Origin: Candidatus Omnitrophota bacterium
GTDB taxonomy: Bacteria > Omnitrophota > Gorgyraeia > Gygaellales > Profunditerraquicolaceae
Reading direction: 5' to 3'
Assembly: GCA_041650835.1 (NCBI GenBank)
Contig: JBAZKL010000006.1
Span: 1,449 to 65,448, forward strand
Length of the DNA stretch: 64,000 nucleotides
The notes under the pieces: model-generated
Told to the model about the DNA's origin: nothing
Database searches by the model: none
The model's input: only the letters and a program-made list of their open reading frames with translations
Made by a program: the position numbers and the translations under genes
Shown here: positions 1 to 64,000 of the stretch, piece by piece
Position numbering within the stretch: the first letter of the stretch is position 1
How the letters are laid out: every line of letters starts with the position of its first letter

Positions 1-156
1 AATGCTCTCTTGCCGCTCTATTTTTTCCTGAACAGGCTCATTTAAGATCAACGGTGAGATACGGTTCACCCATTTATAATTATTCCTGGTAAAGAAAGTC
101 AGGCAGAGTATAAGCCCTAAAGATATGAACAGCCATTTGTTGACTTGAGAAAACAC
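1..156 (-). CDS. Possible 5' fragment of a membrane protein gene running off the window start (GTG start at 156, GGAGG 8 nt upstream)
   Basis: Open frame on the minus strand from 156 to the window edge encoding VFSQVNKWLFISLGLILCLTFF..., a hydrophobic N-terminus. A GGAGG Shine-Dalgarno lies at 164-168. The frame is below the 60-aa ORF track cutoff because it is truncated. Confidence 0.25.
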   Translation of the reverse strand, partial: MFSQVNKWLFISLGLILCLTFFTRNNYKWVNRISPLILNEPVQEKIERQESI

Positions 157-187
157 AGGATACCTCCCTGAAAAACAATACCGGTAC

Positions 188-2368
188 TCAACCGTTAAGC
201 TCTAAAAGCTCCTTTTCGGCCTTTTTACGGTCAGGAGTATCAACCGACCGGTAAAATTCCTGCGCCTGCTGAAAATACTCGCGCGCTTTATTCTTCTGCT
301 TTCGTTTTTTATACACGATCCCTAAATTAAAATTTACCGCCGCTAATTCCGGCTCTAATTGAGCGCTCCTGCAAATAAAAGCCGCCCGGGTGAAGAATTC
401 TTCGGCTTTCGGCAGGTTATCCATGTCCAGGTACCATTCGCCGATCATCGTATAATCGCCGGCAATATTAGGCACATTGCCTTCGCGCTCGTCGATCTTT
501 AAACCTTCCCGGTAACAATCAAGCGCGCGCTCGTATTGTTTTTCAAACAGATAGATCTCGCCAAGGTTAAAATAATAATCGCTAAGCTCATCCCGCAGGT
601 CCAATTTTCTAAACATTGCCTTGCTTTTATCATAAAAACTCCGGGCGAGCTCATGGTCGCCTTTATCGCTGAATAAAAGCCCCAGGTCAAAATAATCGCA
701 GGCCAGGTTATAGCGGTACCCCCGCAGATGCTGGCGTTCACGGTTTATCTCAGAGCTTTTTGTCAGTAATTCAAGCGCCTTATCGCCTTGCCCCTTATCA
801 ATATACCATAAAGCCAGTTTTCTCAAAGCACAAGCTTCTCCTAAACGGTCTTTTTGCCCGCGGCACAGCGATAAAGCTTTTTCATAAAAATCGAATGCTT
901 TCGGATATTCCCCTTTTTGATAATAAAGCCAGCCGATCGCGATATACGCTTCAGAGAGATGTTTATAATCCCGCTTTTTCTGGCTGTAATAGGCATATTC
1001 AAAACAACTTGCTAAAGCCCGGTCGCGGAGCCCCTGCTTTTGATACGCTTTCGCCATCGGCAGATATACAGGCAAGAACAAAGGATCATTATTCTTGACC
1101 TCTTCGTAAAGCAGCGCCGCGCTATTGTTGCTGCCTTGCCCCATCAACCTCGCGGACCGAAGCATCAACAGATGCGCCTGCGGGCTTACGGATGGTGAGT
1201 AATTCTGTAAAACTATGCCACAGGCAAAAACAAGCGCCCCCACGGAAGTTAAACACAAACATTTCTTAGGCACACCCTTAAAGGCCGCCGCATGATCCTG
1301 TTGTTGCCCCGCATCGAAGCTATAATCCGGATCGCCATAGAGCAGGTAACTTGACCAGAAAACTGAATGAGCGCCGTATACTTCCATCAACTTCAAACGC
1401 CCTAAACGGACGCATTCCCCGAGAGGTTTTTCCTTCAGCAGGTGCGAATAGAATTCACGGGAAAAGACCAGGCTCACCTGATCTTCGATCTTACGCAAGC
1501 TTCCGACATAATGCCTGACCCCCGACAATAAAAATGCCGACGCCAGGTCGTACTCCTTTCTTTGATAATCACCCGTATAGCCGCGGGCGCGATGACAGGC
1601 GTTTGAGAAGACCAGCGACGGTAACGGCATTGCTCCCGCCATATTCATGATATCGCTGACCGAGAATATCCCGTCATTGAGCAGCCAACCCGTCTTATCA
1701 GGGCCTGTCCCATCGGAAGCTCCGTGTCCGGCAAAATGAACGATGTCATAATCCCTGAAGCTCTTATGGACGTACAACGTATCAACCAGCGCCGATTTAA
1801 AATCAAGCGCCATATTTGTTTTTCTCTTCTTGAGCTCCTTCAAAATATACAGCCCTTCAGTATAGGCATATTTCAGGTCTCCGGTAGGGTCAGCCAGCAC
1901 GAGCATTTTCATTTTATCCGCGACATTTCTCGGACTTGCCAGCGGGCCCCTTTCCTGAGTCCTCATCATCCTTCCGACGCCGAACTTTAAGCTTAAAAAA
2001 TCATCTCCGTCGAACAAAAGCTCCCAGGGAATAGCGACCAATTCTTCATCCAGGCTTAATATGAGCCGCGATGGCGGCGATGCCCGCAGGCAGGCTTTAA
2101 CCTCGCGGGTTAATAAAGCGTCCCATAAGATCTGCCCGGCCTTTTTAAGCTGAAGGGTGAGATCAGGGTCAAAAATACTTTTGCTATTGGCGTTATTGAG
2201 CAGGGCGCAGATATCTTCGGATACAGCGGTTATTATAGGAAAAGGGACCGCTTGGAGGCTATAGTGCCGGATAGCACAGGCAATCTCACCTGTAGTAGTT
2301 ACACACATTTTAAGGTGCGGCTGATGGCACAGGATCTCCAAAATTAGAATATTTTGCTTATCCCCCAT
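188..2368 (-). CDS. CHAT-domain (caspase-like protease) / transmembrane / TPR-repeat protein
   Basis: 726 aa. N-terminal CHAT fold with His (VHFAGHG, ~aa 215) and Cys (FSNACHR, ~aa 258) forming a caspase-type dyad. Hydrophobic helix around aa 365-385. C-terminal half is a run of TPR-like repeats (Y/F...A...G pattern). Lies 15 nt downstream of the anti-sigma gene. Confidence 0.85.
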   Translation of the reverse strand: MGDKQNILILEILCHQPHLKMCVTTTGEIACAIRHYSLQAVPFPIITAVSEDICALLNNANSKSIFDPDLTLQLKKAGQILWDALLTREVKACLRASPPSRLILSLDEELVAIPWELLFDGDDFLSLKFGVGRMMRTQERGPLASPRNVADKMKMLVLADPTGDLKYAYTEGLYILKELKKRKTNMALDFKSALVDTLYVHKSFRDYDIVHFAGHGASDGTGPDKTGWLLNDGIFSVSDIMNMAGAMPLPSLVFSNACHRARGYTGDYQRKEYDLASAFLLSGVRHYVGSLRKIEDQVSLVFSREFYSHLLKEKPLGECVRLGRLKLMEVYGAHSVFWSSYLLYGDPDYSFDAGQQQDHAAAFKGVPKKCLCLTSVGALVFACGIVLQNYSPSVSPQAHLLMLRSARLMGQGSNNSAALLYEEVKNNDPLFLPVYLPMAKAYQKQGLRDRALASCFEYAYYSQKKRDYKHLSEAYIAIGWLYYQKGEYPKAFDFYEKALSLCRGQKDRLGEACALRKLALWYIDKGQGDKALELLTKSSEINRERQHLRGYRYNLACDYFDLGLLFSDKGDHELARSFYDKSKAMFRKLDLRDELSDYYFNLGEIYLFEKQYERALDCYREGLKIDEREGNVPNIAGDYTMIGEWYLDMDNLPKAEEFFTRAAFICRSAQLEPELAAVNFNLGIVYKKRKQKNKAREYFQQAQEFYRSVDTPDRKKAEKELLELNG

Positions 2369-2383
2369 AGGCTTAAAATAAGT

Positions 2384-3094
2384 TTAGGCAAGCCGCATAT
2401 TCAAGACGACCGTAGCAATAATTTTATTATCAACGGCTATGGCGGCGGTATAGCTTCCCGCAGCTACGTCTTCAAAGCATGCCCTGCCTGAATCAACACA
2501 ATAAGATTCTAATTCCACCCCTGCGCGCGAAAGCGTAACCCTAACATCTTTCCGTAAAGCCTTGCGGCCGGCACTATCTTTCAACAACACGCTCACCCTG
2601 GTAGTACGCTTGCGCTTATTTTCAATCCTGACCTCTAATCGCAGGCCTTTAAAATCATTACGAACTATCAGTTCATGCCGGGTTTTTCCTGATCTGGCGC
2701 TTCTCAAAACAGCTTCAGGGATAAATTCTCCTCCGGATAAGACTTCTCCCGTTGTATTGAGAAGCTCAAATGACCCCTCCTTAAGTAAGAGGCTAATTTC
2801 TAAAATATCCCGAATGATGCGCTCGCTCAAGAGTTTCTTGAGCGCTCGCAGGCGGCCGGGAGCAACAGCGATGTTCGCTGCCTCATCCAGCGGGACCGCA
2901 GCGGCAGCTTTTTCAGCGCAAGTTTCGCATAAAACGATATGCCGCTTAAACTCGCGGCTCTCTTCTTGAGAAAGCCCGCCGTCAAAAAAACAAGCGAATA
3001 CCGCGGCGTCAGGATGAGCTTGGGCCGGGTCAAATTTAGAACGCTTCCACATTCGATAAACCGACTTAATGAACACCTGTGTCTTTTCCCGCAT
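2384..3094 (-). CDS. Putative anti-sigma factor (zf-HC2 type) with C-terminal beta-rich domain
   Basis: 236 aa with an HxxxCxxC motif (RHIVLCETCAEK) typical of zinc-binding anti-sigma factors. Immediately downstream (29 nt) of an ECF sigma gene. No clear TM segment, so probably soluble. Confidence 0.55.
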   Translation of the reverse strand: MREKTQVFIKSVYRMWKRSKFDPAQAHPDAAVFACFFDGGLSQEESREFKRHIVLCETCAEKAAAAVPLDEAANIAVAPGRLRALKKLLSERIIRDILEISLLLKEGSFELLNTTGEVLSGGEFIPEAVLRSARSGKTRHELIVRNDFKGLRLEVRIENKRKRTTRVSVLLKDSAGRKALRKDVRVTLSRAGVELESYCVDSGRACFEDVAAGSYTAAIAVDNKIIATVVLNMRLA

Positions 3095-3123
3095 AGATCT
3101 TACCGGCCTTTCAAAGCTAAAAG

Positions 3124-3717
3124 CTAAACCATAAACCCCTTATGCTTAAAACATTCTCTCAAATCATCAATTATCCTGGTTTTGCGCATATCGATCGTCC
3201 CCCGGGAAACTTTAAGCAATCCTTTTAATTCATCCAAGCTTAAGCCTTGATTGATATACATCTCCAGAAAAAAACGCTCTTCCGTGCCTAAGCGTTCAAT
3301 GCAATCCCGCAGCAAAGCGAATTTTTCCTTGCTAAAGACACCTTCCGGGACCGTAAGGGATTCATCGACAATTGATTCTTCATCAAAAGATTGAGGATCA
3401 TCAATTGATACGAGATCCTTACGGCTGCGGATAAAATCAATTGTTTTATTTACAACGATCTGCCGCAGCCAGGTCGCAAAGCTGCAGCCGTTGCGCGATT
3501 GAAAGCTTTTGAGTTTTTTGAAATTATCATCTACAAGAGAAAGGAATATTTCCTGGAATAATTCATCAATTGTATCAGCACCGATATAACCGGCGCCCTT
3601 ATAACGCAAAACTGAAAAAATATAATTATAAATAAGGCGGGAATACCGCTCGAGGAACTTATCCCATGCCTGCCTATCCCCTTCAATACACTTTTGCACA
3701 AAATTCAAATCTTCCAT
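3124..3717 (-). CDS. ECF-type RNA polymerase sigma-70 family factor
   Basis: 197 aa. Region-2-like segment (YSRLIYNYIFSVL...ADTIDELFQEIFLSL) and region-4 HTH-like C-terminus (LSLDELKGLLKVSRGTIDMRKTRIIDDLRE). Size and layout fit an ECF sigma factor. Confidence 0.9.
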   Translation of the reverse strand: MEDLNFVQKCIEGDRQAWDKFLERYSRLIYNYIFSVLRYKGAGYIGADTIDELFQEIFLSLVDDNFKKLKSFQSRNGCSFATWLRQIVVNKTIDFIRSRKDLVSIDDPQSFDEESIVDESLTVPEGVFSKEKFALLRDCIERLGTEERFFLEMYINQGLSLDELKGLLKVSRGTIDMRKTRIIDDLRECFKHKGFMV

Positions 3718-3727
3718 GATGAATAAA

Positions 3728-3736
3728 GTATAACAT
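3728..3736 (-). promoter_or_regulatory. Extended -10 element (TGTTATACT) 10 nt upstream of the ECF sigma start codon
   Basis: Minus-strand sequence TGTTATACT followed by ttattcatcATG. A very short leader. No convincing -35 was seen. Confidence 0.3.
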
Positions 3737-3910
3737 TTTTTACCCGAAAAAACATATTTTTTTAAGAAATTTTCACACTTTTATTGACTTGGCAATCAAT
3801 ACATAACTTATTGACATTAACTAACTTACAACCCTGATATGAAAATCTAATTAGAATAATCTGTATTTTCTAAAAAATGCCCTCCCCCTCTGGCTTTGCC
3901 ATGACAAATA

Positions 3911-3986
3911 TTCGGTGCTCGGTTATCGGTAATTATGACCATTCTAACATACGATAACCGATAACCGAGCACCGAGAACCGATAAC
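3911..3986. repeat. Perfect 18-bp inverted repeat (cggtgctcggttatcggt / accgataaccgagcaccg) with 26-nt loop, embedded in short accgaNaacc direct repeats
   Basis: Read directly. 3913-3930 is the reverse complement of 3957-3974. Flanking copies of accgataacc / accgagaacc. Lies between the GT2 gene stop (4005) and the sigma-factor promoter. Confidence 0.6.
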
Positions 3987-4004
3987 ACTACTGGCTTAAT
4001 TTAA

Positions 4005-4970
4005 TTATCTTCTCTTTAGCTTTTTGATGAATTGCCTTTTACGAAAGGCTGATTGAAAAGGTATTGCGGGATCAAAGAAGAAGCGTAGAACAGCCGGCCG
4101 GCAGAATATGAGATAAATAAAGGTAACTGCGTCATAAATAAATATCAACGGAAAGAACATCAAGAAGCAGATCAGCTTCTCGTTTTTAATTATTGTAAGG
4201 CACCTGTTTTTAACTAAATAAAAATTTAACTCATCATTTAAATAAAACCGGGCAAATCTTTTATTAATTCCTTGCGCGCGCCTTGCGGTAGCGCCGCGGA
4301 CATGATAGGCGATAGCTGACGGAACATAATACGCCTTCCAACCGGCATTCTGCGCCCTCCAGCAAATATCCAGGTCTTCATAGAAAAAGGCGAGATCATT
4401 ATCAAAATACTCGGTAACACCGGGAGAAACCTCTACTTTCAGGCCGTCAAGGAGGGCCTTTCTGTAAAACGCCACAGCGCCGTTAACCCCGAAAACATAC
4501 CCATCCCTGGCGAATCGGCCTTCATCGGGAGTTCCATACCCCCGCTCAACTGCCGTCCTCCAGGGGCTCAAAAACAACCCCGTGCTATCGAGAGTTTTTT
4601 TATCCGCGCGTAAGATCTTTCCGCTGACCATGCCTATATCAGGGCTCACGCTAAAACCCTTGAGCGCTTCCTCGATAAAATTCCCCTCCAGGACAACATC
4701 ATCATTCAGGCAAAGGATAAATTTCCCTTCGCAAACGGCTATCCCCTGGTCCAAAGACCGGCAATAAAACATATTCAACTCATTTTTAAGGATACGCACG
4801 GAGGGAAATTCCCTGACGATAGATAAGCTTAAATGCTCAAGGAGGGAATTATCGATAACAATGACCTGCGTATCGCGGAAGGATTGTTTTCCGAGCGAAC
4901 AAAGGCAATTTTTTATAAAATCCCCCTTGCCGGCGGTAACAATGACAATGCTTACGGACACTCCAGGCAT
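4005..4970 (-). CDS. Family 2 glycosyltransferase
   Basis: N-terminus VSIVIVTAGKGDFIKNCLCSLGKQSFRDTQVIVIDNS... matches the GT-A fold of GT2, with a DxD-like LNDD motif. 321 aa. Confidence 0.85.
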   Translation of the reverse strand: MPGVSVSIVIVTAGKGDFIKNCLCSLGKQSFRDTQVIVIDNSLLEHLSLSIVREFPSVRILKNELNMFYCRSLDQGIAVCEGKFILCLNDDVVLEGNFIEEALKGFSVSPDIGMVSGKILRADKKTLDSTGLFLSPWRTAVERGYGTPDEGRFARDGYVFGVNGAVAFYRKALLDGLKVEVSPGVTEYFDNDLAFFYEDLDICWRAQNAGWKAYYVPSAIAYHVRGATARRAQGINKRFARFYLNDELNFYLVKNRCLTIIKNEKLICFLMFFPLIFIYDAVTFIYLIFCRPAVLRFFFDPAIPFQSAFRKRQFIKKLKRR

Positions 4971-5066
4971 AAGTTTAATTACTCACCCTTCTCCCCAAAT
5001 CCTTTTTTCATTACTCGTCAAATACCCTTTGACTTTAAGGATAATATTGTCTAAAATTATAACATA

Positions 5067-6209
5067 ATGTTTATTCTCTTTCTATCGATAATCTTTTTCC
5101 GCCCGTTCATCTCTTCTTTAGCATACCCGCGGCTCAATTATTTTTATTCAACATACCTGGTTCTCTTCGCGCTGCTCTACGCTATCCTCAGGATCAGGCC
5201 CTTGCGTCATATGCGACGATTTATCCCCGCGATACTTTTATTCTGCCTGTCACTTGCCGTTTCCGTCCTGTTCTCGCTTCATCGTCAAAACAGTACCGCG
5301 GAGCTCTACAAATATATAAGCGCGCTGCTGCTCTTTTTCATCGCGGCAGGATTCACTCAACGCGAACGGCTTGTCTTTATCAACACGATGGTCATATACG
5401 GCGTTATACTCAGCATACTCGCGATTTACCAGTACTTTTTCGGCTACCTTAACCTCTTGCAATACGTGAAATCACACGGGATAAATGCCCCCTACATCAT
5501 TGAAACCCTCAACCAGAACAGGGCATATTTCCCTTTTGTCTCTCCTAATATGCTCGGAGGGTATGTCGGCATGCTTATCCCGCTAACGCTTATCAACGGC
5601 AAAAGAAGATGGGCAATTATCCCCTTACTCTTAACCCTTTTACTGACACGCTCTTTTGGCGCCATTACCAGCACTTTCTTAGGAATATGCATCTACACAT
5701 TATTACAGGCAAAGGTGCGTAAAATGATCGCGGCTATTCTGAGCGGGTTACTCCTGATCCTGGGGATCGTTATCATAATGCGCACGACTACGGCAAAAGA
5801 ACATATCCAACCCATTTTCTCGACTTTAGCGAGGCTCGATTATTGGAAAGCCACTCTCCCGATCATTTCTTTGGCACCCCTGACCGGAGTCGGCATAGGC
5901 AACTTTAACCTCGCCCAAACACGCTTCGCGCACAATTCATATTTACAGATCTGGGCTGAAATGGGCTTACCCGGACTTATCTCTTTGGTTTGGTTGATCT
6001 CACTCTCAGGGAAACAAGCTATGAACAACATACGCTTAAACCGGGAAGATTCACCCGCAACGATAGCGCTTTTATCTTCTGTATCTGTTTTTCTCATACA
6101 CAACATTATTGATTTCACGTTTTTCCTGCCGGAGGTGGCATTACTCTGGTGGATGCTCTTAGGGATGTCGATCAACGATGGAAACGATCATAGTCATACC
6201 GACCTATAA
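5067..6209 (+). CDS. O-antigen ligase / Wzy-like polytopic membrane protein
   Basis: 380 aa with ~10 predicted TM helices. Conserved Wzy_C-like segment (NSYLQIWAEMGLPGLISLVWL). One of only two plus-strand genes in the locus. Confidence 0.55.
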   Translation: MFILFLSIIFFRPFISSLAYPRLNYFYSTYLVLFALLYAILRIRPLRHMRRFIPAILLFCLSLAVSVLFSLHRQNSTAELYKYISALLLFFIAAGFTQRERLVFINTMVIYGVILSILAIYQYFFGYLNLLQYVKSHGINAPYIIETLNQNRAYFPFVSPNMLGGYVGMLIPLTLINGKRRWAIIPLLLTLLLTRSFGAITSTFLGICIYTLLQAKVRKMIAAILSGLLLILGIVIIMRTTTAKEHIQPIFSTLARLDYWKATLPIISLAPLTGVGIGNFNLAQTRFAHNSYLQIWAEMGLPGLISLVWLISLSGKQAMNNIRLNREDSPATIALLSSVSVFLIHNIIDFTFFLPEVALLWWMLLGMSINDGNDHSHTDL

Positions 6210-6903
6210 CGAGAAGGAAAATATCGCGCCTCTCTCAGAACGGATATTGGCCGTTCTTCCCCGGGTGAGGATACTTTTTGTCGATGATAATTCTCCTGAC
6301 GGAACAGGGGAAACCGCGGATAAACTCGCCCTGAATGACCCCCGCATCAGGGTCCTGCACAGGGAAAGAAAATCCGGCCTTGGGAAAGCTTACGTCGCCG
6401 GTTTCCGGGAAGCTTTGCGGTCACACCCGGATTATATAGTGCAAATGGACGCTGACTTTTCACACGACCCCGGATACCTGACGGAATTTCTCGCGGCTAT
6501 ACCGGAGGCGGACCTGGTCATCGGCACACGCTACGGTGAGGCCGCAAAAAGCCTCTCGCATAGTACCCGCTTAAGTTACTGCGCCAACTATTACACCCGG
6601 TTTATTTTAAACCTGCCTATCAGCGATACTTTGGGAGGGTTCAAATGTTTCAAAAGAAGGCTGCTGGAAGGGATTAACCTGGACACATTCATCTCTACCG
6701 GCTTTGTCTTCCAGGCGGAATTCATTTATAAGGCGTATAAAGCAGGATTCAAGATCAGGGAAATTCCCATCAACTTCTACCAAAGAAAGTCGGGAGCCAC
6801 AAAAAAATCGGCAAGCATTATCGCGGAAGCATTCTTCAAAATGCCGCTCATCAGGCTCATGAACGCTTTTAAAAGGATCCCTCGCGAAGAAAAAACCGGA
6901 TAA
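6178..6903 (+). CDS. Polyprenol-phosphate glycosyltransferase (Dpm1/GtrB-like GT2)
   Basis: METIIVIPTYNEKENI...ILFVDDNSPDGTGE...VQMDADFSHDP...GTRY matches dolichol/undecaprenyl-phosphate mannosyl/glucosyltransferases. Start overlaps the end of the preceding gene. Confidence 0.8.
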   Translation: METIIVIPTYNEKENIAPLSERILAVLPRVRILFVDDNSPDGTGETADKLALNDPRIRVLHRERKSGLGKAYVAGFREALRSHPDYIVQMDADFSHDPGYLTEFLAAIPEADLVIGTRYGEAAKSLSHSTRLSYCANYYTRFILNLPISDTLGGFKCFKRRLLEGINLDTFISTGFVFQAEFIYKAYKAGFKIREIPINFYQRKSGATKKSASIIAEAFFKMPLIRLMNAFKRIPREEKTG

Positions 6904-6951
6904 GGCTTAGAACCGCAGTTTAAGCCGGTGAGCAAAATAGTTCCCGCCCTT

Positions 6952-8331
6952 TTATTGAGCATACCCTAACGACCGCAACTGTTCTTTTTCTTGAATAGTC
7001 AGCGGTTCCTTTTCCGCGCGCGGCGCCCCCTTCCTCAAAAGGTCAAGCTCGTTCTTAAGAAGCTCGAATTTCTCACGGTCGACCAAAACCAGATTATTCA
7101 ACTCACCGGGATCAACTTGCAAATCATATAACTCATAACCCTTTCGATGGTCATAGATCAATTTCCAGCCATCAGCCCGGATAGCCGCCGCATCAGGACT
7201 TAACGCGCTAAAAGAGCGTGAATTATTATGGTCAAAACCATTCTTGAGCCCGGGCAGGAGGCTTTCCCCTATCATGCTCTTTGGTTGAGGGATACCCAGA
7301 AAATCAACGATCGTCGCGGCAATATCAATATGCCGGGCCAACGCCTGAACTTTTTCACCCCATGACCCCTCGCGCGCGGCCTTAATGACCAAAGGGACCC
7401 TGAGCAATTCGTCATAAAGCAGGAATCCATGGCTAAAGTACTGCCCATGTTCTCCCAGGCTTTCCGCGTGGTCAGCGCTCAATATGATCAGCGAGTTATC
7501 GTACAAGCCCAATTTCCTTAAATACCCTAAAACCTCGCCTACCTGGCTGTCGGCATAGCGTATCGAAGCATCATAGAGTTCAAGATAGAAATTCAGATCA
7601 GTGCGATTATCATGCGCGGCCGCCAAGCGCCCGGGGATACCGCCGAATCCATATAGATGATCAGCAGAAATAGGCACCTCAACCGGCTTGCGGCCCGGCA
7701 GCGGCGAAGCGATGAGCTCCCTGTATTTTGCCGCGGGAACCAGGGGATAGTGCGGCTCAAGGTAATGTATCCACACAAAGAACTTTTTCCGCTTATGCCC
7801 GTCCAGCCATTTTATGATCCTCGGATTGATATCAACAGCTTTAGCAGTCACCTTCTTATTATCGGAAAAAGTCCAGATCGTGTAAAAATCATCGAAGTCC
7901 TGATCAAAGCCTTTTATCGTTGCCAAACCCGGATGACTGCTGAAAAATCCGGTAGCAAAATTATTCTTTTTGAGCAAAGAGGTCAATGTCTCAATCCCTT
8001 CGGGGATTTTATCGCCGAAATCGAAAACCCCGTCACTTGATGGGTACCGCGAAGTCATAAGCGAAGCTAAAGCGGGAGCGGTAAAAGACGCATGCGCGAA
8101 AGCATTTGTAAAGACTGCGCCTTCTTTCGCGAACGCGTCGATATTCGGCGAAGTATTCACCGGATAACCGTAACAACCAAGATGGTCAGGCCGTAAAGCG
8201 TCCAGGGTGATCAAAACCACGCGCTGGGGCCCTCTGCTTTCCCGGTAAAAGCGTATTCCCAGGAACAAAAGAAAAATAACGGCTGTTACGGCTGAAATAC
8301 GAAAAAAATATTTTTTATTTTTCTTCATCAA
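6952..8331 (-). CDS. Sulfatase-family (alkaline phosphatase superfamily) membrane-anchored enzyme lacking the canonical formylglycine motif
   Basis: N-terminal TM helix. Metal-ligand block VVLITLDALRPDHLGCYGY and TNAF...SLMTSRYP align to arylsulfatases, but the C/S-x-P-x-R FGly motif is replaced by T-A-P-A-L. Confidence 0.75.
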   Translation of the reverse strand: MMKKNKKYFFRISAVTAVIFLLFLGIRFYRESRGPQRVVLITLDALRPDHLGCYGYPVNTSPNIDAFAKEGAVFTNAFAHASFTAPALASLMTSRYPSSDGVFDFGDKIPEGIETLTSLLKKNNFATGFFSSHPGLATIKGFDQDFDDFYTIWTFSDNKKVTAKAVDINPRIIKWLDGHKRKKFFVWIHYLEPHYPLVPAAKYRELIASPLPGRKPVEVPISADHLYGFGGIPGRLAAAHDNRTDLNFYLELYDASIRYADSQVGEVLGYLRKLGLYDNSLIILSADHAESLGEHGQYFSHGFLLYDELLRVPLVIKAAREGSWGEKVQALARHIDIAATIVDFLGIPQPKSMIGESLLPGLKNGFDHNNSRSFSALSPDAAAIRADGWKLIYDHRKGYELYDLQVDPGELNNLVLVDREKFELLKNELDLLRKGAPRAEKEPLTIQEKEQLRSLGYAQ

Positions 8332-10384
8332 TGTTCAATAAAGGCTTTCCCGGGGTATCAGGGGGAAACTGGATGCCGTATAACTTCAAGATAGTCGGAG
8401 ATAGATCTATTATCGCGGGCTCTGTAAGGCCAAGCTTTTTGTTGCTGAATATCACTCCCGGCACGAAATGCGGGTCGACCAAATGGTCGCCGCTCCATTT
8501 GCGCTTATTATCGTCGATGAGCGTCCGGGGAACCGCTCCTAACGCGGTCTGCCATGACGCGCGGTACCCCTGGTTAAACCCGACGAACAGGTCCGGGGCG
8601 TCGCCGGAGGCCTGCCCCTGGAATATCTCTTCCTGCAGATACACCGCGTATACGGCATTTTTGCCTGTTTTCTGGTCTATAAATGACAGGAGTTTTCCTT
8701 TTAATTCATTTTTCAGGGCTTTAACTTCAGATTCAGCGACGATCCCGTAATATTCCCTGGCTATTCTATTAAGGTAGATCCCTCCGAAACCCAAAGCATA
8801 TGCCTTTGTCTTTGACCAATCAATATTCTCCAGGAAGCCCGAGCTTTCCTCTGTACCCGGCTTAAGTGAGAGAAACCCCTGCTCCAAAAGCCACCGGTTA
8901 AGGTTGACCGACCGGCGAAAAGCGCTGAACCCGTGGTCAGAAAGGATAATGAGCACGGTATCTTTATCAAGCCCCTTAATGATCTTGCCCACCATCCGGT
9001 CAACTTTTTCATAATAGAGCGCGATAGTCTCTTTATAGCGGGCATCATTTTCATAAAGGGGATGCTCCTGATCGCGATACCGCCAAAACATGTGAGAAAT
9101 GACGTCAAGGGCCTCGAAATAATAAAAAAACAACCCTGATTTATGCTTTCGTAATTCATTGAAGCATATTTTCTCATGCTCACCTGTTATCTCATCAACC
9201 AGCTCCAGGAACGCGTGTTCATCAATACGCCCTTCAGTCAAAGCCCACGTGTCATACGGCATCCCTTGCGTGTAGAACAAGCCGTTTTCTTTCGCTAATT
9301 CACGGGACAGGCCTCCCGGGAAAGATATCCTAAAAAGCGGGCGCTCAGGATCAAAGTTGACCGGGCTGACATAAAGCTCAAGATCAGGAGTAATTGATCT
9401 CAGGTACATCCGAAGCACCCCATGCGCCTTACGGAACATTCCGATATCAAAAGACACCTTGACCCAGGCGCTCCAGGCGCCTTTTTTTAATTCGACGCTT
9501 TTCCCCTGCACGATAACGATAACCTTATTTTCCGCGGGGCGTAAAACGGCCTTAAGCGGGATCCGCGTTTCGACAGGGCTGCCGTTTGAAGCGACCATCG
9601 GGCCGTACAAATGATCCTCAAAACCGCCCCCATCGTCTTTGACCTGAATGATCCTACCCCTGCTCTCTCTATCTTCAGGCAACAAAGGCTTTGTAGTGTA
9701 AAAAGTGAATTTTCCCATCGTCCCCGAAATATCAGGGACACCCATACCGGAAAACATCTTTCCCATTACACGCTCAGGAGGAAAGGTGTTCGGGCAAAAA
9801 TAAATGTACGAAGGGACATTATTGCGGGAAAGGATGTTCCAGAAATTTTCGCCGTTTTTTCTATTGGTAATGACCACACCCCCGCCCTCACTATTGTTGT
9901 TGATCTCATTAAGTGCCAGATACGGGCTGTATTCGGCGGGGTTGCGCATGATAAAATCAAAGATCCCGTGGCTGCCCGGATTCTGCCCGGTCGAAAAGCT
10001 GGACCAGGCAACTATTGATTCGCTCGGATTAGTTGTAGCAAGGCGGGCATACGAACCCTTCGACTTCAAGGACGCCAGGTTCGCGAGCCTGCCTTCCCTC
10101 ATGAGTTCTTCGGTAATGTCCGCGGACATCGCGTCGATCCCTAAAACAACTACTTTTCTCTTATTACCCCCCGATATAGCTTTCATGATCAAAACTCCGC
10201 TGCTGATAAGGATTATAAGTAAAATACACGCCCCAATAAGCCTTTTCCGGGAGTTAAACCTGTGTTTGAAAAAAAACACCAGGCTGCCGAACACACCGGC
10301 CAATGCCCCTAAAAAAAGCGATGAATTCTGCCCGAATACAAAGCCCGAACCCGGATCGATATAATTAAATAAAAACTTATGCAT
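8315..10384 (-). CDS. Type I phosphodiesterase / nucleotide pyrophosphatase (NPP)-like alkaline phosphatase superfamily enzyme, membrane anchored
   Basis: 689 aa with two N-terminal TM helices. VVVLGIDAMSADITEELMREGRLANLASL...TTNPSESIVAWSSFSTG and ILSDHGFS blocks are typical of the AlkP/NPP core. Start overlaps the sulfatase-like gene stop. Confidence 0.7.
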   Translation of the reverse strand: MHKFLFNYIDPGSGFVFGQNSSLFLGALAGVFGSLVFFFKHRFNSRKRLIGACILLIILISSGVLIMKAISGGNKRKVVVLGIDAMSADITEELMREGRLANLASLKSKGSYARLATTNPSESIVAWSSFSTGQNPGSHGIFDFIMRNPAEYSPYLALNEINNNSEGGGVVITNRKNGENFWNILSRNNVPSYIYFCPNTFPPERVMGKMFSGMGVPDISGTMGKFTFYTTKPLLPEDRESRGRIIQVKDDGGGFEDHLYGPMVASNGSPVETRIPLKAVLRPAENKVIVIVQGKSVELKKGAWSAWVKVSFDIGMFRKAHGVLRMYLRSITPDLELYVSPVNFDPERPLFRISFPGGLSRELAKENGLFYTQGMPYDTWALTEGRIDEHAFLELVDEITGEHEKICFNELRKHKSGLFFYYFEALDVISHMFWRYRDQEHPLYENDARYKETIALYYEKVDRMVGKIIKGLDKDTVLIILSDHGFSAFRRSVNLNRWLLEQGFLSLKPGTEESSGFLENIDWSKTKAYALGFGGIYLNRIAREYYGIVAESEVKALKNELKGKLLSFIDQKTGKNAVYAVYLQEEIFQGQASGDAPDLFVGFNQGYRASWQTALGAVPRTLIDDNKRKWSGDHLVDPHFVPGVIFSNKKLGLTEPAIIDLSPTILKLYGIQFPPDTPGKPLLNIDEEK

Positions 10385-10390
10385 CCACTC

Positions 10391-11632
10391 CTATGAGATC
10401 ATTCCTACCGCTTCAATATCTCCCTCTTGCCCGCGCAACACAAACCTTCCTAAACTGCCGGCGGAAACGCTGTCCGCGGTCACTAACGGGTTTTCAGTTG
10501 AAACGATGATTTGCGCCAAGGTATTCTCTTCCAAGTGCCTGCGAGTTACCGTTATCTCCCGCATATCGGATGTTTCCCACGCGCGCGTTATCTCACTCAG
10601 GCGCGCCGGCGTTTCTTGAGTGCCGCACTTAAGATCATACCGGGCATCCTGGCGCAGCTGTTTCAGGCAAAAGATCTTTGCCGGAAACTCGCGGCGCACA
10701 ACCAGGCTATCGCAGCCGCAAATAACATCACCGCGCTTAAGGCAGGCCATATCACGCAATATGAGTCCCGCCCCGAAAGGGGCACTGGCATTTCTCACCG
10801 GCCTGTCCAATGCTACTATTTTCTCTACCCTGTTTTTAGTATTGCCGGGCAGAACGCGGCATGGTGACCTTAAAACAACGCTCCCGTGCGCCAGAGGGCC
10901 CACGGCGACTTTTTTCTTGTTCAGATGATAAATATCCTGGACTAAAAAAACAAACCCCGCGTTATCAAACACGGAGTGAGCCGCAAAAAGCTTCCCGCTG
11001 AAAGCTTCAGAGCTTAGAACTTCAATGAGTGAAAGGCCATTATACCATTCCATGAGCTTTGACGGTATGATAAGATTTTCCCCCTGTTTTGCCGATATCG
11101 GCACAAAGGATCCCGGGGCTAAATGAATTGATTTGAGGAACATTTCAATACCGGCTTTGCCCCTTTCAAACGCCTGCTCCTGGAAACCAACCGCGTCCAT
11201 CTTATTAAGGGCCACCACAACGCTCTTTATACCGAGAAATTCCAAAATAAAGGCCTGCCTCCTGGTCTGCTCCGCTATCGGCTTGCCGGCATCGACTACC
11301 AGCACCGCCGCGTCCGCCTGAGACGAGCCGCTGAGCATATTATGGAGCAGCTCCTGGTGGCCGGGGACGTCAATAAAAACCATCTCCAGGCCGTTCCTGG
11401 CTTTACAAAAAACCTGCGTTGTATCGATCGTGCGCTCTTCATGACGCTCTTCTTCAAGGCTGTCCAGCAAATAAGCGAACTCAAAATCCCGCCCCAAACG
11501 TTGGCAGGCAAGGGAAACTTCATCCACCATATGACGGGAAAGCGGGTTCAATTCCGATAAAAGCCTTCCGATCAAAGTCGATTTCCCCGAATCAACATCC
11601 CCCGTTACGACTATCCGTAAATATTTATTCAT
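10391..11632 (-). CDS. cysN: Sulfate adenylyltransferase subunit 1 (CysN-type GTPase), no fused APS kinase domain
   Basis: G1 motif VTGDVDSGKST and G3 DVPGHQ, NKMD G4. 413 aa, so GTPase plus beta-barrel domains only. A 5-nt gap separates it from cysD. Confidence 0.85.
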   Translation of the reverse strand: MNKYLRIVVTGDVDSGKSTLIGRLLSELNPLSRHMVDEVSLACQRLGRDFEFAYLLDSLEEERHEERTIDTTQVFCKARNGLEMVFIDVPGHQELLHNMLSGSSQADAAVLVVDAGKPIAEQTRRQAFILEFLGIKSVVVALNKMDAVGFQEQAFERGKAGIEMFLKSIHLAPGSFVPISAKQGENLIIPSKLMEWYNGLSLIEVLSSEAFSGKLFAAHSVFDNAGFVFLVQDIYHLNKKKVAVGPLAHGSVVLRSPCRVLPGNTKNRVEKIVALDRPVRNASAPFGAGLILRDMACLKRGDVICGCDSLVVRREFPAKIFCLKQLRQDARYDLKCGTQETPARLSEITRAWETSDMREITVTRRHLEENTLAQIIVSTENPLVTADSVSAGSLGRFVLRGQEGDIEAVGMIS

Positions 11633-11636
11633 GGCT

Positions 11637-12458
11637 TTACATATATCCTAACGACCGTAATTTCTGCATCATATACGCTTTTTCTTTATCCTGGACGCGC
11701 CCGGACCTCTCAGCGACGGCAGTAACGTTGAGCTCGCTCACGATCTTTTCCAGGCTGTCGGCAGATGATGCTACCGGTTGGCAGCAGCATTCACAACCGA
11801 TACTCCGGTAGCGTTGCCCTTTACGCGCAAAATAGAGGCTGACGACGGGAAGTTTTTCCTGTTTGATATACTTCCATATATCGATCTCTCTCCACCCCAG
11901 GAGCGGGTGGACCCTGAAGTGGCTTTCTTTATTTCCCCGGGTCTTATAATGCTCTGACCACAACTCCATGGACTGATTGCCATAATCCCATTTAAACTCT
12001 TTATCGCGCAGTGAAAAACACCTTTCTTTCGCCCTGATCGCGTGCTCATCCCTTCGTATAGCAACCAGTAAAGCCTTTAATCCCCGCGCTTCCACTATCT
12101 GCTTAAGCGCTTCTGTTTTTAAAGCATGACAGCACTCAAACCTGCCCTGCGAGGGAGAGATACGCTTATTGAGCGCTTCATCATTACGCGCGATGAGCAG
12201 GTCCAAACCCCATTTCCGGGCGTAACGCCTGCGAAAATCATAGATCTGTTTAAATTTAAATGTCGTATCGATATGTATGACGGGAATAGGAACCGTGCCG
12301 AGGAAGGCCTTACGCGCCAAATGCACCAATACCGTGGAATCCTTTCCCATGCTCCACAAAAGCGCTAACGCGCCGCGGTATTGCCAATACGCTTCCCTGA
12401 TGATGTAAATACTCCGGCTTTCCAGTTCAGTTAAATATAAGTTCTTTTTCATCAGCAC
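11637..12458 (-). CDS. cysD: Sulfate adenylyltransferase subunit 2 (CysD, PAPS-reductase-like ATP pyrophosphatase fold)
   Basis: PP-loop SMGKDSTV. Conserved CysD blocks (ELESRSIYIIREAY, WEHALLG-like LLGWREIDIWKYI). 273 aa. Confidence 0.85.
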   Translation of the reverse strand: MLMKKNLYLTELESRSIYIIREAYWQYRGALALLWSMGKDSTVLVHLARKAFLGTVPIPVIHIDTTFKFKQIYDFRRRYARKWGLDLLIARNDEALNKRISPSQGRFECCHALKTEALKQIVEARGLKALLVAIRRDEHAIRAKERCFSLRDKEFKWDYGNQSMELWSEHYKTRGNKESHFRVHPLLGWREIDIWKYIKQEKLPVVSLYFARKGQRYRSIGCECCCQPVASSADSLEKIVSELNVTAVAERSGRVQDKEKAYMMQKLRSLGYM

Positions 12459-12467
12459 ACGGATCGC

Positions 12468-13346
12468 TTATTTACAAAGCATGCCCCGCAAAGGCCCCGG
12501 CCCCGAGACGCAGGAGCGGCGCATGTATTTGTTGGTTATAAATAAATACGCTGTTCTCGGCAGGTCATACGCGCACGCCGTAAAAACATCGTCCCAAAAA
12601 AACCGTTTATCGTTCTTAGAGATCAATAAGCGCCTGTTCTTAAAACAAAGGTATTGCCGCAACTTCTTATCAGCCCGTGAACTATTCCCCTGATGAAAAC
12701 ATTCCGCCTGAGGATAATACCACGCGCTGTACCCGCTCCTGCGCGCTCTCCATGCCAGGTCAACATCTTCAACGAGGAAGAAAAATCTTTCATCAAAAAA
12801 TCCGGTCTCTTCCTTGACCTTCAAAAGCATCGCCTTCTTATACACTGCCGCGGCGGCGCAGGCCCCAAAGACGGGTTTACGCCTGCTGAAGGCCGCTCCA
12901 TCGCGGCGGCCGCTGCCGATATCGCGGAACCTGCGAAAATAAGTAAGCTCTATTCCGGCGGAATATATCGTCTTCTTATCAACGCGCAAGATCTTAGGCT
13001 GTATGATCCCCGTATCCGGCGGCAAAGAGGCGATCGCCTTCTTTACCTGGGCGAGGAAATCCTCACCCAGGACACAATCGCAATCCAAGGTTAAAACCCA
13101 ATCTCCCCCGCACGCTTCTATCCCCTGGTTCCTCGCTCCGGCTGCCCCAAGGTTAGAGGCATTTTCGATAAGTTTAACGCGCGGATACGCGCTTCTTATA
13201 AAACCCGCGGTGCCGTCCTGAGAGCCGTTATCGACGACAATGAGCTCATGATCATGGCATCCCTGGGCCTCAAGCGAACTTAAAGCGGCTTTGAGGAACT
13301 CAATGCTATTGCAGGTTATAATTACGATTGAGAGCATCCCACTCAT
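12468..13346 (-). CDS. Family 2 glycosyltransferase
   Basis: LSIVIITCNSIEFLKAALSSLEAQGCHDHELIVVDNGSQDGT... is a classic GT2 N-terminus. The 5' end overlaps the upstream rSAM gene, so the true start may be an internal Met. Confidence 0.8.
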   Translation of the reverse strand: MSGMLSIVIITCNSIEFLKAALSSLEAQGCHDHELIVVDNGSQDGTAGFIRSAYPRVKLIENASNLGAAGARNQGIEACGGDWVLTLDCDCVLGEDFLAQVKKAIASLPPDTGIIQPKILRVDKKTIYSAGIELTYFRRFRDIGSGRRDGAAFSRRKPVFGACAAAAVYKKAMLLKVKEETGFFDERFFFLVEDVDLAWRARRSGYSAWYYPQAECFHQGNSSRADKKLRQYLCFKNRRLLISKNDKRFFWDDVFTACAYDLPRTAYLFITNKYMRRSCVSGPGPLRGMLCK

Positions 13347-14664
13347 CCTGTAATTCTTCGTTAGTTAACGACTCTGTTTGAATAATACACTTCCGGTTAC
13401 CGTCATAATCAGCCCAGTCGTATGACTTGATCGCTTCCTTCCCGCGCAGAGCGGTAAAATACTCCGTGCCGGGAAAGGGCGTGGCGAGAGAAAACTGTAA
13501 AGAATCCGGGTTTGCGGCTTGTATGAATTCCCGGGTTTCTCTTATCGATGCTTTTGTCTCACCGGGCAGGCCCAAACAGAATGTCAGATGGACTTTCACA
13601 CCGAGCTTGCGGGTAAGCTTTATTGCCTGCATGGATCTCCTGATGTTCATTTTCTTTTTACAGGCGTTCAGGACCCTTTGATTAACCGACTCAATACCGT
13701 ATTTAACCGCGTAAAGGCCTGCCTGAGCCATAGAGAGAAGCGTATCAGCGTCCATCAAATCCGCGCGCGCCATTACCGCCCAGGGGACGGAGATCCCGCG
13801 CTTCTTTATCTGCCGGCATATCCCGCAGACATGTTTCTTATCGTAATTAAACAGGTCATCGTCAAAGTATACCGCCTTAAAGCCGTAATTCCTGATCAAA
13901 AACCCCATTTCATCTACGACCTTCTCCGGGTCCCGCTTCCTGTATTTACGCTCAAAATACAGCGTTTGAGGCCATAGGCAAAAGGTGCACCTGAACGGAC
14001 ACCCGCGGCTAGAGAGCATCTGCACGTTAGGTTGAGGCAACCCGGCGAACCCGTCGTTATAATTATACAGGGGCAACGATGCTCTTTCCGGCCAGGGGAG
14101 GCTGTCCAGGTCGACGAGAGCCTTTCTTCGGGCGCTCTCATAGATACGTCCGGCCTCTCGAAAAGCTAAACCCGGCACCGGCCTTAAAGGCAGCCCCCCG
14201 CTTATCGCTGCGGCTAGATCAACCAACGCCGTTTCATATTCACCGATCAAAACAAATGAAACAAAATCATAGCGTTCAAGGATCAATCCCGGATACACGC
14301 CGGCATGAGGCCCGCACAGGGCTATCTGACAGCCGGCAAGCGCGCGCGAGAGGCTTTGAGCGATATTGATATCGTTATCGAAACTCGGAGTTGAGGTTTC
14401 TATAACGATAAGCTCCGGCATAAAAGCCCGCACTTTTTCAATAAGGCAATTTTCATCCAGGCCTTCAGCGACCGCGTCAATAAGCCCGGCGGTATGATCA
14501 TGACGGTTCAAGAGGGCAGTCGCGTAGGCGAGAAAAAAAGGGAACGGCACATACTCAAGCTTGCCCTCTTCGCGCGGCTTAACCGTAAAGGGCCAGCGGG
14601 AACCCGCCCTGACCCCTAAACGGCCGTGTTTTCTCCACGGAAGGTTCAGTAATACGATACGCAT
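13306..14664 (-). CDS. Cobalamin-binding (class B) radical SAM enzyme
   Basis: N-terminal B12-binding-like domain (RIVLLNLPWR...GVRAGSRWP) followed by an rSAM cluster CPFRCTFCLWP (CxxxCxxC). Confidence 0.85.
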   Translation of the reverse strand: MRIVLLNLPWRKHGRLGVRAGSRWPFTVKPREEGKLEYVPFPFFLAYATALLNRHDHTAGLIDAVAEGLDENCLIEKVRAFMPELIVIETSTPSFDNDINIAQSLSRALAGCQIALCGPHAGVYPGLILERYDFVSFVLIGEYETALVDLAAAISGGLPLRPVPGLAFREAGRIYESARRKALVDLDSLPWPERASLPLYNYNDGFAGLPQPNVQMLSSRGCPFRCTFCLWPQTLYFERKYRKRDPEKVVDEMGFLIRNYGFKAVYFDDDLFNYDKKHVCGICRQIKKRGISVPWAVMARADLMDADTLLSMAQAGLYAVKYGIESVNQRVLNACKKKMNIRRSMQAIKLTRKLGVKVHLTFCLGLPGETKASIRETREFIQAANPDSLQFSLATPFPGTEYFTALRGKEAIKSYDWADYDGNRKCIIQTESLTNEELQDEWDALNRNYNLQ

Positions 14665-15065
14665 TATCTTTTCAGGTCCAAATGGCGTTCTATTTTCTGA
14701 AAGAAAACATTAATATCGTCAATACTGACAGTAACGTCTTTCGTGTCGGAACTTATCTTCTCGATGTTATGCTTTAACTCCGATAACTCTTTACGCAGGA
14801 CATCATCAGACAAGGATACCACCGCATGGTTAAGCGCAAACAAAGATCCGGTAATAGTGTAAAGGAACTCCCCCATTATCCCGATCATACGGATCACCGC
14901 CGCGAGAGCAACGCTTATGACAAGTATCAGGATAGCTGTCCCCACAGACTTGATACCCGTAAACTCATAAAAAAGCGTATGCCCGCATAATACCAGCCCC
15001 GCCGCAAAGACGGCTATCGCGGCAAGGTCCAAAACGCGTGTTGTCGGCATCTTCTTTCTTTTCAT
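14664..15065 (-). CDS. Small integral membrane protein with C-terminal coiled coil, unknown function
   Basis: 133 aa with three hydrophobic helices and a charged helical tail. Tightly packed between the rSAM and GT2 genes in the same orientation. Confidence 0.5.
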   Translation of the reverse strand: MKRKKMPTTRVLDLAAIAVFAAGLVLCGHTLFYEFTGIKSVGTAILILVISVALAAVIRMIGIMGEFLYTITGSLFALNHAVVSLSDDVLRKELSELKHNIEKISSDTKDVTVSIDDINVFFQKIERHLDLKR

Positions 15066-15100
15066 AAATACTCCTTTTTTCTAAACGATACATGCGCTGA

Positions 15101-16372
15101 TCAAAATTCCCGGGCGGACAGCTCAATCACTTTAACGCAGGGCTTAAGGTTCCATATCCAACTGTCCAGGGAATCAAAAAAAGTCTCCAAAAACAAAGAA
15201 TTAAGATACGGATGCTTCGCCTTGAACAACAAACTCCAATCCGTATGGTTCCTGACCAGCTTCTCCAGGGCGTCCAGGAAAGCGTCATCCTCAAACGCGT
15301 CCAAAGAAAGCAGCAAATGTTTATATAAACGCCTGATAAAATTATCGCTCTTAAATTCTTTTTTCAACGCGTCTCCTGAAAGCAGGGTAAGCGCGAGGCA
15401 ATTCTGGGTAAAGGCGCTCGATTCAGGCAAAAAAGTCGGCAAATTATCTCCCGGCCGGTGAAAATGATATCCGAACGTCAGGTCAACCAACGACAACCAG
15501 CAGGTTGACGGCAAAGAATCAGGATACGGCGAAGACCGGCAAAACGACATATATTCCAGGTCCTTTAACGAATGATGGAACGCCAGCAAAAAATCCAAAT
15601 AAAGCAGCTCAGGGCGCCCGGCGGCCGCGTCTTCCCTTATAAAACGGTTTGCCAACCCCAGGTTATCCTTTACCTTAAGCAGTAATTTTTCTTCGCTGGA
15701 ATAAAAACCCCGGCTCTGATGATACGGGAAATACCATCTCCAGAAATTATTAAGCACCGAACAGGCATCATCCTGCTTACAATGATAGGCGAGCGCCTGC
15801 GGCTCGTAGGTAAAGCTATACCCTGACATAAACAATCGGCCGCAAATATCGACATCTTCGTAATTATTTTTTAATATTTCGTTGTAACCTCCTACATTCA
15901 CCAAAGCTTCTTTTTTAAAAACAGTGTTTGAACCGAATAAAAATGCCGGTTTATCACCGAACCCGTCCCAGTGCTGCTTCATGTGCACGCCGCGCCAGAT
16001 ATCGGCAAAGCCGGACTGGTTTCGCTCAATGAGCTTGCCCCCCGCCCCGGCGACCTCTTTCTGCTCGAAGCTGCGCATAATATGTTTGAGCCAATCTTTT
16101 TCAGGCACACAGTCCGCGTCGATGGACGCGATATATTCGGAGCTTAAATTATGTATCGCGGTGTTACGTACCGACGCCAGGCCGGCGTTATTATCGAGCC
16201 GGAGGAGCCTTACCGGATATGTTGAGGCGACCTCCGCGCTTTTATCTCTGGAACAGTCATCGATGACCAGGATATCTTTTAACGGATACGACTGCTTCAA
16301 CGCCGCTTCAATACTCTGGCCTATCGTCTTTTCGGCATTATAGCAGGGTATATAAAGGGAAACTTCTTTCAT
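15101..16372 (-). CDS. Family 2 glycosyltransferase with ~170-aa C-terminal extension
   Basis: VSLYIPCYNAEKTIGQSIEAALKQSYPLKDILVIDDCSRDKS...DADC is GT2. The C-terminal third is unassigned. Confidence 0.75.
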   Translation of the reverse strand: MKEVSLYIPCYNAEKTIGQSIEAALKQSYPLKDILVIDDCSRDKSAEVASTYPVRLLRLDNNAGLASVRNTAIHNLSSEYIASIDADCVPEKDWLKHIMRSFEQKEVAGAGGKLIERNQSGFADIWRGVHMKQHWDGFGDKPAFLFGSNTVFKKEALVNVGGYNEILKNNYEDVDICGRLFMSGYSFTYEPQALAYHCKQDDACSVLNNFWRWYFPYHQSRGFYSSEEKLLLKVKDNLGLANRFIREDAAAGRPELLYLDFLLAFHHSLKDLEYMSFCRSSPYPDSLPSTCWLSLVDLTFGYHFHRPGDNLPTFLPESSAFTQNCLALTLLSGDALKKEFKSDNFIRRLYKHLLLSLDAFEDDAFLDALEKLVRNHTDWSLLFKAKHPYLNSLFLETFFDSLDSWIWNLKPCVKVIELSAREF

Positions 16373-16382
16373 GCTGTCGCTC

Positions 16383-17546
16383 TCAATGTATTTGCTTCCT
16401 TAAGAATTCTTTCGCGGCACGGATCTCTTCTAAAACCCGAGATGCCGGTTTTTTATTCTTTTTTAAAGGATTATTTAAACGGACAAGGGTATTGAATGTT
16501 TTCTTAAAAAGGTACTGCGCGTATTGATACGCCCTGAAATACTGGCGCTTGTAGAATTTAGGCTGTTTTATTTTTTGAGCTTTGAGAGCTATCATTTCAG
16601 GGATACTATCCACACCGTACTGCGTGTCATAGCAACTCATAAGGCAGCCTGAACATTTATCTTTCAGCACGGATCCCCGCAACAGCTCATGGGCAGCCGA
16701 TCCCCAGATCTGCGTGATCTTTTTGTCCTTACAGTTGCCGATAACGATCTCCGAAAGCACCCAGCAAAGATGTATGTCCCCCCCTGATGAGATCGGGCAC
16801 GACGCCCATAAAGCGGAGCATTGGGCACCGGTATCGCGCCGCCTGGTTCCCGTAAGGTAGGCGGGGATATTGCGCAGGTAAGCAGCCGGGTTCGTGGAAA
16901 TCCTGTATTTCCTGGAAAGCTCTATGACTTTTTCAATGCTTCTTAAGATATCACCCCGCGCTTTTTCTTCGCATAAGAACCGGCTGGAACAGGATTTATC
17001 GTTTAAGAATATATCGCTAAAGGGCTGGAATTTTACCGTCGTTACCCCAAAACGGGCGGCCAATTCCATAACTTCAGCAAGGACGCTGAAATTCAGCTTG
17101 CAGACCATGGTAGCGATCGTAGTTTCGATCTTATGGCTGCGCAAGTTTTCCAAAGCCAAAAGCGCTTTATCATAATTACCGCGCCCGCGCAGCGCGTCAT
17201 GGGCCTCCCGCGTGCCCTCGATAGAAATATTGACCACCCCTATACCCGTTGAGGCAAGCATGGCAGCCGTTTCATCGGTTATCATCGTACCGTTGGACGT
17301 AAGGCAGGTATTGACCTTACGATGGTTGGCGAACGCGATCAATTCACCGATATCAGGGCGCACGAGGGGCTCCCCTCCGCTAAAAACGATCGTGCGGGGA
17401 TGCAGCTCGATAATATCCTCTATCAAGCCTTTAAGCTCAGACGTCGTCATTTCCGGAGCGCTCGTCATGGGTATCTGGCACATCGCGCAGCGTAAATTGC
17501 AGCGGTTCGTGATCGAAATAATTACTTCCGTTAATCTCTTTTCCAT
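16383..17546 (-). CDS. Radical SAM enzyme with SPASM-type C-terminal Cys cluster
   Basis: ITNRCNLRCAMCQIP (CxxxCxxC) near the N-terminus. C-terminal CSALWASCPISSGGDIHLCW...GNCKDK...CSGCLMSC gives seven Cys in a SPASM pattern. Confidence 0.85.
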   Translation of the reverse strand: MEKRLTEVIISITNRCNLRCAMCQIPMTSAPEMTTSELKGLIEDIIELHPRTIVFSGGEPLVRPDIGELIAFANHRKVNTCLTSNGTMITDETAAMLASTGIGVVNISIEGTREAHDALRGRGNYDKALLALENLRSHKIETTIATMVCKLNFSVLAEVMELAARFGVTTVKFQPFSDIFLNDKSCSSRFLCEEKARGDILRSIEKVIELSRKYRISTNPAAYLRNIPAYLTGTRRRDTGAQCSALWASCPISSGGDIHLCWVLSEIVIGNCKDKKITQIWGSAAHELLRGSVLKDKCSGCLMSCYDTQYGVDSIPEMIALKAQKIKQPKFYKRQYFRAYQYAQYLFKKTFNTLVRLNNPLKKNKKPASRVLEEIRAAKEFLRKQIH

Positions 17547-18700
17547 TTTTTACTTTCTTTACGGATCATGGCCTCATACCGCGATAATAACGCTATCCCT
17601 TCATTCAACAAATCTTTTTCCCGCCCTTTTTCAAGGCGTAAGGAACCCGCTTCCTTGCGGAAATTCCGCACGATACCTTCTAGATCGTCAGCCTCCGGCC
17701 TCCCCCAACACGTCTGCAGGCACGGACGGTTACAGCGCAGCATTCTTTCCCGCGCGCGCTTTGCCTCTTTAGTCTCTAAACATTCACTCAAGGTCATTTC
17801 TTTGACATTTCCGAAAGCCGGCCCGCAGCTTCTCACAAAGGCGTCAGGGCCGATATCGATAAAAACATAGGGGTTGCATTTCCAGTCTTTTTTCGTAAGG
17901 TCCCACTGGAAATAACGCAGCCATAAAAAAGGGTCATGCAAGAACGCGACATACCCTTCATTCTTGCGATACTCGGCTATTTTTTCAATTTCTTGTTTTA
18001 ATCGCGGCAGATATTCGTCGGTGACCCAAAAATGCCCTGATTTGATCGTATTCTGCATATCATCCTGCGTCACAATGACCGGATGATAGACGAGGCATTC
18101 GACTCCCCGCGCCCTTGTTACGGGAATGATACCGGACAATTCACCGACATTTTCTTTCATTATGGTCGTCCAAACGGAGATCTGCGGGCCCGCGGGATAC
18201 GATCTCTTTTCCTCGCTCAAGAGGCTTAACGCCTCCAATGCCGCCTCAAAAGCGCCGGGGACTCCCCTGATCGCGTCATGCACCCCGGCGGACGCCCCGT
18301 CAAGAGAAACAGCGATATTGCTTAATCCCGAACGGATGATCTTGCGCGCGATACCCCTGTCTTTGATCTGGCTGCCGTTGCTGACCAGCTCAAGCCTGAT
18401 CCCCAGAGAAACCGCGCACGCGATGATCTCAAATATATCCTCGCGCAAAAAAGGCTCCCCGCCGGTAAAAACCATTACCGGATCAGAGTCCCATTGCGCT
18501 ACCTCTTTAAAAACTTTTTGCAGGAGCCCAAGCTCCAGTTCATGCTCCCGTAAGATCTTGCTTACTCCGCACATTTGACAGGAATAATTACAGCGATGCG
18601 TCAGGCTGACAAATATCCAATGCGGTTTACTTAACGGGACGCCAACCTGCCCTGAAAAATAATACCCCAAATTCTTTTCTAATTCTTTAAGCAGCTTCAT
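17531..18700 (-). CDS. Radical SAM enzyme with SPASM/twitch C-terminal Cys cluster (start trimmed from longest ORF at 18856 to internal ATG at 18700)
   Basis: THRCNYSCQMCGV rSAM motif. C-terminal CNPYVFIDIGPDAFVRSCGP...CNRPCLQTCW. The longest ORF overlaps the upstream gene by 116 nt. The Met at 18700 (MKLLKELEK...) removes the overlap. Confidence 0.8.
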   Translation of the reverse strand: MKLLKELEKNLGYYFSGQVGVPLSKPHWIFVSLTHRCNYSCQMCGVSKILREHELELGLLQKVFKEVAQWDSDPVMVFTGGEPFLREDIFEIIACAVSLGIRLELVSNGSQIKDRGIARKIIRSGLSNIAVSLDGASAGVHDAIRGVPGAFEAALEALSLLSEEKRSYPAGPQISVWTTIMKENVGELSGIIPVTRARGVECLVYHPVIVTQDDMQNTIKSGHFWVTDEYLPRLKQEIEKIAEYRKNEGYVAFLHDPFLWLRYFQWDLTKKDWKCNPYVFIDIGPDAFVRSCGPAFGNVKEMTLSECLETKEAKRARERMLRCNRPCLQTCWGRPEADDLEGIVRNFRKEAGSLRLEKGREKDLLNEGIALLSRYEAMIRKESKKWKRD

Positions 18701-18740
18701 ATGCCCACTTTCTTGCCGGAGGAATATTTCTTTCCCCGCG

Positions 18741-20177
18741 TCACAACTGAACTTCGCATCGATAGTGCGCGTGCAGTTTACGCGCCAGTTCCCGGAACCT
18801 GTTGAGCCGCTCTTTGCGTATCGCAGGCGTGCTCTGCGGGCTCCACCACCCGTCATCTTTTATCTCGATGCTATACTTATCGGAATTCAGGCTCAAATAA
18901 GAATCTTCTTCTAAATGGCAACCGGTGATCTGGTCAAAGCGATGGATGTAACGCGCGTTCTCTTTGACAAAATCCAGGGTCAACTGAAAATCATCTTCCG
19001 TTTCCGTAGGGTAGCCGATCAGGAAAAAACTATTCACCCTGATCTTTGCTTTCCAGGTATCCCGAAGGATCCTTTTGGTCTCCATAAGGCTGGTATTCTT
19101 ACGCATGTCCTGCAGCACCCGGTAGGAGCCGCTTTCCACGCCGTAGGAAAGATCGGTACAGCCGCTCTTTTGCATGCGGGACAACAACGCGTAATCCATT
19201 TCTTTACGCAGCGTCGCTTTTGCCGACCAGCGGATCTTTAAACGCGACTCAATGATGAGCGCGCAGAGCTTATCCAGGCGCTCGATATTGCCGTTAAAGG
19301 TTGAATCGACTATTTCAAAATCAGTGATGCCGTATTCGCCTGATAGAAAAGAAAATTCTTCGAAAACCCTTTCCGCCGACTGATACCGGTAAACTTTCCA
19401 CAAAGGGCTGTCGGCGCAAAAAGTACAGCGGTTCACGCAACCGCGGCTGGAAATGACCGGTAGGCTGCGCTTCGTATAATCATCAAGGTTAAAATCATGG
19501 AAATCAGGAGGCGGCACGATATCCAGGTCCCGTATGAGTTCTCGAGGCTGATTGGCAACTAAAGAGCCGTTTTCCCGGTAGACTCCGCCCTTGATCGTGC
19601 GATAATCTTCATTTTTCCTGATGAAAGATACTATTTCCAGAAGCGCCTGCTCCCCTTCCCCGTCAACGAACAAATCGAAAGCACCACTCTCGATAACGCC
19701 GGTATCCAGATGCGCCCTGCGAATGACGCCGTCAACGTAAATCCGCTTGATCCTGGTGACTTCACAGCCTCCGGCGACGATCGGCACGCGAGGCGCAAGT
19801 TTTTTGAGCTCCTGGGCTAAAAGCAGGCTCGCCGGCATATTCGACATAAAAAGAGAGAACCCGACGACAGAAGGACGGACCGACAATATCTGTTGAGCCC
19901 AATCTCCGAGGACCGGCTTTAAAACAGGAACGATATGCAGGTTAAAAAGTTCAGGGGTCATAAAATATTCCGGAAAATTCAAGTCCCAGCATTTCTTTTC
20001 CGGAAAAACCTTATACAACGCAGCGCTGAAATCAAAACACCTGACACTGACACCATGCTTGCGCAAAAACCCGCTGAGGTAACTGATGCCGATCGGAGGC
20101 TGCGAAACACCCCATAAGGGGCACATAACCAAAACCAACTCCGCCTGTTGATCCACGTTTCTCATATCTTCTCTCAA
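18741..20177 (-). CDS. Cobalamin-binding (class B) radical SAM enzyme
   Basis: N-terminal B12-binding-like region (LVLVMCPLWGVSQPPIGISYLSGFL). rSAM cluster SSRGCVNRCTFCADS. Confidence 0.85.
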   Translation of the reverse strand: MREDMRNVDQQAELVLVMCPLWGVSQPPIGISYLSGFLRKHGVSVRCFDFSAALYKVFPEKKCWDLNFPEYFMTPELFNLHIVPVLKPVLGDWAQQILSVRPSVVGFSLFMSNMPASLLLAQELKKLAPRVPIVAGGCEVTRIKRIYVDGVIRRAHLDTGVIESGAFDLFVDGEGEQALLEIVSFIRKNEDYRTIKGGVYRENGSLVANQPRELIRDLDIVPPPDFHDFNLDDYTKRSLPVISSRGCVNRCTFCADSPLWKVYRYQSAERVFEEFSFLSGEYGITDFEIVDSTFNGNIERLDKLCALIIESRLKIRWSAKATLRKEMDYALLSRMQKSGCTDLSYGVESGSYRVLQDMRKNTSLMETKRILRDTWKAKIRVNSFFLIGYPTETEDDFQLTLDFVKENARYIHRFDQITGCHLEEDSYLSLNSDKYSIEIKDDGWWSPQSTPAIRKERLNRFRELARKLHAHYRCEVQL

Positions 20178-20183
20178 CTGTTC

Positions 20184-21317
20184 CTATGGCCTGTTTTCAA
20201 AAAGCCTGCTTCGTTCCCGGATATCCGACATCTCAATGAATTCATCGCGGTAAGCGCACCACTGCAAACAGGGATACGCGCAGGTGCGTATCAATTTTCT
20301 CAAACGCCGCGCTTTTTTTGAGAACCATACTTCTTTTAAACGGTCCGTATCCATATTCCCGATCACTGCTTCATGCTCGGATTGATTTACGCAAAAATAT
20401 ATTTTTCCTTCCTGGACAACCTGAATACGGTTAAACCCGGAATAACAAGGAAGCTCACCGGCCTTTAAAGCGCGGCGAAAATATTTCTTTATAAGCTTTA
20501 AGTGAGGTATCGAATTGGCGATAAAATCATAATTATCGCGGCTTGAGCGCTTATACTCAATAAGGGAATCGATCGCGTTGTCCAGGAGCGCGAACTCCTG
20601 TTCAGGGACGAACACTTCCGAGCTGAAATCAATACGGTTTTGGTCGGTATTGTCGCGCACTACGGGCTGGAAAATGATCCGCGGGATCAAAAGCCTCCGG
20701 CATAAGCCGACAACATCCATGAGCTCATGCACATTTTGACCCATAATAGTGCAAACACAGACGATATTCGGCAAAACCAGCTTATTGCGTTCTTTCATCC
20801 GGTTAAGCATCGTTACGTTATCTATGATCTTTTGTAAGACGTTTTCACCCCGTATTTGAGCGACAACCTCCTCTGAGGCAGCGTCGATAGAAATGCTTAA
20901 GTTATCCAGCTTAGATTCGAATATTTTCCCGATAACAGGCTCAGTGAACAACGTCCCGTTAGTAACGACAGTCACGCCGCGCATCCCGCAAAGTTTAGCG
21001 TAGGAAATGAGCTCATAGATGCCGGCGTCTAAGAACGGCTCCCCTCCGATCAAGATCAAATACTGAACGCCCATAAGAACAGCTTCTTTAATGAGCTTCT
21101 TTATGGTCTCCTTGTCCAGTTCGGTCTGTTTATTTTGCAGGCGAAACGACTCCATACGTTCGTGCATACTGCACATTTTACAGCGCAAATTACACCGGAA
21201 GGTGAAATTGATCTGCAGGCAATCGGGGGAAACAAGCGGATAATCGATCTTTCGGGACAGCCAGAACAAAAACCCCCGCCGCATCAAATAAAATAACCGT
21301 TTACGCTCAACACTCAT
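20184..21317 (-). CDS. Radical SAM enzyme with SPASM/twitch C-terminal Cys cluster
   Basis: NFTFRCNLRCKMCSM rSAM motif. C-terminal CVNQSEHEAV...CAYPCLQWCAY. Confidence 0.85.
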   Translation of the reverse strand: MSVERKRLFYLMRRGFLFWLSRKIDYPLVSPDCLQINFTFRCNLRCKMCSMHERMESFRLQNKQTELDKETIKKLIKEAVLMGVQYLILIGGEPFLDAGIYELISYAKLCGMRGVTVVTNGTLFTEPVIGKIFESKLDNLSISIDAASEEVVAQIRGENVLQKIIDNVTMLNRMKERNKLVLPNIVCVCTIMGQNVHELMDVVGLCRRLLIPRIIFQPVVRDNTDQNRIDFSSEVFVPEQEFALLDNAIDSLIEYKRSSRDNYDFIANSIPHLKLIKKYFRRALKAGELPCYSGFNRIQVVQEGKIYFCVNQSEHEAVIGNMDTDRLKEVWFSKKARRLRKLIRTCAYPCLQWCAYRDEFIEMSDIRERSRLFENRP

Positions 21318-21329
21318 AAGATTACCTCT

Positions 21330-23252
21330 TTAGTCGGTAAAACAAGGCAGCAGGCATGGCGACGGACAACCCGCGGCCTTGCGGCGCGCCTGTCCCGCCG
21401 CGGGAGCATGAAAGATCCGCGAGAGCGGCTCTTTACGGATATTCCCGTAACAATCAAAACAGGTCGTTGTATCCCCGGTATAGGCGACAAGCATCGTTCT
21501 TTCCGCGTTACGGCACTGTATATCGCGATTGTGGAGCGTGCCGCGAAAATATTTTTTTACCAACTCCAGGTTATTCTCCGAATTCCTCAAAAACGCGCTG
21601 TTTTTCTTTTTAAAAGCAACGATATCATCGATCGCTTTATCAAGGACCGGCAGCCTTTCCGCCGGGACCCAATATTTAACCTGAGATCCCCTGTCTTTCA
21701 AGATCCGGTTATTGGAAAGTAACGGCTGAAACTGCAAAGAATCGGCACGCAACGATAAAATTGTATCCGCGATCGCCCTCAACTCTTCCAGGTTCCCGTT
21801 AAGTATGATCGTGATGACATTAAAATTTATACCCGGGGAGGTTTTTTTCCTCTCAGAAAGCATTTTTATGCCCGCGAATGTTTTTTCAAAGCTCCCCCTC
21901 AAACCGCGGATCTCATCATGCACCTGAGGGCGCAAGCTATCCAGAGAAATGCACAGCGATAACGAACCGCTTGTTAAATACGGCAGGAGCTTCCCCAGGA
22001 AATCTTGGGTGAGTAAAATACCGTTTGTCAGTATGCCGACGCGATACTTGCTTTGCTTAACAAAATCAAGGATCGGAAAGATATCGGGACGGATAAGCGC
22101 TTCCCCTCCGGAGAGCACAAAGTCCTTTACTCCCCAATCGATCGCCTGCGCGATAAGACCTTTCACTTCCTGCGTGGTATATTCAAGGATAGGCTTGTCT
22201 TTCCTTATATCGCAAATCGCGCAGGACAGGTTACAACGGTGCGTAATATCCAGTATGATAGTTTCCGGCCTTTCAAGGGTGAAGTTCGCGGGCGGACATT
22301 GCGCGTTCGGCGTTGCCGGGGCAATTTTTCTGAGCGTAAAATATTCCCTCAGATTACCGGACAAATACACGGCTTTATGCAGCATGAAATACGCGAAAAC
22401 CTGAACGCTCCTGTAAAACCCGCGTACTTTGTGTTTTTTTATTAACGAGGCCCCTAAGGTATAAGCAAAACGCGGTATTTTAAGAAAATTAACTATCGTT
22501 GCCCCTGAGAAAAAAAAGATATTATCCGTTCTTATCTCTTTTAACAGAGGATGGTCTTGATGGAAATGCTTGACCCGGCAATTACCTCTGCCGTACAAAT
22601 ATGCCTGGCGGACAAACGACCTCAGGTTCATTGAGCAATTATGGATGACCGCGACGTCCTTGCTATAAACAAACCTGCCTCCGGACTTATGCAACCTCCA
22701 GAAAAATTCCAGGTCCTCTCCTGCAGGAAAACAAAAACTCTCGGCGAATTGCCCGGACACGGAGCTTTTTTTAAAAGAAACATTGCAGGTGGGGAAAAAA
22801 ATTATTCTTTTCTCACCTTTGATATCGGCGAAGATCGCTCCGTCGCTTAAAGACTGGCTCACCAGGGCTTTTACGTTACGCTTATCAACGCAGGTTGCCC
22901 CCCCGACAACGTCCGCCCGCGGGTCGATTGCGTGCGCGTTAAGCATCGCGCGCGCCCATGAAGCCGTTAAGCTGCAATCGTCATCAGTAAACCCGACTAT
23001 GCCGGCTTTGGACTGTTTGACCCCGAAATTCCTGGCAGCTGCCGGGCCATGATTGTCCTGATAGTAATACCTCAGTCGGGGAAAAACAGGCTTTAACGCT
23101 TCAACCATCTCTTTAGTCCCGTCGGTCGAGCCGTCATCAACAACAATTATTTCAAAGCGCTCAGCGGGATAATCCTGGGCAAAAATAGATTCCAGGCAGG
23201 CTTTAAGCTTGTTTTTACGGTTAAATGTCGGGACAACTATAGAAATATCCAT
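21330..23252 (-). CDS. Bifunctional fusion: N-terminal family 2 glycosyltransferase + C-terminal radical SAM/SPASM enzyme
   Basis: N-terminus ISIVVPTFNRKNKLKACLESIFAQDYPAERFEIIVVDDGSTDGT...FTDDDC is GT2. From ~aa 330, ITHRCNLSCAICDI (CxxxCxxC) and C-terminal CFDCYGN...CPSPCLLPCF SPASM-like cysteines. 640 aa. Confidence 0.85.
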   Translation of the reverse strand: MDISIVVPTFNRKNKLKACLESIFAQDYPAERFEIIVVDDGSTDGTKEMVEALKPVFPRLRYYYQDNHGPAAARNFGVKQSKAGIVGFTDDDCSLTASWARAMLNAHAIDPRADVVGGATCVDKRNVKALVSQSLSDGAIFADIKGEKRIIFFPTCNVSFKKSSVSGQFAESFCFPAGEDLEFFWRLHKSGGRFVYSKDVAVIHNCSMNLRSFVRQAYLYGRGNCRVKHFHQDHPLLKEIRTDNIFFFSGATIVNFLKIPRFAYTLGASLIKKHKVRGFYRSVQVFAYFMLHKAVYLSGNLREYFTLRKIAPATPNAQCPPANFTLERPETIILDITHRCNLSCAICDIRKDKPILEYTTQEVKGLIAQAIDWGVKDFVLSGGEALIRPDIFPILDFVKQSKYRVGILTNGILLTQDFLGKLLPYLTSGSLSLCISLDSLRPQVHDEIRGLRGSFEKTFAGIKMLSERKKTSPGINFNVITIILNGNLEELRAIADTILSLRADSLQFQPLLSNNRILKDRGSQVKYWVPAERLPVLDKAIDDIVAFKKKNSAFLRNSENNLELVKKYFRGTLHNRDIQCRNAERTMLVAYTGDTTTCFDCYGNIRKEPLSRIFHAPAAGQARRKAAGCPSPCLLPCFTD

Positions 23253-25969
23253 TAAAGAGATACCTTTATTTCACCGGTGAAATACGTATACTCACCGGCG
23301 GGGATCTTCTGTTCTTTAGAATTCAGGACCTGCAGGACCCTCCCCCGGTGGTACATATCGGAGTTAATGATCGCCGGCACCCACGCGAAGCTTGACCTTC
23401 CGGGAGAGACGCTTACGGCAGGCATACGCTCAGAAAGCCCGTTAACCGCTTCTACGCCGACGCAAGCCGAACCGTCAGCTTCCCGATGGATACTATCCCA
23501 ATCATCATCAAGAGAATCTTTAAAATCGGGAAATTCACCGTTATTCCCGCCTGCCGTCCACCGGGTATAACGCTCTAACAGCATCAGGTTTGCCTGCAAC
23601 CGGTCGACCTCTATTTCTTCTTCCACGGTCATTTTTACGGCCACGTCTACCGAAACGCCGTTACGTATCCTGATTTCCCATAACTGGCTTACCGGCAAAT
23701 GCCGCCACTTGCCTTCGGCAACGACAAAAGAATCTTCCTGACGGACTTTCCAAAGAGCGGAAGACGAAGAATCATACCAGCGCCCGCCTGAACGCAAAGC
23801 GGTATAGAATCCCATCCGTTTAGTAAGCTCAACACCATCCCAAAACAACTCCCCGCGGCCTTTCTCAAACACAAACCTTAGCTTATCCGACTGCACCGTA
23901 CTGCCGGCCGTGTCATCGGCCAAAGGCGTATTCTCACCCAATACCACTTCCGCCTCCAAGCAAGGGTATATCCCGGGAGAATGCAGCAGTTCTTTTTCCG
24001 GTTCAACTCTTTGGACGCGCACGATCCGGGACCTCTCATTAAAATCCGCATTCATTATCTTGGCAAAATTATTCAACCCCTTGGAGAACCTGATCGTCAA
24101 AGAGGGAAACTGTTTATTCTCACTGGTAACGCCGACAGCCCCATCGCCGATACAGCGCTGAACGACGTCAACGCCGGCTTCCAGAAAATTATCGGGAAAA
24201 TTCCCCCTGCCATATTCAGAGAACCAGGAGCGATACTGCTCAGAACACATAAAACACATATATTGTTCTTCGAGAGAAACTTCCTTTTCAACTTCCAGGG
24301 TAACTTTCCAGCGGAAAGAAGATTTTCCCGTGACGGCGAGCTGCCATACCTCAATAAAGCCGAGGCCGGGACGTTTCCCCCGCGCGGTCAAGGTATAAGC
24401 GCCTGTCTTCTCAACTTCCCATTGCGCGTTATTAGAAGGCCATTGTTTTCCCTTCGAAAAGATCAAGGTCACCAAATGAAACGCCTTGGTCAAATATATG
24501 CCTGCCCAGGCAAGCAGGCAAGAGCCATGGTCGAACATCAACCGAAGCTCGCCTTGGCTGAGGATCACGTCATCCTGTTTCTTGATCAAAAAGTCGCCGG
24601 TATCAGGGACATTAAACACGACCGATCCCTGGAAATAAACGGCAGCTTGAGGAAGAGTGAGCTCATCCGCGGAGAGGACGCCTATGCTGAATCGTATAAG
24701 CCGGCAATTCAATATATAATCGCTATTATAGACTTGGGTCTTCTTTACCTGCGCGCAGCTATCATAAGAGATACCCAAAGGCGGGATTAGTCCTGCGCCC
24801 TGCGGACTCACCGCGAGGCCGATAGCCTTGCGCGCGACATTATGCTCAAGCAAAGGCTTCGCGTGCACATCCTGCAGGTCAATAGCGGGAAATTCGCCTG
24901 ATTCCACGATAGTAACCCACCGGCCATAATCATTAACGAACATAAGATCGATATGCCCCGTCTTGACCTCTATTGGCCGGGAAGCCTCGTAACTAAAGCT
25001 GAAACTTAACTCATTGTCTTGACGTATCGTTATCTTCCAGAGTATCGTTAACGGCACGTGATAAAAAACGCCCCGGGCAGATAATTCAGAATCATTCACC
25101 TGAACGACCGACCATTCAGCCTGGGTGGAACTATACCACCGGTTTGATATAAAGAAAGAACTCGTCACACCGGTATTAGGGGTCAGGAGTTTATCATTCC
25201 AATTAAAAAAAATACTGCCGTTATTAAATACGACGTCGAGGTTTTCTTTCTCCAAGACCGCCACGCCTTCTTTAACCCCGATGGTCTGCGAATACAGAGA
25301 TATGGAGCTGTCGATAAGGTCATCTTTGACCAGCCGGCCGTCTTTCATGAACAACGCCCTTTTACAAAGGCGCCCCAGGAGTGATAGGTCATGGCTGACA
25401 AAAATGATAGTCTTGCCCTGTTCCTTCAATTCCAGGACCTTCTTGATACATCTTCGCTGGTAATATTCGTCCCCGACCGACAGGATATCGTCGATCAAAA
25501 GGACCTCAAAATTAACGTGAATAGCGATGGCAAAAGCAAGCCTGACAAACATCCCTTGAGAATAACACTTTACCGGCGCGTTAATAAACCTGCCGATCTC
25601 GGCGAAACATACAATATCTTTCGTTCTCTCCTCAATTTCATTATGGGGGACGCCGAACAAACCGACATTCAAATGAACGTTCTCTAATCCCGTCAATTCC
25701 GGCTGAAACCCCGCGCCTAACTCCAGCAAGCCGGAGACCCTGCCGTTCACCCGGACCTGTCCCCTGTCAGGCTGCAACATGCCCATGATCAATTTTAATA
25801 TGGTTGTTTTACCCGAACCGTTACCGCCGATGAGTGAGAGTGCCTCTCCCTGCTCGACTTCGAACGATATATTCTTCAGCGCCCAGAAATTCTCCCACCT
25901 GGCCTTTTGGTCTTCCACCATCTTAAGGCGGTACATTTCCCAGACATCGTTAAAAGAAATAATTTTCAT
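23252..25969 (-). CDS. wzt: ABC transporter ATP-binding protein (Wzt/TagH/KpsT-like) with ~650-aa C-terminal extension
   Basis: Walker A GGNGSGKTT, signature YSQGMFVRLAFA, Walker B LLIDDIL, H-loop VSHD within the first ~250 aa. The remaining ~650 aa are non-ABC. Confidence 0.85.
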   Translation of the reverse strand: MKIISFNDVWEMYRLKMVEDQKARWENFWALKNISFEVEQGEALSLIGGNGSGKTTILKLIMGMLQPDRGQVRVNGRVSGLLELGAGFQPELTGLENVHLNVGLFGVPHNEIEERTKDIVCFAEIGRFINAPVKCYSQGMFVRLAFAIAIHVNFEVLLIDDILSVGDEYYQRRCIKKVLELKEQGKTIIFVSHDLSLLGRLCKRALFMKDGRLVKDDLIDSSISLYSQTIGVKEGVAVLEKENLDVVFNNGSIFFNWNDKLLTPNTGVTSSFFISNRWYSSTQAEWSVVQVNDSELSARGVFYHVPLTILWKITIRQDNELSFSFSYEASRPIEVKTGHIDLMFVNDYGRWVTIVESGEFPAIDLQDVHAKPLLEHNVARKAIGLAVSPQGAGLIPPLGISYDSCAQVKKTQVYNSDYILNCRLIRFSIGVLSADELTLPQAAVYFQGSVVFNVPDTGDFLIKKQDDVILSQGELRLMFDHGSCLLAWAGIYLTKAFHLVTLIFSKGKQWPSNNAQWEVEKTGAYTLTARGKRPGLGFIEVWQLAVTGKSSFRWKVTLEVEKEVSLEEQYMCFMCSEQYRSWFSEYGRGNFPDNFLEAGVDVVQRCIGDGAVGVTSENKQFPSLTIRFSKGLNNFAKIMNADFNERSRIVRVQRVEPEKELLHSPGIYPCLEAEVVLGENTPLADDTAGSTVQSDKLRFVFEKGRGELFWDGVELTKRMGFYTALRSGGRWYDSSSSALWKVRQEDSFVVAEGKWRHLPVSQLWEIRIRNGVSVDVAVKMTVEEEIEVDRLQANLMLLERYTRWTAGGNNGEFPDFKDSLDDDWDSIHREADGSACVGVEAVNGLSERMPAVSVSPGRSSFAWVPAIINSDMYHRGRVLQVLNSKEQKIPAGEYTYFTGEIKVSL

Positions 25970-26749
25970 TTATATATTCTTTAATATCCTGTTCTCCAGG
26001 CGGGAGAAAACGATAAAGCCCAGGATAACGCTTATGACAGACCAGCAAAAAACGCCCCGGATCAACAAGGCGTCGGGGATAACGCCGTAATAAAGGATTT
26101 TCTGATAAGAAAGAATGAACGGGACCATTGGGTTAAAATTAAATATCCACTGGAACCGCTCGGGCATGACATCGACCGAATAAAAAACAGGAGTAAGCCA
26201 AAACAGGAACATGAGCGCCACCGACAGTAAATAAACGATATCCCGGAATAAAACGGTAAGGACTGACAAAAGCAGCCCCAGCCCCAGCAGCAAAACCAGA
26301 TGAAAAAGAAATATAACGGATAAAACCGGCGCCAGAAGGATTATTTTCGGGTTAAAAAACAAGAAAACCGGGAATAAAACCAGCCAACCGATCAGGAAGT
26401 TAAGGAAATGCGCCAGGACCGAGCTTAACGGCAGGATCTCCCTGGGCAGGTTAAACTGCCGTAATATATTAAGTTGATTCAAGATAGAACCCGCTGATTC
26501 CGTCAAAGCGTTTGAGAAAAACATCCAGGGTATAATGCCCGAAAAAATAAAGAGAGGAAAATTACGCATCTCCACCTTAAAAACACAGGTAAAAACAAAT
26601 GTTATGACCGACATGATCAAAAAAGGGCTGATCAAAGAAGCATATATCCCGGTAAAGGAAGAAGCATAACGCGCCTTTAACTGGGATATCGCCATGTCCC
26701 AGAGCGTGTGCCGGTAAAGAAAAAGCGCTTTGAGCCTGCCGTGTATCAT
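25970..26749 (-). CDS. wzm: ABC-2 type transporter permease (Wzm-like)
   Basis: 259 aa with six hydrophobic helices. Immediately upstream of, and abutting, the ATPase gene. Confidence 0.8.
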   Translation of the reverse strand: MIHGRLKALFLYRHTLWDMAISQLKARYASSFTGIYASLISPFLIMSVITFVFTCVFKVEMRNFPLFIFSGIIPWMFFSNALTESAGSILNQLNILRQFNLPREILPLSSVLAHFLNFLIGWLVLFPVFLFFNPKIILLAPVLSVIFLFHLVLLLGLGLLLSVLTVLFRDIVYLLSVALMFLFWLTPVFYSVDVMPERFQWIFNFNPMVPFILSYQKILYYGVIPDALLIRGVFCWSVISVILGFIVFSRLENRILKNI

Positions 26750-28050
26750 AATAATAATGATTCCGCTGTATTCTTGCCGTCAAGTATCGCGTCTTCCATG
26801 GACATGTACCGCCATGAGCCGTAGCGGCCGCATAAAAACATGTTTTTTCCCAGCAGGTAGCGCGCAATGACGCCGCGCGCCGGGTTGTAATTTCTATCAT
26901 ACAGAGGATACCCGTATTGAATATCATTAACACTGCTCAGGCAAACACGGTTTTCCGCCGGCAGGAGCCCTACCTTCTTTAGGTCTTTTTTTATACGGGC
27001 GATCATACTCTTTTTATCAATGCCTTTTCCTGGTGAATAAGATGCTTCAATATACAAAGAACTTTTACGCGCCGGGACAAGATGAGAAGAAAAATTATGA
27101 GGAAACCCGGCACGGAAAAAACACACATCTTTCTGGGGGTAATATATCCAATGCCTTCGGCTGGATTCCTGCCCGTCGAATCCGAGATTGAGGTTAAAGA
27201 TCGAATTCCATCTTAATTTTGAGAACGCCCTCTCGACCGCGGGCGGCACCCGACTCAAAAGCTTTGCCGCTTCAGGTAACGGCAGCGTTGAAACTAAACG
27301 CTCGAAAGCTACCTTCTCTCCATGGGAAAAAGATACTTCCTGCTTCTCCAGATCGATCCCCGTAACCAGGCAACCGGTATGTATTTGACGCAGGCTCCTT
27401 GCGAAAGCCTGCGGGACTTCGCTGATCCCGCCCGCTCGGGGATACCAGAACCGGGCATTATAGCCGTATTGGCGCTTACTTTCCTCGATAGTCCCTTCGA
27501 CGATCTCCTTTAAGGTAGGAACGGGTATAAAGCCATCGAACCATTCGCAGGTCATCTGCTGAGGCGCAATTGTCCAGAACTTAGTATTGTAGGGGACCAT
27601 GAAATGCCGCGCGATGCCGCGGCCGAACGTAGCATGTATCCAGGACAAAAAATCACGCTTTTTACCGGACTCTTTTTCGGGGCTGTTTTGCGCCTCAATA
27701 AAGCCCAGGAGGCATTCTTCAACGACAGAATGCGGCAGCCCGAAGAGATTAGCCTGAAAAGGATAACGGGTATCCAAGCCGAATGAATGGACCCAGGCGC
27801 TTTTTTGATGTTCGGCTAAATTTCCCGCCAACATCCTTTTGATCAGGTCGAACGCGTACGCCTGCTTAAAATGCAGCAAGTGCCCGCAATAATCAAAAGT
27901 AAAATCATTTATTTTCCGGGAACGGCATAACCCGCCGGCCTCATCTTCCTTTTCATACACATGGCAGTCAATACCGTTTTTCTGCAGATGCCATGCAGCG
28001 CTCAAACCCGCGACCCCAGCTCCTAAAATAACGACCTTTGTTTTAACCAT
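26746..28050 (-). CDS. FAD/NAD(P)-binding oxidoreductase resembling UDP-galactopyranose mutase
   Basis: Rossmann GxGxxG at the N-terminus (VVILGAGVAGLSAAWHL...YEKEDEAGG). Internal YNTKFWT block resembling the Glf Y-x-E-K-Q-W motif. 434 aa. Confidence 0.55.
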   Translation of the reverse strand: MVKTKVVILGAGVAGLSAAWHLQKNGIDCHVYEKEDEAGGLCRSRKINDFTFDYCGHLLHFKQAYAFDLIKRMLAGNLAEHQKSAWVHSFGLDTRYPFQANLFGLPHSVVEECLLGFIEAQNSPEKESGKKRDFLSWIHATFGRGIARHFMVPYNTKFWTIAPQQMTCEWFDGFIPVPTLKEIVEGTIEESKRQYGYNARFWYPRAGGISEVPQAFARSLRQIHTGCLVTGIDLEKQEVSFSHGEKVAFERLVSTLPLPEAAKLLSRVPPAVERAFSKLRWNSIFNLNLGFDGQESSRRHWIYYPQKDVCFFRAGFPHNFSSHLVPARKSSLYIEASYSPGKGIDKKSMIARIKKDLKKVGLLPAENRVCLSSVNDIQYGYPLYDRNYNPARGVIARYLLGKNMFLCGRYGSWRYMSMEDAILDGKNTAESLLL

Positions 28051-29029
28051 CTAATGATGCTTTACCGAAAGACCTGGTTAAGAGAAAACTGCATGCTATT
28101 AAGGCAAGAATAATGATACTCCCCGCGGAATTCTTGAACCCATGCAAAATAGCCCCGCACAATGAATACACTAAAGCGATACATCCTATATACACCAGCG
28201 CCTGGCGCTTTGAAAAGCCGGCTTTGAGCAATCGCAACGCGAAATGGTCGGCGCTTTTCTTAAAAACAGATTTTTTCCGGCGCATACGCATTAACATGAC
28301 GAACACCGTATCAAAAATAGGGAACCCGAGGATCACTAACGGGCTCAACAACGCTACCCGGTTTTCCATATCGGCATATTGCAGGACCAAAGAAATCGCG
28401 GCAAGGACGAAACCGACAAAGTGGCTGCCGGAATTCCCCATATATATTCGGGCGGGAGGAAAATTAAAAACCAGGAAACTTAAAAGGACAGCCGCTAATA
28501 TTATCGATATGACCGCGCTTCCTAAATCGTATTGGAACAACCCCAGCACGAAGAAAGAAAAGACCGCTATCAGCGCGACAAGGCCGGCTAAACCGTCCAT
28601 AACATCCAAATGATTGAACGCGTTAGTAATGCCGACCACCCACACCAGCGTGAGGATCGCGTTTGGAACTGCCCCGATCCCGGCTATCTGGGTCCTTACA
28701 TTAAAAAAAACAAGCAGCAAAGCCGCGATCGCCTGGACCGCGAATTTAGAAGCTACGGATAATTCCTTGAGATCATCGATAACGCCAAAGGCCAGCATGA
28801 CCAGGGAAGCCAGTAATAATCCCCAGAGCTCTTTTATCCAAAATCCTCCGCCGATAAGCCAAATGGCAGACACGATCAGGAAGCTTAGCCCCATCGCGAT
28901 ACCTCCTGCCAGAGGGATGCCGCGGACGGACAAAAGCTTCGATTTCGCGAAGCGCTTCAGAAATATAAGCAAAAACAAAGAACTCACGCTAAAAGCAACA
29001 AATAACAAGAGAGCGAATTTAACGATCAT
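28043..29029 (-). CDS. Polyprenol-phosphate N-acetylhexosamine-1-phosphate transferase (WecA/MraY family, Glycos_transf_4)
   Basis: Ten TM helices. Conserved VGITNAFNHLDVMDGLAGL and cytoplasmic DD motifs of the MraY/WecA family. Confidence 0.85.
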   Translation of the reverse strand: MIVKFALLLFVAFSVSSLFLLIFLKRFAKSKLLSVRGIPLAGGIAMGLSFLIVSAIWLIGGGFWIKELWGLLLASLVMLAFGVIDDLKELSVASKFAVQAIAALLLVFFNVRTQIAGIGAVPNAILTLVWVVGITNAFNHLDVMDGLAGLVALIAVFSFFVLGLFQYDLGSAVISIILAAVLLSFLVFNFPPARIYMGNSGSHFVGFVLAAISLVLQYADMENRVALLSPLVILGFPIFDTVFVMLMRMRRKKSVFKKSADHFALRLLKAGFSKRQALVYIGCIALVYSLCGAILHGFKNSAGSIIILALIACSFLLTRSFGKASLDG

Positions 29030-30210
29030 TCCCGGATACCTTTTGTTTTCAAGATACTCTCATACATCCCTGCAGTCTCCAGAACCATTTTCCCGGCGCT
29101 AAAACTATCCCCCAAAGCTTCTCTTGAGGCCTGCCCCAGGCGTTTCCTCAAAGCATCATTCTTCAATAAGGCGCTCACCTGCCGCGCCATCAACGCGGGT
29201 TCACGCGCGGCGACAAGAAATCCGGTCACTCCATTTTTAACTACCTCGGCTACCCCGCCGGTGTTGGTCACGACTACCGGCACTTCTAAACGCATCGCTT
29301 CCAATACCACGACCGGTAAACCTTCCCACAAAGAGGTCAAAACCAGTACATCCATCGCGGCATAAAGCTCAGGCATATCAAAACGCCAGCCAGCCAGGAT
29401 GACCTGGCTCCCAAGGCCGGATTCACCGATCTTTTTCTCTATACGGCCGCGTAAAACGCCGTCTCCCACAAGCAGGAATCTTACCCGGCAGGGGAGCTTT
29501 TCAGAAACGCAATATTCACTTATTAACGAAGCTATCCTGATAAAATCAAGGGGGTTTTTTTGAGGCTTAAAACAGGCTGCCATCCCCACAAGCAGCTCAT
29601 TGTCTCGAATTCCCAAACGCTCCCTGGCTTTAGACCGGACATCTTCCTGTTGAGGCCGGAACTCATGGTAATCGATCCCATAGCGTATCAACCGGTACAA
29701 AGAGCCCCCGCCGATCTTAAGCATGCACCCCTTTTGCTTATCAAAAAGCGAAACAACGATCACCGCGTCGGAAAACCGCGCGCAAACCCTTTCAAGCCAA
29801 ATGTAAACAAACCTTACAAAAGCAGGCTGATATTCATTGAACGACCACCCATGCACCGTATGAATGATACTGGGCGCTTTGGCAAGCCGGGCGGCGAGCC
29901 GGCCAAGAATACCGGCTTTAGAACTATGCGTGTGGACAACATGAAACTTATTTTTACGGATAAACCAATAGATCTCAAAGAAAGCTATCAGGTCTTTTAA
30001 AGGATTCACCGGCCGTTCGAGAAACCGCGACGCGTGGATGCTCACCCCCGGGATAGAGGCAGCCTCTTTGAAAAGCAGGCCTTGATGAGCGCTAAACAAT
30101 ACAACGGCATACCTGGATTTATCAAGGCCGGCAATAAGGCTTAAGAGTTGTTTTTGCGCTCCCCCCAGCTCTAATTTCGTAATAACATACAACAGGTTTA
30201 TCTTCGGCAT
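29026..30210 (-). CDS. Family 1 (CAZy GT4-like, GT-B) glycosyltransferase; first gene of the glycan operon
   Basis: C-terminal EGLPVVVLEAMRLEVPVVVTNTGGVAEVV is the Glycos_transf_1 E-x7-E region. Preceded by a sigma70-like promoter. Confidence 0.85.
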   Translation of the reverse strand: MPKINLLYVITKLELGGAQKQLLSLIAGLDKSRYAVVLFSAHQGLLFKEAASIPGVSIHASRFLERPVNPLKDLIAFFEIYWFIRKNKFHVVHTHSSKAGILGRLAARLAKAPSIIHTVHGWSFNEYQPAFVRFVYIWLERVCARFSDAVIVVSLFDKQKGCMLKIGGGSLYRLIRYGIDYHEFRPQQEDVRSKARERLGIRDNELLVGMAACFKPQKNPLDFIRIASLISEYCVSEKLPCRVRFLLVGDGVLRGRIEKKIGESGLGSQVILAGWRFDMPELYAAMDVLVLTSLWEGLPVVVLEAMRLEVPVVVTNTGGVAEVVKNGVTGFLVAAREPALMARQVSALLKNDALRKRLGQASREALGDSFSAGKMVLETAGMYESILKTKGIRE

Positions 30211-30220
30211 AATCTTATTT

Positions 30221-30248
30221 ATTATATCGTTAATTAAAAAAATTTCAA
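30221..30248 (-). promoter_or_regulatory. Sigma70-type promoter TTGAAA-N16-TATAAT driving the glycan operon
   Basis: Minus strand: TTGAAA (plus 30243-30248), 16-nt spacer, TATAAT (plus 30221-30226), then 10 nt to the ATG at 30210. Confidence 0.45.
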
Positions 30249-30280
30249 GCCTTAAGAAGGGTGGAAAACAGCGCGCGGTG

Positions 30281-30337
30281 AAAAAATAAAAAAGGCAAAT
30301 CTTCCGTCGGAAAACAACGGATGACCTGCCTTTTTTA
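30281..30337 (-). terminator. Bidirectional intrinsic terminator downstream of hppA
   Basis: Hairpin aggca...tccgtcggaaaacaacgga...tgcct flanked by an A-run (30281-30292) and a T-run (30331-30336), giving U-tracts after the stem on both strands. Confidence 0.55.
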
Positions 30338-30355
30338 AACCGCGAAAACCTGTAT

Positions 30356-32539
30356 TTACTTGATCAACGTATTCTTGATAATAAATGAAGCGAAAACGAT
30401 CGAGACCATGGACATAAGTTTGATCAAAATATTCAAACTCGGGCCCGAGGTATCTTTAAAAGGGTCCCCTACGGTATCGCCGACAACCGTCGCTTTATGA
30501 GCAGGCGAGCCCTTGCCGCCGTGATTGCCCTCTTCGATGAACTTCTTGGCATTATCCCATGCCCCTCCTGAATTCGCCATCATTATCGCCAGGACAAATC
30601 CGGTGACGGTCGCCCCTGTCAAAAGCCCGACAACCGCGTCGACTCCTATCAAGAGCCCGATAGCTATGGGAGAAATGATCGCCACGAGCGAAGGCATCAC
30701 CATTTCTTTTTGCGCGGCCGCGGTAGCAATAGTCACGCAATTGGCGTAATCAGGCTTAGCCTTGCCTTCCATGAGCCCGGCGATCTCTTTAAACTGCCTG
30801 CGGACTTCAACCACGATCTTTCCTGCTGCCCGGCCGACCGCGCGCATGGTCAAAGAACAGAAAAAGAACGGCAGCATGCCGCCGATAAAGAGCCCGACTA
30901 AGACTGTCGGATTCATTAAACTCAAGTTCATTTCCTTACCGAATATTATAACCTGATCATGATAAGCGGCGATCAAAGCCAGCGCGGTAAGCGCAGCTGA
31001 ACCTATGGCAAACCCCTTGCCGGTAGCAGCGGTGGTATTACCTAAAGAATCAAGCGCATCTGTCCTTTTGCGCACTTCAGGAGGCAGATGGGACATTTCG
31101 GCGTTACCGCCGGCATTATCCGCGACAGGGCCGTAAGCGTCAGTCGCTAAAGTGATCCCTAACGTCGATAACATACCGACCGCGGAGATCGCTACTCCAT
31201 AAAGTCCGGCATTAAAATTAACTGCGCCTCCGGACAAAAAGAAGCTTAATAATATAGCGATACCGACAATAATGACCGGTAACGCGGTAGACATCATACC
31301 GACCGCCAGGCCGCCGATAATAACGGTCGCCGGGCCGGTTAAGGACTGTTCAGCGATAAAACGGGTCGGCTTAAAGCCGCTCGAAGTATAATATTCGGTA
31401 ACCAGTCCGATCAAAACACCGGCAACTAACCCGGAAATAACCGACCAATACACGCCCATATGCTCAACGCCCAGGGTATGCTTCACCAGGAAATAAGAAA
31501 TTACCGCTACAATAAAGGAACTGACAAAGACACCTTTTCGTAACGCGGCAAGTAAAACTTTCTGATTTGCCTCTTCTTTACTTTTGACAAAAAACGTCCC
31601 GATGATCGAAGCAATGACCCCGACTGCCGCCATAACCATGGGAACAGTCACTCCCTGCACGCCTAATCCTGCCGCAACGCCTAAGGCGGAAGTAGCGACG
31701 ATCGAACCCACATACGATTCATACAGGTCAGCGCCCATACCGGCGACATCACCGACGTTATCACCGACGTTATCGGCGATGACCGCGGGGTTTCTCGGGT
31801 CATCTTCAGGGATACCCGCTTCGACCTTCCCTACCAGATCAGCTCCAACATCAGCGGCCTTAGTGAATATCCCGCCGCCGACCCTGGCAAAGAGCGCCTG
31901 AGAACTGGCACCCATACCGAAACAAAGCATGGTTGAGGTAATAGCTGTAATCTTATCCGATCCAAACGGAATAGGGTGGCTATTGTAATACCAATCCAGG
32001 AAATAATACCAGATACTCAGATCAAGCAGCCCTAAACCGACAACGGTCAATCCCATGACCGCGCCGCTGGAAAAAGCAACGCGCAATCCGGAATTCAAAC
32101 TTTTCATGGCAGCCGCGGCAGTCCGGTTTGAAGCGGAAGTCGCGGTATTCATGCCGATAAAACCCGAAAGGCCGGAAAATAAACCTCCGGTCAAGAACGC
32201 GAAAGGAACAAAAACCACCAAATATTTATTATACACTAACACACAAAGCAGGATAAAAACCACCCCAAAGAACCAGGAAACGCCAATGTACTGCCTTTTC
32301 AGATACGCCTTGGCACCCACCTTTACCGCCAAAGCGATCTCCTTCATACGATCGGTCCCCTGATCCTGTTTTGAAATAAAAAACCCTAAATACGCGGCAA
32401 AGGTAAGCGCCAAGATCGAACCTACCGGAGCCAACAACAACAGATCGAATTGCATGTCTAACTCCTTTCTAAAAGTTAAGGCATTTATTGTAGTATATTG
32501 TTCTAAATTGTCAAGCTTTTTAGGCAGGCAACCGGCCAA
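30356..32539 (-). CDS. hppA: Membrane-bound proton/sodium-translocating inorganic pyrophosphatase (H+-PPase)
   Basis: 727 aa and about 15 TM helices. Diagnostic motifs [19 protein letters not shown] and [17 protein letters not shown]. Confidence 0.95.
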
Positions 32540-32574
32540 AACCGCCGGCTCTTGAAGATTTAAAGCCTATTGCT

Positions 32575-32883
32575 TCAATGCAGCTTTTTAGGTCCATCAA
32601 TATCATCTTTCGGGTCGTTCACGACTTTTGCCTCCACATCAATGACCCGCTTGTCTTTTCTAACAGGGCGTGCGGATTCCTCCGCGATAAAAGAAGACGC
32701 CTTCTTCATAGTCACCATGAGGACCAGAAAAAACAAAGCGACCAACCCCGCTTCAACCAAAAACCAGGTCCTGAAATCAAAAAAGATCAACCCGAAAGCT
32801 AAATTAAAGAATATAAGCGTAGGAAGGAAACATCCCAGTTTTCCGAAAAAAAGAAAGGACTGCGCGGCTTTATTGTTCTGCAT
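32575..32883 (-). CDS. Small two-TM membrane protein, unknown function
   Basis: 102-aa ORF exactly filling the gap between the hppA and GroES-like genes, same orientation, with two hydrophobic helices. No recognisable motif. Confidence 0.35.
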   Translation of the reverse strand: MQNNKAAQSFLFFGKLGCFLPTLIFFNLAFGLIFFDFRTWFLVEAGLVALFFLVLMVTMKKASSFIAEESARPVRKDKRVIDVEAKVVNDPKDDIDGPKKLH

Positions 32884-32917
32884 ATGCTTTATTCCGGTGA
32901 ATTATATAGGAAAGGCT

Positions 32918-33271
32918 TTAGAATTTATTCCTTAAGATCACTAAAATAGCCGAATGAGGAACCACAACATACTTTTTAGCCTCATATTCAATCTCAATAC
33001 CGGCGTTACGCAAGAAAATACAGTAATCACCCTCTTTTGCCTGCAAGGGGAAATATTTATTATCAAACTTCGGCGATTCCCAGGGTTCGATCTCCAAAGC
33101 GGCGGGGTCAGGAACAGGATAACCGGGGCCGGTCTTAACAATGAGCCCGCTCTGGACTTTTTCTTTCTCTTTTATACCCTGAGGCAGGTACAATCCCGTA
33201 TCTGTCCTGTCTTCCCCCATATCGGGAGCTATTAAAACCCTGTCTCCGACAACTATAAGTTCATTTTTCAT
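32918..33271 (-). CDS. GroES/Cpn10-like co-chaperonin family protein (long form, no groEL adjacent)
   Basis: Aligns to the GroES pattern: GDRVLI...T.TGLYLP...KEK...GLIVKTGPG...GDY..F....G.EIEY....Y.V...S.IL.IL. 117 aa. Confidence 0.55.
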   Translation of the reverse strand: MKNELIVVGDRVLIAPDMGEDRTDTGLYLPQGIKEKEKVQSGLIVKTGPGYPVPDPAALEIEPWESPKFDNKYFPLQAKEGDYCIFLRNAGIEIEYEAKKYVVVPHSAILVILRNKF

Positions 33272-33324
33272 GAGTTTATCTTAACACAATATATTCGGGG
33301 TTACAAGGTATTCACGATTATCTA

Positions 33325-34620
33325 TTACGCCGCGTTATGATGCAATATCCAGGGCATTTTTTGGTTATACTTCTTCCATTTCTTAACGATAAAATGTCCC
33401 ATCAGGCGGAAGGCGCCGTTCCTAAAGCGCATTTTAGAGAGCAAAAGCAGCGCCCGCGGCAAAGAATAGAACTTCATGTAAGCTTTAAGCACCAATAACT
33501 GCAGTTCTTTGGCGCTAAGCAGCTTCGGCTTGAAAACAATATGCTGGCCGTCGTAAAGGCTCCAATCTCTGGAGAAGATCCGTTTTTCTTTATCCAGCAC
33601 CTGCTGGATCTTAGTACCCGGAAAGGGCGTTAAGATCGACATCTGAATAGTATCGATCTTCTGTTTAATGGCGAATCTTAAGGTATCTTTTACCGTCTTT
33701 GCGGTATCATCCTCACTGCCTAAAACAAACATGCCGTGCACTTTGATACGCCGCTTATGGAATGAACGTATGGACTCGATGATCTGCGTTACGGTCTGTT
33801 TTTTGTCGTACTGCTGTAATGTTTTAGGATTAATGGATTCAAAGCCGATACAGACCACTTTACAGCCTGCCCGCTTCATGAGCTTAAGAAGGTCATTGTC
33901 CTTACCGATCTCACAGCGCACCTGGCAGACCCAGTCTTTCGGCTTTTGTTTAAGCATAAGATGGAGCAACTCATGGGTGCGTTTCGGATGAGCGGTAAAA
34001 TTATCGTCGCAAAAGAAAACCTGCTTTTTATGCTGAGACTTAAGCTCCGCGACCACGTTCTCAGCGCTGCGGAAGCGGTATTTACGGCCGAACATCTTAG
34101 TCACGGAACAAAAGCTGCAATCATAGGGGCACCCGCGTGAAGTCGATATGGGGGTAATAGCGTTGGCGGCTTTAAACCCTTTCATTAAAGAAAAATCCGG
34201 AAATGGCAGCGCGTCCAGGTCGGTAACAGGCTTTCCCCGCACAAATTTATCTTTGATACGCCCCTCAACCACATCCACGATCACTTCCTCCGCTTCTCCG
34301 ATAACAACCTGGCGGGCGTATTGGATAGCCTCATCAGGCAGAAGGCTGGCGTGAACGCCGCCAATGATCACCTTATGCTTCGGAAAAGCTGAAGCGATCT
34401 CATATCCGCGTTTAGCGGTCGAAGTCAAAATAGATATACCGATGACATCGGCCCTCAGCTTATCGATCGCGGGCAAATAAATATCTTCGTTATAAACTTC
34501 GACTTCATGCCCCCTGTTTCTTAATATGGTCCCTAAATAAATAGGCCCTAATAAAGGCATGGATAACATGCTATATACGTTTGCTTCACTGGAACGGGGT
34601 TCAATTAAGATTATTTTCAT
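33325..34620 (-). CDS. Cobalamin-binding (class B) radical SAM enzyme
   Basis: N-terminal B12-binding-like region (MKIILIEPRSSEANVYS...PLLGPIYLGTIL). rSAM cluster SRGCPYDCSFCSV. Confidence 0.85.
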   Translation of the reverse strand: MKIILIEPRSSEANVYSMLSMPLLGPIYLGTILRNRGHEVEVYNEDIYLPAIDKLRADVIGISILTSTAKRGYEIASAFPKHKVIIGGVHASLLPDEAIQYARQVVIGEAEEVIVDVVEGRIKDKFVRGKPVTDLDALPFPDFSLMKGFKAANAITPISTSRGCPYDCSFCSVTKMFGRKYRFRSAENVVAELKSQHKKQVFFCDDNFTAHPKRTHELLHLMLKQKPKDWVCQVRCEIGKDNDLLKLMKRAGCKVVCIGFESINPKTLQQYDKKQTVTQIIESIRSFHKRRIKVHGMFVLGSEDDTAKTVKDTLRFAIKQKIDTIQMSILTPFPGTKIQQVLDKEKRIFSRDWSLYDGQHIVFKPKLLSAKELQLLVLKAYMKFYSLPRALLLLSKMRFRNGAFRLMGHFIVKKWKKYNQKMPWILHHNAA

Positions 34621-34644
34621 GCGCGTCCTTATTGCCTTAGTTAA

Positions 34645-34683
34645 CTCTTAAGAAGAAAGGCCCGACAGTGAACTGCCGGGCCT
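34645..34683 (-). terminator. Putative intrinsic terminator of cspA
   Basis: Stem aggcccg / cgggcct with a 12-nt loop. On the minus strand it is followed by tttcttctt. Confidence 0.45.
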
Positions 34684-34702
34684 CTCTTTGTCTTATCGGA
34701 GA

Positions 34703-34903
34703 TTATAACTTAACTACTTTCGTAGCTTGCTCTCCCTTAGCACCATTCTCGATCTCGAATTCTACTTCTTGACCTTCTTCTAAAGTTTTATAGCCTTCAC
34801 CCTGAATTGCGCTATGATGTACGAAGACATCCTTACCAGACTCAGGAGTAATAAACCCATATCCCTTTTGGTTGCTGAACCACTTCACTTTACCTCTTGC
34901 CAT
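34703..34903 (-). CDS. cspA: Cold-shock protein (CspA family, S1-like OB fold)
   Basis: 66 aa [33 protein letters not shown]... with RNP1 (KGYGFI) and RNP2 (VFVHH) motifs. Confidence 0.95.
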
Positions 34904-35093
34904 TGCACGTTCCTCCTTTCAGATCAATATTCATAGTAAATACCAGCGGCAACAAAAAACCGCAAGGCTATATCCTCCTACCTTGCGGTTCAAGATTCCT
35001 ATTGCCTTATTTACTACGTCTTTTTTAGTATACACTATATTTCAGATTTGTCAACTAATTATTTTGCCGCTGGATATTTATCAGAAATACGTT

Positions 35094-35216
35094 ATCCCCG
35101 CACGCGCCACAATTGTCATCCCCGCATGCGCCACAATTGTCATCCCCGCACGCTTTAAGCGGGGATCCGCCGCAGCATGCGGCGCACCCCGCGCAACTTC
35201 CTATTAGCGCGGGGTG
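35094..35216. repeat. 2.5 tandem copies of a 24-nt unit (atccccgcaYgcgccacaattgtc), each carrying the palindrome ACAATTGT, followed by three consecutive GC-rich hairpins
   Basis: Read directly. Copies at 35094-35117 and 35118-35141 (one mismatch), partial third at 35142-35153. Hairpins atccccgc/gcggggat (35142-35165), cgccgca/tgcggcg (35167-35183), caccccgcgc/gcgcggggtg (35185-35216). Located between the TPR/SGNH gene stop and the cspA start. Confidence 0.6.
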
Positions 35217-35279
35217 TATGCTTCCCGTCTCACTGTGGAGAATCTTTTAGCTGCCCGCTTTCAAGGTTTCTTAACCGAA

Positions 35280-37073
35280 CTACAAATCTTTAATAACTTC
35301 TTTCAAGATCGCGTTTGCTATATTTTCCGCTAAAAGCTGGTTACCTTTTCTCGTGCAATGGCCGAAGTCGCCGGCGAACATATCCACAAAAAGCGCGTTA
35401 AACCCTGATATTCGCACTGCTTCTTTAAAAACAGCCTCGTTATCCACAAAAACAACCCCCTCATCTTCTTCAAATATCTTTTTTAAAGGAGCAATATTAC
35501 GCATAGGATACTGAGAACAAACGAGTCTTACCCCCCTATTATCTAGAATTTTCTTAAGCTTATGATAGTTGTTCACGGTAATAGGCCTATAATATTTCAA
35601 TCTCAATCTGTTTAATTTTTCATCGTATTCTCCAGCTAATTCTTGATTGCCTACCACATCATATAATACTGAAACCGCGCCTATTGCCCGGTCGCTCTTA
35701 GGATCTAATTCTGCGGCTTTCTTGAACAGGTCTATTGCCTGTAAAAATTTGCCTTGCTTACAATAACACCATCCCAAACGGGCATATACATTACCATTGT
35801 TAGGGTTTACTTCAAGGGCTTTGTTTAATGCTTCTTCAGACTCCGGAAGCTTACCTTGGACATAATAAATAGCTCCTAATCCAGCGTACGCGCTATCGTT
35901 TCGAGGGTTTATTTCCAGGGCTTTCTCAAATGATCCCTTAGACTCAAGGAACTTGCCTTGGATTTGATAAATGATTCCTAACCCTGTGTATACTTTATCG
36001 TTTTGAGGATTTATTTCCAGGGCTTTCTTAAATGACCGCTCAGACTCAAGGAACTTACCTTGGATTTGATAAATAATTCCTAATCCTGTGTATGCTTTAT
36101 CGTTTTGAGGATTTATTTCGAGGGCCTTTCTGAACGATCGTTCAGACTCAGGATACTGAGCGAAGAATTCATAAATCAATCCTAACCCGAGGTATGCTTT
36201 ACTGTTCTCAGGGTTTATTTCTAAAGCTTTCTTGAATGACATTTCAGACTCAAGCAATTTTCCGTGGAGCTGATAAATAAATCCAAGTCCTGTGTGTGCT
36301 TCATCGTTTCGAGGGTTTATTTCCAGGGCTTTCCTGAATGACATTTCAGATTCAGGATACTTTTTATGGATTTGATAAACAGCCCCTAATTCCGCGTAGG
36401 CGTTATCATCTTGAGGGTTTAACTCTAAAGCTTTCTTAAAGGCGTTTTCGGATAAAACAACCTCGGCAGAAACATTTTGCGGTTGAGCTTCCAGGATATA
36501 ATCCTGAGCTCTTGCGAAACGCCCGATATATTCGTTACGATTATAAAGCCTTACCTCCTTAGTTTTAGCCTGAAAATGCAACCAAAGCAGCCTTGTTAGC
36601 TTATAGATCTTAAGTGATTTAACGAAATGTCCTGTTTTTGCAGGAGAGGCTGCGTCTATGGAGATATACTGTCCCGGGTCATTGACCCCCATCATCGCAA
36701 TCACCAGGTCAGGATGATATTCATCAAGGTAAGATTCCACCTGGCTTACTATAACCGTAGTGACCGTAGCCGGTTTGCCTTTATCTATTACGCTAAACCG
36801 CACTCCTTCGTGGCGCTGATTCAAGATTTTTTCAAGATGCTGGGGGTATTGTTTTGCAGTCGTAGACTCACCCAGGCATAAAATACGATAAACGCCTTTT
36901 TCTTTGATACTGCGCCAGTTCCCGTATTCCTGCGCAAATGTTAAAATTGCCCCTCCCGCGCGTAACCCCGCCTCAAGAAGCGCAAGAAATAAAAAAATCC
37001 CCGTTATAATCAGGGTAATCTTTGTTTTAAGAGTTGTTTTTATTTTTACAGGAATATTCTTTTGCATGAACAA
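35280..37073 (-). CDS. Membrane-anchored SGNH/GDSL-type hydrolase interrupted by a ~280-aa TPR-repeat array
   Basis: N-terminal TM helix. SGNH block I RILCLGESTT and block III AMMGVNDPG in the first 135 aa. About eight 34-aa TPR units in the middle (...ALEINP.N..AY.GLG.IY...). Block V GDFGHCT near the C-terminus. Confidence 0.8.
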   Translation of the reverse strand: MFMQKNIPVKIKTTLKTKITLIITGIFLFLALLEAGLRAGGAILTFAQEYGNWRSIKEKGVYRILCLGESTTAKQYPQHLEKILNQRHEGVRFSVIDKGKPATVTTVIVSQVESYLDEYHPDLVIAMMGVNDPGQYISIDAASPAKTGHFVKSLKIYKLTRLLWLHFQAKTKEVRLYNRNEYIGRFARAQDYILEAQPQNVSAEVVLSENAFKKALELNPQDDNAYAELGAVYQIHKKYPESEMSFRKALEINPRNDEAHTGLGFIYQLHGKLLESEMSFKKALEINPENSKAYLGLGLIYEFFAQYPESERSFRKALEINPQNDKAYTGLGIIYQIQGKFLESERSFKKALEINPQNDKVYTGLGIIYQIQGKFLESKGSFEKALEINPRNDSAYAGLGAIYYVQGKLPESEEALNKALEVNPNNGNVYARLGWCYCKQGKFLQAIDLFKKAAELDPKSDRAIGAVSVLYDVVGNQELAGEYDEKLNRLRLKYYRPITVNNYHKLKKILDNRGVRLVCSQYPMRNIAPLKKIFEEDEGVVFVDNEAVFKEAVRISGFNALFVDMFAGDFGHCTRKGNQLLAENIANAILKEVIKDL

Positions 37074-37136
37074 TATCGAAGAAATACGCGTAATTCAGCG
37101 GCGGGATCACCGCAACGAAGAGATCTTTAAAGGTGC

Positions 37137-38834
37137 CTAACCGGTGCTGCCCTGAGAAACATCTTCAAGACCCTCAAACACTGTAAGCGTAAACTCAAGA
37201 GGCACGTGCCCCATGCTGCTTTGTGCCTGGCGGTTAACACCGATACTCACCCGTTTTTTGTCAACCCCTTCGGTAATGAAAAAATCATAGACCAGCTGCG
37301 CGCGCGCTTGAGCAAGCGCGTCCAGGGCTGCCTGGTCTTTGGGAGCATCTTCGATCAACCGGCGTTTCAATTCCGCGGAAATTTCCGCTTCATCAAGCTT
37401 ACCCGGCGCGGCTTTAAACTTCCTCTCCAGATCCCAATAAGAACGGACCCCGAAAAACTCAACATAGAGCTGCTGCATTAAACGGCTGTCGGAGCGGGTC
37501 CACTCCTTACGCATCGCTTCAAACTTATTCTGAAACGTTTCCTGGCGTATAGCCTTCCAATCCGCTTTAACATCATACGTGCCGTTAATTTCCAACCGCA
37601 ACCGCGGCCGCTCTTTTAACCCCGCTGCCAACACCTGTAACCGCTGCTTATCATCCGCCGGCAGATCAGCTTTCCCCGGGCTAAATCGCACCGTACCCAT
37701 CTCTTCGGTACCGGACTCTGAACCCGCGATTGACACTAAAAACATCAATGGCTTCGTTACGATCTTTAAGAAAAAGTTCCTCACCACCTGGCCGAGAAGA
37801 TGGAAATACTCGAATTTCGGGTCGCTCATGTCTCCTGCAACCGGCAATGAAATATTAATACGCCCCTGAGGGTCCTCTAAAAGCCCCACTGCCAGCCCAA
37901 AGGGCAGGTTTAACGCGTCTTTACTGGGGACTTTCGCTCCGAAATTAAAACGCTGGACCAAAAGCTTATGGGCGGCTTTCAGCTGATTGTCCGCGATAGA
38001 ATAGTCCATTTTCAAATCCAATTTGCCTTCCTTGACCGCGCGACCGGTATATTTTCCCACATAGGGAGTCAATACCTGCAACATATAATTATTAAGGGAA
38101 AACGCCATTTCAACCGCGGGCGGCTGGACAAAAGGCCGGACCAGTATTTCAGTAGCGATAGTGCCTTTTTTATCAAGCGCGGCTTGAAAAACGACTTTTA
38201 CTTCCGCGGAAGGCAGCGTGGAAACGCCGCTCACCCGGATGTTAATGTCACTTAATGAAGTCCTAAAATTAGGTTCTACGCTTCGGTCAACAAACCCGAC
38301 ACTACTCCGCTTTAATTCAATAGAATCAACGATCACGAGCGGCAGCGGTTTAGCGGCAACCGCCGGAACTCCGGCTGTTTTTTCATCAGGAGCTTTCTTC
38401 TCCGCGGCAGGCTGCTTCGGCGGCCCGGGCGGCGGCATCGGCACCAGATCAAGCAGATTAATACGGCCGTCGGCCAAAAGGACCGTGTTAACCAGCAAAC
38501 CGTCAAAGCCCAATGATTCAACGCGAAGTTCTTTACTGAAGAACTTGATAAAACTTACATCAACCCAAAACTTTTCAAACCCGGCCATTACCTGTTTATC
38601 GCCGTTGAGAACGGCAAAATCTTTAACGCTCAAACGCAGCAAAAACGGGTTAAAGAAAACAGAGCGTATTTGAACAGGATGTTTAAGCAGTTTAGCCCCC
38701 TGGCTTCTAACTGCCCAGGGAGCCCCGAGAGGGATGACGGCGAAAGAGAAAAATAAATAAAAAAGAAAGATACCGAGTACGACCTTGACCGTAATTACCA
38801 GGATCTTTATTAATACCGCTAAGATTTTTACCAT
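37137..38834 (-). CDS. N-terminally membrane-anchored large protein of unknown function (possibly AsmA/DUF748-like)
   Basis: 565 aa. Hydrophobic N-terminus, beta-rich body, Pro/Ala-rich linker (PPPGPPKQPAAEKKAPDEK). No catalytic motif recognised. Confidence 0.7.
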   Translation of the reverse strand: MVKILAVLIKILVITVKVVLGIFLFYLFFSFAVIPLGAPWAVRSQGAKLLKHPVQIRSVFFNPFLLRLSVKDFAVLNGDKQVMAGFEKFWVDVSFIKFFSKELRVESLGFDGLLVNTVLLADGRINLLDLVPMPPPGPPKQPAAEKKAPDEKTAGVPAVAAKPLPLVIVDSIELKRSSVGFVDRSVEPNFRTSLSDINIRVSGVSTLPSAEVKVVFQAALDKKGTIATEILVRPFVQPPAVEMAFSLNNYMLQVLTPYVGKYTGRAVKEGKLDLKMDYSIADNQLKAAHKLLVQRFNFGAKVPSKDALNLPFGLAVGLLEDPQGRINISLPVAGDMSDPKFEYFHLLGQVVRNFFLKIVTKPLMFLVSIAGSESGTEEMGTVRFSPGKADLPADDKQRLQVLAAGLKERPRLRLEINGTYDVKADWKAIRQETFQNKFEAMRKEWTRSDSRLMQQLYVEFFGVRSYWDLERKFKAAPGKLDEAEISAELKRRLIEDAPKDQAALDALAQARAQLVYDFFITEGVDKKRVSIGVNRQAQSSMGHVPLEFTLTVFEGLEDVSQGSTG

Positions 38835-38943
38835 GGTTTTATTATATCATGAAATCATTCTTACCGATAGAAAAGTGGCCCAATGAAGGGCTAATTTCTT
38901 AAGTAAGAAATCAGCCCTTCATTGGTAGTAACGTTTAAAACAC

Positions 38944-39426
38944 TTAATTAGCTTTCATTTCAGCTTCTGCCGGTTTTTCCTTTAATCCCTGTTTCATACA
39001 ACCATCCTTCATCTTCCGGCACATCGGGCAGTTTTCGCACATCTGCATCATCATTTTCTGCATACCCTCCATATCCTGTTTGATCTCCACTTCTTTTATC
39101 AAGCCTAAAGTTTTATCAAACTTCATAAGCCTATTGCCGATCAAAACAACCACACCGCCGTCGTTGGTGGCAGTCATTACCTTGCCCGCGAAGGATTTCA
39201 TCATCATTTCATGCATAGGACACATGCCTTTTTTCATCTTCCCATGGCGCATCATCATCTCGTCATCACCCATCGCGGCGGCCTTGCCCTCAGGCGCTTG
39301 CATCATCTGCTCATGCATCTTCGGGTCCATCTTTGCGGTATCCTGTGCGAAAACAGGCAGAGAAAACATTACCAACGAAATAGCCAAAAACAACACAACT
39401 ATTACCGTCCTCATACTTACCTCCAT
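38944..39426 (-). CDS. Secreted methionine/histidine-rich protein, probable periplasmic Cu(I)/Ag(I)-binding protein
   Basis: Signal peptide MRTVIVVLFLAISLVMFSLPVFA. Mature part is ~20% Met with MxxM/MxxxM and HxxM motifs (MHEQMMQ, DDEMMMRHGKM, CPMHEMMMK), plus a C-terminal Cys cluster CENCPMCRKMKDGC. Confidence 0.7.
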   Translation of the reverse strand: MEVSMRTVIVVLFLAISLVMFSLPVFAQDTAKMDPKMHEQMMQAPEGKAAAMGDDEMMMRHGKMKKGMCPMHEMMMKSFAGKVMTATNDGGVVVLIGNRLMKFDKTLGLIKEVEIKQDMEGMQKMMMQMCENCPMCRKMKDGCMKQGLKEKPAEAEMKAN

Positions 39427-39768
39427 TGTTTACCGTTAAAGATCTTGCTCTACTCTTAAAAGCTGCTTAAGATCCTTTATCATCATAGTACAAGATTTTC
39501 TAAATATGTAAATGATTCCAAGGCACCTTTAATTGACTTTTGAGCACCTTAAAGCTTTATTTAGTGTCACCCGGCGCTTTCGCACCTTGGCATAAATGAT
39601 TGCCAAGTGCGCGCTTTCTGCGTAGGAATTGCGCCGGTATGCGGCTTTCTGCCGCAAATCCTCCGAAGCACGCCGTCAGTGTTTTAGTAATGAATTTAAA
39701 GTGCGTAGGAGGATGAACACCCTCCCATCTTCAACCTTCTCTCCTAAATAATCAGGAGTGAACCTTTT

Positions 39769-41916
39769 TTAAGGATGATCGATTTTGTCCGGCTGGACGA
39801 ATGGAAGCGTAATCGTAAAGGTAGAGCCCTCGCCATACTTTGATACAAGATCAAGCTCGCCATGATGAGCGGCAATTATTTTTTGGATGACAAAGAGGCC
39901 AAGGCCAGCCCCTTTATACGCTGTGGCTTTACTGGTAAAGTAGGGGACAAAGATTTGCTTCTGAGTCTCTTCATCCATACCGGTCCCATTATCACGGATT
40001 TGTATACGCATCCGCGCGTTAACCTGCTCTACACAAATAATAATTCTCCCTTTATAATCAACCGGATTTACGAGTTTCCCATCCTGGATAAGTTTTTCTT
40101 TATGAGCGACAGCGTCATGCGCGTTATCGATAAGATTGTAAAACACATCCTGCAACAGGACAAAGTCACCCTGTATTCGCGGTAAATCTCCGGGGATTTG
40201 TTTTTCAATGAGATCTCCGGGGAAAGAAGTCTTAATCCTGACCATTTCAATAGCCCGATCAAGCGGTTCTCGCAGGTCAAACTCCTTAGCCTCTCTCTTC
40301 ACTTTTCCCGGCTGAGAGAAATCAAGAAAGTCGTTGACGATCTTACCCCCATGCTTGACATTCTCCAATATACGTGTCAACGCGTGTTTTATCGACCCCA
40401 TATTATCTTTTACTTCCTGAGAACAACTGCTGATATCAGTAAAATTAAAGGTGTCGATCGCATCTGCTGCCGCTAAGGCAAGGGCGTGAAAACGGTTATT
40501 CAGCTGATGGGACATCCCTCCTGCCATGGTGCCCATGGATGCCATACGCTCCGCGGCGAACAACTGGGCCTGGGTCTTCTGCGATTCGATTATAAACTCC
40601 GTATTTTCTATTGCTAAAGCCATTTGATTAGCCAAAATCCCGAATACCGCGGCGTCATCTTCCGTATACACAGCACCGGATTGTTTTGGGCCAAGGATAA
40701 GAAAACCTAAAAGCCGGGCACGGACAAACGCCGGAACGAGCAATCCGGTATGCAAATTTAATACACTCTTTACCTCTGGTTTCAGCTCTTCCAAAAAGAT
40801 CGATTTACGTTTTTGCCTGATATACGAAAGAATCGCGGAATTTCCCAATAGATCAATCGGTAGTTGCGCGGCAAAGTCTGATCTCAAATACGGGAACTTT
40901 TTGACAAACCTATGATCAACTGCTTCGAGATAAATACAGGCGAATTTTACCTTAACTGCGCGCGCGACGCGGTAAACGATAAGTTTAAGCAAACGGTCGA
41001 GATCCTTGATCAACGTCAACGTAGAAGACAATTCCGTCAGGATATTTTGGTAATGCCGTTGCTCCTGTAATATCACCGCTTCCGCTCTTTTTCTTAAAAC
41101 CTGGAATATAAGCGGGCCCAGCGAAGCGAGGATAACTGCTATACTCGTAGATATAAGCCAGGATTTGGTAATGCTGCCTATCCAAAACGGAACCCCTAAA
41201 ACCAAAGCGTAAACAAATAAAAATATTCCGGTACGAGTAAGGATAATACTAATATCCATCATACGTAAACGGACTACCGCATAAGCCATCATGCCGACAA
41301 AAAGAGGAACCAGAATGTTTCCATAAGGAGGGATGTGAATATCATACCACAAAAAATAGTTTGTTGAACCGCCCCCATATCCAATAAGAATACTAAACAG
41401 TACATATTTAACCTGCTGTCTTTTTAAACCTGCAAAGTTCCTATAATTTTTAATGAGCAAATAACATGGATATATACAATACCAAAGCCATATTAGTAAG
41501 AAAACACTAAACAAAAGCCCAGGCACTGGCCAAAATTTAAAAAACATTTTTTGCTGAACATCGTGAACAAACCAAGGCGTAAAATCGGATAAGAAAAACA
41601 AGACGAAGATTAAATATCCCACTTTTACAACTTTTTTGCTCTTATCATATAGCTCCAACAATAACAAAACAAAATGCAAAAAAGTAATCGGAATAAATAT
41701 TGCGCCCGCCATCAAACAGCGCGTCCAAAACAATGCAACATTTCGATCTTCCGCAATCTGCCAAAGAAAATAAAAAAAGCTCCAAAATGCGACAAAGAAA
41801 CAAAAAGAAGCATACCTTATGTTTATTTCTCTTGTCTTATTCTTAAAATAGACCAACATTCCCAAGACAAGAATACAAACCGAGTTAATCAAACCACTTA
41901 AAGCAAAAATATTCAT
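39769..41916 (-). CDS. Sensor histidine kinase with N-terminal 7-8 TM sensor domain, GAF/PAS-like linker, HisKA and HATPase_c
   Basis: About 280 aa of polytopic N-terminus. H-box GGMSHQLNN. C-terminal N/G1/G2 boxes (DNAHDAV, RDNGTGMD, GAGLGLFVIQKII). Confidence 0.9.
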   Translation of the reverse strand: MNIFALSGLINSVCILVLGMLVYFKNKTREINIRYASFCFFVAFWSFFYFLWQIAEDRNVALFWTRCLMAGAIFIPITFLHFVLLLLELYDKSKKVVKVGYLIFVLFFLSDFTPWFVHDVQQKMFFKFWPVPGLLFSVFLLIWLWYCIYPCYLLIKNYRNFAGLKRQQVKYVLFSILIGYGGGSTNYFLWYDIHIPPYGNILVPLFVGMMAYAVVRLRMMDISIILTRTGIFLFVYALVLGVPFWIGSITKSWLISTSIAVILASLGPLIFQVLRKRAEAVILQEQRHYQNILTELSSTLTLIKDLDRLLKLIVYRVARAVKVKFACIYLEAVDHRFVKKFPYLRSDFAAQLPIDLLGNSAILSYIRQKRKSIFLEELKPEVKSVLNLHTGLLVPAFVRARLLGFLILGPKQSGAVYTEDDAAVFGILANQMALAIENTEFIIESQKTQAQLFAAERMASMGTMAGGMSHQLNNRFHALALAAADAIDTFNFTDISSCSQEVKDNMGSIKHALTRILENVKHGGKIVNDFLDFSQPGKVKREAKEFDLREPLDRAIEMVRIKTSFPGDLIEKQIPGDLPRIQGDFVLLQDVFYNLIDNAHDAVAHKEKLIQDGKLVNPVDYKGRIIICVEQVNARMRIQIRDNGTGMDEETQKQIFVPYFTSKATAYKGAGLGLFVIQKIIAAHHGELDLVSKYGEGSTFTITLPFVQPDKIDHP

Positions 41917-41932
41917 ATTTACTATAACAGGA

Positions 41933-42964
41933 TTAGCTTCCCCTCAAGGAGGCAATTATGTATTGCATTATACCTTGCTGTTCATACAAAGTTTCTAACT
42001 CACTATCAATAAAACCAGCTTCTAGAAAAATCCGCTTAAACTCATCTTCATTGCGATAAACCAAACTCCAATCTGCAGCCCATTCCATGTAATGAACAGA
42101 CGGGTTACAATATTTATTACTCATTGTCGAAATTGCAAGTTTACCACCGACATTTAATAGTTTTCTAAAATTAGAAACTAATGCAATACCAATTCTTTCA
42201 TTAAAATAATCAAAAAGCCCGGTAGAATAAATCAAATCGTATTGTTTATCAATAAGTCCATATATGTTTTTTCTAAAGGCAATTCTTATCGCATTTTCGT
42301 TATAAAAATTTATATTGGGACATTCTCCCATTAAATGCTTAGCATATTCAATAGCTCTATCATCGTGATCATAACAGTCAAAAATCACGTTTTTATACAA
42401 AGCCGGGGCGGAGGAAATGATCTCCTTTAAATCTCGGCAAGGCCCTGAAGCTAAATACATTATTCTCAATTTACGATCAACCTTACCTGACACAAAACTA
42501 GCAATTATTCTTTTAAAATCTTCTTTTCGATTTCTCACCGCAACAGCAATCGCTGACATCATACAATAATTATCAAAAAGACGCACAAAACCAGTGGACA
42601 CAGGATTATTCTGGTAAATTTCGTCAATTATCTTAAAATCACCCGCATAACCAAACGGCTTTCGGAAAGCCCATTCATTATAAGCTCCTTTAAGAAAAAG
42701 CTCTCTGATTCGAGAAATGAAAATGCGCTTGAGCTTATAAACCTTTTCTTCATTACCTGAAGCTAAATTTATCCTCTCAAAATCCATAATATCTCGAAAC
42801 ACATTATTAACCTCAGCATTAAATTCACCCTGAAACTTCCCCCACTCATTTGGGTTACGAAGCAAATAAGCTTCTATTTCAGCGGCTCTTTTTTTGTAAA
42901 GTTTAAGCTTAATTCTTAAAGATGGTTCTATTTTATAGGAATCTAGAACAATATCCATAACCAA
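41933..42964 (-). CDS. Class I SAM-dependent methyltransferase
   Basis: Motif I-like MYLASGPCRDL, motif II-like DLIYSTGLFDYF, and LLNVGGKLAI. 343 aa with an N-terminal helical extension. Lies between the response regulator and kinase genes. Confidence 0.55.
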   Translation of the reverse strand: MVMDIVLDSYKIEPSLRIKLKLYKKRAAEIEAYLLRNPNEWGKFQGEFNAEVNNVFRDIMDFERINLASGNEEKVYKLKRIFISRIRELFLKGAYNEWAFRKPFGYAGDFKIIDEIYQNNPVSTGFVRLFDNYCMMSAIAVAVRNRKEDFKRIIASFVSGKVDRKLRIMYLASGPCRDLKEIISSAPALYKNVIFDCYDHDDRAIEYAKHLMGECPNINFYNENAIRIAFRKNIYGLIDKQYDLIYSTGLFDYFNERIGIALVSNFRKLLNVGGKLAISTMSNKYCNPSVHYMEWAADWSLVYRNEDEFKRIFLEAGFIDSELETLYEQQGIMQYIIASLRGS

Positions 42965-42972
42965 ACTCCAAG

Positions 42973-43347
42973 TTAATCCAGAGCTTTCTTAATCGTATCA
43001 AGTAATTTATCTATATCAAAAGGTTTATAAATATATGCAACTGGCTCAAGTTTTTTTGCTTTTGCTTCAACTTCTTCGTCTGCGTAACCCGTTATAAAAA
43101 TCACAGGGATCCTTTTATTTTTCTCCTTTGACTGATTTATATAAATCTGGGTTAATGTTTCTACACCATTCATTCCCGGCATACGAATATCTGCTAAAAC
43201 AAGGTCAAAATCCTCTTCTTCTGTCATTATAAGCGCATCTTGGCTATTTTTAGTAACAAAGACTTCATATCCGTTCTTCTCAAGTAACTTTGAAAGAGAC
43301 TTAATTATCAACTCCTCATCATCAATTACCAGGATCTTCTTTGCCAT
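42973..43347 (-). CDS. Single-domain response regulator (CheY-like receiver)
   Basis: 124 aa. KILVIDDE... phospho-acceptor region DLVLADIRMPGMNG and a conserved K (YIYKPF). Confidence 0.9.
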   Translation of the reverse strand: MAKKILVIDDEELIIKSLSKLLEKNGYEVFVTKNSQDALIMTEEEDFDLVLADIRMPGMNGVETLTQIYINQSKEKNKRIPVIFITGYADEEVEAKAKKLEPVAYIYKPFDIDKLLDTIKKALD

Positions 43348-43579
43348 CGTAAATTCTCCTATTTATGATAAAAAAACGCTTTAACCCGCTGTAATTATTA
43401 CTATTATAATTATAACATATTGAACAAGTTAGACAAATAAAGAAAAACATGACACCCCTATTTCCGGGAACATGCTTATACTTGCGGCAGTTTTACATCG
43501 ATAAAGATTATTTCAGGTTGTGTAGAAATATTACAATGAATTACTTCCAGTGCTTAGAAGTAAATAAGTGCGGGCTGAG

Positions 43580-44194
43580 CTATCTCGCAAACTCAAAAAC
43601 GGCCATTTGCTCACTACTCAGATTTTTCAATCGTATCACAAAACTTTCGCCTTTAACCCTGCTGTCGAAATACAGGAACCCCGATAACGTCTCTTCGGGT
43701 AAAATATCCCTTTCGTCTATTTCTTTTTTAACATAATCCGCCCTCATAAGTTTATTGGCGTTTACCGCGCCCAATCCCCCCACTAAAGCAGGGATCAAAA
43801 ACGGCCATAAAAAAACCGAGACAATAAAGGGAGAAAAAGGCAACACCCTCCAGAATACGCTGAATTTACCTTTATCCGCGGTTTCATTCGCAGAGAACAA
43901 AGACTTATTAACAGAATTCTTTCTGAATTGGTAAGTATCCTGGCTCTTATTGTTTATTACGATATATACGGGGGCGACAAAATGTTTATGGATATTTCTT
44001 TTAAAAGTTGCCCTGATCTCCTTTGGGCCGAGTTCTCTGACCCCGACCGTAACACCTGAATCTTGTTTGGTATGAACAGAAGCATTAATATCCGAAAGCG
44101 GGCTCACTCCCGGGGAATAAGAAGCACACCCGGAAAACAATAAAGTAACCGGGATAACCAGGGACAGACAAATTACTTTTCTTAAATTAACCAT
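43580..44194 (-). CDS. Lipoprotein of unknown function
   Basis: Signal peptide plus lipobox LLFSGC. 204 aa with no recognisable domain. Confidence 0.65.
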   Translation of the reverse strand: MVNLRKVICLSLVIPVTLLFSGCASYSPGVSPLSDINASVHTKQDSGVTVGVRELGPKEIRATFKRNIHKHFVAPVYIVINNKSQDTYQFRKNSVNKSLFSANETADKGKFSVFWRVLPFSPFIVSVFLWPFLIPALVGGLGAVNANKLMRADYVKKEIDERDILPEETLSGFLYFDSRVKGESFVIRLKNLSSEQMAVFEFAR

Positions 44195-44448
44195 TTAGCT
44201 CTTCCGGTAACAAAACGAAGCAACTCTGTTTTAGAGAAGTGTCTTAAATCAATCTGAAATCAAACATCATCCCTAATATTGCTTTGTTTAGCAATATTTT
44301 CTCAAATTAACGGGCAATTTTTCTTCCAAACATCTAAAATAGCCTTAATTCATATTTATATTATACCAAATGCATCAAATCTATCAAGCTGAATATTCAA
44401 CTTATAGTTGACGCAGCTCATATCTCTCTCAACCTAAAATTGAAATAA

Positions 44449-44492
44449 GAAATCCCCTCAGAACTTAATCTAAGGGGATTTCTTATTTTATT
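44449..44492. terminator. Bidirectional intrinsic terminator between the secreted-protein and lipoprotein genes
   Basis: Stem agaaatcccct / aggggatttct (11 bp) with a 13-nt loop. T-rich on both sides (ttattttatt downstream on the plus strand). Confidence 0.5.
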
Positions 44493-44524
44493 CAGGACAA
44501 TACCCTTAATCTTGATAGTAGGAG

Positions 44525-45505
44525 TTACTTACGTACCATTTCAAAGTCAACCTGCGATATCTGATCCGCCCTTGTATCGACGCCTCTTGATTGCATAAGG
44601 TACGGGGTCCTGGCATTGACTTCAGTATGCGCGCCATGTGTCCTTACGCCGTAGGTCCCTGTTTCAGAGATGCTTTGCTTGTACGTTCCCAGGGAGTTAG
44701 TGACTACCGTATCATAGCACCACGGGCACCACGTAGGCGAAGTTATATACATCTTGGCAAAAGGTATCGGCTTGCCGGTTGAAATGTCGACGACAGTCCC
44801 ATGGATATAGCCGGATTTCTTATTGGAGACCAGCGCATAATGCAGCGCATACGCGGAGCCTCTCTTCACCGTGAGTAACGACGTCTTAGGGTTATACCTG
44901 GTCTCGTTGTAATACTTGGGAGATTTCACATAGATCGCGCTTGGAGAAGTGGCCACATCATGCAATATTTCGAAGGTGCCGTCGGAATTCGCCCAATACG
45001 TGTCCGCATCCAATTCCTGCTGCGTATTATCCCAGATATTTATATCGCCGTTGATGGGAAGTCCGGTCTCCGCATCCTTGATCTGTCCTTTTAGCAATAC
45101 CGCGTTAGGATGATTTTTCATCTTAATATTCAAACAATAAGAGGCGTTATTTACCGGAGGTTTATCATAGAAACCGATAGATTGGGAACCTTCTTTAAAA
45201 GGCAGACTGCTGGTCTTTATTGCCCTTGCGACAAACTTGACTTCCACGATAGCAGGGAAATAGATGTAGGCCGTATAATTCCCCTTTGCATCGGTAGTTA
45301 CCGTCTTTGTCGCCCATGGAAATTCAGGCTGTTCACCAAGGTCTGCCACTTGGATCATCACTTTAACGGAAGCCTCCGGTGTAACGCCGTCCGGACCGAC
45401 CACTTTCCCATATACCTTTGCTATACCCGCCTCAGCCGATACAACGCCTGCAATACAACTGCACAAAATCACTGCGATCACCACCAACAGCACTCTCTTA
45501 CCCAT
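44525..45505 (-). CDS. Secreted protein with repeated beta-sandwich (carboxypeptidase-regulatory-like) domains
   Basis: Signal peptide MGKRVLLVVIAVILCSCIAGVVSA. Repeated G.V.D...G.P. segments (KVYGKVVGPDGVTPEASVKV, IHGTVVDISTGKPIPFAKM) typical of CarbopepD_reg-like folds. Confidence 0.6.
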   Translation of the reverse strand: MGKRVLLVVIAVILCSCIAGVVSAEAGIAKVYGKVVGPDGVTPEASVKVMIQVADLGEQPEFPWATKTVTTDAKGNYTAYIYFPAIVEVKFVARAIKTSSLPFKEGSQSIGFYDKPPVNNASYCLNIKMKNHPNAVLLKGQIKDAETGLPINGDINIWDNTQQELDADTYWANSDGTFEILHDVATSPSAIYVKSPKYYNETRYNPKTSLLTVKRGSAYALHYALVSNKKSGYIHGTVVDISTGKPIPFAKMYITSPTWCPWCYDTVVTNSLGTYKQSISETGTYGVRTHGAHTEVNARTPYLMQSRGVDTRADQISQVDFEMVRK

Positions 45506-45780
45506 AGTATTCCTCTCCTCTCCGACCCCAAAACAAAAAAAAGATCCGCTCCACCCCTTGGGGAGCCAGACCCTTTACGATATTAAATACCCTCCACCCG
45601 CTAACATGAGAAGTATAACACAACAACAACCATATTTCAATTACGCAGGCAGATTTATGTAAACGGTTTCACGACCCGCAATCCAGGCGACGATCCGCAA
45701 ACACACTGCTTATTTCTTCAAAAATATTTTCCTTTTTGATTCCGGGAATCTTTCCAATTCTGGAGACACTGGGATTGATT

Positions 45781-46072
45781 CTTACTCATCTATAATGAGT
45801 TATCGAGTTCTGACACCATTATGCACAGCGTCTAGGATTCTTCTATGCCTCTGCACTTAGGTAGTCTTGGTCGTCAGCAAAAACAATCTGACGATTATTC
45901 CCACGGTTTAAGACGTGATAGATTAAATCTGGCAGAATAATTCTTAAAGGACGAGGCATTGAGCGATCTTACCGTAAAACAAAATCATTCTTAGTATTTT
46001 ATTTGTATCTTCTTCATCTATAATGAGTTATCGAGTTCTGACACCATCATTTTCTACAGCGTCTAGGATTTC
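45781..46072 (+). repeat. Two ~58-bp imperfect direct repeats (tcatctataatgagttatcgagttctgacaccat...acagcgtctaggatt) 230 bp apart in a 520-bp ORF-free region
   Basis: Read directly. Copy 1 at 45781-45840, copy 2 at 46011-46072. Each begins a short plus-strand ORF MSYRVLTP...TASRI (21 and 45 codons) whose ATG sits inside a TATAAT. Confidence 0.6.
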
Positions 46073-46104
46073 CAATGTGTCCCCAGAATTGTACGGAATT
46101 GATG

Positions 46105-46728
46105 TTACATATCTAACAAGGGATATCTTCTCTGTTCTGATAGCAAGAATTCCTCCTTAGTATGCCAATGTTGTTTCCAAATCGTCATACCCCCATGATG
46201 CTGATCTAAATCCTCCAATTTCCAGTTTTTAATTGTTTTTAAAGCTTTTTCTAAAAGTCTAGAGAAAAATTTTAGCTCACCCGCATATTTAAATCTCCCG
46301 ATCTCCACATACTTACTATGTCTAGTTTCAGTCTCAAATTCATCAACTGACCAAATAACACCTACAATAAACTCATATCTTGTTCCTTGCAAATAATCTA
46401 TATATATTTGAGCTACGCCTCCGATTCTTCTTCGAAAGAAAAGACTACACTTTGGATAACCATAGGGATATTGTTCCAACAAAAAATTATACTTATTTAT
46501 ATAGTCTTGTATTACCGGAGACACTAAAGAGAATACTTCTTTAAAATTATTTATTTCATCATCACTGTAATACAAACCACCTCCTAAATCATTAAATTTC
46601 TTTTTAAGAAAATCTTCTAACTTTAATAATTGCATAATAAAACTAGCAAATCTAACAAATTTAACTTCCAATTTATGAATTAAGACATTTAGTTTGATAG
46701 CAAACCTCCTAATGTTACCGAAAACCAA
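46105..46728 (-). CDS. Putative immunity protein for the Rhs C-terminal toxin
   Basis: Sits directly 3' of the rhs toxin domain and overlaps its stop. The real start is probably the internal Met at ~46635. Markedly AT-rich compared with the neighbouring genes. No homology recognised. Confidence 0.5.
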   Translation of the reverse strand: MVFGNIRRFAIKLNVLIHKLEVKFVRFASFIMQLLKLEDFLKKKFNDLGGGLYYSDDEINNFKEVFSLVSPVIQDYINKYNFLLEQYPYGYPKCSLFFRRRIGGVAQIYIDYLQGTRYEFIVGVIWSVDEFETETRHSKYVEIGRFKYAGELKFFSRLLEKALKTIKNWKLEDLDQHHGGMTIWKQHWHTKEEFLLSEQRRYPLLDM

Positions 46729-49700
46729 GGTGTACCTTCAGGGAATCTAACCTCGGAACCACCGCCTGTTCGATGTGCCCCAAACACACCATATTCCGGT
46801 CTGTTCCAAACCTGTTCGCTCACAGTCCCTAAACTATCAACTGGAATTTTACTTGTATCCACAATTATATTAAAAAAAGCATTAGGAACAGGATCACCCA
46901 CACCATGTGGAGGTAAAGCTAACCTCTGTTGAGCCATTGCTCCAGAAGTATATATGTCTGATGTACCAAAAGAACCAGGTCGCATACCTTTTAAAAGCCC
47001 TAAAGTATCCTTTAGATATCCATAATGACGATATGCTACCAAATTAGATAATTTTCTATTGGGCGGGTGATTTATTCCAATCTGCTTTCTAACCCCGGGG
47101 TATTGATTAAGCACATTTCCAAACCCAGGGGGCGCTCCCAGTATGTCGCCTATTTGCCCAGCAGACATTCCATGCGCGATATTTTGCATACCGCTTAAAT
47201 AACTACCTTCAATTAACCCACCTGATACTGCACCGATGCCGAAACCAATAATTCCATGCTTAATTGCGTCACTAAAACTAGCGCCGCCACCTAATGCTCC
47301 AAAAAATCCACTCCCCAAGCCTATACACCCAAATTCAGTTGCCCCTATAAGAAAACCACCTCCGAAGGTAAAAGAATTTGTACCCAAAACGCCCACAAGT
47401 TGACCAGCTAAGGCAGTTCCAACAAAACCGCCCAAAACAGATCCGACTGCAGAAGCAGCGGCAATAGCCATCGGATTCCAATTACTTGTATAAATACTAC
47501 TTGCCAACAAAAGCGGAAAACCAAGAGGCAAACCAGCCCAATTTAACCCACCACTTGTAAGAAAACTTCCTACTTTGTCAAATATCTTCTTAAACCAGCT
47601 TTTAAATCCTAAACCACTTGGATCAACTAAATTTATAGGATTATTCCGGCAATACGCGTATCGATTCAAGTCCTGAGGATCATAGGGTCTCTGTATGGTA
47701 GGATCCGATGTCACAAACCGCCCGATCTCCGGGTCATAGTAGCGCGCGCCGTAGTAATATAACCCCGTATTATCCAGTTCCTTGCCCGTGAACTTATGCT
47801 TTACAACGTCACTGCCGGTAATCTGGGCGATCGTCCCATAGGGCGTATATTCCACAGACTCAATCTGCGCGCCTGACTGGTTGGTGATCACATTACTTGA
47901 TCCCAAATGGTCGCTATGATAGTAATTACGGTTTACGGTACCCGGTGTCCGGTTATCGTAATCCACACTACAGACCCGATTGGCTCCCGCGAAAATGTGC
48001 TTGGTGACCTTATTATTAGAATCTGTCTCAAAGAGCGAGCCTATATAGGTAGTTGTCCCGGAAGCACTCTCCTTCTTTACCCTGCCCCCGTCTCCATCAT
48101 AGGCGAATGTAGTTATTATACCGAGTTCATTGGCCTGAATCAAGCGATTCTCTGCGTCATACCCCAAAGTCTTATTCTTACCAACAACCATGTTACCGTT
48201 GGCGTCATACTGATAGGTATATCCTCCCGCGGAGGTTAACGCGTGCGGCCCGGCGCCTGCCCCATAGGTCATCACCCCCAAATCAGACTTATAGGTCATG
48301 TTCCCTATAGAATCATACTGATAATTATACGTCGTATACCCGCCGCCTGTTGCCGGCACGTTCGCGGCACTCATTAAACGGTCTAAATCGTCATACGTAT
48401 AGGTGCGAATATTTGATCTTAAATTATCGGTAAGTGTCGTAACATTCCCGTTTTTGTCAAAAAGGTAATTCAGGTCCTGCAGGGTTGACGCGCCTTGCGT
48501 CAAGATACGGCTTAAACGCAGGTCCTGCCCATAGGTGTAGGTGGTTTGCGTACTATTGCCGTATTGTATGGTTTTAATTTGTCCTTTAGCATTATAAGCA
48601 ATATCCTGAACATATACGGCAGCGCCCTGGACTTTTTCCAACAATCCTGAATTAGGGTCATAGCTGTAATTAACCGTTTCTCCGTCGGGATACTTTAAAC
48701 TCGCCAACCTGTCTAATGTATCATAGCTGCGCTCAACCGCATAAGAAACACCCTCCACGATTTTTATCGATTTTATCTCCCTGCCCAACTTATCATAGAA
48801 AAACTCAGTGGAACCTGATCGATCAACTATTTTCGACAACCTGCCTACGCAATTATCTTTACCTGCCTCATCATAAATATATTGCGCCAGCGGCTCAACC
48901 TCCCCTAAAGAACGCTTAACGCTCAATCGATTCAATTCATCATACTCAAAATCAAGCTCCTGGCCCAAAGCATCAACCTGCCTGATAAGATTCCCCAGCG
49001 CATCGTATTCATAGCTCCAGACGCCCATATCCGGGTCATTCATCTTGAGCTTCCTGCCGGCGGAATCATACCAGATCTGATTGGAATTACCCTTACTGTC
49101 CGTGACCTTTAAAAGATTGCCCTGCAGATCGTATTCATACGTAGTCTTATATACTCCGCCGGAAGTAAATTCCGTGACCTCTAAAACATTACCGTAAACA
49201 TCTTTTTGAGAGCCTTTTCTATGTCCCTGCGCGTCAATTGATTCCGCGTAAAGAGGATTGATATAACTAACAGAAGCTTCCGAGTCTTTAACGGTGCCGG
49301 GAAAATCTGAAATAGTTTTCTTCACCCTGCCTCGAATATCATATTCATAGCGGACATAAGAGATTTGCGCGACATCTTCATCAACATAATGCGCCAGCGA
49401 TTCTCGATCAACTAACCCGCGGTTATTAAAATAGACTTCTGAAGAGACCTGCCGGGCTGAGGTGCCGTCTTCACCGGCGGATAAACTCTTGTATTTGCGC
49501 CCCAACCCGTCAATATACTCGGTCTTGGAGAAACCCGCTTGCGTGGTGACTTTGGTATTAAAATCGGGATAGGCGCAGGTAGTAGTAACCTCGCCAAAAG
49601 CATCAGTAGACTGAAGCAGCCTGCCCAAAGAATCAAATGTAGTTGAAGAAGTATTACCATTCGCGTCAGTGACTGACTTTACCGCGCCGAACTTCGGCTC

Positions 49701-52700
49701 ATAAACGTAGGTGATCTCATGGCCCAGCGCGTTACTGACCTTACGCGGAAAGGCGTAAAAATCTGTCTCATATTCTGTAACAACCGACCTTCCTAAAGCA
49801 TTGGTCGAACTCGTTAAATTCCCAAAAGTATCATACGAATAATGCGCGTCTACCTGAGTGTAACTTGAGGTAAGCGGATCAAAGATAAAAACGGTTTCCA
49901 CAGATACATTCCCTTTAGCATCATATTCGAATGTTTTCCTGTTAACAGTATTCGCATCTTTGTCCTTTAACGTAGTCTCCAAGGGCCGGTTAAAACCGTC
50001 TTCATAAGCTTGCGTATAACTTATAGAGGTTGATCTCTCATCGCCGGTTACCGCGCTATTGCCCTCGGTGACTTCCGAGAGAAGATTACCGATACTATCA
50101 TAGGTAAAAGTATTTCGTGTCGAAAGCGATGCGGCATTCTCCTCCCAAACAGTAGTTACGGTCTCTTGTAACGCCGGGAACCCCAAAACACGTTCAGAGG
50201 GGCCGGCCTTACGGACCTCATAGGTATTCACTGTCTGGCTGATCTGACGCGCGTTACCGTCATAGGCAACGATCTTCTCGATCTGCCCTTTTAAGGCTCC
50301 GTCCTGACCGGCCTTCCCCTGAAGGAAATAGGTCTCGGTATAGTTACCTGTTACCGAGTCCGTTACCCTGACCTTATTGAATCCGCGGAACTCACGCTCT
50401 GCGGCGTCAAAATACCCGCCGGAATATAGAAAGGCCTGGGTGTAGCTTTCCTGTGTTTGGCTGGCGGGTAACGTATCTATTGAACTAATGGAGCAGGCAA
50501 CGTAAACCGGGAACGGCAGCGATGTATTTTCCGACTGCGCGGCGTAAGTATAATTGACTTGCGTCTTTGCGCCTATACCGTTATCAATTTCGGTCAGGAA
50601 ATCAGCGGGCTTATTATTTGAAAGCTGCACATTCCAGCGGTTTATCCCGATCCCATCTCGGTCAAAAACCGCCGCATCAGTTGCGCCATCCCCGTTAAAG
50701 TCCCCGCTGGAAGCAGATTCAATATCACTAAAGCCAAAGCCAAGCCATAAGCCTTTATTAATGAATTGAGTGCCGTTGGAGATGGCGTAATTCCAGGTGC
50801 AACTTGGCTTGTCCCAATAACCGATATCAGTTAAACCGTCATTGTTGAGATCTGAAACAAAAGCGTCCTGATTAACGGCAAAGCCGTTGATCCAGCTTGA
50901 GCCGTCAACAAAACCTTTCGTATTGGAAAACGCTACTTTAAATTCACCGCTTGATTTATTGAACAAACACAGGTCAGATAAAGAATCTCCGTTAAAATCC
51001 CCCGACATGGCAACAAAGCCTGTGCCTAAACCGCTCACCCAACTGCCAAAAGCGCCAAAACCAGAACCATTGCCCAGGGCAACGCGCACCTCCCCTGCAT
51101 CTTTATTATAGACGGCAAAATCAGTGTATTTGTCCGCGTTAAAATTTCCGGTAAAGGGCTGCCAGGAATACGAAGCATTAGAAAAGGTAAGCCAAGTAGA
51201 TGGTGTAGAGAAACTTGTCCCCGAGGAAAGCGCGATCTTTAATTCACCGGTCGTATTATTATAAATACCGCCATCGCTTAATCCGTCGCCGTTAAACTCC
51301 CCTCCTATCGGCCACCAGTCGCGGGAGGTCCCGAAACCGGACAACCAATCAACCGCGTTATTGAACACTCCCGCTTCTGAGATACAGATCGCCCATTTAC
51401 CGGTATCGGAATTATGCACTCCCAGGTCAGTAAGACTGTCACCGTTAAAATCACCCATGATCGGATTGATCGAATCACGGTTGGCGTTGGGGTCAACGAC
51501 ATCAACTCCCTTAGAAGCGTTTACCGTCAAACTTCCGGGATCAGTGACTATAGATGAGATCGTATGATTTCCAGCGGCGGAAAAAGTCACCGTAGTATTA
51601 ATACTGCCGAAAACAGCGCCTGTTGAGATAGAAACTCCATCTTTTTTAAGCGAATACGTCAGAGCGTCATTATCAGGATCAGTAGCATTAAGGGTTACTG
51701 AGATCACCTCATTAAGATTCACCGTATATTTATCCAGTATGAGGCTCACCTGGGGAGCCCGATTGGTATTATTAACAATAATGCGTACGTTCTGCCGGAC
51801 AGTATCAATTCCGTCGGAAGCAGTAACTCCGGCAGTATAGGTCCCGGCATCAGAATAACCGGTCAACCATTTGCCTGAATTGTCTAAAGGAACAGAGTAA
51901 TAATACGTGATCGCTTCATTATCCGCATCAGTCGCGACAGGGGCCACCGTTACCAGCGCTCCTTCACTAACGGTAATATCAGATAAGGCATTCAACACCG
52001 GCGGGTGGTTGACATTACGGATAGTTACTTTAACCTCCTGGCTGTCTTTGCGTCCGGTGGAATCAGTCGCGGAAACTGTCACCGTATAGATCCCGGAGCT
52101 CATAAAATTTGTCTGCCATTGGCCGGAGGCGTTAAGCGGAGCGGTAAAACTATAGGTTATACTGTGGCCGTCGGCGTCTGTGGCATGGGGACTGATACTT
52201 ACCAGCTGGTTCTCATTGGCCGTAACATCAGGAATAAAATCCAGGACAGGAGGATTCCCTATTCCCTCAACCAATAAGGTAACTTCATTGCTTTGAGTAA
52301 GATTACCATCGGTATCTTGAGCGCAAAAAACAGCTTTCTCGACGCCGCACCAGGCAGGATCCTGGGAAAAACTTACTGCCCGCGTAGCAGGATCGATAGA
52401 TATATTTATCGCGCTGTTGCCGCTTACCGAATAACTGAGAGCTAAACCGTCGGGACTAAAGAAATAATCATCCAGGTCAAATAAATCATTTTTTGATTCG
52501 TTAGACTTCCACCCTTGATTGTCAATGACCTGCGTTTGCAGCGGCGGGTTGGATACCACAGCCGGAACAAACCCTGAATTCAGGATATATGACTGGCTAA
52601 CAGCTCTACCGGCGCAAGATTGACCGACGGCATCCTGCCGGATCTTCGCGCTCACGCTTAGGCGGCTCGTTCCGCCAGCCGGAAAAGCAGCGGTATTTAA

Positions 52701-52832
52701 TCTATAGCTGGCGCTTACGGCAGTATAAGCAAACGCATCGCGGACCGGGCCAAAGGCCACCAGATGCAAGACAATGAGCATGCCTGAACAAAGCCGATAA
52801 ATTATACTGTTAGTTTTAAAATAGTTTTTCAT
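46689..52832 (-). CDS. RHS/YD-repeat polymorphic toxin: signal peptide, cadherin/Ig-like domains, FG-GAP beta-propeller, RHS shell, RHS core (PxxxxDPxGL) and 306-aa C-terminal toxin domain
   Basis: 2047 aa. FG-GAP repeats (GDFNGDSLTDLGV, GEFNGDGLSDGGIY, ...). TcB-like junction ADFLTEIDNGIGAKTQVNYTYAAQ. Dozens of YD repeats. Core ...YYYGARYYDPEIGRFVTSDP...YAYCRNNPINLVDPSGL. The C-terminal domain has a glycine-zipper region. Confidence 0.95.
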   Translation of the reverse strand: MKNYFKTNSIIYRLCSGMLIVLHLVAFGPVRDAFAYTAVSASYRLNTAAFPAGGTSRLSVSAKIRQDAVGQSCAGRAVSQSYILNSGFVPAVVSNPPLQTQVIDNQGWKSNESKNDLFDLDDYFFSPDGLALSYSVSGNSAINISIDPATRAVSFSQDPAWCGVEKAVFCAQDTDGNLTQSNEVTLLVEGIGNPPVLDFIPDVTANENQLVSISPHATDADGHSITYSFTAPLNASGQWQTNFMSSGIYTVTVSATDSTGRKDSQEVKVTIRNVNHPPVLNALSDITVSEGALVTVAPVATDADNEAITYYYSVPLDNSGKWLTGYSDAGTYTAGVTASDGIDTVRQNVRIIVNNTNRAPQVSLILDKYTVNLNEVISVTLNATDPDNDALTYSLKKDGVSISTGAVFGSINTTVTFSAAGNHTISSIVTDPGSLTVNASKGVDVVDPNANRDSINPIMGDFNGDSLTDLGVHNSDTGKWAICISEAGVFNNAVDWLSGFGTSRDWWPIGGEFNGDGLSDGGIYNNTTGELKIALSSGTSFSTPSTWLTFSNASYSWQPFTGNFNADKYTDFAVYNKDAGEVRVALGNGSGFGAFGSWVSGLGTGFVAMSGDFNGDSLSDLCLFNKSSGEFKVAFSNTKGFVDGSSWINGFAVNQDAFVSDLNNDGLTDIGYWDKPSCTWNYAISNGTQFINKGLWLGFGFSDIESASSGDFNGDGATDAAVFDRDGIGINRWNVQLSNNKPADFLTEIDNGIGAKTQVNYTYAAQSENTSLPFPVYVACSISSIDTLPASQTQESYTQAFLYSGGYFDAAEREFRGFNKVRVTDSVTGNYTETYFLQGKAGQDGALKGQIEKIVAYDGNARQISQTVNTYEVRKAGPSERVLGFPALQETVTTVWEENAASLSTRNTFTYDSIGNLLSEVTEGNSAVTGDERSTSISYTQAYEDGFNRPLETTLKDKDANTVNRKTFEYDAKGNVSVETVFIFDPLTSSYTQVDAHYSYDTFGNLTSSTNALGRSVVTEYETDFYAFPRKVSNALGHEITYVYEPKFGAVKSVTDANGNTSSTTFDSLGRLLQSTDAFGEVTTTCAYPDFNTKVTTQAGFSKTEYIDGLGRKYKSLSAGEDGTSARQVSSEVYFNNRGLVDRESLAHYVDEDVAQISYVRYEYDIRGRVKKTISDFPGTVKDSEASVSYINPLYAESIDAQGHRKGSQKDVYGNVLEVTEFTSGGVYKTTYEYDLQGNLLKVTDSKGNSNQIWYDSAGRKLKMNDPDMGVWSYEYDALGNLIRQVDALGQELDFEYDELNRLSVKRSLGEVEPLAQYIYDEAGKDNCVGRLSKIVDRSGSTEFFYDKLGREIKSIKIVEGVSYAVERSYDTLDRLASLKYPDGETVNYSYDPNSGLLEKVQGAAVYVQDIAYNAKGQIKTIQYGNSTQTTYTYGQDLRLSRILTQGASTLQDLNYLFDKNGNVTTLTDNLRSNIRTYTYDDLDRLMSAANVPATGGGYTTYNYQYDSIGNMTYKSDLGVMTYGAGAGPHALTSAGGYTYQYDANGNMVVGKNKTLGYDAENRLIQANELGIITTFAYDGDGGRVKKESASGTTTYIGSLFETDSNNKVTKHIFAGANRVCSVDYDNRTPGTVNRNYYHSDHLGSSNVITNQSGAQIESVEYTPYGTIAQITGSDVVKHKFTGKELDNTGLYYYGARYYDPEIGRFVTSDPTIQRPYDPQDLNRYAYCRNNPINLVDPSGLGFKSWFKKIFDKVGSFLTSGGLNWAGLPLGFPLLLASSIYTSNWNPMAIAAASAVGSVLGGFVGTALAGQLVGVLGTNSFTFGGGFLIGATEFGCIGLGSGFFGALGGGASFSDAIKHGIIGFGIGAVSGGLIEGSYLSGMQNIAHGMSAGQIGDILGAPPGFGNVLNQYPGVRKQIGINHPPNRKLSNLVAYRHYGYLKDTLGLLKGMRPGSFGTSDIYTSGAMAQQRLALPPHGVGDPVPNAFFNIIVDTSKIPVDSLGTVSEQVWNRPEYGVFGAHRTGGGSEVRFPEGTPWFSVTLGGLLSN

Positions 52833-53605
52833 AATTTCATGATAAAAGCTATCGCGTAATAAGGAGGCAAGTTATTGTGAGCTACGCCCCCGCCGGTTGC
52901 CGCTGTTTGTCCTCCAACAGTATTCATGGCGCTGGCAATTTTTGATTCGCTACCCGGATAATCGGAACCGGAGAGATAAACCCCGTGAGTATGCGCCGGC
53001 AGCTCCGCGACGGTCAATATATGAGCCGCTTCCCCGCCGGTTTGCAACAGGACACCGCTCACATTCGATTTCACAAGCCCGGCAGAATCCTGCCTGCCGC
53101 CCACCACGAATTTATCCCTGAGATCCGGCGTGCCATTCGTTCCGTCACAAAGCACCCAGCCCTCCGGGATCGCCGCGATCGTCCCCGACCACATTGCAAC
53201 AACTCCCCGCGGGAGACTGTCGGTATGCTTCGAACGCATCGCGTACGCGGCGCTTGACATCCGCTGACGAGGAGCCATGACTTCGCTGCCAACTTTGATC
53301 TCCAGGAAATACGCCATATCAAAAGCAAGCCCAAGATCCGTTACCGACCCTAAAAGCACATTAAAGATCCCCTTCTGCACTACTACAGCAGGCTGTATCT
53401 CTTCCCAAAGCAGATTCCCGGCAGTTTCAGCGTCATATATTCTAAAAGTAAGGCTATATGTCCCTTCCAACGGCTGTCCGCTGGTATCAGTCAGGCGGCC
53501 CTGATAATTGATCAGTTCCGGCACCGCCGCATAAATAGCGGCGGACGGACAGACGACAGCATAGAGTAGTAGTATTGAAAGTAATATTAACTTTAAGTTT
53601 TTCAT
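52829..53605 (-). CDS. Phage tail-collar domain protein (MdpB / microcystin-dependent protein family), secreted
   Basis: Signal peptide. VAMWSGTIAAIPEGWVLCDGTNGTPDLRDKFVVGG matches the tail-collar consensus. C-terminus ends NNLPPYYAIAFIMKL. Stop overlaps the rhs start (ATGA). Confidence 0.8.
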   Translation of the reverse strand: MKNLKLILLSILLLYAVVCPSAAIYAAVPELINYQGRLTDTSGQPLEGTYSLTFRIYDAETAGNLLWEEIQPAVVVQKGIFNVLLGSVTDLGLAFDMAYFLEIKVGSEVMAPRQRMSSAAYAMRSKHTDSLPRGVVAMWSGTIAAIPEGWVLCDGTNGTPDLRDKFVVGGRQDSAGLVKSNVSGVLLQTGGEAAHILTVAELPAHTHGVYLSGSDYPGSESKIASAMNTVGGQTAATGGGVAHNNLPPYYAIAFIMKL

Positions 53606-53686
53606 AGTACCCTTCTCCTTGTTTTGGAATTTAACAATATTCGTAATATTTAATATTCTTCATATAACACTATTCCACGCTGCACG

Positions 53687-56600
53687 CTACTTTGCTTTCT
53701 GATAGCTGAAACGCTGCGCCGGCATAGTCTTGCCGTCAGAACCGCTCTGCGTTACAGAGCTCAATAACGAACGGTTGGTATCCTGGCTATAGCTATATTC
53801 CAACTCATAGCGCCAAACCAGCTCAGAATCAACTTTGACCTGTATCTCTTTTAAGCGCTTTGCGGTAGCGACTTTCGCGCCGCTCAAATAACTTGAGGGA
53901 ATATCTTCACGCGATTCCAAAAAGAATTCAACGCTGTTCGTCGGAGTAACACCCGCGTCATTACCGGTATAATCTATACGGCTTAAATATATTTTCCCCT
54001 GGTCTTTTGAATAATTGAACTCGATATAATTTCCGTTTGTATCGCTGGCCTTTGTTACATGCCAACTGAATGTGCCCGCACTTGCCCCCTCTTTAGCGTC
54101 CTGCGACTGCCCGAATCGAAGGACACTCCCATCTTTTCCCACTACCCTCCAGGAATCATCCGTCTCTTTAAAATATTTTGCAAATCCTGATTCTATCTTT
54201 GCCTGATAGAGGTTATCGATCAACCAGATTAACTCAGTCGTACCGCTGTCAGTGACCAGATAAAAACTATCCTGGTTATCTATATACGTAGGAGGGCCGA
54301 GCTTAGTTGAACGCACGATATATCCGGGGTTCAAACTATAGCCTAATCCAACCCAGGAATTAGCATTTGAAGAGCGATACGAAAGCGCTAACCCCGGCTG
54401 TAACCCTTTTCTTCCCGGCGGCACCGTAATAGGGATCGCGTGGCCAAAAGCTCCGGTGAACATATCCGGTAAAGGGATATTCACTCCCCCGCCGATAGGA
54501 GTGCCTTGAGAAGTAAGATTCTTCAATGCCGCGTAGGTAGAAAAATGAAAAAGACTGAAATTCAGGGTATATCCATCTGTCGGTACTATCGAAACCTGCC
54601 CTTGAGGAAGTATTTTCCCCTGTACCGCGTCATACAACCCTAACTCCACGCGCGTGCCGGGGATCTCCGCCTGGTATAAGGTATAGATCAACCGGACAGG
54701 CTTATAAAACACCAATCCATAAGGCTTACATTCCACCGCGCTTAAAAGCGAACTATTATCAGGCGCGCTTTGCTCTAATATTTCTTTACTCACATTCAAG
54801 ACTTTGATCTGCTTGGTCTCTGTCAAAGCTCCCTCAGGGATAATGATCTTGATCTTTCCGTCAGCAGAGCTAACCTCGCCGCCTGCCGGGCCGATCGCTT
54901 TGCCTAAGTATAAATAAACGGTTACTGAACTCGACGCTAAATTACCGGCAGCATCCCGGGAAGTCTTAGTTAAAACGTTTCCTCCCTCCTGAAGAAGAGA
55001 GCGTGTCTCAGAAAACGCGGCACCATCCACGGTTCCGGTTAATAAAATTTGAGCTTCTTCGGCCACGCTCCCCTCTTGAGGAGAAGTTATTTTGATAACG
55101 GGCGCTGTCTTATCGATGGTAAAATTTATCGTCTGCGTCGATTTATTCCCCGCTTTATCCTCAGCGGTAAGAGTAGCTGCGTGGGCCTTTTCAATTACAT
55201 AGGGAGAATCATCTCCGGCCACGGTAATTTGGCTGGGTGGAGTAAAATTATCAGTCAAGGCATAAGACAGAGTAACACTCGAATTGGCCGGGCTTAAAAC
55301 GGAATTAATGCTGATCGCCGGCGGCGTGGTATCCAGAAGGATAGTATCAGAAAAGCACGACGACCAATTCCCTGCCGCGTCCTTATATCTTACATATACG
55401 GTCTTTGTGCCCTCACCTGCCGGTAGTGCCCATGATTTGCTTACCGCGTAGGGTTCAGCAGCCGACCAGGCCGAGTTATCATTAGAAAACTGCATCTGGG
55501 AGATACCGCTGCCGCCGCTGTTATCCTGCGCGGATAAACTTAAAGTAACCGCAGTAAACCTTGTATACTGATCATCATTATTTATCTTGATCGTCCCGGC
55601 AGGAGGGGTGATATCGGTATAAATGGTCCATGTCCCTTTATGAACCAGGCTCAGCGTTGCTCCCGCGTCATCCTGGGCAGAAAGATAAAGATTCTTTGCG
55701 CCGCCGGAGGCTGTTTTAAAAATTACGTTCCAATTGATACTCAGGGTATTTCCTGAACCGGAAGCAGTTGTTTTCGAGCAATCAAGCTTAGCGTAAGAAT
55801 TTTCAAGGACTTTCGAACTACCAGGGGCATATCCGCCTGACCAGATTGAATTACTCGTGTTTCGCAGATAGAGTTTATTCGTATTTTGATTATAGTGGAT
55901 GTAAAAACAATTGGTCAGGGAAGTTGACGTGTTGCTCAAAAAATAAGCGCTATTGATATTCTGCCAACCATCCGGGTCTATGAATGAACTTGAGAAATTA
56001 ACCGAGTTATTGATGATAGAGCTTCCGGAAACAGGAGAAATAGTGCCGATTTGAGGGCTGCTATTCGCAATTGTCCAAGTACCTTTTTTAACATAACCGG
56101 AAGAAGCCCCGAGAGTGTCATAAACACAAGTATATGTGTTCTTTACACCGGTAAACGGTTTTTTTACTACTATTGACCAGGTAACTGAAAAATTCACTCC
56201 GCTTCGCGTCACGGACGTCAAAGCGCAGTTGAGCTTCGCGAATGAATTCTCGATGATGTTACTTGCGCCGGGAGCATACCCGCCTATCCAGGCAGTATTA
56301 TCATCATTACGTACATAAAGCTTATTAGTTGTTTGATTGTAATAAAAAGAAGGACAATTTAAACCAGAACTAGTAGTATTAATTAAAAAATATACAAAAT
56401 CAATATTCACGCAACCATCAGCGTCGGAGAAAGAAGCGGTAAACGTTTGCGCCGTTTCAACAGTCCCGGTGCCTGCAGCGGGAGTGATCAAACCCGTGAC
56501 GGGTATATACGTAACAGTGCATGTCCCTTTCAAGGTCCATCCTACCGAAATGCCGGACTGTTCATTCACATAAAGATAAGCATTATATTTATTTCCTAAA

Positions 56601-57094
56601 CAAACGGTTTTAAAGGTCACGCTATATTTAACCGTCAAATTGCTCCCTGAACCAGCCTTTCTGGAATTGGCGCAATTAAGCGTAACCTTGGAATTTGAGA
56701 TCGTATTCGGCGAGCCGGGAGCATATCCGCCCAACCATGTTGTATTAGCATCATCTCGCAAATACAATAAGTTGGTGATTTGATTATAATAAATACACGC
56801 GGAATTTGTAAGAGTTGCTGAAGTAGTGCCGATCAAAAGGTAGGCTTCTCTGATAGTTGCCCATCCGGAAGCATCGCTATAAACACAGGTAAAAGTTTTT
56901 GCTATGTTTGGCGCTGATGCACCGCTTGAAGGAGAGATCGAAACATTGAAAGGCGTGGCAGCGAACGCGCTGGCTAAAAAAAGCCCCCAAACAAGGCCTA
57001 AGCCCATCAGGGCTGTTTTCTTCTGGAAGATCATTTTATGCAGTTTGGTCATAGACTTCTTTGTCTTAAACCGTGGATAATTGGAAGGTGCCAC
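53687..57094 (-). CDS. Secreted protein with 3-4 tandem ~130-aa repeats of an unrecognised domain, a putative Ig-like segment, and a C-terminal SpvB/TcB-N-terminal-like domain
   Basis: Signal peptide after a short N-terminal extension. Repeats share ...Y.NQ.TN.LYLR......W.GGYAPGS......S.AKL.C..... From ~aa 870, IPLPDMFTGAFGHAIPITVPPGRKGLQPGLALSYRSSNANSWVGLGYSLNPGYIVRSTKLGPPTY matches the SpvB N-terminal motif. The following YTGNDAGVTPTNSVEFFLESREDIPSSYLSGAKVATAKRLKEIQV matches the TcB region preceding the propeller. Confidence 0.8.
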   Translation of the reverse strand: MAPSNYPRFKTKKSMTKLHKMIFQKKTALMGLGLVWGLFLASAFAATPFNVSISPSSGASAPNIAKTFTCVYSDASGWATIREAYLLIGTTSATLTNSACIYYNQITNLLYLRDDANTTWLGGYAPGSPNTISNSKVTLNCANSRKAGSGSNLTVKYSVTFKTVCLGNKYNAYLYVNEQSGISVGWTLKGTCTVTYIPVTGLITPAAGTGTVETAQTFTASFSDADGCVNIDFVYFLINTTSSGLNCPSFYYNQTTNKLYVRNDDNTAWIGGYAPGASNIIENSFAKLNCALTSVTRSGVNFSVTWSIVVKKPFTGVKNTYTCVYDTLGASSGYVKKGTWTIANSSPQIGTISPVSGSSIINNSVNFSSSFIDPDGWQNINSAYFLSNTSTSLTNCFYIHYNQNTNKLYLRNTSNSIWSGGYAPGSSKVLENSYAKLDCSKTTASGSGNTLSINWNVIFKTASGGAKNLYLSAQDDAGATLSLVHKGTWTIYTDITPPAGTIKINNDDQYTRFTAVTLSLSAQDNSGGSGISQMQFSNDNSAWSAAEPYAVSKSWALPAGEGTKTVYVRYKDAAGNWSSCFSDTILLDTTPPAISINSVLSPANSSVTLSYALTDNFTPPSQITVAGDDSPYVIEKAHAATLTAEDKAGNKSTQTINFTIDKTAPVIKITSPQEGSVAEEAQILLTGTVDGAAFSETRSLLQEGGNVLTKTSRDAAGNLASSSVTVYLYLGKAIGPAGGEVSSADGKIKIIIPEGALTETKQIKVLNVSKEILEQSAPDNSSLLSAVECKPYGLVFYKPVRLIYTLYQAEIPGTRVELGLYDAVQGKILPQGQVSIVPTDGYTLNFSLFHFSTYAALKNLTSQGTPIGGGVNIPLPDMFTGAFGHAIPITVPPGRKGLQPGLALSYRSSNANSWVGLGYSLNPGYIVRSTKLGPPTYIDNQDSFYLVTDSGTTELIWLIDNLYQAKIESGFAKYFKETDDSWRVVGKDGSVLRFGQSQDAKEGASAGTFSWHVTKASDTNGNYIEFNYSKDQGKIYLSRIDYTGNDAGVTPTNSVEFFLESREDIPSSYLSGAKVATAKRLKEIQVKVDSELVWRYELEYSYSQDTNRSLLSSVTQSGSDGKTMPAQRFSYQKAK

Positions 57095-57295
57095 ATAACT
57101 CGTTATTTTTCAAGGACTTTTTTTCCTGCAGAAATTCTATCGTCGAGAAAATCGGGGGAAAAAATTTTAAAAAAGGCTTGATTTTTCAGGATAACAGTGC
57201 TTTTTAATCAACATGGATATGCTGATAATGAACTATAATAATTCATATAAATATTGGTTATTTTTCAATTGGATCACCTGTTATTTAGGAAAAAT

Positions 57296-57330
57296 TAAGA
57301 AAAAAATAGGACGCGTTGAAACGCGCCCTA
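57296..57330 (-). terminator. Intrinsic terminator of the rubrerythrin gene
   Basis: Minus-strand hairpin gggcgcg tttcaa cgcgtcc followed by tattttttt (plus-strand A-run 57296-57306). Confidence 0.55.
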
Positions 57331-57412
57331 CTGTGGTAATACTATTGTTAAATTTTAAGACATGGCCTTTTCTGTAATCAAAGATCACAACTCAAGACCA
57401 GGACTTATTGAA

Positions 57413-57991
57413 TTAGTAATTCTCCGCTAACTGCTCGTAGAACGATTGCGGATGTTTGCAGGCGGGACATTCCTTAGGAGCGTCCTTACCTTCAAAGACA
57501 AAGCCGCAATTAATGCAGTGCCATTTAACAGGAGCTTTTTTCTGGAAAACCTCCTTATTGGCGATATTATTAATGAACTTGCGGTAACGAGCCTCATGGA
57601 ATTTCTCGACCTTTGAGATCTGTTCAAATGACTTCGCCACATCCTCAAAACCCTCATCATGCGCGGTCTTGGCAAAATCAGCGTAAAGCGTGGTCCATTC
57701 CATGTTCTCACCGGCTGCCGCGGCTTCAAGATTGCTTTTAGTATCCTTGATCATCCCTGCCGGATAGGACGCGGTGATCTCAACGTCGCCTCCTTCAAGA
57801 TATTTAAAGAATACCTTGGCATGCTCTTTTTCATTTTCCGCGGTTTCAACGAAAATATTAGCTATCTGCTCCATGCCTTCTTTTCTTGCTGCCGAGGCGA
57901 AATAGGTGTACCTGTTACGCGCCTGCGATTCACCGGCGAATGCCGCGAGCAAATTTCTCTCAGTTTTAGTCCCTTTTATTGATTTAGCCAT
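57413..57991 (-). CDS. rbr: Rubrerythrin (diiron ferritin-like domain + C-terminal rubredoxin-like CxxC...CxxC)
   Basis: ERNLLAAFAGESQARNRYTYFA...ENEKEHAKVF ferritin-like E/ExxH motifs. C-terminus CINCGFVFEG...CPACKHP. Confidence 0.95.
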   Translation of the reverse strand: MAKSIKGTKTERNLLAAFAGESQARNRYTYFASAARKEGMEQIANIFVETAENEKEHAKVFFKYLEGGDVEITASYPAGMIKDTKSNLEAAAAGENMEWTTLYADFAKTAHDEGFEDVAKSFEQISKVEKFHEARYRKFINNIANKEVFQKKAPVKWHCINCGFVFEGKDAPKECPACKHPQSFYEQLAENY

Positions 57992-58007
57992 TCTCCCCCC
58001 TTTTTTC

Positions 58008-58133
58008 TTAATCTTCCATTTTTATCATTTCTTTCCCGCAACAAACTAAAGTCCCGCCTCCGACCCTGGTAACGATCACTTCATTGCCGCAAACACTACA
58101 ATGGAACTTTTCACCGTTCTTTTTAACAGCCAT
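58008..58133 (-). CDS. Desulforedoxin-like small protein (41 aa), not in the ORF track
   Basis: Translating the minus strand gives MAVKKNGEKFHCSVCGNEVIVTRVGGGTLVCCGKEMIKMED. The CxxC...CC spacing and GGGTLVCCG block match the desulforedoxin / desulfoferrodoxin N-terminal domain. GGAGG lies 6 nt upstream of the ATG. Stop is 17 nt before the rbr start. Confidence 0.7.
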   Translation of the reverse strand: MAVKKNGEKFHCSVCGNEVIVTRVGGGTLVCCGKEMIKMED

Positions 58134-58270
58134 AGCATCCCCTCCTTGTTCATTCATTTTAAAACATTACATTAAGAAGTATAAAGGTTAAATTCTAAAG
58201 AACAAAGAAAATTAAAAGTTTAAAGGTCAAATTTTAAATTTAAACTTAATCCTTGAGACTTCCTTTGTTA

Positions 58271-58300
58271 TTTACCTGCCTGCCGGTAGGCAGGGCCTTT
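58271..58300 (-). terminator. Weak hairpin downstream of the hypothetical gene 58353-59003
   Basis: Stem cctgcc / ggcagg with loop ggta at 58275-58294. Only a modest T-rich tail. Confidence 0.3.
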
Positions 58301-58352
58301 AGACTTTAACATTACCGTTATAGCCCCCCAAACGATCTTTTAACAAAGAACC

Positions 58353-59003
58353 TCAAACAACCTCCAGCTCAAGCTGTTTGATCAATTCATTGGCTTCTTT
58401 CAAAAGCGGCGCCGACAACATTTTCGCGCTCTCCAGCTCTTCCTTAAGCGACCTTAAGGTGGTTAAAAAGCGCTTGATCGTTGTCGTCCTGCGCTGTTCA
58501 CGGGCCTCTTCAGGCGCTAATTCGTTACGCTGGCGTATCATCGCCGTCAGGTCTTTCTTGACCTCGCCTGCGTCTTTGCCTTTTTGAAAGACATTTTTTT
58601 TCAAATCTGCGTAATCGCCGTCATCAAGCACTTTTTTTTCTTTTGCCATCCGCAGGACATTGATCGTGTCGTAGCCGGGCATGGCGGCCGCCTCCGTCGT
58701 CTCAGCGTAATCTTTCTTCAAATACGCCGGCTCTTCCTTCTCAAGGAAATAGTATGAACGCAGGAGCTTCATCGCGGTATCTTTCTTAACGCCTATTTCC
58801 TTGGCAGTATAAATATCAAACGTGCTATACCCCCACTGCTTATATAATTTATCTTTCCAAACGCAATACAACGCCTGGCCCAAATCGACCCAGGAGGTCT
58901 TAAAGCTTTTCACGTTCTCCAATATCCGGTGCCGCAAAGGGTCTTTCTCTGTCTCTTCCATCTTATGTTCAAGGTCTTCCATTGATCTTGTTTTTAACGT
59001 CAT
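58353..59003 (-). CDS. Hypothetical protein, largely helical/coiled-coil
   Basis: 216-aa ORF, same orientation as its neighbours, charged helical composition. No motif recognised. Confidence 0.65.
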   Translation of the reverse strand: MTLKTRSMEDLEHKMEETEKDPLRHRILENVKSFKTSWVDLGQALYCVWKDKLYKQWGYSTFDIYTAKEIGVKKDTAMKLLRSYYFLEKEEPAYLKKDYAETTEAAAMPGYDTINVLRMAKEKKVLDDGDYADLKKNVFQKGKDAGEVKKDLTAMIRQRNELAPEEAREQRRTTTIKRFLTTLRSLKEELESAKMLSAPLLKEANELIKQLELEVV

Positions 59004-59033
59004 GCCATTACCTTTCTTTTTGAATATATACGA

Positions 59034-59837
59034 TTAAGGCAAACCTCTTATAAATTCAGCTAACTCCTTCAGATATATATTTTTAGATTCCAGGAACGCG
59101 TCATTGTGGCCCCCGGACAGTTCAACAAATCTCCTGCTGCCGGAGGAAGCATTATATAATTTCTCACCTAAAGCAAAAGGCGCGACCTCATCATCCCTGC
59201 TATGGAAGAACAACACAGGCGATGAGACTTTCACGATCTTACGCATCGAATCAAACTTGTTCCGAAAAAGAAATGACGGCAGTTTCGGATAGATGATCTT
59301 TGCCATATCAACCGCGTTGCTGAAGGCACCTTCCACAATAATTCCCGCGGGACGGCGCTTCAATGCCAGCTCCAATGCCGCTACCGACCCCAACGATTCC
59401 CCGTAAACAATGATCCTGCTTTCTTTTACCTGCCGAGAGATCATCAAGTATTCATAGGCGGCTTGAGCATCAAGATAAAGCCCTTTTTCCGACGGCTTCC
59501 CCTCACTTAACCCATACCCCCGGTAATCAAAAATAAAAACAGACTCACCCAACCCATGCAAGAGCTTGATCTTATCCAACCGGTCGCCTATATTACCGCC
59601 ATTGCCATGACAAAGTAAGATCGTATTTCTCGCGTTATCTGCCGGTACAAACCAGGCGTTAAGTATCAAGCCGTCTCTGGTCTTAAAGCTAACGTCTTCA
59701 TACGCCAAACCGATCACGGAAGGGCTGGCGAGTATCTCTTTTTCAGGGAAATAAACGCTTCGGTCTTCCAGGTATTTCACGAACACCGATAGGATGATAA
59801 TTACAATTACGGTGTAAACAATAAAGCGTATTATCAT
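59034..59837 (-). CDS. Alpha/beta-fold hydrolase with N-terminal TM anchor
   Basis: Nucleophile elbow GESLGS (GxSxG). Upstream HGNGGN oxyanion region. C-terminal HSRDDEV...GGHND acid/His. 267 aa. Confidence 0.85.
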   Translation of the reverse strand: MIIRFIVYTVIVIIILSVFVKYLEDRSVYFPEKEILASPSVIGLAYEDVSFKTRDGLILNAWFVPADNARNTILLCHGNGGNIGDRLDKIKLLHGLGESVFIFDYRGYGLSEGKPSEKGLYLDAQAAYEYLMISRQVKESRIIVYGESLGSVAALELALKRRPAGIIVEGAFSNAVDMAKIIYPKLPSFLFRNKFDSMRKIVKVSSPVLFFHSRDDEVAPFALGEKLYNASSGSRRFVELSGGHNDAFLESKNIYLKELAEFIRGLP

Positions 59838-59868
59838 ATGGAAAATTCCCCGATAGAAAACGGTAAGT

Positions 59869-62800
59869 TTATTCTTCTTCGCTTTTCGAGTTACTCTTTT
59901 CCGCGAGGATCTTTTGCGCTATTTCAGCGGGGACTTGGTCGTATTTCTCAAAACGCATCGAGGCGTTCGCCCGGCCGCTGCTTAAGGAACGAAAAGCCGT
60001 GGCATAGCCGAACATCTCAGCCAAAGGCGCTTCCGCGGTAATTATCTTACGGTTCCCCTTGGTTTCCATATTCAGTATCTTTCCCCGGCGGGAACAGATA
60101 TTGCCCACGATACTATTCACGAATTCTTCAGGGGTTGAAACCTCAACCGCCATGCACGGCTCAAGCAGCACAGGCTCTGCCCCCATAAAAACGCTCTTAA
60201 AGCAGCCCCGCGCGGCAAGCTTAAATGCCAGCTCCGAAGAATCAACATCATGATACGACCCGTCAGTCAGGTCAACTTTAACATCAACCACCGGATAACC
60301 GGCATAGGGGCCTTTTTTCATGGTCTCGATCACGCCCTTTTCAACCGCGGGAATAAATGATTTCGGGATAGACCCGCCCTTAATACTATTGATGAACTCA
60401 AAGCCCGCGCCCGGTTCGTTAGGGGAGATCGTAAACGCCACATGGCCGTACTGCCCGCGGCCGCCTGACTGCTTGATATGCTTATACTCGTCGCTGGAGG
60501 TGCCCGTGATAGTTTCACGGTAGGCGACTTTCGGCTGTCCGACGATAACATCAACATCAAACTCGTGCTTCAAGCGGTCAACAATGATCTCTAAATGCAA
60601 TTCTCCCATCCCGGTAAGGATAGTTTCTTTGGTTTCCTCATCAGACTGCACGATAAAAGTCGGGTCCTCTTCGGTCAATTTTGCCAATCCCTTGCCGAGT
60701 TTATCCTGGTCAGCGCGGCTTTTCGGGGTAATGCTCAACGACACAACCGGAACCGGGAACTCTATAGCTTCTAAAAGTATCCGGTCATCCGGATAACATA
60801 ACGTATCCCCGGTGATGGTCGAGGTCAGGCCGATAGCCGCTACAATATCGCCGGCAAACGCGTAATCGACGTTTTCCCGCTGATTGGCATGCATGCGCAC
60901 GATCCTTCCAATACGTTCTTTTTTATTCTTTGTGGCATTAAGGACATATGTCCCGGTCTCCAGGACTCCCGAATAGATCCGCAAATAAACCAGCTTGCCC
61001 ATATGAGGGTCTGCCTGCACTTTAAAGGCAAGCGCGGTAAAAGGCTGCCGATAATTAGCCAGGCGGGTAAGCACTTTTTTCTCATCTTGAGGGTCGTGCC
61101 CATTGATCGCCGGCAAATCATCAGGCGAAGGCAAATACAGATTGACCGTATCAAGCAGCTTCTGCACGCCTTTATTCTTATAGGCGGAGCCGCAAAGCAC
61201 AGGCACCATTTTATTGGTAATAGTGCCGCGGCGGATCACCGTATGCAATTCCTCTTCGGTAATTGACGCCTCTGACTCCAAATATTTCTTGGTAAGCAGT
61301 TCATCGAACGCCGCTACTTTTTCCACAAGCCGGTGGCGGTACTGCTCGGCTTTTTCCAGGTAGTCTTCAGGGATACCTTCAACGGTATACTCTTTGCCTT
61401 GAGAATCTTCTTCATATATATACGCTTTCATTTCGATCAGGTCAACGACTCCCCGGAAGGTATCCTCATTTCCGATGGGAATGACCAGGGGGATAACATT
61501 CCCGCCCAGCTCCGTCTCAATACTCTTAACGATGCCGTAGAAATCAGCTCCCACGCGGTCCATTTTATTGATAAAAGCTATCTTCGGGACGTTATACTTA
61601 TCAGACTGATGCCATACCGTCTCCGACTGCGGCTCCACCCCGCCAACCGCGCAAAAAACCGCGATCGCCCCGTCAAGCACCCTGAGGCTTCGCTCTACTT
61701 CAACGGTAAAATCAACGTGGCCGGGAGTATCGATAATAGTGATCCGGTTATCTTTCCAGAAACAGGTCGTTGCCGCGGCAGTAATGGTAATGCCGCGTTC
61801 CTGCTCCTGCTTCATCCAATCCATCTGGGCTTTACCTTCATGGACTTCCCCGATCTTATGCGTGCGCCCGGTATAAAAAAGAATGCGTTCAGTCAAAGTA
61901 GTTTTACCGGCGTCGATATGCGCCATGATGCCTATATTACGGATATTCCTTAGGTCTATCTTAGGCACAGCCGCCGCTTCAGCCTTAGGCTTGACCACCT
62001 GTTCTTCACGCGTCTCTTCAACAACTTCCGGTTCTTCCGCGGTATCAGCAGGAAGCGAAGCTTCCGGGATATCCAGCGGCGCCGGTACATCTAAGGAAAC
62101 AGCTTCTGGTTCAGGGACAGGCACTTCTTGAGGAGGTTGGGTATCAACCGGTTGCTCAACTGAAACTTCTTGCTGCGGCAATGGTTCAGGTAGCGCACCT
62201 AACGGCTCTTCTTTACTTTCTGAAGGAAGAGCTGCCTGCTCAGTTGAGGCTTCGCCTTGAAGCGGGATGTCAGCCGAGGGAGCCTCACCCAACAGCTTTT
62301 CTTCCGAAGGAGCAAGACCGGCATCAAATTCCGCGGGTACTTCAAACTGCTTTCGTTCAGCTAACTGTCGCTTGAGCTGCACCAGCTCTTCAACGAGCGC
62401 GCGGAGCTTCTCTTCTTTAGCCTCTAATTCTTTTTCCAACGCGGAGAATTCTTCGTTGAGCTTATTAAAATCTGTTTTAGGGACCCACTCGTTAACTTGC
62501 TCTTTCTTCTTATACTCGGCGACCTTTATCGAAGCCGCCTTTACTTCCAGCTCATAGCCTTCGACCAAATGCCTGTATTTTTCTATCTGTTCGGCATGCT
62601 CCTTAAGCTGTTTTTCCTGAGTCAAGGTTTTCTCGGTAAGCTCCCTGACCTGCTTATTCAGATCGACGGACTTAGCGAATTCTTCCTGCAGCTCTTTTTC
62701 TTTCTCATTGAATTTATTCTTTACCTCAAAGGCCTCTTCCTTGGCCTTATTGAGCATCTCTTCGCTCTTAGCGACCCAATCCTGCCGGCGCGCCAATTCT

Positions 62801-63075
62801 GTTTTAAATTCTGATTCTTTTTTCTTTATCGCCTCCAACTCAACGCGCGCGGCCTCAAGTTCGGCTTTCACCGAATCATTCTCTTTTTCTAGAATGGCGG
62901 TTTGTGTTTCCAGGCGCTGTATCTTTTGTTCCCGGTCAAGCGTTTCCTGCTCCCGGGCAGTCTTGCCTCCTTTGGGTTGACGAGGCGAAGCCCCTTGAGA
63001 ATCTTCAGGAGAGACCAGCGCGAAGACGACCAGGCCGATCCCCACGACCAACATTCCCCCGAGCAATAAGATCAT
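59869..63075 (-). CDS. Elongation factor G paralog fused to an N-terminal transmembrane helix, ~240-aa coiled coil and Pro/Glu-rich linker
   Basis: C-terminal ~695 aa are canonical EF-G: G1 [10 protein letters not shown]3 DTPGHVDF, G4 NKMD, domains II-V. N-terminal aa 1-22 hydrophobic ([21 protein letters not shown]). aa 40-280 K/E-rich heptads. aa 280-365 EPxxP acidic linker. All in one uninterrupted frame. Confidence 0.85.
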
Positions 63076-63132
63076 ATCCGCTCCTCATAGGTAAGAGTAA
63101 AACTAAGCTTTTAAATTTTATAAATACTAAAA

Positions 63133-63160
63133 TATTATATCAGAAAGTATGATTTTGGTA
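63133..63160 (-). promoter_or_regulatory. Candidate sigma70 promoter TTACCA-N16-TATAAT upstream of the EF-G paralog
   Basis: Minus strand TTACCA (plus 63155-63160), 16-nt spacer, TATAAT (plus 63133-63138). GAGGAG Shine-Dalgarno 5 nt before the ATG at 63075. Confidence 0.35.
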
Positions 63161-63167
63161 AGTATTT

Positions 63168-63545
63168 TTATTGCCAGAATTTATGATGGACCATAAAGCA
63201 GGCATTATGGTTGACCGTCAAGCCGTATTTACGGGCTTTTTGTATTGCGGCGTCTGACTCAGAACCGGGCTGCATCCAGATCTCACGCACCCCCATTTGG
63301 ACGCATTCATCAACGATCCGTTCAGTGACTCCCGGAGGGACAACGGTGATAACGATATCGGGGACGCGGGGAAGGTCGCGCAAACTCTTATACAATTTCC
63401 TTCCTGACACCTCACCGCCGGAAGGATTGGTCCCCTGGACGTTTAAACCGTGTTTCAAGAGGTCACGGAAGATCTTCGAGCCGATCTTCTCCGGGTGGCT
63501 GGATACTCCCGCCACGGCAATTTCTTTGGAATGTAGATTTTTCAT
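63168..63545 (-). CDS. CoA-binding domain protein (YccU/YneT-like)
   Basis: 125 aa. IAVAGVS...KIG Rossmann-like start. PDIVITVVPP and REIWMQPGSES blocks typical of the CoA_binding_2 family. Confidence 0.8.
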   Translation of the reverse strand: MKNLHSKEIAVAGVSSHPEKIGSKIFRDLLKHGLNVQGTNPSGGEVSGRKLYKSLRDLPRVPDIVITVVPPGVTERIVDECVQMGVREIWMQPGSESDAAIQKARKYGLTVNHNACFMVHHKFWQ

Positions 63546-63603
63546 CAGAAAAACAAAAGAGGCATTTGAGCTACCCCAAAACGCCTCTTTCGCCTACCGG
63601 TAA

Positions 63604-64000
63604 TTATTTCCTTTGAGAAAGCTCAAAATCAAGCATCATAAGGCCGTTGCTTGAATCTTTGACCATTTTTAATTTCTCGAGTATCTGTTGAGCGTGGGCT
63701 TCTTCTTCGACCTGCTCGGTAATAAACCAGTCAAGCATCGTTTCAGTCGCGGAATCGTTTTCCTGGCGCGCCGTTTTAAGCACATCGTTGATATACCCGG
63801 TCACCTTGACTTCATGGGAGTATATTTGAGAAAACGCATCAAGGGCTGATTTCCACTGCGAAGGAGGTGCCTCGATCGCGCTTAAAATGACCCTTCCCCC
63901 CCGGTCAAAGAGATAACCATAAAATTTCATGGCATGGCCGTCTTCTTCCTTTGCCTGAAGGCGCACCCAGTGGGCAAACCCCCTGAGATTGACCGATTCA
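63604..64000 (-). CDS. Ferritin (3' portion; N-terminus lies beyond the window end)
   Basis: The frame stays open to the window edge: VNLRGFAHWVRLQAKEEDGHAMKFYGYLFDRGGRVILSAIEAP...DWFITEQVEEEAHAQQ matches ferritin helices B-D, including the ExxH site. Confidence 0.75.
   Translation of the reverse strand, partial: ESVNLRGFAHWVRLQAKEEDGHAMKFYGYLFDRGGRVILSAIEAPPSQWKSALDAFSQIYSHEVKVTGYINDVLKTARQENDSATETMLDWFITEQVEEEAHAQQILEKLKMVKDSSNGLMMLDFELSQRK

Follow-up and report, generated by a model that had tools for sequence, protein, structure and literature searches.

Two precedents bear on the locus described here, namely sulfation in two steps by way of a carrier and a biosynthetic sulfatase whose gene adjoins cysDN (PMC4257720). 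The window analyzed here, a stretch of 64,000 nucleotides from a Candidatus Omnitrophota bacterium, carries four tightly packed genes on its minus strand that encode a CysD-like protein, a CysN-like protein, an NPP-type enzyme (PF01663) and a sulfatase-fold protein (PF00884). All four, singled out in an earlier note on this DNA, were confirmed as open reading frames. A GT2 gene ends 9 nt before the start of cysD, cysD and cysN lie 4 nt apart (the earlier note had counted 5), and the cysN stop is followed 6 nt later by the start of the NPP-like gene, which overlaps the sulfatase-like gene by 14-17 nt, the 6-nt gap and the overlap both having been correctly called. We read them as a single instance of a sulfate-handling module that is widespread but undescribed, and their wiring is probably the hallmark of an as yet undescribed route for sulfating molecules of the cell envelope. 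That this is a dedicated, PAPS-independent sulfation module, in which the NPP-like enzyme consumes APS and envelope glycans receive their sulfate from variable enzymes of the sulfatase or ASST fold, we consider to have about an even chance of being correct.

The cysD-like gene (positions 11637..12458, minus strand) encodes 273 aa from a GTG, or 271 aa in the public gene call, which starts two codons in at an ATG at 12452. Its product matches PF01507 at 1e-38, scores 306.8 bits against the NCBIfam CysD subfamily model NF003587 (cutoff 195) and below cutoff against the NCBIfam equivalog models, and retains an intact PP-loop (S36-M-G-K-D-S). The top PDB match is CysD (1zun_A, 5e-58), which is ~30 residues longer. 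The cysN-like GTPase gene (10391..11632, minus strand) encodes 413 aa with a GTP_EFTU match at 1.9e-32 and intact G1 (GDVDSGKS), G3 (DVPGH) and G4 (NKMD) motifs; it scores 223 bits against TIGR02034 (CysN), under the cutoff of 336, and its top PDB match is CysN (1zun_B, 8.5e-50), with aEF1-alpha at 1.9e-45. The protein has no APS-kinase (CysC) domain, in agreement with the length and the lack of a fused CysC reported previously.

The NPP-type gene (8315..10384, minus strand) encodes a 689-aa member of the alkaline phosphatase (AlkP) superfamily that matches PF01663 at 132.7 bits and has 3,765 homologs at E<1e-5, those with names being from Omnitrophota. A single-protein sequence search of the PDB returned no match for it; the closest solved folds to its AF2 model (pLDDT 82.2, pTM 0.82) are ENPP1, Xac NPP and PhnA, at 10-14% identity. 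Near its N-terminus the protein carries the conserved motif Y8-I-D-P-G-S-G14 (10343..10363, minus strand), in which Y8, D10 and G14 do not vary across 33 homologs and which the cysDN-linked relatives L046, L047 and L049 share. The motif is followed by a two-helix hydrophobic hairpin (residues ~21-70; 10175..10324, minus strand; H21-42 and H47-70 in the AF2 model) with a 19-residue hydropathy maximum of 2.84 that is kept across the family; neither the K/R-rich loop between its helices nor the K-rich residues behind helix 2 allow a clear positive-inside assignment. Alignment of the family motif P-x-E-[ST] with P-T-K-T(nucleophile)-F-P-N-H of ENPP1 predicts Ser123 (codon 10016..10018, minus strand) as the catalytic nucleophile, at the position of the Ala in the ENPP1 T238A mutant entry 6aek. 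This position is S or T in 33/33 aligned homologs, among which the metal-ligand positions are likewise invariant.

The sulfatase-fold gene (6952..8331, minus strand; PF00884 at 155.2 bits, plus SGSH_C) encodes 459 aa from a TTG that is immediately followed by an ATG codon. The best matches in a PDB sequence search are S1 sulfatases (1e-32), and its AF2 model (pLDDT 87.9) has a TM of ~0.7 by Foldseek to carbohydrate sulfatases and phosphonate monoester hydrolases. Alignment to solved S1 sulfatases (5g2v, 7p24) places T84-A-P-A-L88 (8068..8082, minus strand) where the C/S-x-P-x-R formylglycine (FGly) motif should be, bearing out the motif loss noted earlier and extending it to the whole family: across 121 homologs the first motif position is Thr in 118, Ser in three and Cys in none, and the Arg position is occupied by L/V/I/M/N/F. 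Conservation of D44, D49, H50, T84, D287, H288 and H301 throughout the 121 Thr-type sequences indicates from alignment that this family is under strong constraint. The N-terminal hydrophobic segments ascribed to both AlkP-fold proteins are real by hydropathy and as predicted AF2 helices. In the sulfatase-like protein the segment consists of KKNKK and a hydrophobic helix (H5-31) and looks, from its sequence, like an N-in, C-out signal anchor, an arrangement in which the catalytic domain would face outward and be separated from APS.

The four genes are embedded in an ABC-transporter-type glycan assembly operon. The GT2 gene directly upstream of cysD (12468..13346, minus strand; PF00535 at 5.3e-27) belongs to the same gene string, while a convergent GT2 gene (6178..6903, plus strand; PF00535 at 1.5e-30) resembles polyprenyl-phosphate hexose synthases, with weak, sub-cutoff NCBIfam matches to AglJ, PpgS and dolichyl-phosphate hexose transferase. 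Also in the vicinity are a Wzy-like gene, a WecA-like GT4, a GT1 and a Wzm/Wzt-type, TagGH-like glycan exporter (23252..26749, minus strand; ABC2_membrane and ABC_tran) whose 905-aa ATPase has sub-cutoff NCBIfam matches to the TagH and Wzt/RfbE models. Loci L001 and L003 have similar glycan-gene surroundings, and glycosyltransferases are common but not universal neighbors of the NPP-like family. In the window, phmmer revealed neither an APS kinase nor a Sat-type ATP sulfurylase. The CysD-like protein, used as query against every window ORF, matched no second PAPS_reduct-family (CysH-like) frame, and Pfam scans detected no sulfotransferase among ORFs of at least 120 aa or among the genes called in the 10 kb beyond either window end on the source contig. 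The earlier observation that APS kinase and PAPS reductase are missing thus holds over 84 kb, within which cysC, cysH, sir and sulfotransferase genes were all absent.

This wiring of cysDN to AlkP-fold enzymes recurs in hundreds of uncultured bacteria. Of 42 related loci with full flanks, 28 have a CysN-like gene no more than 5 kb from the NPP-like one. They show two gene orders (cysD>cysN>NPP and NPP> <cysN<cysD), and the labels of their genomes include Omnitrophota, Spirochaetota, Auribacterota and Deltaproteobacteria; the remaining 14 have no cysDN nearby, which counts against the proposed sulfation module. The NPP-like gene is the constant partner and the sulfatase-like gene a looser one, being within 5 kb of it in 21 of the 42 loci and also found alone in glycan loci. 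Three further kinds of neighbor independently link the NPP-like family to sulfate chemistry. In L049 (Latescibacterota) the NPP-like gene is followed by a Sat-type ATP sulfurylase and an APS kinase (CysC) in place of cysDN, a non-homologous substitution whose kinase makes PAPS possible as a donor. In 10 loci an ASST-like gene adjoins the NPP-like gene; five of these (L027, L030, L033, L042 and L067) have it in the gap that separates the NPP-like gene from cysN, in the same orientation as cysN, giving the order cysD>cysN>ASST, in L050 its ORF overlaps that of cysN, and all four ASST-like N-termini read (L030, L033, L042, L050) begin like signal peptides. TauE/TSUP permease genes occur in 11 loci, in four of them between cysD and cysN. 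Polytopic sulfatase-fold genes (4-6 TM) lie near the module in six loci, including L047, where the gene overlaps the cysN ORF on the same strand, and L026, L043 and L051, which have no cysDN within the flank read. The genes cysH, sir and cysC were found in none of ~80 module loci.

A control set of metagenome loci seeded on CysN alone separates this cysDN from the canonical pair. Canonical loci carry a CysC domain in 43/52 cases and a PF01663 neighbor in 0/52, versus 0/11 and 7/11 in the window-type clade (Fisher p = 3e-7 and 6e-7, respectively, with the 330-bit threshold that defines this "module-type" clade picked after the data were seen). The window cysDN, including its cysD-like gene, is a member of a separate clade that lacks CysC and whose coupling to PF01663 enzymes is specific and spans many phyla.

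From homology, the CysD/CysN-like pair would convert sulfate and ATP to APS, powered by GTP hydrolysis. The NPP-type enzyme, tethered to the membrane by its hairpin, may then consume APS in place of an APS kinase, with Ser123 and the metal site accepting the sulfuryl group, AMP being released, and the sulfate passed to a membrane-associated acceptor, which could be a carrier or the lipid-linked glycan itself. Variable second-step enzymes could place the sulfate on the final envelope acceptor, the candidate being the Thr-type sulfatase-fold protein in the window and a polytopic sulfatase-fold or secreted ASST-like protein elsewhere. Several considerations weigh against this scheme. Ser/Thr enzymes of the AlkP superfamily are typically phosphoryl rather than sulfuryl transferases, NPP attack on APS at phosphorus would simply hydrolyze it, and we know of no sulfated glycan from these organisms. 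Moreover, because APS is cytoplasmic, ectoenzymes that use it face a topological problem. The core of the sulfation idea in the earlier note is partly supported, by the dedicated cysDN-AlkP linkage, the sulfate-chemistry neighbors and the FGly loss; its proposal that both enzymes use APS as ectoenzymes could not be established. Counting in favor of the scheme, soluble, cytoplasmic PF01663 paralogs that lack TM segments or signals are translationally coupled to cysN, overlapping its stop in L089 and L091, or lie directly 5' of cysD in L132 and L128, and some relatives have sulfatase-fold neighbors with no membrane anchor. Classical signal peptides do occur in the NPP-like members L073 and L081, and are absent from the Nitrospirae type; neither group is cysDN-linked.

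The alternative that survives best, although we think it improbable, is organosulfate scavenging, in which the sulfate of external esters is released or shuffled by NPP-like, sulfatase-fold and ASST-like enzymes that are secreted or anchored, the TSUP permease imports it and CysDN activates it for assimilation by APS and sulfite reductases encoded elsewhere. Hydrolase folds, permease and activation all fit such a linear uptake pathway, as do the signal peptides of some family members, the signal-anchor look of the window sulfatase-like protein and the pstCAB-phoU genes upstream in L030, L033 and L042, which suggest nutrient acquisition. However, the whole family lacks the FGly motif on which efficient hydrolysis of sulfate esters depends, no anSME-type maturase is present, ASSTs are transferases rather than hydrolases, and the uniform lack of cysH, sir and cysC in module loci sets these apart from canonical cysDN, nearly always found with CysC. 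The cytoplasmic PF01663 and sulfatase-fold members coupled to cysN, and the placement of the window module inside a glycan assembly operon, also argue against scavenging.

Slightly less probable is conventional PAPS chemistry, with an unlinked cysC and PAPS sulfotransferase, where the NPP-like enzyme would use PAPS or clear PAP, AMP, APS or PPi and so pull the unfavorable ATP sulfurylase reaction. The Sat-CysC pair of L049, the ENPP1 and Xac NPP folds and the cleavage of nucleotide pyrophosphate bonds by NPP enzymes are consistent with this, and cysC may lie elsewhere in the genome, beyond the 84 kb covered. Set against it are the CysC distribution in the control, the absence of any sulfotransferase Pfam family from both the top neighbor families and the 84 kb of contig, and the NPP-like enzyme itself, as a 55%-conserved, membrane-tethered protein of 689 aa with large insertions exceeds what a by-product hydrolase needs.

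We find it more doubtful still that the AlkP-fold pair performs phosphate chemistry, trimming phosphodiesters or transferring a phospho-head group on the glycan in the manner of LtaS, EptA or BcsG, with cysDN linked by co-regulation (for example, sulfate swapped for phosphate as the anionic group) rather than by a shared substrate. The Ser/Thr nucleophiles and D...T...D-H metal site typify those members of the superfamily that transfer phosphoryl groups, EptA, LtaS and YejM are among the sub-cutoff NCBIfam matches, some relatives have polytopic LtaS-like architectures, the sulfatase-like family also stands alone in glycan loci, and the pst-phoU genes that precede the NPP-like gene in one lineage hint at a phosphate role for it. 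What phosphate chemistry leaves unexplained is the presence of PF01663 beside CysC-less but never canonical cysDN, the start/stop overlaps with cysN, and the Sat/CysC, ASST and TSUP neighbors. Chance placement of an ordinary assimilatory cysDN in a glycan locus, which the passing of the CysD subfamily cutoff might favor, is very remote and is contradicted by the recurrent linkage (28/42 loci, two gene orders, several phyla), by the CysN-seeded control, in which neighbors set the window-type clade apart, and by the lack of cysC, cysH and sir in 84 kb.

Returning to the sulfation module that we favor, its cysDN differs from the canonical cysDN of the control set, which mostly has CysC and never a PF01663 neighbor, in having no CysC and frequently a PF01663 neighbor. 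The second step proposed for this module may be likened to the two-step sulfation of caprazamycin and to transferases of the LtaS/EptA/BcsG type.

The four genes of the module are called as co-directional ORFs on the minus strand of the window. The CysD-like gene (11637..12458; PF01507 at 1e-38) starts 9 nt after an upstream GT2 glycosyltransferase gene and is followed after 4 nt by the gene for a 413-aa CysN-like GTPase (10391..11632), which lies 6 nt from the gene for a 689-aa NPP-like protein (8315..10384; PF01663, 'type I phosphodiesterase/NPP'). This gene in turn overlaps by 14-17 nt the gene for a 459-aa sulfatase-like protein (6952..8331; PF00884 with an SGSH_C C-terminal subdomain). 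The tight string described in an earlier note on this DNA thus stands as to adjacency, the 6-nt gap and the overlap, while the cysD/cysN gap is 4 nt and not 5; the 413-aa CysN without a fused CysC is confirmed as an ORF, and the placing of the operon between glycosyltransferase genes agrees both with the GT2 gene and with the surrounding glycan assembly locus, which spans the window from ~4.0 to 30.2 kb. This locus encodes five GT2 proteins, one of them fused to a radical-SAM/SPASM domain, a Wzy_C-like protein, a WecA/MraY-like GT4 and a GT1 enzyme, an amine-oxidase-like flavoprotein, a Wzm/Wzt (TagGH-like) ABC exporter and at least six radical-SAM proteins. Internal promoters and terminators around the four module genes were counted at the frequency expected from shuffled sequence.

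The glycan locus and its flanks hold other unusual genes. The fusion protein is a single 640-aa ORF (21330..23252, minus strand) with GT2 homology over residues 4-127 and beyond and radical-SAM/SPASM homology over residues 336-633; besides it, the operon carries at least five radical-SAM genes, three with B12-binding domains. The adjoining Wzt/TagH-like ATPase (23252..25969, minus strand; 905 aa) is matched by ABC models over only its first ~240 residues, and its C-terminal ~650 aa, which have no family match, may form a glycan-end-recognition domain. Immediately upstream of the operon lies a gene for a membrane H+-pyrophosphatase (PF03030, 903 bits; 30356..32539, minus strand), whose removal of PPi would favour nucleotide-sugar synthesis and ATP sulfurylase alike. 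The other flank (188..3717, minus strand) encodes a 726-aa CHAT-protease/TPR protein, to which Peptidase_C25 is also assigned, a family-less 236-aa ORF and an ECF-type sigma factor. Farther along, a Tc-toxin-like gene set (46689..57094, minus strand) comprises a 1135-aa protein with SpvB and Ig-like domains, a family-less 258-aa ORF and a 2047-aa protein with TcdB_toxin_midN, FG-GAP, cadherin/PKD, RHS-repeat and TEN_YD-shell matches, an unusual cargo for a small-genome Omnitrophota bacterium. Just upstream of these genes, positions 40001..48000 have a G+C content of 0.35-0.43, against ~0.48 elsewhere in the window, include the family-less ORFs 41933..44194 and 46105..46728, and may have been horizontally acquired. 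An EF-G-family GTPase of 1068 aa (59869..63075, minus strand) has EF-G domains beginning only at residue ~377, the N-terminal extension of ~370 aa having no Pfam match.

The best solved relatives of the CysD-like and CysN-like proteins are the two chains of the Pseudomonas syringae CysDN structure 1zun. The CysD-like protein matches 1zun_A at 5e-58, relative to which a deletion shortens it by ~30 residues, and retains an intact PP-loop (S36-M-G-K-D-S); it passes the NCBIfam CysD subfamily model NF003587 (306.8 bits against a cutoff of 195) and fails two further subfamily/equivalog models, NF009214 (248 against 413) and TIGR02039 (232 against 397). The CysN-like protein, with 1zun_B as its best PDB match, has intact G1 (GDVDSGKS), G3 (DVPGH) and G4 (NKMD) motifs, and falls under the curated cutoffs of TIGR02034 (223 against 336) and NF003478 (219 against 590), with EF-1alpha models scoring nearly as high as CysN models. 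We infer from these sequence relationships that the pair is an ATP sulfurylase forming APS from sulfate. The usual downstream partners are missing: neither APS kinase (CysC) nor Sat was found in the window, nor CysC in the 10 kb on either side of it; the CysC results, those of the control below included, are based on the Pfam-verified CysC of locus L049 (see below). No second, CysH-like PAPS_reduct ORF is present in the window, and cysH (APS/PAPS reductase), sulfite reductase and cysC are all absent from the 84 kb formed by the window and its two flanks, the flanks being read from ENA contig k141_856013 (119,832 bp), of which the window is part. The lack of APS kinase and PAPS reductase observed earlier within the window therefore extends to the flanks, and the neighbouring cysC, cysH or sir genes that were to mark the pair as ordinary assimilation were looked for across the 84 kb and not found. 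No sulfotransferase Pfam family was detected among window ORFs of at least 120 aa, a scan that small or very divergent genes could escape, nor among the genes called in the two 10-kb flanks, and such families are likewise absent among the frequent neighbour families of related loci.

The NPP-like protein scores 132.7 bits against PF01663 (gathering threshold 23). Its AF2 model (pLDDT 82) is closest by Foldseek to ENPP1, Xac NPP and phosphonoacetate hydrolase (PhnA), at ~1e-9 and 10-14% identity, and a single-sequence phmmer search of the PDB gave no match at E<0.01. Across 33 homologs of 51-84% identity, D84, D427, H431, D483, H484 and H634 are invariant, and position 123, which the family profile aligns to the catalytic Thr of ENPP1 as it aligns SDHG to the NPP SDHG, is always Ser or Thr; the invariant Asp and His residues are presumably the individual metal-site ligands. 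At E<=1e-30 the family comprises 2,246 clusters (50% identity), mostly from uncultured anaerobic phyla, and every homolog with a source name is from Omnitrophota; it is a large family with no characterised member known to us, for which nucleotide pyrophosphatase/phosphodiesterase activity is putative. The cysDN-linked long form always begins with Y-x-D-P-G-x-G followed by two helices, and in the window protein two N-terminal hydrophobic helices are predicted. The motif, Y-[VI]-D-P-G-[ST]-G-F (10343..10363, minus strand), is invariant in cysDN-linked members and modelled by AF2 at low confidence; its Tyr beside an Asp resembles tyrosine-sulfation sites, in resemblance only. One may speculate that Tyr8 serves as a sulfotyrosine carrier; since a pair of helices leaves the N-terminus on the membrane face that also bears the catalytic domain, Tyr8 alone could not ferry sulfate across.

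The sulfatase-like protein (PF00884, 155.2 bits, plus SGSH_C) has one predicted N-terminal hydrophobic helix, so that the membrane anchors noted earlier on both AlkP-superfamily proteins are predicted here also. Its model shows the complete two-subdomain fold of S1 sulfatases and phosphonate monoester hydrolases (TM ~0.7). Alignment with solved S1 sulfatases places T84-A-P-A-L88 on their C/S-x-P-x-R, and 121 homologs bear out the loss of the formylglycine (FGly) motif that had been read from the single sequence: the FGly position is Thr in 118, Ser in three and Cys in none, hydrophobic residues stand in for the motif Arg, and Ala, Ser or Thr for the second, metal-binding Asp of the sulfatase 'DD'. 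All 121 keep D44, D49, D287, H288 and H301, and 120 keep H50; T84 with D44, D287 and H288 gives a single D/E...T...D-H metal-site pattern. By its sequence this is a sulfatase scaffold whose nucleophile and metal ligands are arranged as in Thr-type transferases (LtaS, EptA), not a decayed sulfatase, and both AlkP-fold enzymes look active. No FGly-generating partner (anSME or FGE) is identifiable at the locus. The SPASM radical-SAM genes were considered as maturases of the sulfatase-like protein, Thr oxidation included, and rejected, their TIGR03942 score being 66.6 bits against a cutoff of 349; the proteins fit NirJ/AhbD-like NCBIfam models better.

The module recurs widely. All three public contigs with close NPP-like homologs carry the order PAPS_reduct, GTP_EFTU, Phosphodiest, usually followed by one or more sulfatase-family genes; all eight sulfatase-family neighbours there carry a Thr in place of FGly, and two, both following the NPP-like gene in locus L001, have no N-terminal anchor. 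A scan of a collection with one genome per species gave at least 579 matching stretches, from which 80 loci (numbered with L) were fetched, labelled as Omnitrophota, Elusimicrobia, Spirochaetota, Auribacterota, Latescibacterota, Deltaproteobacteria, Nitrospirae, Armatimonadota and others. Among the 42 loci flanked on each side by 4 kb or more, a CysN-like gene lies within 5 kb of the NPP-like gene in 28, a CysD-like gene within 6 kb in 27 and a sulfatase-family gene within 5 kb in 21. Two architectures occur, cysD-cysN-NPP in the closest relatives and, in a clade of 42-47% identity, an NPP-like gene converging on cysD-cysN on the opposite strand; that the genes have stayed together despite rearrangement speaks for a functional link. 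In L049, a Latescibacterota locus, the genes that follow the NPP-like gene are not cysDN but those for a Sat-type ATP sulfurylase (PF01747 with PUA_2) and an APS kinase, which from the gene content is a non-homologous replacement of the sulfate-activating step.

The remaining neighbours vary. Arylsulfate sulfotransferase (ASST)-like genes (PF14269/PF05935) adjoin the NPP-like gene in ten loci, in five of which they occupy the space between it and cysN, on the strand of cysN; all four products whose N-termini were read begin in signal-peptide-like fashion, and the window has no ASST gene. TauE/SafE (TSUP) permease genes occur in 11 loci, lying between cysD and cysN in four. Six loci (L047, L051, L043, L026, L035 and L065) encode sulfatase-family proteins with 4-6 N-terminal TM helices, an LtaS/EptA-like architecture, and in L047 such a gene abuts cysN on the same strand. 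Together, the TSUP, Sat/CysC, ASST-like and sulfatase-fold neighbours support sulfate as the CysDN anion. Whereas the NPP-like gene is single-copy and highly conserved, the putative second-step enzymes are multiple and divergent, which fits the logic of a universal donor-maker with variable transferases.

Other associations were noted among these loci. A shorter PF01663 subfamily (~410-530 aa), some members soluble and others with lipoprotein-like signals, also lies beside or between module-type cysD and cysN (L003 6980..8572; L089 1600..2889; L091 3322..4428; L132 7717..9138; L128 2380..3768; L034 9425..10759). NHL/Vgb_lyase-like beta-propeller genes flank the cysD-cysN-NPP trio in L002 (6022..7962 and 12232..13215) and L014 (1356..3482). 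In one lineage, comprising three related genomes, the NPP-like gene is immediately preceded by pstC-pstA-pstB-phoU (L030 6165..9373, with equivalents in L033 and L042), an adjacency that could tie the module to phosphate limitation or could be coincidence. The ABC-importer permeases of these three loci belong to PstC/PstA/PstB/PhoU and not CysTWA, and so give no evidence for sulfate import.

The specificity of this coupling was assessed with a control seeded on CysN. Its metagenome scan used generic GTPase patterns from a CysN alignment, sampling CysN genes at large, mostly canonical CysN(C), and it serves as a control and not as a census of the module. The 63 loci with a CysD match divide into 52 canonical and 11 module-type loci, the latter with CysD at 330 bits or more against the window CysD, a threshold set post hoc, after the scores had been seen. 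A CysC domain, mostly in CysN-CysC fusions, is present in 43 of the 52 canonical loci and none of the 11 module-type loci, whereas a PF01663 neighbour is present in none of the canonical and seven of the module-type loci (Fisher p = 3e-7 and 6e-7); the module-type loci also include three with TauE and one with ASST. Every PF01663 neighbour in the control stands beside a CysD of at least 332 bits, and 38 of the 41 NPP-seeded loci with CysD reach 330 bits. This contrast and score split place the window cysDN in a dedicated CysC-less clade that is very probably functionally coupled to PF01663 enzymes.

The side of the membrane on which the module acts is less straightforward, as positive-inside counting is ambiguous for both the NPP-like and the sulfatase-like window proteins. 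Within the NPP-like family, a Nitrospirae type has no TM helix or signal and two members (L073, L081) have classical signal peptides, neither type being cysDN-linked. Of the shorter PF01663 paralogs with neither TM helix nor signal, those of L089 and L091 overlap the stop codon of cysN and those of L132 and L128 lie directly before cysD, and these, together with the anchor-less sulfatase-fold genes of L001, favour a cytoplasmic setting; the CysDN product is probably used in the cytoplasm. A later step on the outer side of the membrane is indicated, by contrast, by the ASST-like partners and by the polytopic ones of sulfatase fold.

These observations suggest a mechanism in which CysDN would make APS and the NPP-like enzyme would replace APS kinase as its consumer, taking the sulfuryl group onto Ser123 with release of AMP. 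The NPP-like enzyme would then sulfate a membrane-associated acceptor, either a lipid-linked glycan for the Wzm/Wzt exporter or a carrier, and variable Thr-type sulfatase-fold or ASST-fold enzymes would bring the sulfate to its final acceptors. The role of the module is probably biosynthetic sulfation; that the NPP-like enzyme takes sulfuryl directly from APS is plausible, though short of probable. More tentative is the full reading, in which AlkP enzymes (the two-TM NPP-type and the Thr-type sulfatase-fold) would form a new PAPS-independent sulfotransferase class, the NPP-type moving sulfuryl from the APS of a CysC-less CysDN to a membrane carrier or lipid-linked glycan, and sulfatase- and ASST-fold enzymes, some of them periplasmic, distributing it.

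Scavenging of organosulfates to feed assimilation would account for the parts list, but it is unlikely given that FGly is missing throughout the sulfatase-like homologs, that ASSTs are transferases, that sulfate-reduction genes are missing nearby, that cytoplasmic members exist and that the module sits in a glycan operon. Nor do we favour PAPS chemistry served by an unlinked cysC elsewhere in the genome: L049 carries CysC, and the CysC search covered 84 kb of the window genome, yet the 0/11 against 43/52 distribution of CysC makes this quite unlikely. Purely phosphate chemistry by the AlkP-fold enzymes, with which the nucleophile type and the one pst-phoU-linked lineage agree, would leave the specific coupling to a CysC-less cysDN clade unexplained and is quite unlikely. 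Chance adjacency and ordinary assimilation are rejected on the gene-neighbour counts of the related loci and on the control seeded with CysN.

A role in biosynthetic sulfation would have consequences beyond this locus. To our knowledge, well-characterised biological O-sulfation uses only two routes, PAPS with a dedicated sulfotransferase fold or aryl-sulfate shuttling by ASSTs, whose natural donors we do not know; our literature search found no description of the module or of AlkP-fold APS-dependent sulfotransferases. The kinase-less CysDN with its AlkP-fold, ASST-like and TSUP partners suggests a third route, in which PAPS is bypassed and hydrolase scaffolds serve as transferases, and with at least 579 matching stretches the module is not rare. 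Proof of sulfotransferase activity in the AlkP-fold enzymes would make their enzymology categorically new. If the third route is confirmed, it would add a new class of sulfation enzyme; many 'cysDN' and 'sulfatase' annotations in metagenomes might be reread as biosynthetic, not assimilatory or catabolic, sulfated envelopes would be predicted in Omnitrophota and other candidate phyla, and PAPS-free sulfation catalysts would be on offer. Under the new-class reading, activated sulfate would pass in relay through the cytoplasmic membrane, and this could reveal the pathway, long missing, that supplies bacterial ASSTs with their natural donor.

Among known systems, NodPQ-NodH of rhizobia and CysDNC-Stf of mycobacteria include an APS kinase (NodQ and CysNC being fusions) and a PAPS-dependent sulfotransferase. 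The module resembles them in encoding, together with modifying enzymes, a CysD/CysN-type ATP sulfurylase that probably serves the sulfation of an envelope or secreted glycoconjugate and not cysteine synthesis, and differs in having neither APS kinase nor PAPS sulfotransferase nearby and in its AlkP-superfamily partners; the contrast with the NodPQ/NodH type drawn in the earlier note holds at the level of gene content, genes for both activities being absent from the 84 kb. In caprazamycin biosynthesis, as outlined in the summary in PMC4257720, the PAPS sulfotransferase Cpz8 sulfates an aryl carrier from which the PAPS-independent ASST Cpz4 moves the sulfate on, a two-step precedent for the proposed mechanism. 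ASST-like genes recur beside the module in related loci, whereas the window has no PAPS sulfotransferase, type III PKS or ASST, and the proposed first-step enzyme is of NPP type. As a further precedent, the ascamycin (Acm) cluster, like that of nucleocidin, combines activation and sulfatase genes: both contain cysD-like and cysN-like genes with sulfatase-family genes required for biosynthesis, and knock-out of acmG abolishes ascamycin production (PMC4257720). Unlike the module, these clusters have an APS kinase and a sulfotransferase, yield a nucleoside sulfamate and lack a PF01663 enzyme.

The AlkP-fold partners also have known counterparts. NPPs cleave AMP-X anhydrides, and APS is AMP-sulfate; we know of no NPP gene-linked to sulfate activation. 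The NPP-like protein shares the NPP/ENPP core fold and the conserved nucleophile and metal-ligand positions, and is set apart by large insertions (residues ~140-380), the YxDPGxG motif, the two-helix hairpin and an identity of only 10-14%. LtaS, EptA (MCR), OpgB and BcsG are membrane-anchored AlkP-fold PF00884 transferases that modify envelope glycans by way of a covalent intermediate on Thr or Ser, the known LtaS/EptA-type members moving phospho-alcohol groups from phospholipids and not sulfate. The sulfatase-like protein is like them in its predicted anchor, its Thr and its single metal site, and in having relatives with 4-6 TM helices, but unlike LtaS and EptA it has one helix rather than five and scores far below the cutoffs of their models. 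By sequence and fold it is far nearer the S1 sulfatases and phosphonate monoester hydrolases; it shares with S1 FGly sulfatases the two-subdomain fold and its best sequence matches, and differs from them in that its whole family has replaced the FGly motif with its Arg, as well as the second Asp that binds metal, and in the lack of an identifiable maturase. Dedicated sulfate activation for sulfation is already known, and the module is conservatively classed within it.

Follow-up and report, generated by a model that had tools for sequence, protein, structure and literature searches.

A GT2 glycosyltransferase-radical SAM fusion protein encoded in a surface-glycan operon conserved across Candidatus Omnitrophota

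The fusion gene and its domains

The window, that is, the whole stretch of 64,000 nt analysed here, encodes on its minus strand (21330..23252, stop codon included) a 640-aa protein that starts at an ATG and joins a GT2 glycosyltransferase to a radical SAM (rSAM) enzyme in one ORF. The domains and operon genes described below all lie on this strand. Both halves were recognised by Pfam, with Glycos_transf_2 (PF00535) at aa 4-127 (E 2.7e-31; 109.2 bits against a cut-off of 23.3) and Radical_SAM (PF04055) at aa 336-497 (E 1.1e-20; 75 bits against a cut-off of 29.5); the SPASM domain (PF13186, aa 580-633) scored 20.4 bits, slightly under its 21.5 cut-off. An earlier note had described a single GT2-rSAM/SPASM polypeptide and had pointed to a domain search as the check. 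That description is borne out, with the last domain better termed SPASM-like, and further instances of the architecture were found. The motifs it had quoted (VVDDG, TDDDC, CX3CX2C and the C-terminal Cys) are present, and none of them varies across 43 aligned homologues (46-80% identity).

The GT-A (GT2) catalytic domain (aa 1-235, 22548..23252) was delimited using Pfam (PF00535, PF13641 and PF10111), invariant alignment columns, Foldseek and a PDB profile search, the Glyco_tranf_2_3 and Glyco_tranf_2_2 matches prolonging it to aa 216-234. VVDDG (D39/D40), D90-x-D92 (within TDDDC) and G178-E179-D180 are invariant in the 43 sequences. Its Pfam score, DxD motif, acidic catalytic base (E179-D180) and GT-A fold, similar to that of TarP/TarS and K4CP, place this half in GT2, as a predicted inverting, metal- and DxD-dependent GT-A enzyme. 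Foldseek matched it to TarP/TarS, K4CP, PcManGT, WrtF and AvpGT, and K4CP was also its best sequence match among solved structures (E 1e-38, PDB profile search). The resemblance to GT2s that elongate or decorate glycans (K4CP, GalT1, TarS/TarP, PglI-like) far exceeds that to polyprenyl-phosphate GT2s (DPMS 1e-11, ArnC 3e-7); an enzyme of the latter DPMS/ArnC/GtrB type is ruled out by these much weaker matches and by the lack of a TM helix. The half also contains a conserved Q216-x3-Y220-G-R-G motif, reminiscent of QxxRW-ARG in processive GT2 synthases; since the HMM alignments to models of the PgaC and NodC type end at aa ~126, this likeness carries no weight in our assignment.

The catalytic domain is prolonged by a conserved helical extension (aa 236-310, 22323..22547), defined by conservation and by AlphaFold helices at 245-257, 259-273 and 279-310 (pLDDT ~90). 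The motifs DHPLLKE, K258-IPRF and H292-K..Y..GN are conserved here, and residues 245-273 form a hydrophobic helical hairpin; the extension contains no true TM helix (maximum Kyte-Doolittle 19-residue mean 1.25) and is probably a membrane-interface or acceptor-binding module. A flexible linker of ~16 aa follows (aa 311-327, 22272..22322), recognisable by its low pLDDT, by indels at alignment columns 340-350 and by the ends of naturally split genes, and variable in both sequence and length. In the AlphaFold model of the whole protein (pTM 0.52), aa 310-325 are disordered (pLDDT <50) and neither the geometry of the two domains nor an interface between them is confidently predicted.

The rSAM half modelled alone is well defined (pLDDT 90, pTM 0.89). 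Its core, a partial TIM barrel supported by Pfam PF04055, AlphaFold and Foldseek (aa 328-510, 21723..22271), contains the CX3CX2C motif (C340, C344 and C347; 22212..22235) that binds the SAM-cleaving [4Fe-4S] cluster and the GGE motif (G382-G383-E384); together with the Pfam score these place it in the radical SAM superfamily. C340x3C344x2C347 and S381-G-G-E384 are invariant in the 43 homologues. Since both halves pass the Pfam thresholds and keep their catalytic motifs in all 43 sequences, both appear to be selected as enzymes.

The SPASM/Twitch-like C-terminal domain (aa 511-640, 21333..21722) was assigned from its Pfam score, its paralogues and its fold. It has five invariant Cys (C580, C598, C629, C633 and C637; 21342..21515) in the pattern C580...G593x4C598...C629x3C633x3C637, and C601 varies among the homologues. 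The seven-Cys SPASM motif CX9-15GX4C...CX2CX5CX3C...C is absent, the extreme C-terminus carrying CX3CX3C in place of CX2CX5CX3C and the final Cys missing. The same C-terminal pattern occurs in three neighbouring rSAM paralogues, and because paralogues b and d pass the Pfam SPASM cut-off, the domain of the fusion can be regarded as homologous but reduced. Its fold is like that of SkfB (TM 0.70, rmsd 3.9), and its five Cys might serve to ligate one cluster fully, one being the number that a Twitch domain binds.

The earlier note had feared that a frameshift or an assembly error had joined two genes. NCBI contains an identical protein (P0001), over 120 full-length homologues (620-650 aa) cover 100% of the query, and the same ORF, uninterrupted and 611-655 aa long, occurs at 40-80% identity in 52 independently assembled loci, nearly all from Candidatus Omnitrophota MAGs produced in many studies. 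The halves are encoded by two genes in a few genomes (L056, L063 and L057), as an artefactual joining by sequencing frameshift or assembly chimera might predict, but these split forms have proper overlapping stop and start signals with no frameshift in a shared frame, and with the 52 loci and the proteins aligned end to end such an artefact is ruled out to near certainty.

In the split forms, found in few species, the first half ends at query positions 304-311 and the second restarts at 320-329, exactly at the linker, so the covalent linkage is not essential. Variants of the fusion comprise GT2::rSAM::rSAM (963 aa), GT2_b::rSAM (880 aa), B12-rSAM::GT2::rSAM (1170/1161 aa) and B12-rSAM::rSAM. 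More distant GT2::rSAM fusions share 27-34% identity with the present one, and P0183, the one whose context was inspected, sits in another glycan cluster. Rosetta-stone evidence, made up of the other GT2::rSAM, B12-rSAM::GT2::rSAM and rSAM::rSAM fusions and the natural split forms, indicates that the GT and rSAM halves work in one pathway.

The operon around the fusion

The first gene of the operon encodes a GT4 glycosyltransferase (29026..30210), just upstream of which lies the best promoter-like site (30221..30248, 11/12 match). It is followed by a conserved WecA/MraY-family polyprenyl-phosphate sugar-1-phosphate transferase, the type of enzyme that initiates such pathways (PF00953, 28043..29029), and by a homologue of UDP-galactopyranose mutase (UGM) of the eukaryote type (26746..28050), which matched T. 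cruzi UGM (4dsg, E 1.9e-43 over aa 3-416) and A. fumigatus UGM (E ~1e-37) in a PDB phmmer search. Next come a Wzm-like ABC-2 permease (PF01061, 25970..26749), conserved in the loci as is the UGM, and a 905-aa Wzt-like ABC ATPase (23252..25969), whose best NCBIfam matches are TagH and the galactan Wzt (the latter 148.5 bits).

This Wzt carries a C-terminal extension of ~650 aa of no known fold. Pfam gave nothing past the ATPase domain, a Wzt_C carbohydrate-binding domain of the known type included, and the last 655 aa had no sequence match in the PDB, so the extension is a different domain. A cross-species hit suggests duplicated modules; self-BLAST at E 1e-3 found no internal repeat. The start codon of the fusion overlaps the stop codon of the Wzt gene by one base (TAATG), and in 28 of 50 loci Wzt is the gene immediately preceding the fusion, the spacing usually falling between -7 and +9 nt.

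Downstream, rSAM/SPASM paralogue b (20184..21317) starts 12 nt past the stop of the fusion behind an AGAGG ribosome-binding site. An rSAM or B12-rSAM gene directly follows the fusion in 38 of 50 loci, and in 23 this is paralogue b. The series continues with a B12-binding radical SAM enzyme a (18741..20177), rSAM paralogue c (17531..18856), which probably starts at an internal ATG near 18700, since its homologues align only from aa ~53, and rSAM/SPASM paralogue d (16383..17546). GT2 glycosyltransferase b (15101..16372), whose L001 orthologue is the 880-aa fusion with an rSAM, B12-binding radical SAM enzyme b (13306..14664), which is HpnJ-like (257 bits to TIGR03471, below the 577.6-bit cut-off), and GT2 glycosyltransferase c (12468..13346), the last conserved gene, complete the cluster. 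An O-antigen-ligase-family (Wzy_C-family) gene of the ligase type lies at 5067..6209.

The conserved order is GT4, WecA-like enzyme, UGM, Wzm, Wzt (~905 aa), GT2::rSAM, 4-9 further rSAM or B12-rSAM genes and GT2s; an SGNH gene is among the conserved glycan partners in relatives. The set of PF00953, GT4, GT2s, PF01061 and PF00005, conserved in ~50 loci, is that of an ABC-transporter-dependent pathway, and neither Wzx nor Wzy was found in the operon. The operon is thus an ABC-transporter-dependent surface-glycan pathway conserved across Candidatus Omnitrophota, and the fusion belongs to a phylum-wide set of operon genes that includes 5-10 radical SAM genes, a context absent from the earlier note. 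Judging by gene content, the glycan probably contains galactofuranose.

Genes for nucleotide-sugar dehydratases, epimerases or aminotransferases were found neither in the cluster of the window nor in three annotated relatives, which leaves the rSAMs as the only candidates in the cluster for generating sugar diversity. Pfam and NCBIfam searches and an ORF check revealed no RRE domain, precursor-peptide gene or free intergenic space in the operon, whose only extra ORF encodes a 133-aa membrane protein.

Possible roles of the radical SAM half

Most likely, the GT half would add a sugar to a lipid-linked glycan and the rSAM half would tailor either that sugar or its nucleotide-sugar donor. Our preferred reading, to which we give slightly less than an even chance, is that the fusion is a bifunctional, peripherally membrane-associated enzyme of the Wzm/Wzt surface-glycan pathway that performs radical tailoring of the sugar it adds or of the acceptor. 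From domain content and gene context we infer which substrate is used, in what order the steps occur and what kind of reaction takes place, as follows. The WecA-like enzyme would initiate the pathway, the GT4 and GT2 enzymes would extend the chain, and UGM would supply UDP-galactofuranose. One sugar would be added by the N-terminal GT-A domain of the fusion, after which the C-terminal rSAM domain, tethered by the ~16-residue linker, would reductively cleave SAM, and the resulting 5'-deoxyadenosyl radical would take a hydrogen from a carbohydrate C-H of the newly added residue or of the acceptor. With the electron handled by a single Twitch-like auxiliary Fe-S cluster, the sugar could be epimerised, oxidised to a keto form, dehydrated or otherwise rearranged. 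The downstream paralogous rSAM and B12-rSAM enzymes might tailor the glycan further, including by C-methylation, before Wzm/Wzt exports the finished product.

Several observations count against this reading. In the AlphaFold model (pTM 0.52) the halves share no confidently predicted interface, and the natural split forms mean that the covalent linkage is dispensable. The nearest structural neighbours that do not act on peptides (BlsE, DesII and viperin) act on nucleotide-linked substrates, not polymers, and a long polymer would be expensive to modify if each altered residue consumed one SAM.

The strongest alternative, possible though less probable, places the radical chemistry on the donor side: the rSAM half would make an unusual nucleotide sugar from a common one (such as UDP-Galf, UDP-Glc or UDP-GlcNAc), whether by deoxygenation, deamination, decarboxylation or epimerisation, and the fused GT half would transfer it, the fusion channelling an unstable or scarce donor. 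The fold is compatible with such a role, as BlsE (TM 0.72/0.71), DesII (TM ~0.6), viperin and MoaA, which act on nucleotides or nucleoside-linked substrates, match the rSAM half in Foldseek about as well as peptide maturases do, and among the rSAM enzymes in the PDB BlsE is closest to it in sequence (E 2e-15, over the core only, aa 323-495). The missing conventional NDP-sugar-modifying genes, the similar numbers of GTs and rSAMs per cluster and the repeated fusion of GTs to rSAMs also speak for it. Identity to BlsE and DesII is, however, only 14-16%, and their NCBIfam models do not match the fusion: the BlsE model TIGR04466 is not among its hits and reaches 62.9 bits against a cut-off of 400 on paralogue c, so that the likeness is one of fold and does not extend to family membership. 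No nucleotide-binding site was identified from the sequence of the rSAM half, and the domain order, GT first and rSAM second, is a weak argument in the same direction. The earlier note had held that the fusion implies radical action directly on what the transferase handles, be it a sugar or a lipid-linked intermediate. Direct action of this kind is plausible, but action on the nucleotide-sugar donor, by analogy with BlsE and DesII, would fit equally well, and the implication was too strong.

It is unlikely that the rSAM domains of the fusion and its paralogues instead act on a lipid carrier, either polyprenyl or a membrane lipid, and form C-C bonds in it, cyclise it or methylate it by chemistry of the Tes/GDGT-MAS, Mss, GrsA or HpnJ type, to yield an exported glycolipid. 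The rSAM core does match GDGT-MAS (7tol, E 6e-11, PDB profile search), but the Tes match is limited to aa 329-420, the generic cluster-binding region. B12-rSAM b is HpnJ-like, as noted; the operon is nevertheless without lipid-synthesis genes, and every conserved partner in it is a glycan enzyme (WecA, GT4, UGM and GT2s, with SGNH in relatives). Some Omnitrophota MAGs are reported to carry homologues of Mss and Hbs (PMC11868695; bioRxiv 10.1101/2023.10.20.563219), with Mss reported in only a minority of MAGs (15/267), whereas the operon is widespread.

Still less credible is a peptide or cofactor pathway, in which the rSAM half would be a RiPP-type maturase like its structural neighbours SuiB, SkfB and CteB, and its product, a peptide or small molecule, would be glycosylated by the GT half, in the way that MftF follows MftC in mycofactocin synthesis. 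The top Foldseek matches of the rSAM half are the peptide maturases SuiB and SkfB (TM 0.67-0.71 to SkfB, SuiB and anSME), and among NCBIfam models MftF ranks second for the GT half. The MftF score (TIGR03965, 133.8 bits) nonetheless falls far under the 280-bit cut-off, and no rSAM here reaches the cut-off of the MftC model (TIGR03962, at most 99.3 bits on the paralogues against 265). The rSAM core starts right after the linker, which leaves no RRE/PqqD domain, and there is no conserved small ORF, just the 133-aa membrane protein. MftA, MftB, MftD and MftE genes were not found in the cluster, and the exporter, encoded alongside WecA and UGM, is an ABC-2 system of the Wzm/Wzt type. A RiPP or mycofactocin identity was rejected on these scores and on the missing RRE and precursor gene. 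A GT2 (MftF) and an rSAM/SPASM enzyme (MftC) do co-occur in the mycofactocin pathway (PMC3023750), but as two separate proteins, unlike in the fusion, and with a peptide-derived cofactor as the target.

Comparison with known systems and significance

Under the preferred reading of a bifunctional glycan-assembly enzyme, the closest parallels are multidomain enzymes of ABC-transporter-dependent pathways, to which O9a WbdA/WbdD and Klebsiella O12 WbbB belong. K4CP (KfoC), the chondroitin polymerase of E. coli K4, resembles the fusion in combining a cytoplasmic or peripheral GT-A module with a second catalytic module and in acting on a polyprenyl-PP-linked glycan later exported by Wzm/Wzt, although its identity to the GT half is just ~17-24%. 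In K4CP, WbdA, WbdD and WbbB, the second module is a GT, a kinase or a SAM methyltransferase, whereas that of the fusion is radical SAM, and we know of no other multidomain glycan-assembly enzyme of this type with such a module.

The gene set itself, with a WecA-family initiator, UGM, GT2 transferases and an ABC-2 exporter, is shared with galactofuranose glycan pathways such as Klebsiella D-galactan I and mycobacterial galactan, which combine WecA, Glf, GT2 and Wzm/Wzt. Unlike those loci, the operon has a UGM of the long, eukaryote type, a Wzt with a 650-aa extension that matches no Pfam family or PDB chain, and 5-10 inserted radical SAM genes; to our knowledge, no described galactan locus contains such insertions.

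Precedent for C-H abstraction from carbohydrates in this branch of the superfamily comes from BlsE, a cytosylglucuronate decarboxylase, and DesII, a TDP-4-amino-4,6-dideoxyglucose deaminase, which are rSAMs acting on nucleotide- or nucleoside-linked sugars and share the overall fold of the rSAM half; they differ, besides their low identity, in being stand-alone enzymes of antibiotic pathways. SPASM/Twitch enzymes (SkfB, SuiB, CteB and anSME, with BtrN a further member of the group) share the C-terminal beta-hairpin and CX12GX4C with further Cys as putative ligands of an auxiliary Fe-S cluster, and the fusion departs from them in its five invariant Cys (C...GX4C...CX3CX3C) at the extreme C-terminus, its lack of an RRE and its glycan context. 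In hopanoid side-chain synthesis, the GT2 HpnI adds a sugar whose ring is contracted by the B12-rSAM HpnJ. The operon has a similar pairing, in that a GT2 would add a sugar and an rSAM would rearrange it, and the HpnJ-like B12-rSAM b is flanked by GT2 genes; however, its score is under the HpnJ cut-off, no hopanoid genes are present, and HpnI and HpnJ are not fused.

The author of the earlier note did not recall this architecture as characterised, and our full-text literature search likewise found no characterised example, nor any description of a GT-rSAM fusion or of this operon. A match on 'radical SAM + wzt' in the Xanthomonas literature was unrelated, and in a 2026 preprint on Omnitrophota genomes radical SAM figures solely as a Pfam domain that co-occurs in giant proteins. 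The same search found no report of radical SAM enzymes in cell-surface polysaccharide assembly. Radical SAM chemistry on carbohydrates has been described in no more than a handful of antibiotic and cofactor pathways, and we are not aware of its use in the assembly of such polysaccharides. The fusion ties an rSAM to a defined partner, the GT2, and to a defined pathway (WecA, UGM and Wzm/Wzt), which narrows the search for the substrate enough for an in vitro test.

Omnitrophota are an uncultivated phylum of ultra-small, possibly host-dependent bacteria. Since the operon is conserved across the entire phylum, its product is probably a major surface structure, and if so it would be relevant to attachment of the cells to hosts or to host evasion. 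A bolder version of the preferred reading, which we consider doubtful, is that this glycan is a galactofuranose-containing polymer or oligosaccharide whose residues would be rewritten after transfer by up to 10 rSAM and B12-rSAM enzymes physically coupled to GTs. The fusion, translationally coupled to Wzt, would then both install the capping residue at the terminus and modify it by radical chemistry; Wzt would recognise this cap through its unique C-terminal domain of 650 aa and so license export. Such a glycan, if real, would be the carbohydrate counterpart of peptides heavily modified by rSAMs, and the 4-10 paralogous Twitch-like rSAMs per genome may be a source of new sugar-modifying reactions.

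The fusion protein and its occurrence

A single ORF with an ATG start and 640 codons occupies 21330..23252 on the minus strand. Its start codon shares one base with the stop of the upstream gene (TAATG), and the next gene begins 12 nt past its own stop, with an AGAGG ribosome-binding site ahead. An earlier note had read this ORF as a GT2 glycosyltransferase (GT) fused to a radical SAM (rSAM)/SPASM enzyme. The GT and rSAM/SPASM motifs it quoted are present, and the Pfam domain search found both domains in one polypeptide: PF00535 (GT2) at aa 4–127 (E 2.7e-31), with longer GT2-like models reaching aa 216–234, and PF04055 (Radical_SAM) at aa 336–497 (E 1.1e-20). A SPASM match at the C-terminus (aa 580–633) scored 20.4 bits, slightly below the Pfam cut-off of 21.5 bits.

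Using a word-indexed search of 5.8 billion proteins, we detected an identical protein in NCBI, annotated 'MAG: glycosyltransferase [Candidatus Omnitrophota bacterium]', and more than 120 others of 620–657 aa, with 45–80% identity over 100% of the query; all these full-length homologues contain both Pfam domains. Scanning GTDB with a single genome for each species gave 69 loci, and an uninterrupted orthologue (611–655 aa) or a longer triple fusion was present in 52 of all fetched loci. When 43 members were aligned, the GT half proved invariant at D39/D40, D90xD92 and E179-D180, and the rSAM half at C340x3C344x2C347, SGGE381-384 and C580...G593x4C598...C629x3C633x3C637, while the segment at aa ~311–327 varies in both sequence and length. 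The frameshift or chimeric assembly feared in the earlier note, which would have joined two separate genes, is thus ruled out as a vanishingly improbable artefact, as it cannot account for the end-to-end homologues, the intact loci or the invariant motifs.

The two halves also occur apart. In loci L056 and L063 they are neighbouring genes whose stop and start codons overlap, the cut falling precisely within the linker, and in L057 two other genes lie between them. An exhaustive HMMER search matched many separate GT halves (aa 1–305) and separate rSAM halves (aa 325–640). From these natural split genes and stand-alone halves, we therefore conclude that the modules are a functional pair, usually but not necessarily covalently joined. 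The same search recovered remoter GT2::rSAM fusions (27–34% identity), including the database protein P0183, found in a different glycan cluster with GT4, GT2, MurA/MurB-like, SGNH and B12-binding rSAM (B12-rSAM) genes.

The operon and its conservation

From 30210 down to 12468, every gene lies on the minus strand with ends overlapping or nearly abutting, and the region's best promoter-like site is just 5' of this cluster (30221..30248). The genes encode, in order, a GT4 (29026..30210), a WecA/MraY-family initiating transferase (28043..29029), a flavoprotein homologous to UDP-galactopyranose mutase (UGM, 26746..28050), the Wzm permease (25970..26749) and 905-aa Wzt ATPase (23252..25969) of an ABC exporter, the fusion, rSAM/SPASM b (20184..21317), B12-rSAM a (18741..20177), rSAM c (17531..18856), rSAM/SPASM d (16383..17546), GT2 b (15101..16372), a 133-aa membrane protein (14664..15065), the HpnJ-like B12-rSAM b (13306..14664) and GT2 c (12468..13346). 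As mechanically called, the rSAM c ORF overlaps B12-rSAM a by 116 nt; alignments with its homologues begin only at aa ~53, so that the true initiation codon is probably an ATG within the ORF, near 18700.

The flavoprotein, labelled amine oxidase by Pfam, matches the UGMs of T. cruzi (4dsg; E 1.9e-43 over aa 3–416) and A. fumigatus (E ~1e-37), and bacterial Glf at only E 0.008. It is a clear homologue of the long, eukaryote-type UGM, here in a bacterial phylum; its presence in the operon would imply a furanose-containing glycan. The best NCBIfam matches of the Wzt ATPase are the galactan-Wzt and TagH models. Its C-terminal extension of ~650 aa matched nothing in Pfam or among PDB sequences, and the whole Wzt protein keeps a length of ~900–930 aa across the phylum. 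In a cross-species BLAST match, window aa 470–897 align with aa 239–669 of the L016 protein; this match suggests an extension built of internally duplicated modules, which may be a new glycan-recognition domain. B12-rSAM b, located between two GT2 genes, matches TIGR03471 (HpnJ) nearly end-to-end at 257 bits, under the cut-off of 577.6 bits. HpnJ is linked to ring contraction of the sugar in hopanoid cyclitol ethers, an analogy that hints at carbocycle-forming chemistry on a glycan.

The gene order is repeated in ~50 Omnitrophota genomes. Of 50 loci, 28 have Wzt directly upstream of the fusion and 38 have an rSAM or B12-rSAM gene directly downstream. The set of paralogous rSAM genes in the middle of the cluster ranges from three to nine, and their number per operon from about 4 to 10. 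Other fusions among the operon's enzymes comprise GT2::rSAM::rSAM (963 aa), GT2_b::rSAM (880 aa), B12-rSAM::GT2::rSAM (1161–1170 aa) and B12-rSAM::rSAM (849–991 aa); they were found at L001 10001..12892 and 20045..22687, L038 13025..15574, L063 12037..15012 and L016 8411..11923, the last associated with the 1170-aa form. In L001, two Peptidase_U32 genes and an additional B12-rSAM gene (708..4905) lie upstream of the Wzm/Wzt genes, and SGNH/GDSL genes occur within several clusters (L001 12942..14027; L055; L077).

Taxon labels of MAGs are unreliable, and among the loci are ones assigned to Planctomycetales, Paceibacterota or Nanoarchaeota. The fusion was found at 28–43% identity in glycan clusters of contigs binned as Nanoarchaeota/Woesearchaeota (L055 5271..6884, L043, L051 and L077), so that either the binning is wrong or the cluster has moved between Omnitrophota and DPANN archaea. 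Since at least one 'Nanoarchaeota' contig (L055) contains an archaeal Hel308-type helicase domain, along with MurA/MurB-like genes, transfer to DPANN archaea is possible but unproven.

Structure and nearest families

The GT and rSAM domains are predicted to fold independently on a flexible tether, given that the AlphaFold model of the full-length protein (mean pLDDT 87) has a pTM of just 0.52, with residues 310–325 below pLDDT 50, and the rSAM half modelled separately reaches a pTM of 0.89 (pLDDT 90). In the GT half, a GT-A fold is followed by three conserved helices (aa 245–310) that include a hydrophobic hairpin and no true transmembrane segment, and that may form a membrane-interface or acceptor-binding module. 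Its closest sequence profiles are E. coli K4 chondroitin polymerase (E 1e-38), GalT1, TarS/TarP and PglI-like enzymes; the polyprenyl-phosphate GT2s DPMS and ArnC are far more distant, and Foldseek concurs.

Foldseek aligned the rSAM half with SuiB, SkfB, BlsE, DesII, CteB, viperin and anSME (TM 0.6–0.72, 14–22% identity), and it is a member of the SPASM/Twitch branch outside every characterised family. In membership tests, the fusion belonged to the GT2 and radical SAM superfamilies and fell outside the seven-Cys SPASM definition and the mycofactocin, RiPP-maturase and BlsE/DesII families; each of the two domains is an ordinary member of a very large superfamily. The C-terminal domain retains the opening CX12GX4C hairpin of canonical SPASM, whereas CX3CX3C at the extreme C-terminus replaces CX2CX5CX3C...C, so that five invariant cysteines remain. 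This pattern is complete in two of the three window paralogues (b and c), and in d the terminal motif is reduced to CX3C, leaving four cysteines. The simplest reading of the five-cysteine domain would be a single, Twitch-like auxiliary cluster.

Proposed function and other genes in the window

Domain content and synteny are what was observed, and any function beyond them we infer. The operon reads as a glycan pathway dependent on an ABC transporter, having an initiator, a UGM, cytoplasmic GTs and an ABC-2 exporter, and its composition resembles that of the Klebsiella D-galactan and mycobacterial galactan systems. The radical SAM block and its physical fusion to glycosyltransferases are without described counterpart. 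Considering this gene set and the fused rSAM block, we tentatively favour a bifunctional assembly enzyme, in which the GT adds a sugar and the rSAM half tailors the residue. The GT-A half would attach a sugar to a polyprenyl-PP-linked chain, and the tethered rSAM half would take hydrogen from a carbohydrate C–H, so tailoring the residue by epimerisation, oxidation to a keto sugar, dehydration or rearrangement. The carbohydrate rSAM enzymes BlsE and DesII turned up in searches with the rSAM half, and BtrN, NeoN and AviX12 are further precedents.

The main rival has the rSAM half working before the GT, on the nucleotide-sugar donor. The available data fit both readings, and we hold this one somewhat less likely than the first. 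It draws support from BlsE and DesII and from the lack of conventional NDP-sugar enzymes: genes for a nucleotide-sugar dehydratase, epimerase or aminotransferase were detected neither in the window cluster nor in three Pfam-annotated relatives. Tailoring of the lipid carrier is improbable because the match to Tes spans only the generic core. A role in a peptide or cofactor pathway is more doubtful still, because the RRE domain and a precursor gene are absent and the Mft models score under their cut-offs.

In Wzm/Wzt pathways, multidomain GTs with an attached modifying module are a familiar arrangement; to our knowledge, in none of them is it a radical SAM module. Full-text literature searches turned up neither a reported GT-rSAM fusion nor a description of this operon, and a 2026 preprint on Omnitrophota genomes mentions neither. 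We class the fusion as a putative multidomain enzyme of glycan assembly whose radical module is without precedent, and the whole operon is of more interest than the fusion gene alone.

Right after the cluster, 6952..12458 (-) encodes the sulfate adenylyltransferase proteins CysD and CysN, a type-I phosphodiesterase-family protein of 689 aa and a sulfatase-family protein, which suggest possible sulfation or phospho-modification of the glycan; among relatives, this adjacency was seen in the closest one (L006) only. At 5067..6209 (+), a membrane protein of the O-antigen-ligase family (Wzy_C) is flanked by two more GT2 genes (4005..4970 (-) and 6178..6903 (+)), which would fit a scheme in which the exported glycan is ligated to a lipid or core acceptor. 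Elsewhere, 59869..63075 (-) encodes a 1068-aa elongation factor G homologue whose EF-G domains begin only at aa 377, leaving an N-terminal extension of ~376 aa with no Pfam match. A Tc-toxin-like pair occupies 46689..57094 (-), comprising an SpvB-domain protein of 1135 aa (53687..57094 (-)) and a protein of 2047 aa (46689..52832 (-)) that combines TcdB_toxin_midN, FG-GAP and PKD/cadherin-like domains with RHS repeats.

Follow-up and report, generated by a model that had tools for sequence, protein, structure and literature searches.

A predicted membrane-tethered paralog of elongation factor G in the phylum Omnitrophota

The window, a 64-kb stretch of a Candidatus Omnitrophota contig, encodes on its reverse strand a protein whose C-terminal part is an elongation factor G (EF-G) (Table 1). 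As the earlier note had described, the frame is continuous over 1068 codons, from ATG to stop, and the codons upstream of EF-G encode a transmembrane (TM) helix, a K/E-rich heptad region, and a P/E-rich spacer, all three of which are present. By simple arithmetic, the chance of finding ~370 open codons 5′ of EF-G is (61/64)^370, or ~2e-8. The TTACCA-16-TATAAT element, which lies ~60 nt 5′ of the ATG, is the top sigma-70-like match of the region, and a promoter-like site (consensus match) was found 5′ of the long start only. The gene is located outside the rpsL-rpsG-fusA-tuf (str) operon, a position that is usual for EF-G genes without strictly defining them. It is flanked on one side by genes for a CoA-binding protein and ferritin and on the other by an alpha/beta hydrolase gene, and the neighbourhood examined holds no gene for a dedicated protease.

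Because an independent 119.8-kb ENA/JGI contig has a gene call for the identical 1068-residue protein, an assembly chimera or a frameshift, against which the earlier note had cautioned, is ruled out. The architecture also recurs in 80 species, and the open frame 5′ of EF-G was found again in 80/80 loci. We consider it confirmed that the ORF specifies one polypeptide consisting of a TM anchor, a coiled coil, a linker, and a complete EF-G.

Table 1. Features of the tethered EF-G gene and its product, in window positions.
Feature	Position	Strand	Remarks
Sigma-70-like promoter match, TTACCA-16-TATAAT with TG	63134..63161	-	10/12 positions; consensus match only
SD-like GAGGAG	63081..63086	-	5 nt 5′ of the ATG at 63075
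Tethered EF-G ORF	59869..63075	-	1068 aa; ATG start; without internal stop
Start codon and N-terminal TM anchor, aa 1-22	63010..63075	-	predicted N-out/C-in
Juxtamembrane segment, aa 23-39	62959..63009	-	variable, disordered; basic in orthologs
Long continuous helix, aa 40-196	62488..62958	-	22 unbroken heptads, ~23 nm
SEWVPK.EFNKLNEEY.ELEKELE block, aa 195-218	62422..62493	-	holds W197-V-P199 helix-breaking kink
Second helix, aa 200-241	62353..62478	-	in both structure models; heptad-like periodicity 3.55
Acidic Pro-rich linker, aa 242-368	61972..62352	-	intrinsically disordered; length differs between species
Internal GTG, codon 370	61966..61968	-	start in NCBI 699-aa MFA5119290.1; not conserved
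Complete EF-G moiety, aa 369-1068	59872..61971	-	dN/dS 0.02-0.08
EF-G domains			residues: G 377-650, II 678-760, III 773-846, IV 848-966, V 969-1055
Stop codon	59869-59871	-	

The C-terminal moiety matches the TIGR00484 EF-G equivalog model from end to end (residues 372–1060 on model positions 4–689 of 691) with 1040.4 bits against a cutoff of 659.4, and the Pfam domains GTP_EFTU, EF-G_D2/GTP_EFTU_D2, EFG_III, EFG_IV, and EFG_C all score above their cutoffs. It aligns to residues 7–688 of Thermus thermophilus EF-G (1DAR) with 871 bits, and its identity to the T. thermophilus and Escherichia coli (b3340) proteins is 57.7% and 57.0%, respectively. The AF2 secondary structure is consistent with a five-domain EF-G. 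The G1 motif, the GGRGQYGH loop of domain IV, and HDVDSS are intact, as are the highly conserved P-loop, switch regions, catalytic His, and domain IV tip loops; in an alignment of 723 columns spanning the long (tethered) and short EF-G clades discussed below, 238 reach an identity of at least 98%. The end-to-end match, the five Pfam domains, and the intact motifs bear out the earlier description of this part as a complete and canonical EF-G. As judged from these comparisons, the moiety is catalytically intact and keeps every catalytic and ribosome-contacting motif. The scores of the EF-G2 and EF-G-like models (NF009377, 495 versus 890 bits; NF058620, 508 versus 1000 bits) and of the tetracycline ribosomal protection protein model (NF012153, 388 versus 775 bits) are below cutoff. 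In contrast to the soluble cytoplasmic protein of ~700 residues expected of EF-G, however, the polypeptide has 1068 residues and a predicted TM anchor.

A helix at residues 2–20, with a hydropathy of 2.8 for the TM anchor, appears in both structure models, and the dN/dS of this segment is mostly below 0.2. In all 77 orthologs analysed, the number of K/R residues is zero before the TM helix and averages 5.5 in the 20 residues after it. This charge pattern indicates a topology with the N-terminus outside and EF-G in the cytoplasm. The juxtamembrane segment shows low conservation, gaps in the alignment, and pLDDT values below 50. The long helix that follows is predicted with pLDDT values of 95–98 (AF2) and contains the conserved motifs RR.EWVAKSEE and KEKELQ.EF.KNV.L. 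Its hydrophobic periodicity peaks at exactly 3.50 (power of 2.0 versus a median of 0.05). Judging by heptad periodicity alone, the helix presumably forms a parallel coiled-coil stalk, most simply a dimer. An alignment of 78 sequences has no gaps from approximately residue 61 to 230. Residues 195–218 form the best-conserved block of the module (column conservation of 0.76–0.82), in which Trp197 and Lys200 are invariant even when the stand-alone homologs described below are included, and the W197-V-P199 kink is seen in both structure models.

The linker consists of 20% Glu and 16% Pro with a net charge of −24, and it lacks secondary structure (pLDDT of ~30). Its alignment columns contain 40–80% gaps. 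The ortholog alignment shows that the linker is hypervariable in sequence and length and contains no conserved cleavage motif. Exactly where the linker meets EF-G, a short P-x-P-K motif is conserved, the residues of which may be part of the EF-G N-terminus.

The comparison set comprised 80 species-level Omnitrophota genomes, which were fetched with the EF-G part alone as the query, and the fused gene was present in all 80. Seventy-six loci were scored directly and two (L072 and L013) were recovered afterwards; L015 is cut by a contig end, and L055 has a frame break within the G domain, not at the junction. The long form was defined as one ORF containing a TM helix, a fixed-length heptad domain with three motifs (R.EWV.K, KEKEL..EF.KNV.L, and SEWVPK.EFNKLNEEY), a variable acidic linker, and EF-G. 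The window protein has all of these elements and aligns without gaps to its orthologs through the helical domain. The N-terminal extension ranges from ~281 to 489 residues among the loci and is always in frame. The dN/dS values are 0.05–0.14 for the helical domain (residues 47–240), 0.2–0.5 for the linker, and 0.02–0.08 for EF-G, which point to purifying selection on the whole extension; in the short EF-G loci intended as a reference, synonymous sites were saturated in every pair. Together with the frame, which is open in all 80 genomes, this selection settles a doubt raised earlier, namely, that the upstream region might be non-coding in relatives. On the evidence of these genomes, the tethered EF-G is a characteristic of the phylum Omnitrophota.

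A search with the anchor module returned 115 matches among 1.84 billion representatives, all of them co-linear, and we regard the module as a specific family on this basis. In Omnitrophica WOR_2, the module also occurs as a stand-alone protein of ~210–230 residues that ends in a real stop. A2Y00_00805 of Omnitrophica WOR_2 bacterium GWF2_43_52 (P0363) is such a stand-alone homolog of residues 1–240, with 31% identity to the module over a gap-free stretch of 130 residues (E = 7e-10). The stand-alone proteins have the TM helix, the heptad helix, and both Trp motifs in register, but they end 20–33 residues past the second Trp motif and have neither linker nor EF-G. In the scan for stand-alone loci, a 15-sequence alignment was too divergent, and a 6-sequence subset led to four loci. 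A possible synteny of SpoU-methylase genes at L067 (fused) and L087 (stand-alone) was dropped because the proteins are only 27% identical. Searches of Pfam and NCBIfam (E ≤ 1) and a Foldseek comparison with the PDB gave only sub-threshold generic coiled-coil matches or nothing, and the module matches no described family in these databases. It would define a new family of small membrane coiled-coil proteins.

NCBI annotates MFA5119290.1 and MFA6217593.1 at 699 residues. According to this model, the only product is an EF-G that starts at the internal GTG, and the 369 codons before it are a separate or untranslated region left open by chance. A weak AAGG precedes the GTG in the window gene. However, a start codon of any kind is found at this position in 8 of the 78 genes and is missing in the other 70, only two genes combine it with an SD-like motif, and 44 have no in-frame ATG, GTG, or TTG in the 28 codons before the G domain. 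An ATG is located at the TM helix in 75/77 genes, and an SD-like motif accompanies the long start in 34 of 77 orthologs, compared with a background of 18%. The upstream frame, which is under strong purifying selection, stays open through many length changes, and the JGI and ENA pipelines call the 1068-residue form. The 699-residue model is almost certainly wrong and is effectively refuted already by these comparative data, which place the translation start at the upstream ATG. The internal GTG (VPKIDLRN...), which the earlier note had considered as a route to free EF-G, is not conserved. The trimming of such genes to 699 residues is a systematic annotation error that conceals the family.

In a neighbour-joining bootstrap tree, 77 of 78 long forms constitute one clade (moderate bootstrap of 64), which is sister to a clade of short, ~698-residue Omnitrophota EF-Gs (86), and the outgroups lie outside (100). 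The window protein belongs to the crown of the long clade (75 loci, window included), where it adjoins L001 and L002. The distance to the outgroups is 0.636 for the long clade versus 0.592 for the short clade, suggesting slightly faster evolution, and the mean column conservation is 0.82 in the crown long forms versus 0.84 in the short EF-Gs. Nine EF-G positions, several of them in domains IV and V, are fixed differently in the two clades (H213R, E229K, I369A, S452T, E537S, Y538F, G618N, Q641K, and Y669A in T. thermophilus numbering). The window protein has RKATSFNKA at these positions, which is the long-clade consensus.

Short and long copies were found together in four genomes (CP070797.1, JAHISK, CAZAYU, and CAZVRU), all of which carry deep-branching long forms; CP070797.1 is a closed 1.5-Mb chromosome holding both. 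At L071, the long gene adjoins a short EF-G gene. At L076, the module is attached to an EF-G moiety of the short type, which shares 81.9% identity with the short EF-G of that genome, and the history of the family therefore includes gene conversion or a second fusion. Because the long forms make up a separate clade and both copies co-occur in four genomes, the long form is best read as a paralog of ordinary EF-G, and probably not as “the” EF-G. The sister topology implies a duplication older than the crown group. Short EF-Gs occur in abundance throughout the phylum, and those examined are likewise outside the str operon. Some complete Omnitrophota chromosomes carry the canonical S12-S7-EF-G-EF-Tu operon (preprint 10.64898/2026.06.07.730766). 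The search for a second standard fusA, proposed in the earlier note, was positive in the four genomes and negative on the window's contig, where no other EF-G was found in the 64-kb window or within 10 kb upstream. There was also none within 6 kb of any crown locus. Apart from CP070797.1, no contig was common to the long-form and short-form match lists; the short forms were found in other NCBI protein deposit series than the long forms, and nine further contigs with matches belonged to assemblies outside the long-form sample.

Compared with canonical EF-G (FusA), residues 369–1068 have the same five-domain structure with 57–58% identity, whereas a 368-residue N-terminal part is added, the gene is not in the str operon, and its clade is apart from the ordinary EF-Gs of Omnitrophota. 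Second EF-G paralogs include EF-G2 of Thermus and Mycobacterium (NF009377), and the EF-G1 and EF-G2 of spirochaetes and mitochondria are split into translocation and recycling factors. The tethered EF-G resembles these paralogs as an extra copy beside a standard EF-G in the same genome, suggesting a division of labour. However, its sequence stays of the EF-G1 type, as indicated by the TIGR00484 and EF-G2 model scores, and its specialisation appears to be an added localisation module, not a divergent catalytic body. LepA/EF4, which is EF-G-like and reportedly associates with the membrane in E. coli, is likewise an EF-G-family ribosomal GTPase with a membrane-associated pool, but the association is peripheral, without a TM helix or stalk, and the LepA model scores the tethered EF-G far below cutoff (175 versus 534 bits).

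FtsY, the SRP receptor GTPase, has an acidic N-terminal A domain or a TM anchor. It belongs to the SIMIBI-class NG-domain GTPases rather than to the translational GTPases and lacks a long coiled-coil stalk; homology is not expected. RNase Y and TolA/TonB-type proteins have a TM anchor followed by a long helical or Pro-rich spacer and a globular domain, and they share with the tethered EF-G an arrangement in which a single N-terminal TM helix leads through an extended spacer to a functional head. Homology to them was undetectable, with no Pfam or NCBIfam family near its cutoff for the module; the TolA model (TIGR02794) gave 15.7 bits for the stand-alone homolog against a cutoff of 59.45 and no match for the window module. 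TolA and TonB project into the periplasm, whereas the head of the tethered EF-G is predicted to be cytoplasmic from the charge distribution. We found no description of a membrane-anchored EF-G in the literature; EF-G is not mentioned in the main Omnitrophota paper (PMC10066038) and is absent from the proteomics supplements for V. archaeovorus. The design appears never to have been described before.

As a whole, these observations are best explained by a membrane-tethered, single-polypeptide EF-G paralog that supplies EF-G near the membrane, to which we assign a probability of approximately 0.7. The gene would have arisen when a small membrane protein that already existed, composed of a TM helix and a heptad helix of ~200 residues, was joined to a duplicated fusA through the disordered acidic linker. 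The 22-heptad helix would stand as a parallel coiled coil 23–30 nm off the inner membrane, and each chain would hold an EF-G head on a flexible, negatively charged leash of ~127 residues. EF-G activity (translocation and/or RRF-assisted recycling) would then be supplied only within tens of nanometres of the membrane by a probably dimeric, membrane-proximal pool. Omnitrophota cells are ~0.2 µm across (PMC10066038), and in cells ~200 nm wide this reach would cover much of the cytoplasm, with a bias towards the membrane. Ribosomes whose nascent membrane or secreted chains keep them at the membrane would be favoured, and the free ~698-residue paralog would serve the bulk cytoplasm in lineages where both copies are seen. 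The proposal of the earlier note that the protein localises translation or recycling to the membrane, or acts as a regulatory tether, remains plausible.

The crown group, including the window, might instead have lost the free EF-G, so that the tethered protein performs all translocation and recycling. The intact functional motifs, near-equal conservation of crown long forms and short EF-Gs, and low dN/dS of the EF-G moiety are consistent with this possibility, as is the absence of another EF-G from the window, the additional 10 kb of contig, and the 6-kb surroundings of the crown loci. By arithmetic, a ~200-nm cell could also lie largely within a tether reach of ~50–70 nm. Protein synthesis would then be confined to a shell within that distance of the membrane, with translocation and recycling performed by a dimeric EF-G permanently fixed to the cytoplasmic membrane; no other essential translation factor, all of them universally soluble, would have turned into an integral membrane protein before. 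However, all four genomes in which the question can be answered hold both copies, and the duplication before the crown group, the abundance of short EF-Gs across the phylum, and the canonical operon on some complete chromosomes make such a loss unlikely.

A role as a membrane-stored pro-form is distinctly improbable. The anchored full-length protein would serve for sequestration, and a protease would cut the P/E-rich linker or the P-x-P-K junction and free EF-G, for instance once a starved free-living cell has attached to a host and increases its translation. In the predicted structure, the linker is an exposed, disordered stretch of considerable length, P-x-P-K is conserved right at the junction, and E. 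coli LepA/EF4 is reportedly held at the membrane. In V. archaeovorus, the ribosome content reportedly rises on attachment (PMC10066038). On the other hand, the hypervariable linker has no conserved cleavage motif, P-x-P-K may simply belong to EF-G, the neighbourhood examined contains no dedicated protease gene, and a conserved, fixed-length helical domain with Trp motifs exceeds the needs of a storage anchor. The EF-G moiety could also serve mainly to park ribosomes at the membrane, for hibernation or positioning, and not for translocation. The low ribosome counts of free-living V. archaeovorus cells (PMC10066038), the slightly faster evolution of the long clade, and the nine fixed differences would agree with such an anchor, but a passive one would not need the conserved catalytic His, P-loop, switches, and domain IV tips, and we regard this role as very unlikely.

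To our knowledge, EF-G ranks among the best-conserved soluble proteins in biology, and free diffusion is the usual assumption for translation factors. The tethered EF-G is a phylum-wide, strongly selected form of EF-G that a rigid stalk and a flexible tether would hold at the membrane, and its anchor, stalk, linker, and head can be taken apart as modules. Such a protein would imply spatial control of elongation or recycling in bacteria. Omnitrophota encode giant proteins, most of which are membrane-anchored or secreted (preprint 10.64898/2026.06.07.730766). Ribosomes that make these proteins must stay at the membrane for very long periods, which gives a membrane-proximal EF-G added interest in this phylum.

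The fused gene of the window is one reading frame that ends in a complete EF-G with intact motifs, as an earlier note made from the sequence had described it. The TIGR00484 EF-G equivalog model matches residues 372-1060 end to end with 1040 bits (cutoff 659), all five EF-G Pfam domains are found in the 1068-aa protein, and residues 7-688 of T. thermophilus EF-G align with the EF-G moiety at 871 bits. The moiety is 57.7% and 57.0% identical to the EF-Gs of T. thermophilus and E. coli, respectively, and these two references are only 60.6% identical to each other. The P-loop, DTPGH, NKMD, the domain IV loop GGRGQYGH, and HDVDSS are all intact. EF-G2, tetracycline protection protein, RF3, LepA, and BipA were ruled out as identities, with model scores far below the cutoffs. 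By each criterion that can be checked by sequence, the catalytic part is an EF-G. The long form departs from typical EF-Gs in two features, as it is neither a soluble protein of ~700 aa nor located in the str operon.

Features of the fused EF-G gene and its product (nucleotide positions refer to the window, aa positions to the 1068-aa protein; dN/dS values are ranges over close pairs)
Feature	Position	Strand	dN/dS	Remarks
Fused EF-G gene	59869-63075	minus		one ORF, 1068 codons, ATG start
SD-like motif GAGGAG	5 nt upstream of the ATG	minus		assigned from sequence
Sigma-70-like match TTACCA-16-TATAAT with TG extension	~60 nt upstream of the ATG			best match of the region
TM helix	aa 2-20		mostly <0.2	in both models
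Juxtamembrane segment	aa 21-39			disordered; basic in orthologs
Single continuous helix	aa 40-196			pLDDT 95-98; 22 heptads, ~23 nm
Helical domain	aa 47-240		0.05-0.14
Kink	W197-V-P199			invariant
Second helix	aa 200-241
Linker	aa 242-368		0.2-0.5	without secondary structure, pLDDT ~30; 20% Glu, 16% Pro, net charge -24
EF-G moiety			0.02-0.08

A search with the full-length protein returned ~118 cluster representatives of ~1000 aa each, covering 95-100% of the query. Because this list was sorted by score and favours long forms, the loci were fetched with the EF-G moiety alone, which gave 80 loci, each in a different species-level Omnitrophota assembly (70-98% EF-G identity). At every one of them, the DNA has an open frame that extends >310 codons upstream of the G1 motif, with a hydrophobic helix at its beginning. 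Direct scoring was possible for 76 of the 80; L072 and L013 could be included once a G1 variant and an N-masked stretch had been allowed for, the gene at L015 is cut by the contig end, and the long gene at L071 adjoins a short EF-G gene. The extension varies from ~281 to 489 residues and is in frame every time, and the identical 1068-aa protein is called on an independent 119.8-kb ENA/JGI contig. Therefore, a chimera, a frameshift, and chance are excluded. The earlier note had named a frameshift or chimeric assembly, and an upstream region that is non-coding in relatives, as grounds for doubting the fusion; the independent contig speaks against the former, and the open frames at the 80 loci and the low dN/dS values against the latter. 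The fused gene at L055:4969-8097 has a frame break within the G domain (DTPGH region), not at the junction; either the assembly is wrong there or the copy in this MAG has become a pseudogene.

The ATG lies directly at the hydrophobic helix in 75 of the 77 orthologs, and SD-like motifs are present at the long start in 44% of the genes (18% background). The internal GTG at codon 370, which had been proposed as a possible start of a free EF-G, is not conserved: a start codon occupies this position in only 8 of 78 genes, and is accompanied by an SD-like motif in only two of the 78. In 44 of the 78 genes there is no in-frame ATG, GTG, or TTG within the 28 codons before the G domain, and the junction is conserved as protein (P-x-P-K-x-x-L-x-K-x-RNIGI). 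Together with the dN/dS values of the segments, calculated pairwise for 15 close pairs, the conserved long start and the non-conserved GTG argue that the entire extension is translated in frame as part of EF-G. The NCBI proteins MFA5119290.1 and MFA6217593.1 are long EF-G genes called as ~699 aa from an internal start (window 61966-61968) that fits the EF-G model. JGI and ENA pipelines call the full 1068 aa for the same gene, and the NCBI entry for an identical sequence is a 699-aa EF-G from a 'Candidatus Omnitrophota bacterium'. The NCBI models of these genes are systematically truncated, so that the fused family is in part invisible in RefSeq/GenBank protein sets.

The layout of the extension is based on a 78-sequence alignment, two AlphaFold models, and a periodicity analysis, which agree with each other. 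The core-hydrophobic positions of the long helix have a periodicity peak at exactly 3.50 with a power of 2.0 (median 0.05; 0.03 at 3.6), and its a/d register is single and unbroken. The helical domain aligns without gaps over residues ~61-230 in all species and contains three conserved motifs, one of which is SEWVPK.EFNKLNEEY.ELEKELE. The linker varies in length, with 40-80% gaps in the alignment. None of the 77 sequences has a Lys or Arg before the hydrophobic segment, and the 20 residues after it contain 5.5 on average (minimum 3). According to the positive-inside rule, this unanimous charge pattern marks the segment as an N-out/C-in signal anchor instead of a cleavable signal peptide, which leaves EF-G on the cytoplasmic side.

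Among 1.84 billion representatives, an exhaustive phmmer search for residues 1-370 detected just 115 proteins, each co-linear with the query from residue 1 onward. Most are N-terminal pieces of long EF-Gs on short contigs, and ~15 are complete proteins of 209-230 aa that share the TM helix and conserved Trp motifs and end 20-33 residues after the last motif. One such stand-alone gene on a 224-kb contig has a genuine stop codon and is followed by aroA, with no EF-G seen near it on that contig. The stand-alone protein matches the window extension over 130 gap-free residues (31% identity, E = 7e-10) and is annotated as hypothetical in an Omnitrophica WOR_2 bacterium. There are 35 such clusters. 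Pfam, NCBIfam, and Foldseek gave nothing or sub-threshold generic coiled-coil similarity for this module. Stand-alone homologs that match no known family indicate that the tethered EF-G arose when fusA became joined to a small membrane coiled-coil protein that already existed. That the module also binds a membrane-associated partner is suggested by its conserved Trp motifs and its occurrence as a separate protein; in that case, the fusion would recruit EF-G to a specific site, not to the membrane in general.

On the closed 1.52-Mb chromosome CP070797.1 (L067) and at L071, an ordinary EF-G of 698-704 aa is located ~1.6 kb upstream of the long gene, and the short and long copies are only 72% identical. 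A query with the short copy returned a large family of 689-704-aa Omnitrophota EF-Gs, for which JGI and ENA call the same length. A neighbour-joining analysis of 201 EF-G moieties, with E. coli and T. thermophilus as the root, groups 77 of the 78 long forms in a single clade (bootstrap 64), sister to a clade of all short forms plus the long form L076 (86), with the outgroups outside (100). Fixed differences between the two clades are confined to nine alignment columns, and the window has the long-clade residue in every one of them. Both forms also occur in the genome CAZAYU (L076 on contig 1, CAZAYU010000001.1, and the short P0240 on contig 7) and in CAZVRU, where short and long genes follow in tandem ~330 bp apart. 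According to a 2026 preprint, some closed Omnitrophota chromosomes contain canonical S12-S7-EF-G-EF-Tu operons (10.64898/2026.06.07.730766). Given the co-occurrence, the sister clades, and the str operons elsewhere, we favour reading the long form as a paralog, with the caveat that the long forms in all four co-occurrence genomes branch deeply and have an intermediate residue signature. The crown group (75 loci including the window) might instead have wholly replaced free EF-G with the tethered form, and no second EF-G was found in the 64-kb window or within 10 kb further upstream on the contig; we regard such a replacement as unlikely. That the tethered form is the only EF-G in this organism is the most exciting reading, yet the less likely one.

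At the deep-branching loci L067:1248-8094 and L092:3001-8094, the short and long genes form a same-strand tandem pair with a spacing of 0.3-1.6 kb. The arrangement fits an origin by tandem duplication and is lost in the crown group. The EF-G moiety of L076, which falls in the short clade, shares 81.9% identity with the short EF-G of its genome (L093:3001-5085, CAZAYU010000007.1), compared with ~70-72% elsewhere. This suggests that the paralogs underwent gene conversion or that a second fusion took place. The short EF-G loci L093, L094, and L098-L101 have a peptidyl-prolyl isomerase, sometimes a BaxI-family protein, and an NYN-domain protein directly upstream, a recurrent neighbourhood that is not the str operon.

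The long EF-G of the window is flanked by oxidative-stress genes (rubrerythrin, a small desulfoferrodoxin-N-like protein, and ferritin; 57413-58157 and 63604-63966), and a comparable cluster of rubredoxin, rubrerythrin, and desulfoferrodoxin genes comes after a short EF-G elsewhere (L094:6339-10085, another genome); this may be a coincidence. Two genes downstream of the window's long EF-G, on the same strand, is a K/E-rich 216-aa ORF (58353-59003, minus) without a Pfam match. Three adjoining large genes at 46689-57094 (minus), of 1135 aa (SpvB), 258 aa, and 2047 aa (TcdB_toxin_midN, RHS repeats, YD shell), resemble a Tc-toxin/RHS-type toxin complex, which is notable because Omnitrophota are suspected of a predatory or episymbiotic life. 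A 413-aa ORF with the EF-Tu-like P-loop VTGDVDSGKSTLIGRL and an adjoining 273-aa ORF (10391-12458, minus) look like a CysN/CysD sulfate adenylyltransferase within a long glycosyltransferase/radical-SAM gene cluster.

The sequence comparisons and models show a single polypeptide with a conserved, predicted N-out/C-in anchor, a conserved heptad helix of fixed length, a variable, disordered acidic leash, and a fully intact EF-G head under strong constraint. Because the heptad register is unbroken, the helix would form a parallel coiled coil, making the protein at least a dimer with two EF-G heads. A stalk of ~23 nm plus ~6 nm and a leash of ~127 residues (contour <=~45 nm) would keep the heads no farther than some tens of nanometres from the membrane. 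Omnitrophota cells are ~0.2 µm in diameter (PMC10066038), and the reach of the heads in such a cell would be biased to the membrane yet include a sizeable share of the cytoplasm. Release of the head by regulated proteolysis appears improbable, and parking of ribosomes by the EF-G moiety, whose motifs are intact, is less probable still.

The anchor-spacer-head layout of the tethered EF-G resembles those of RNase Y and of TolA and TonB, the latter two facing the opposite way. FtsY is likewise a membrane-tethered GTPase with an acidic N-terminal region, and LepA has a reported membrane-associated pool. None of these is known to be homologous to the tethered EF-G. The long form also recalls EF-G paralog pairs that divide labour, but its specialisation is an added localisation device. 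No membrane-anchored EF-G is described in the literature searched. The architecture of the tethered EF-G is real and conserved, and this variant of a core translation factor appears not to have been described before. For its function, we infer as the most economical reading a membrane-proximal pool of EF-G activity, which would serve ribosomes tied to the membrane by nascent membrane or secreted chains. Such a pool is attractive because 94% of the giant proteins of the phylum are membrane-anchored or secreted (10.64898/2026.06.07.730766).
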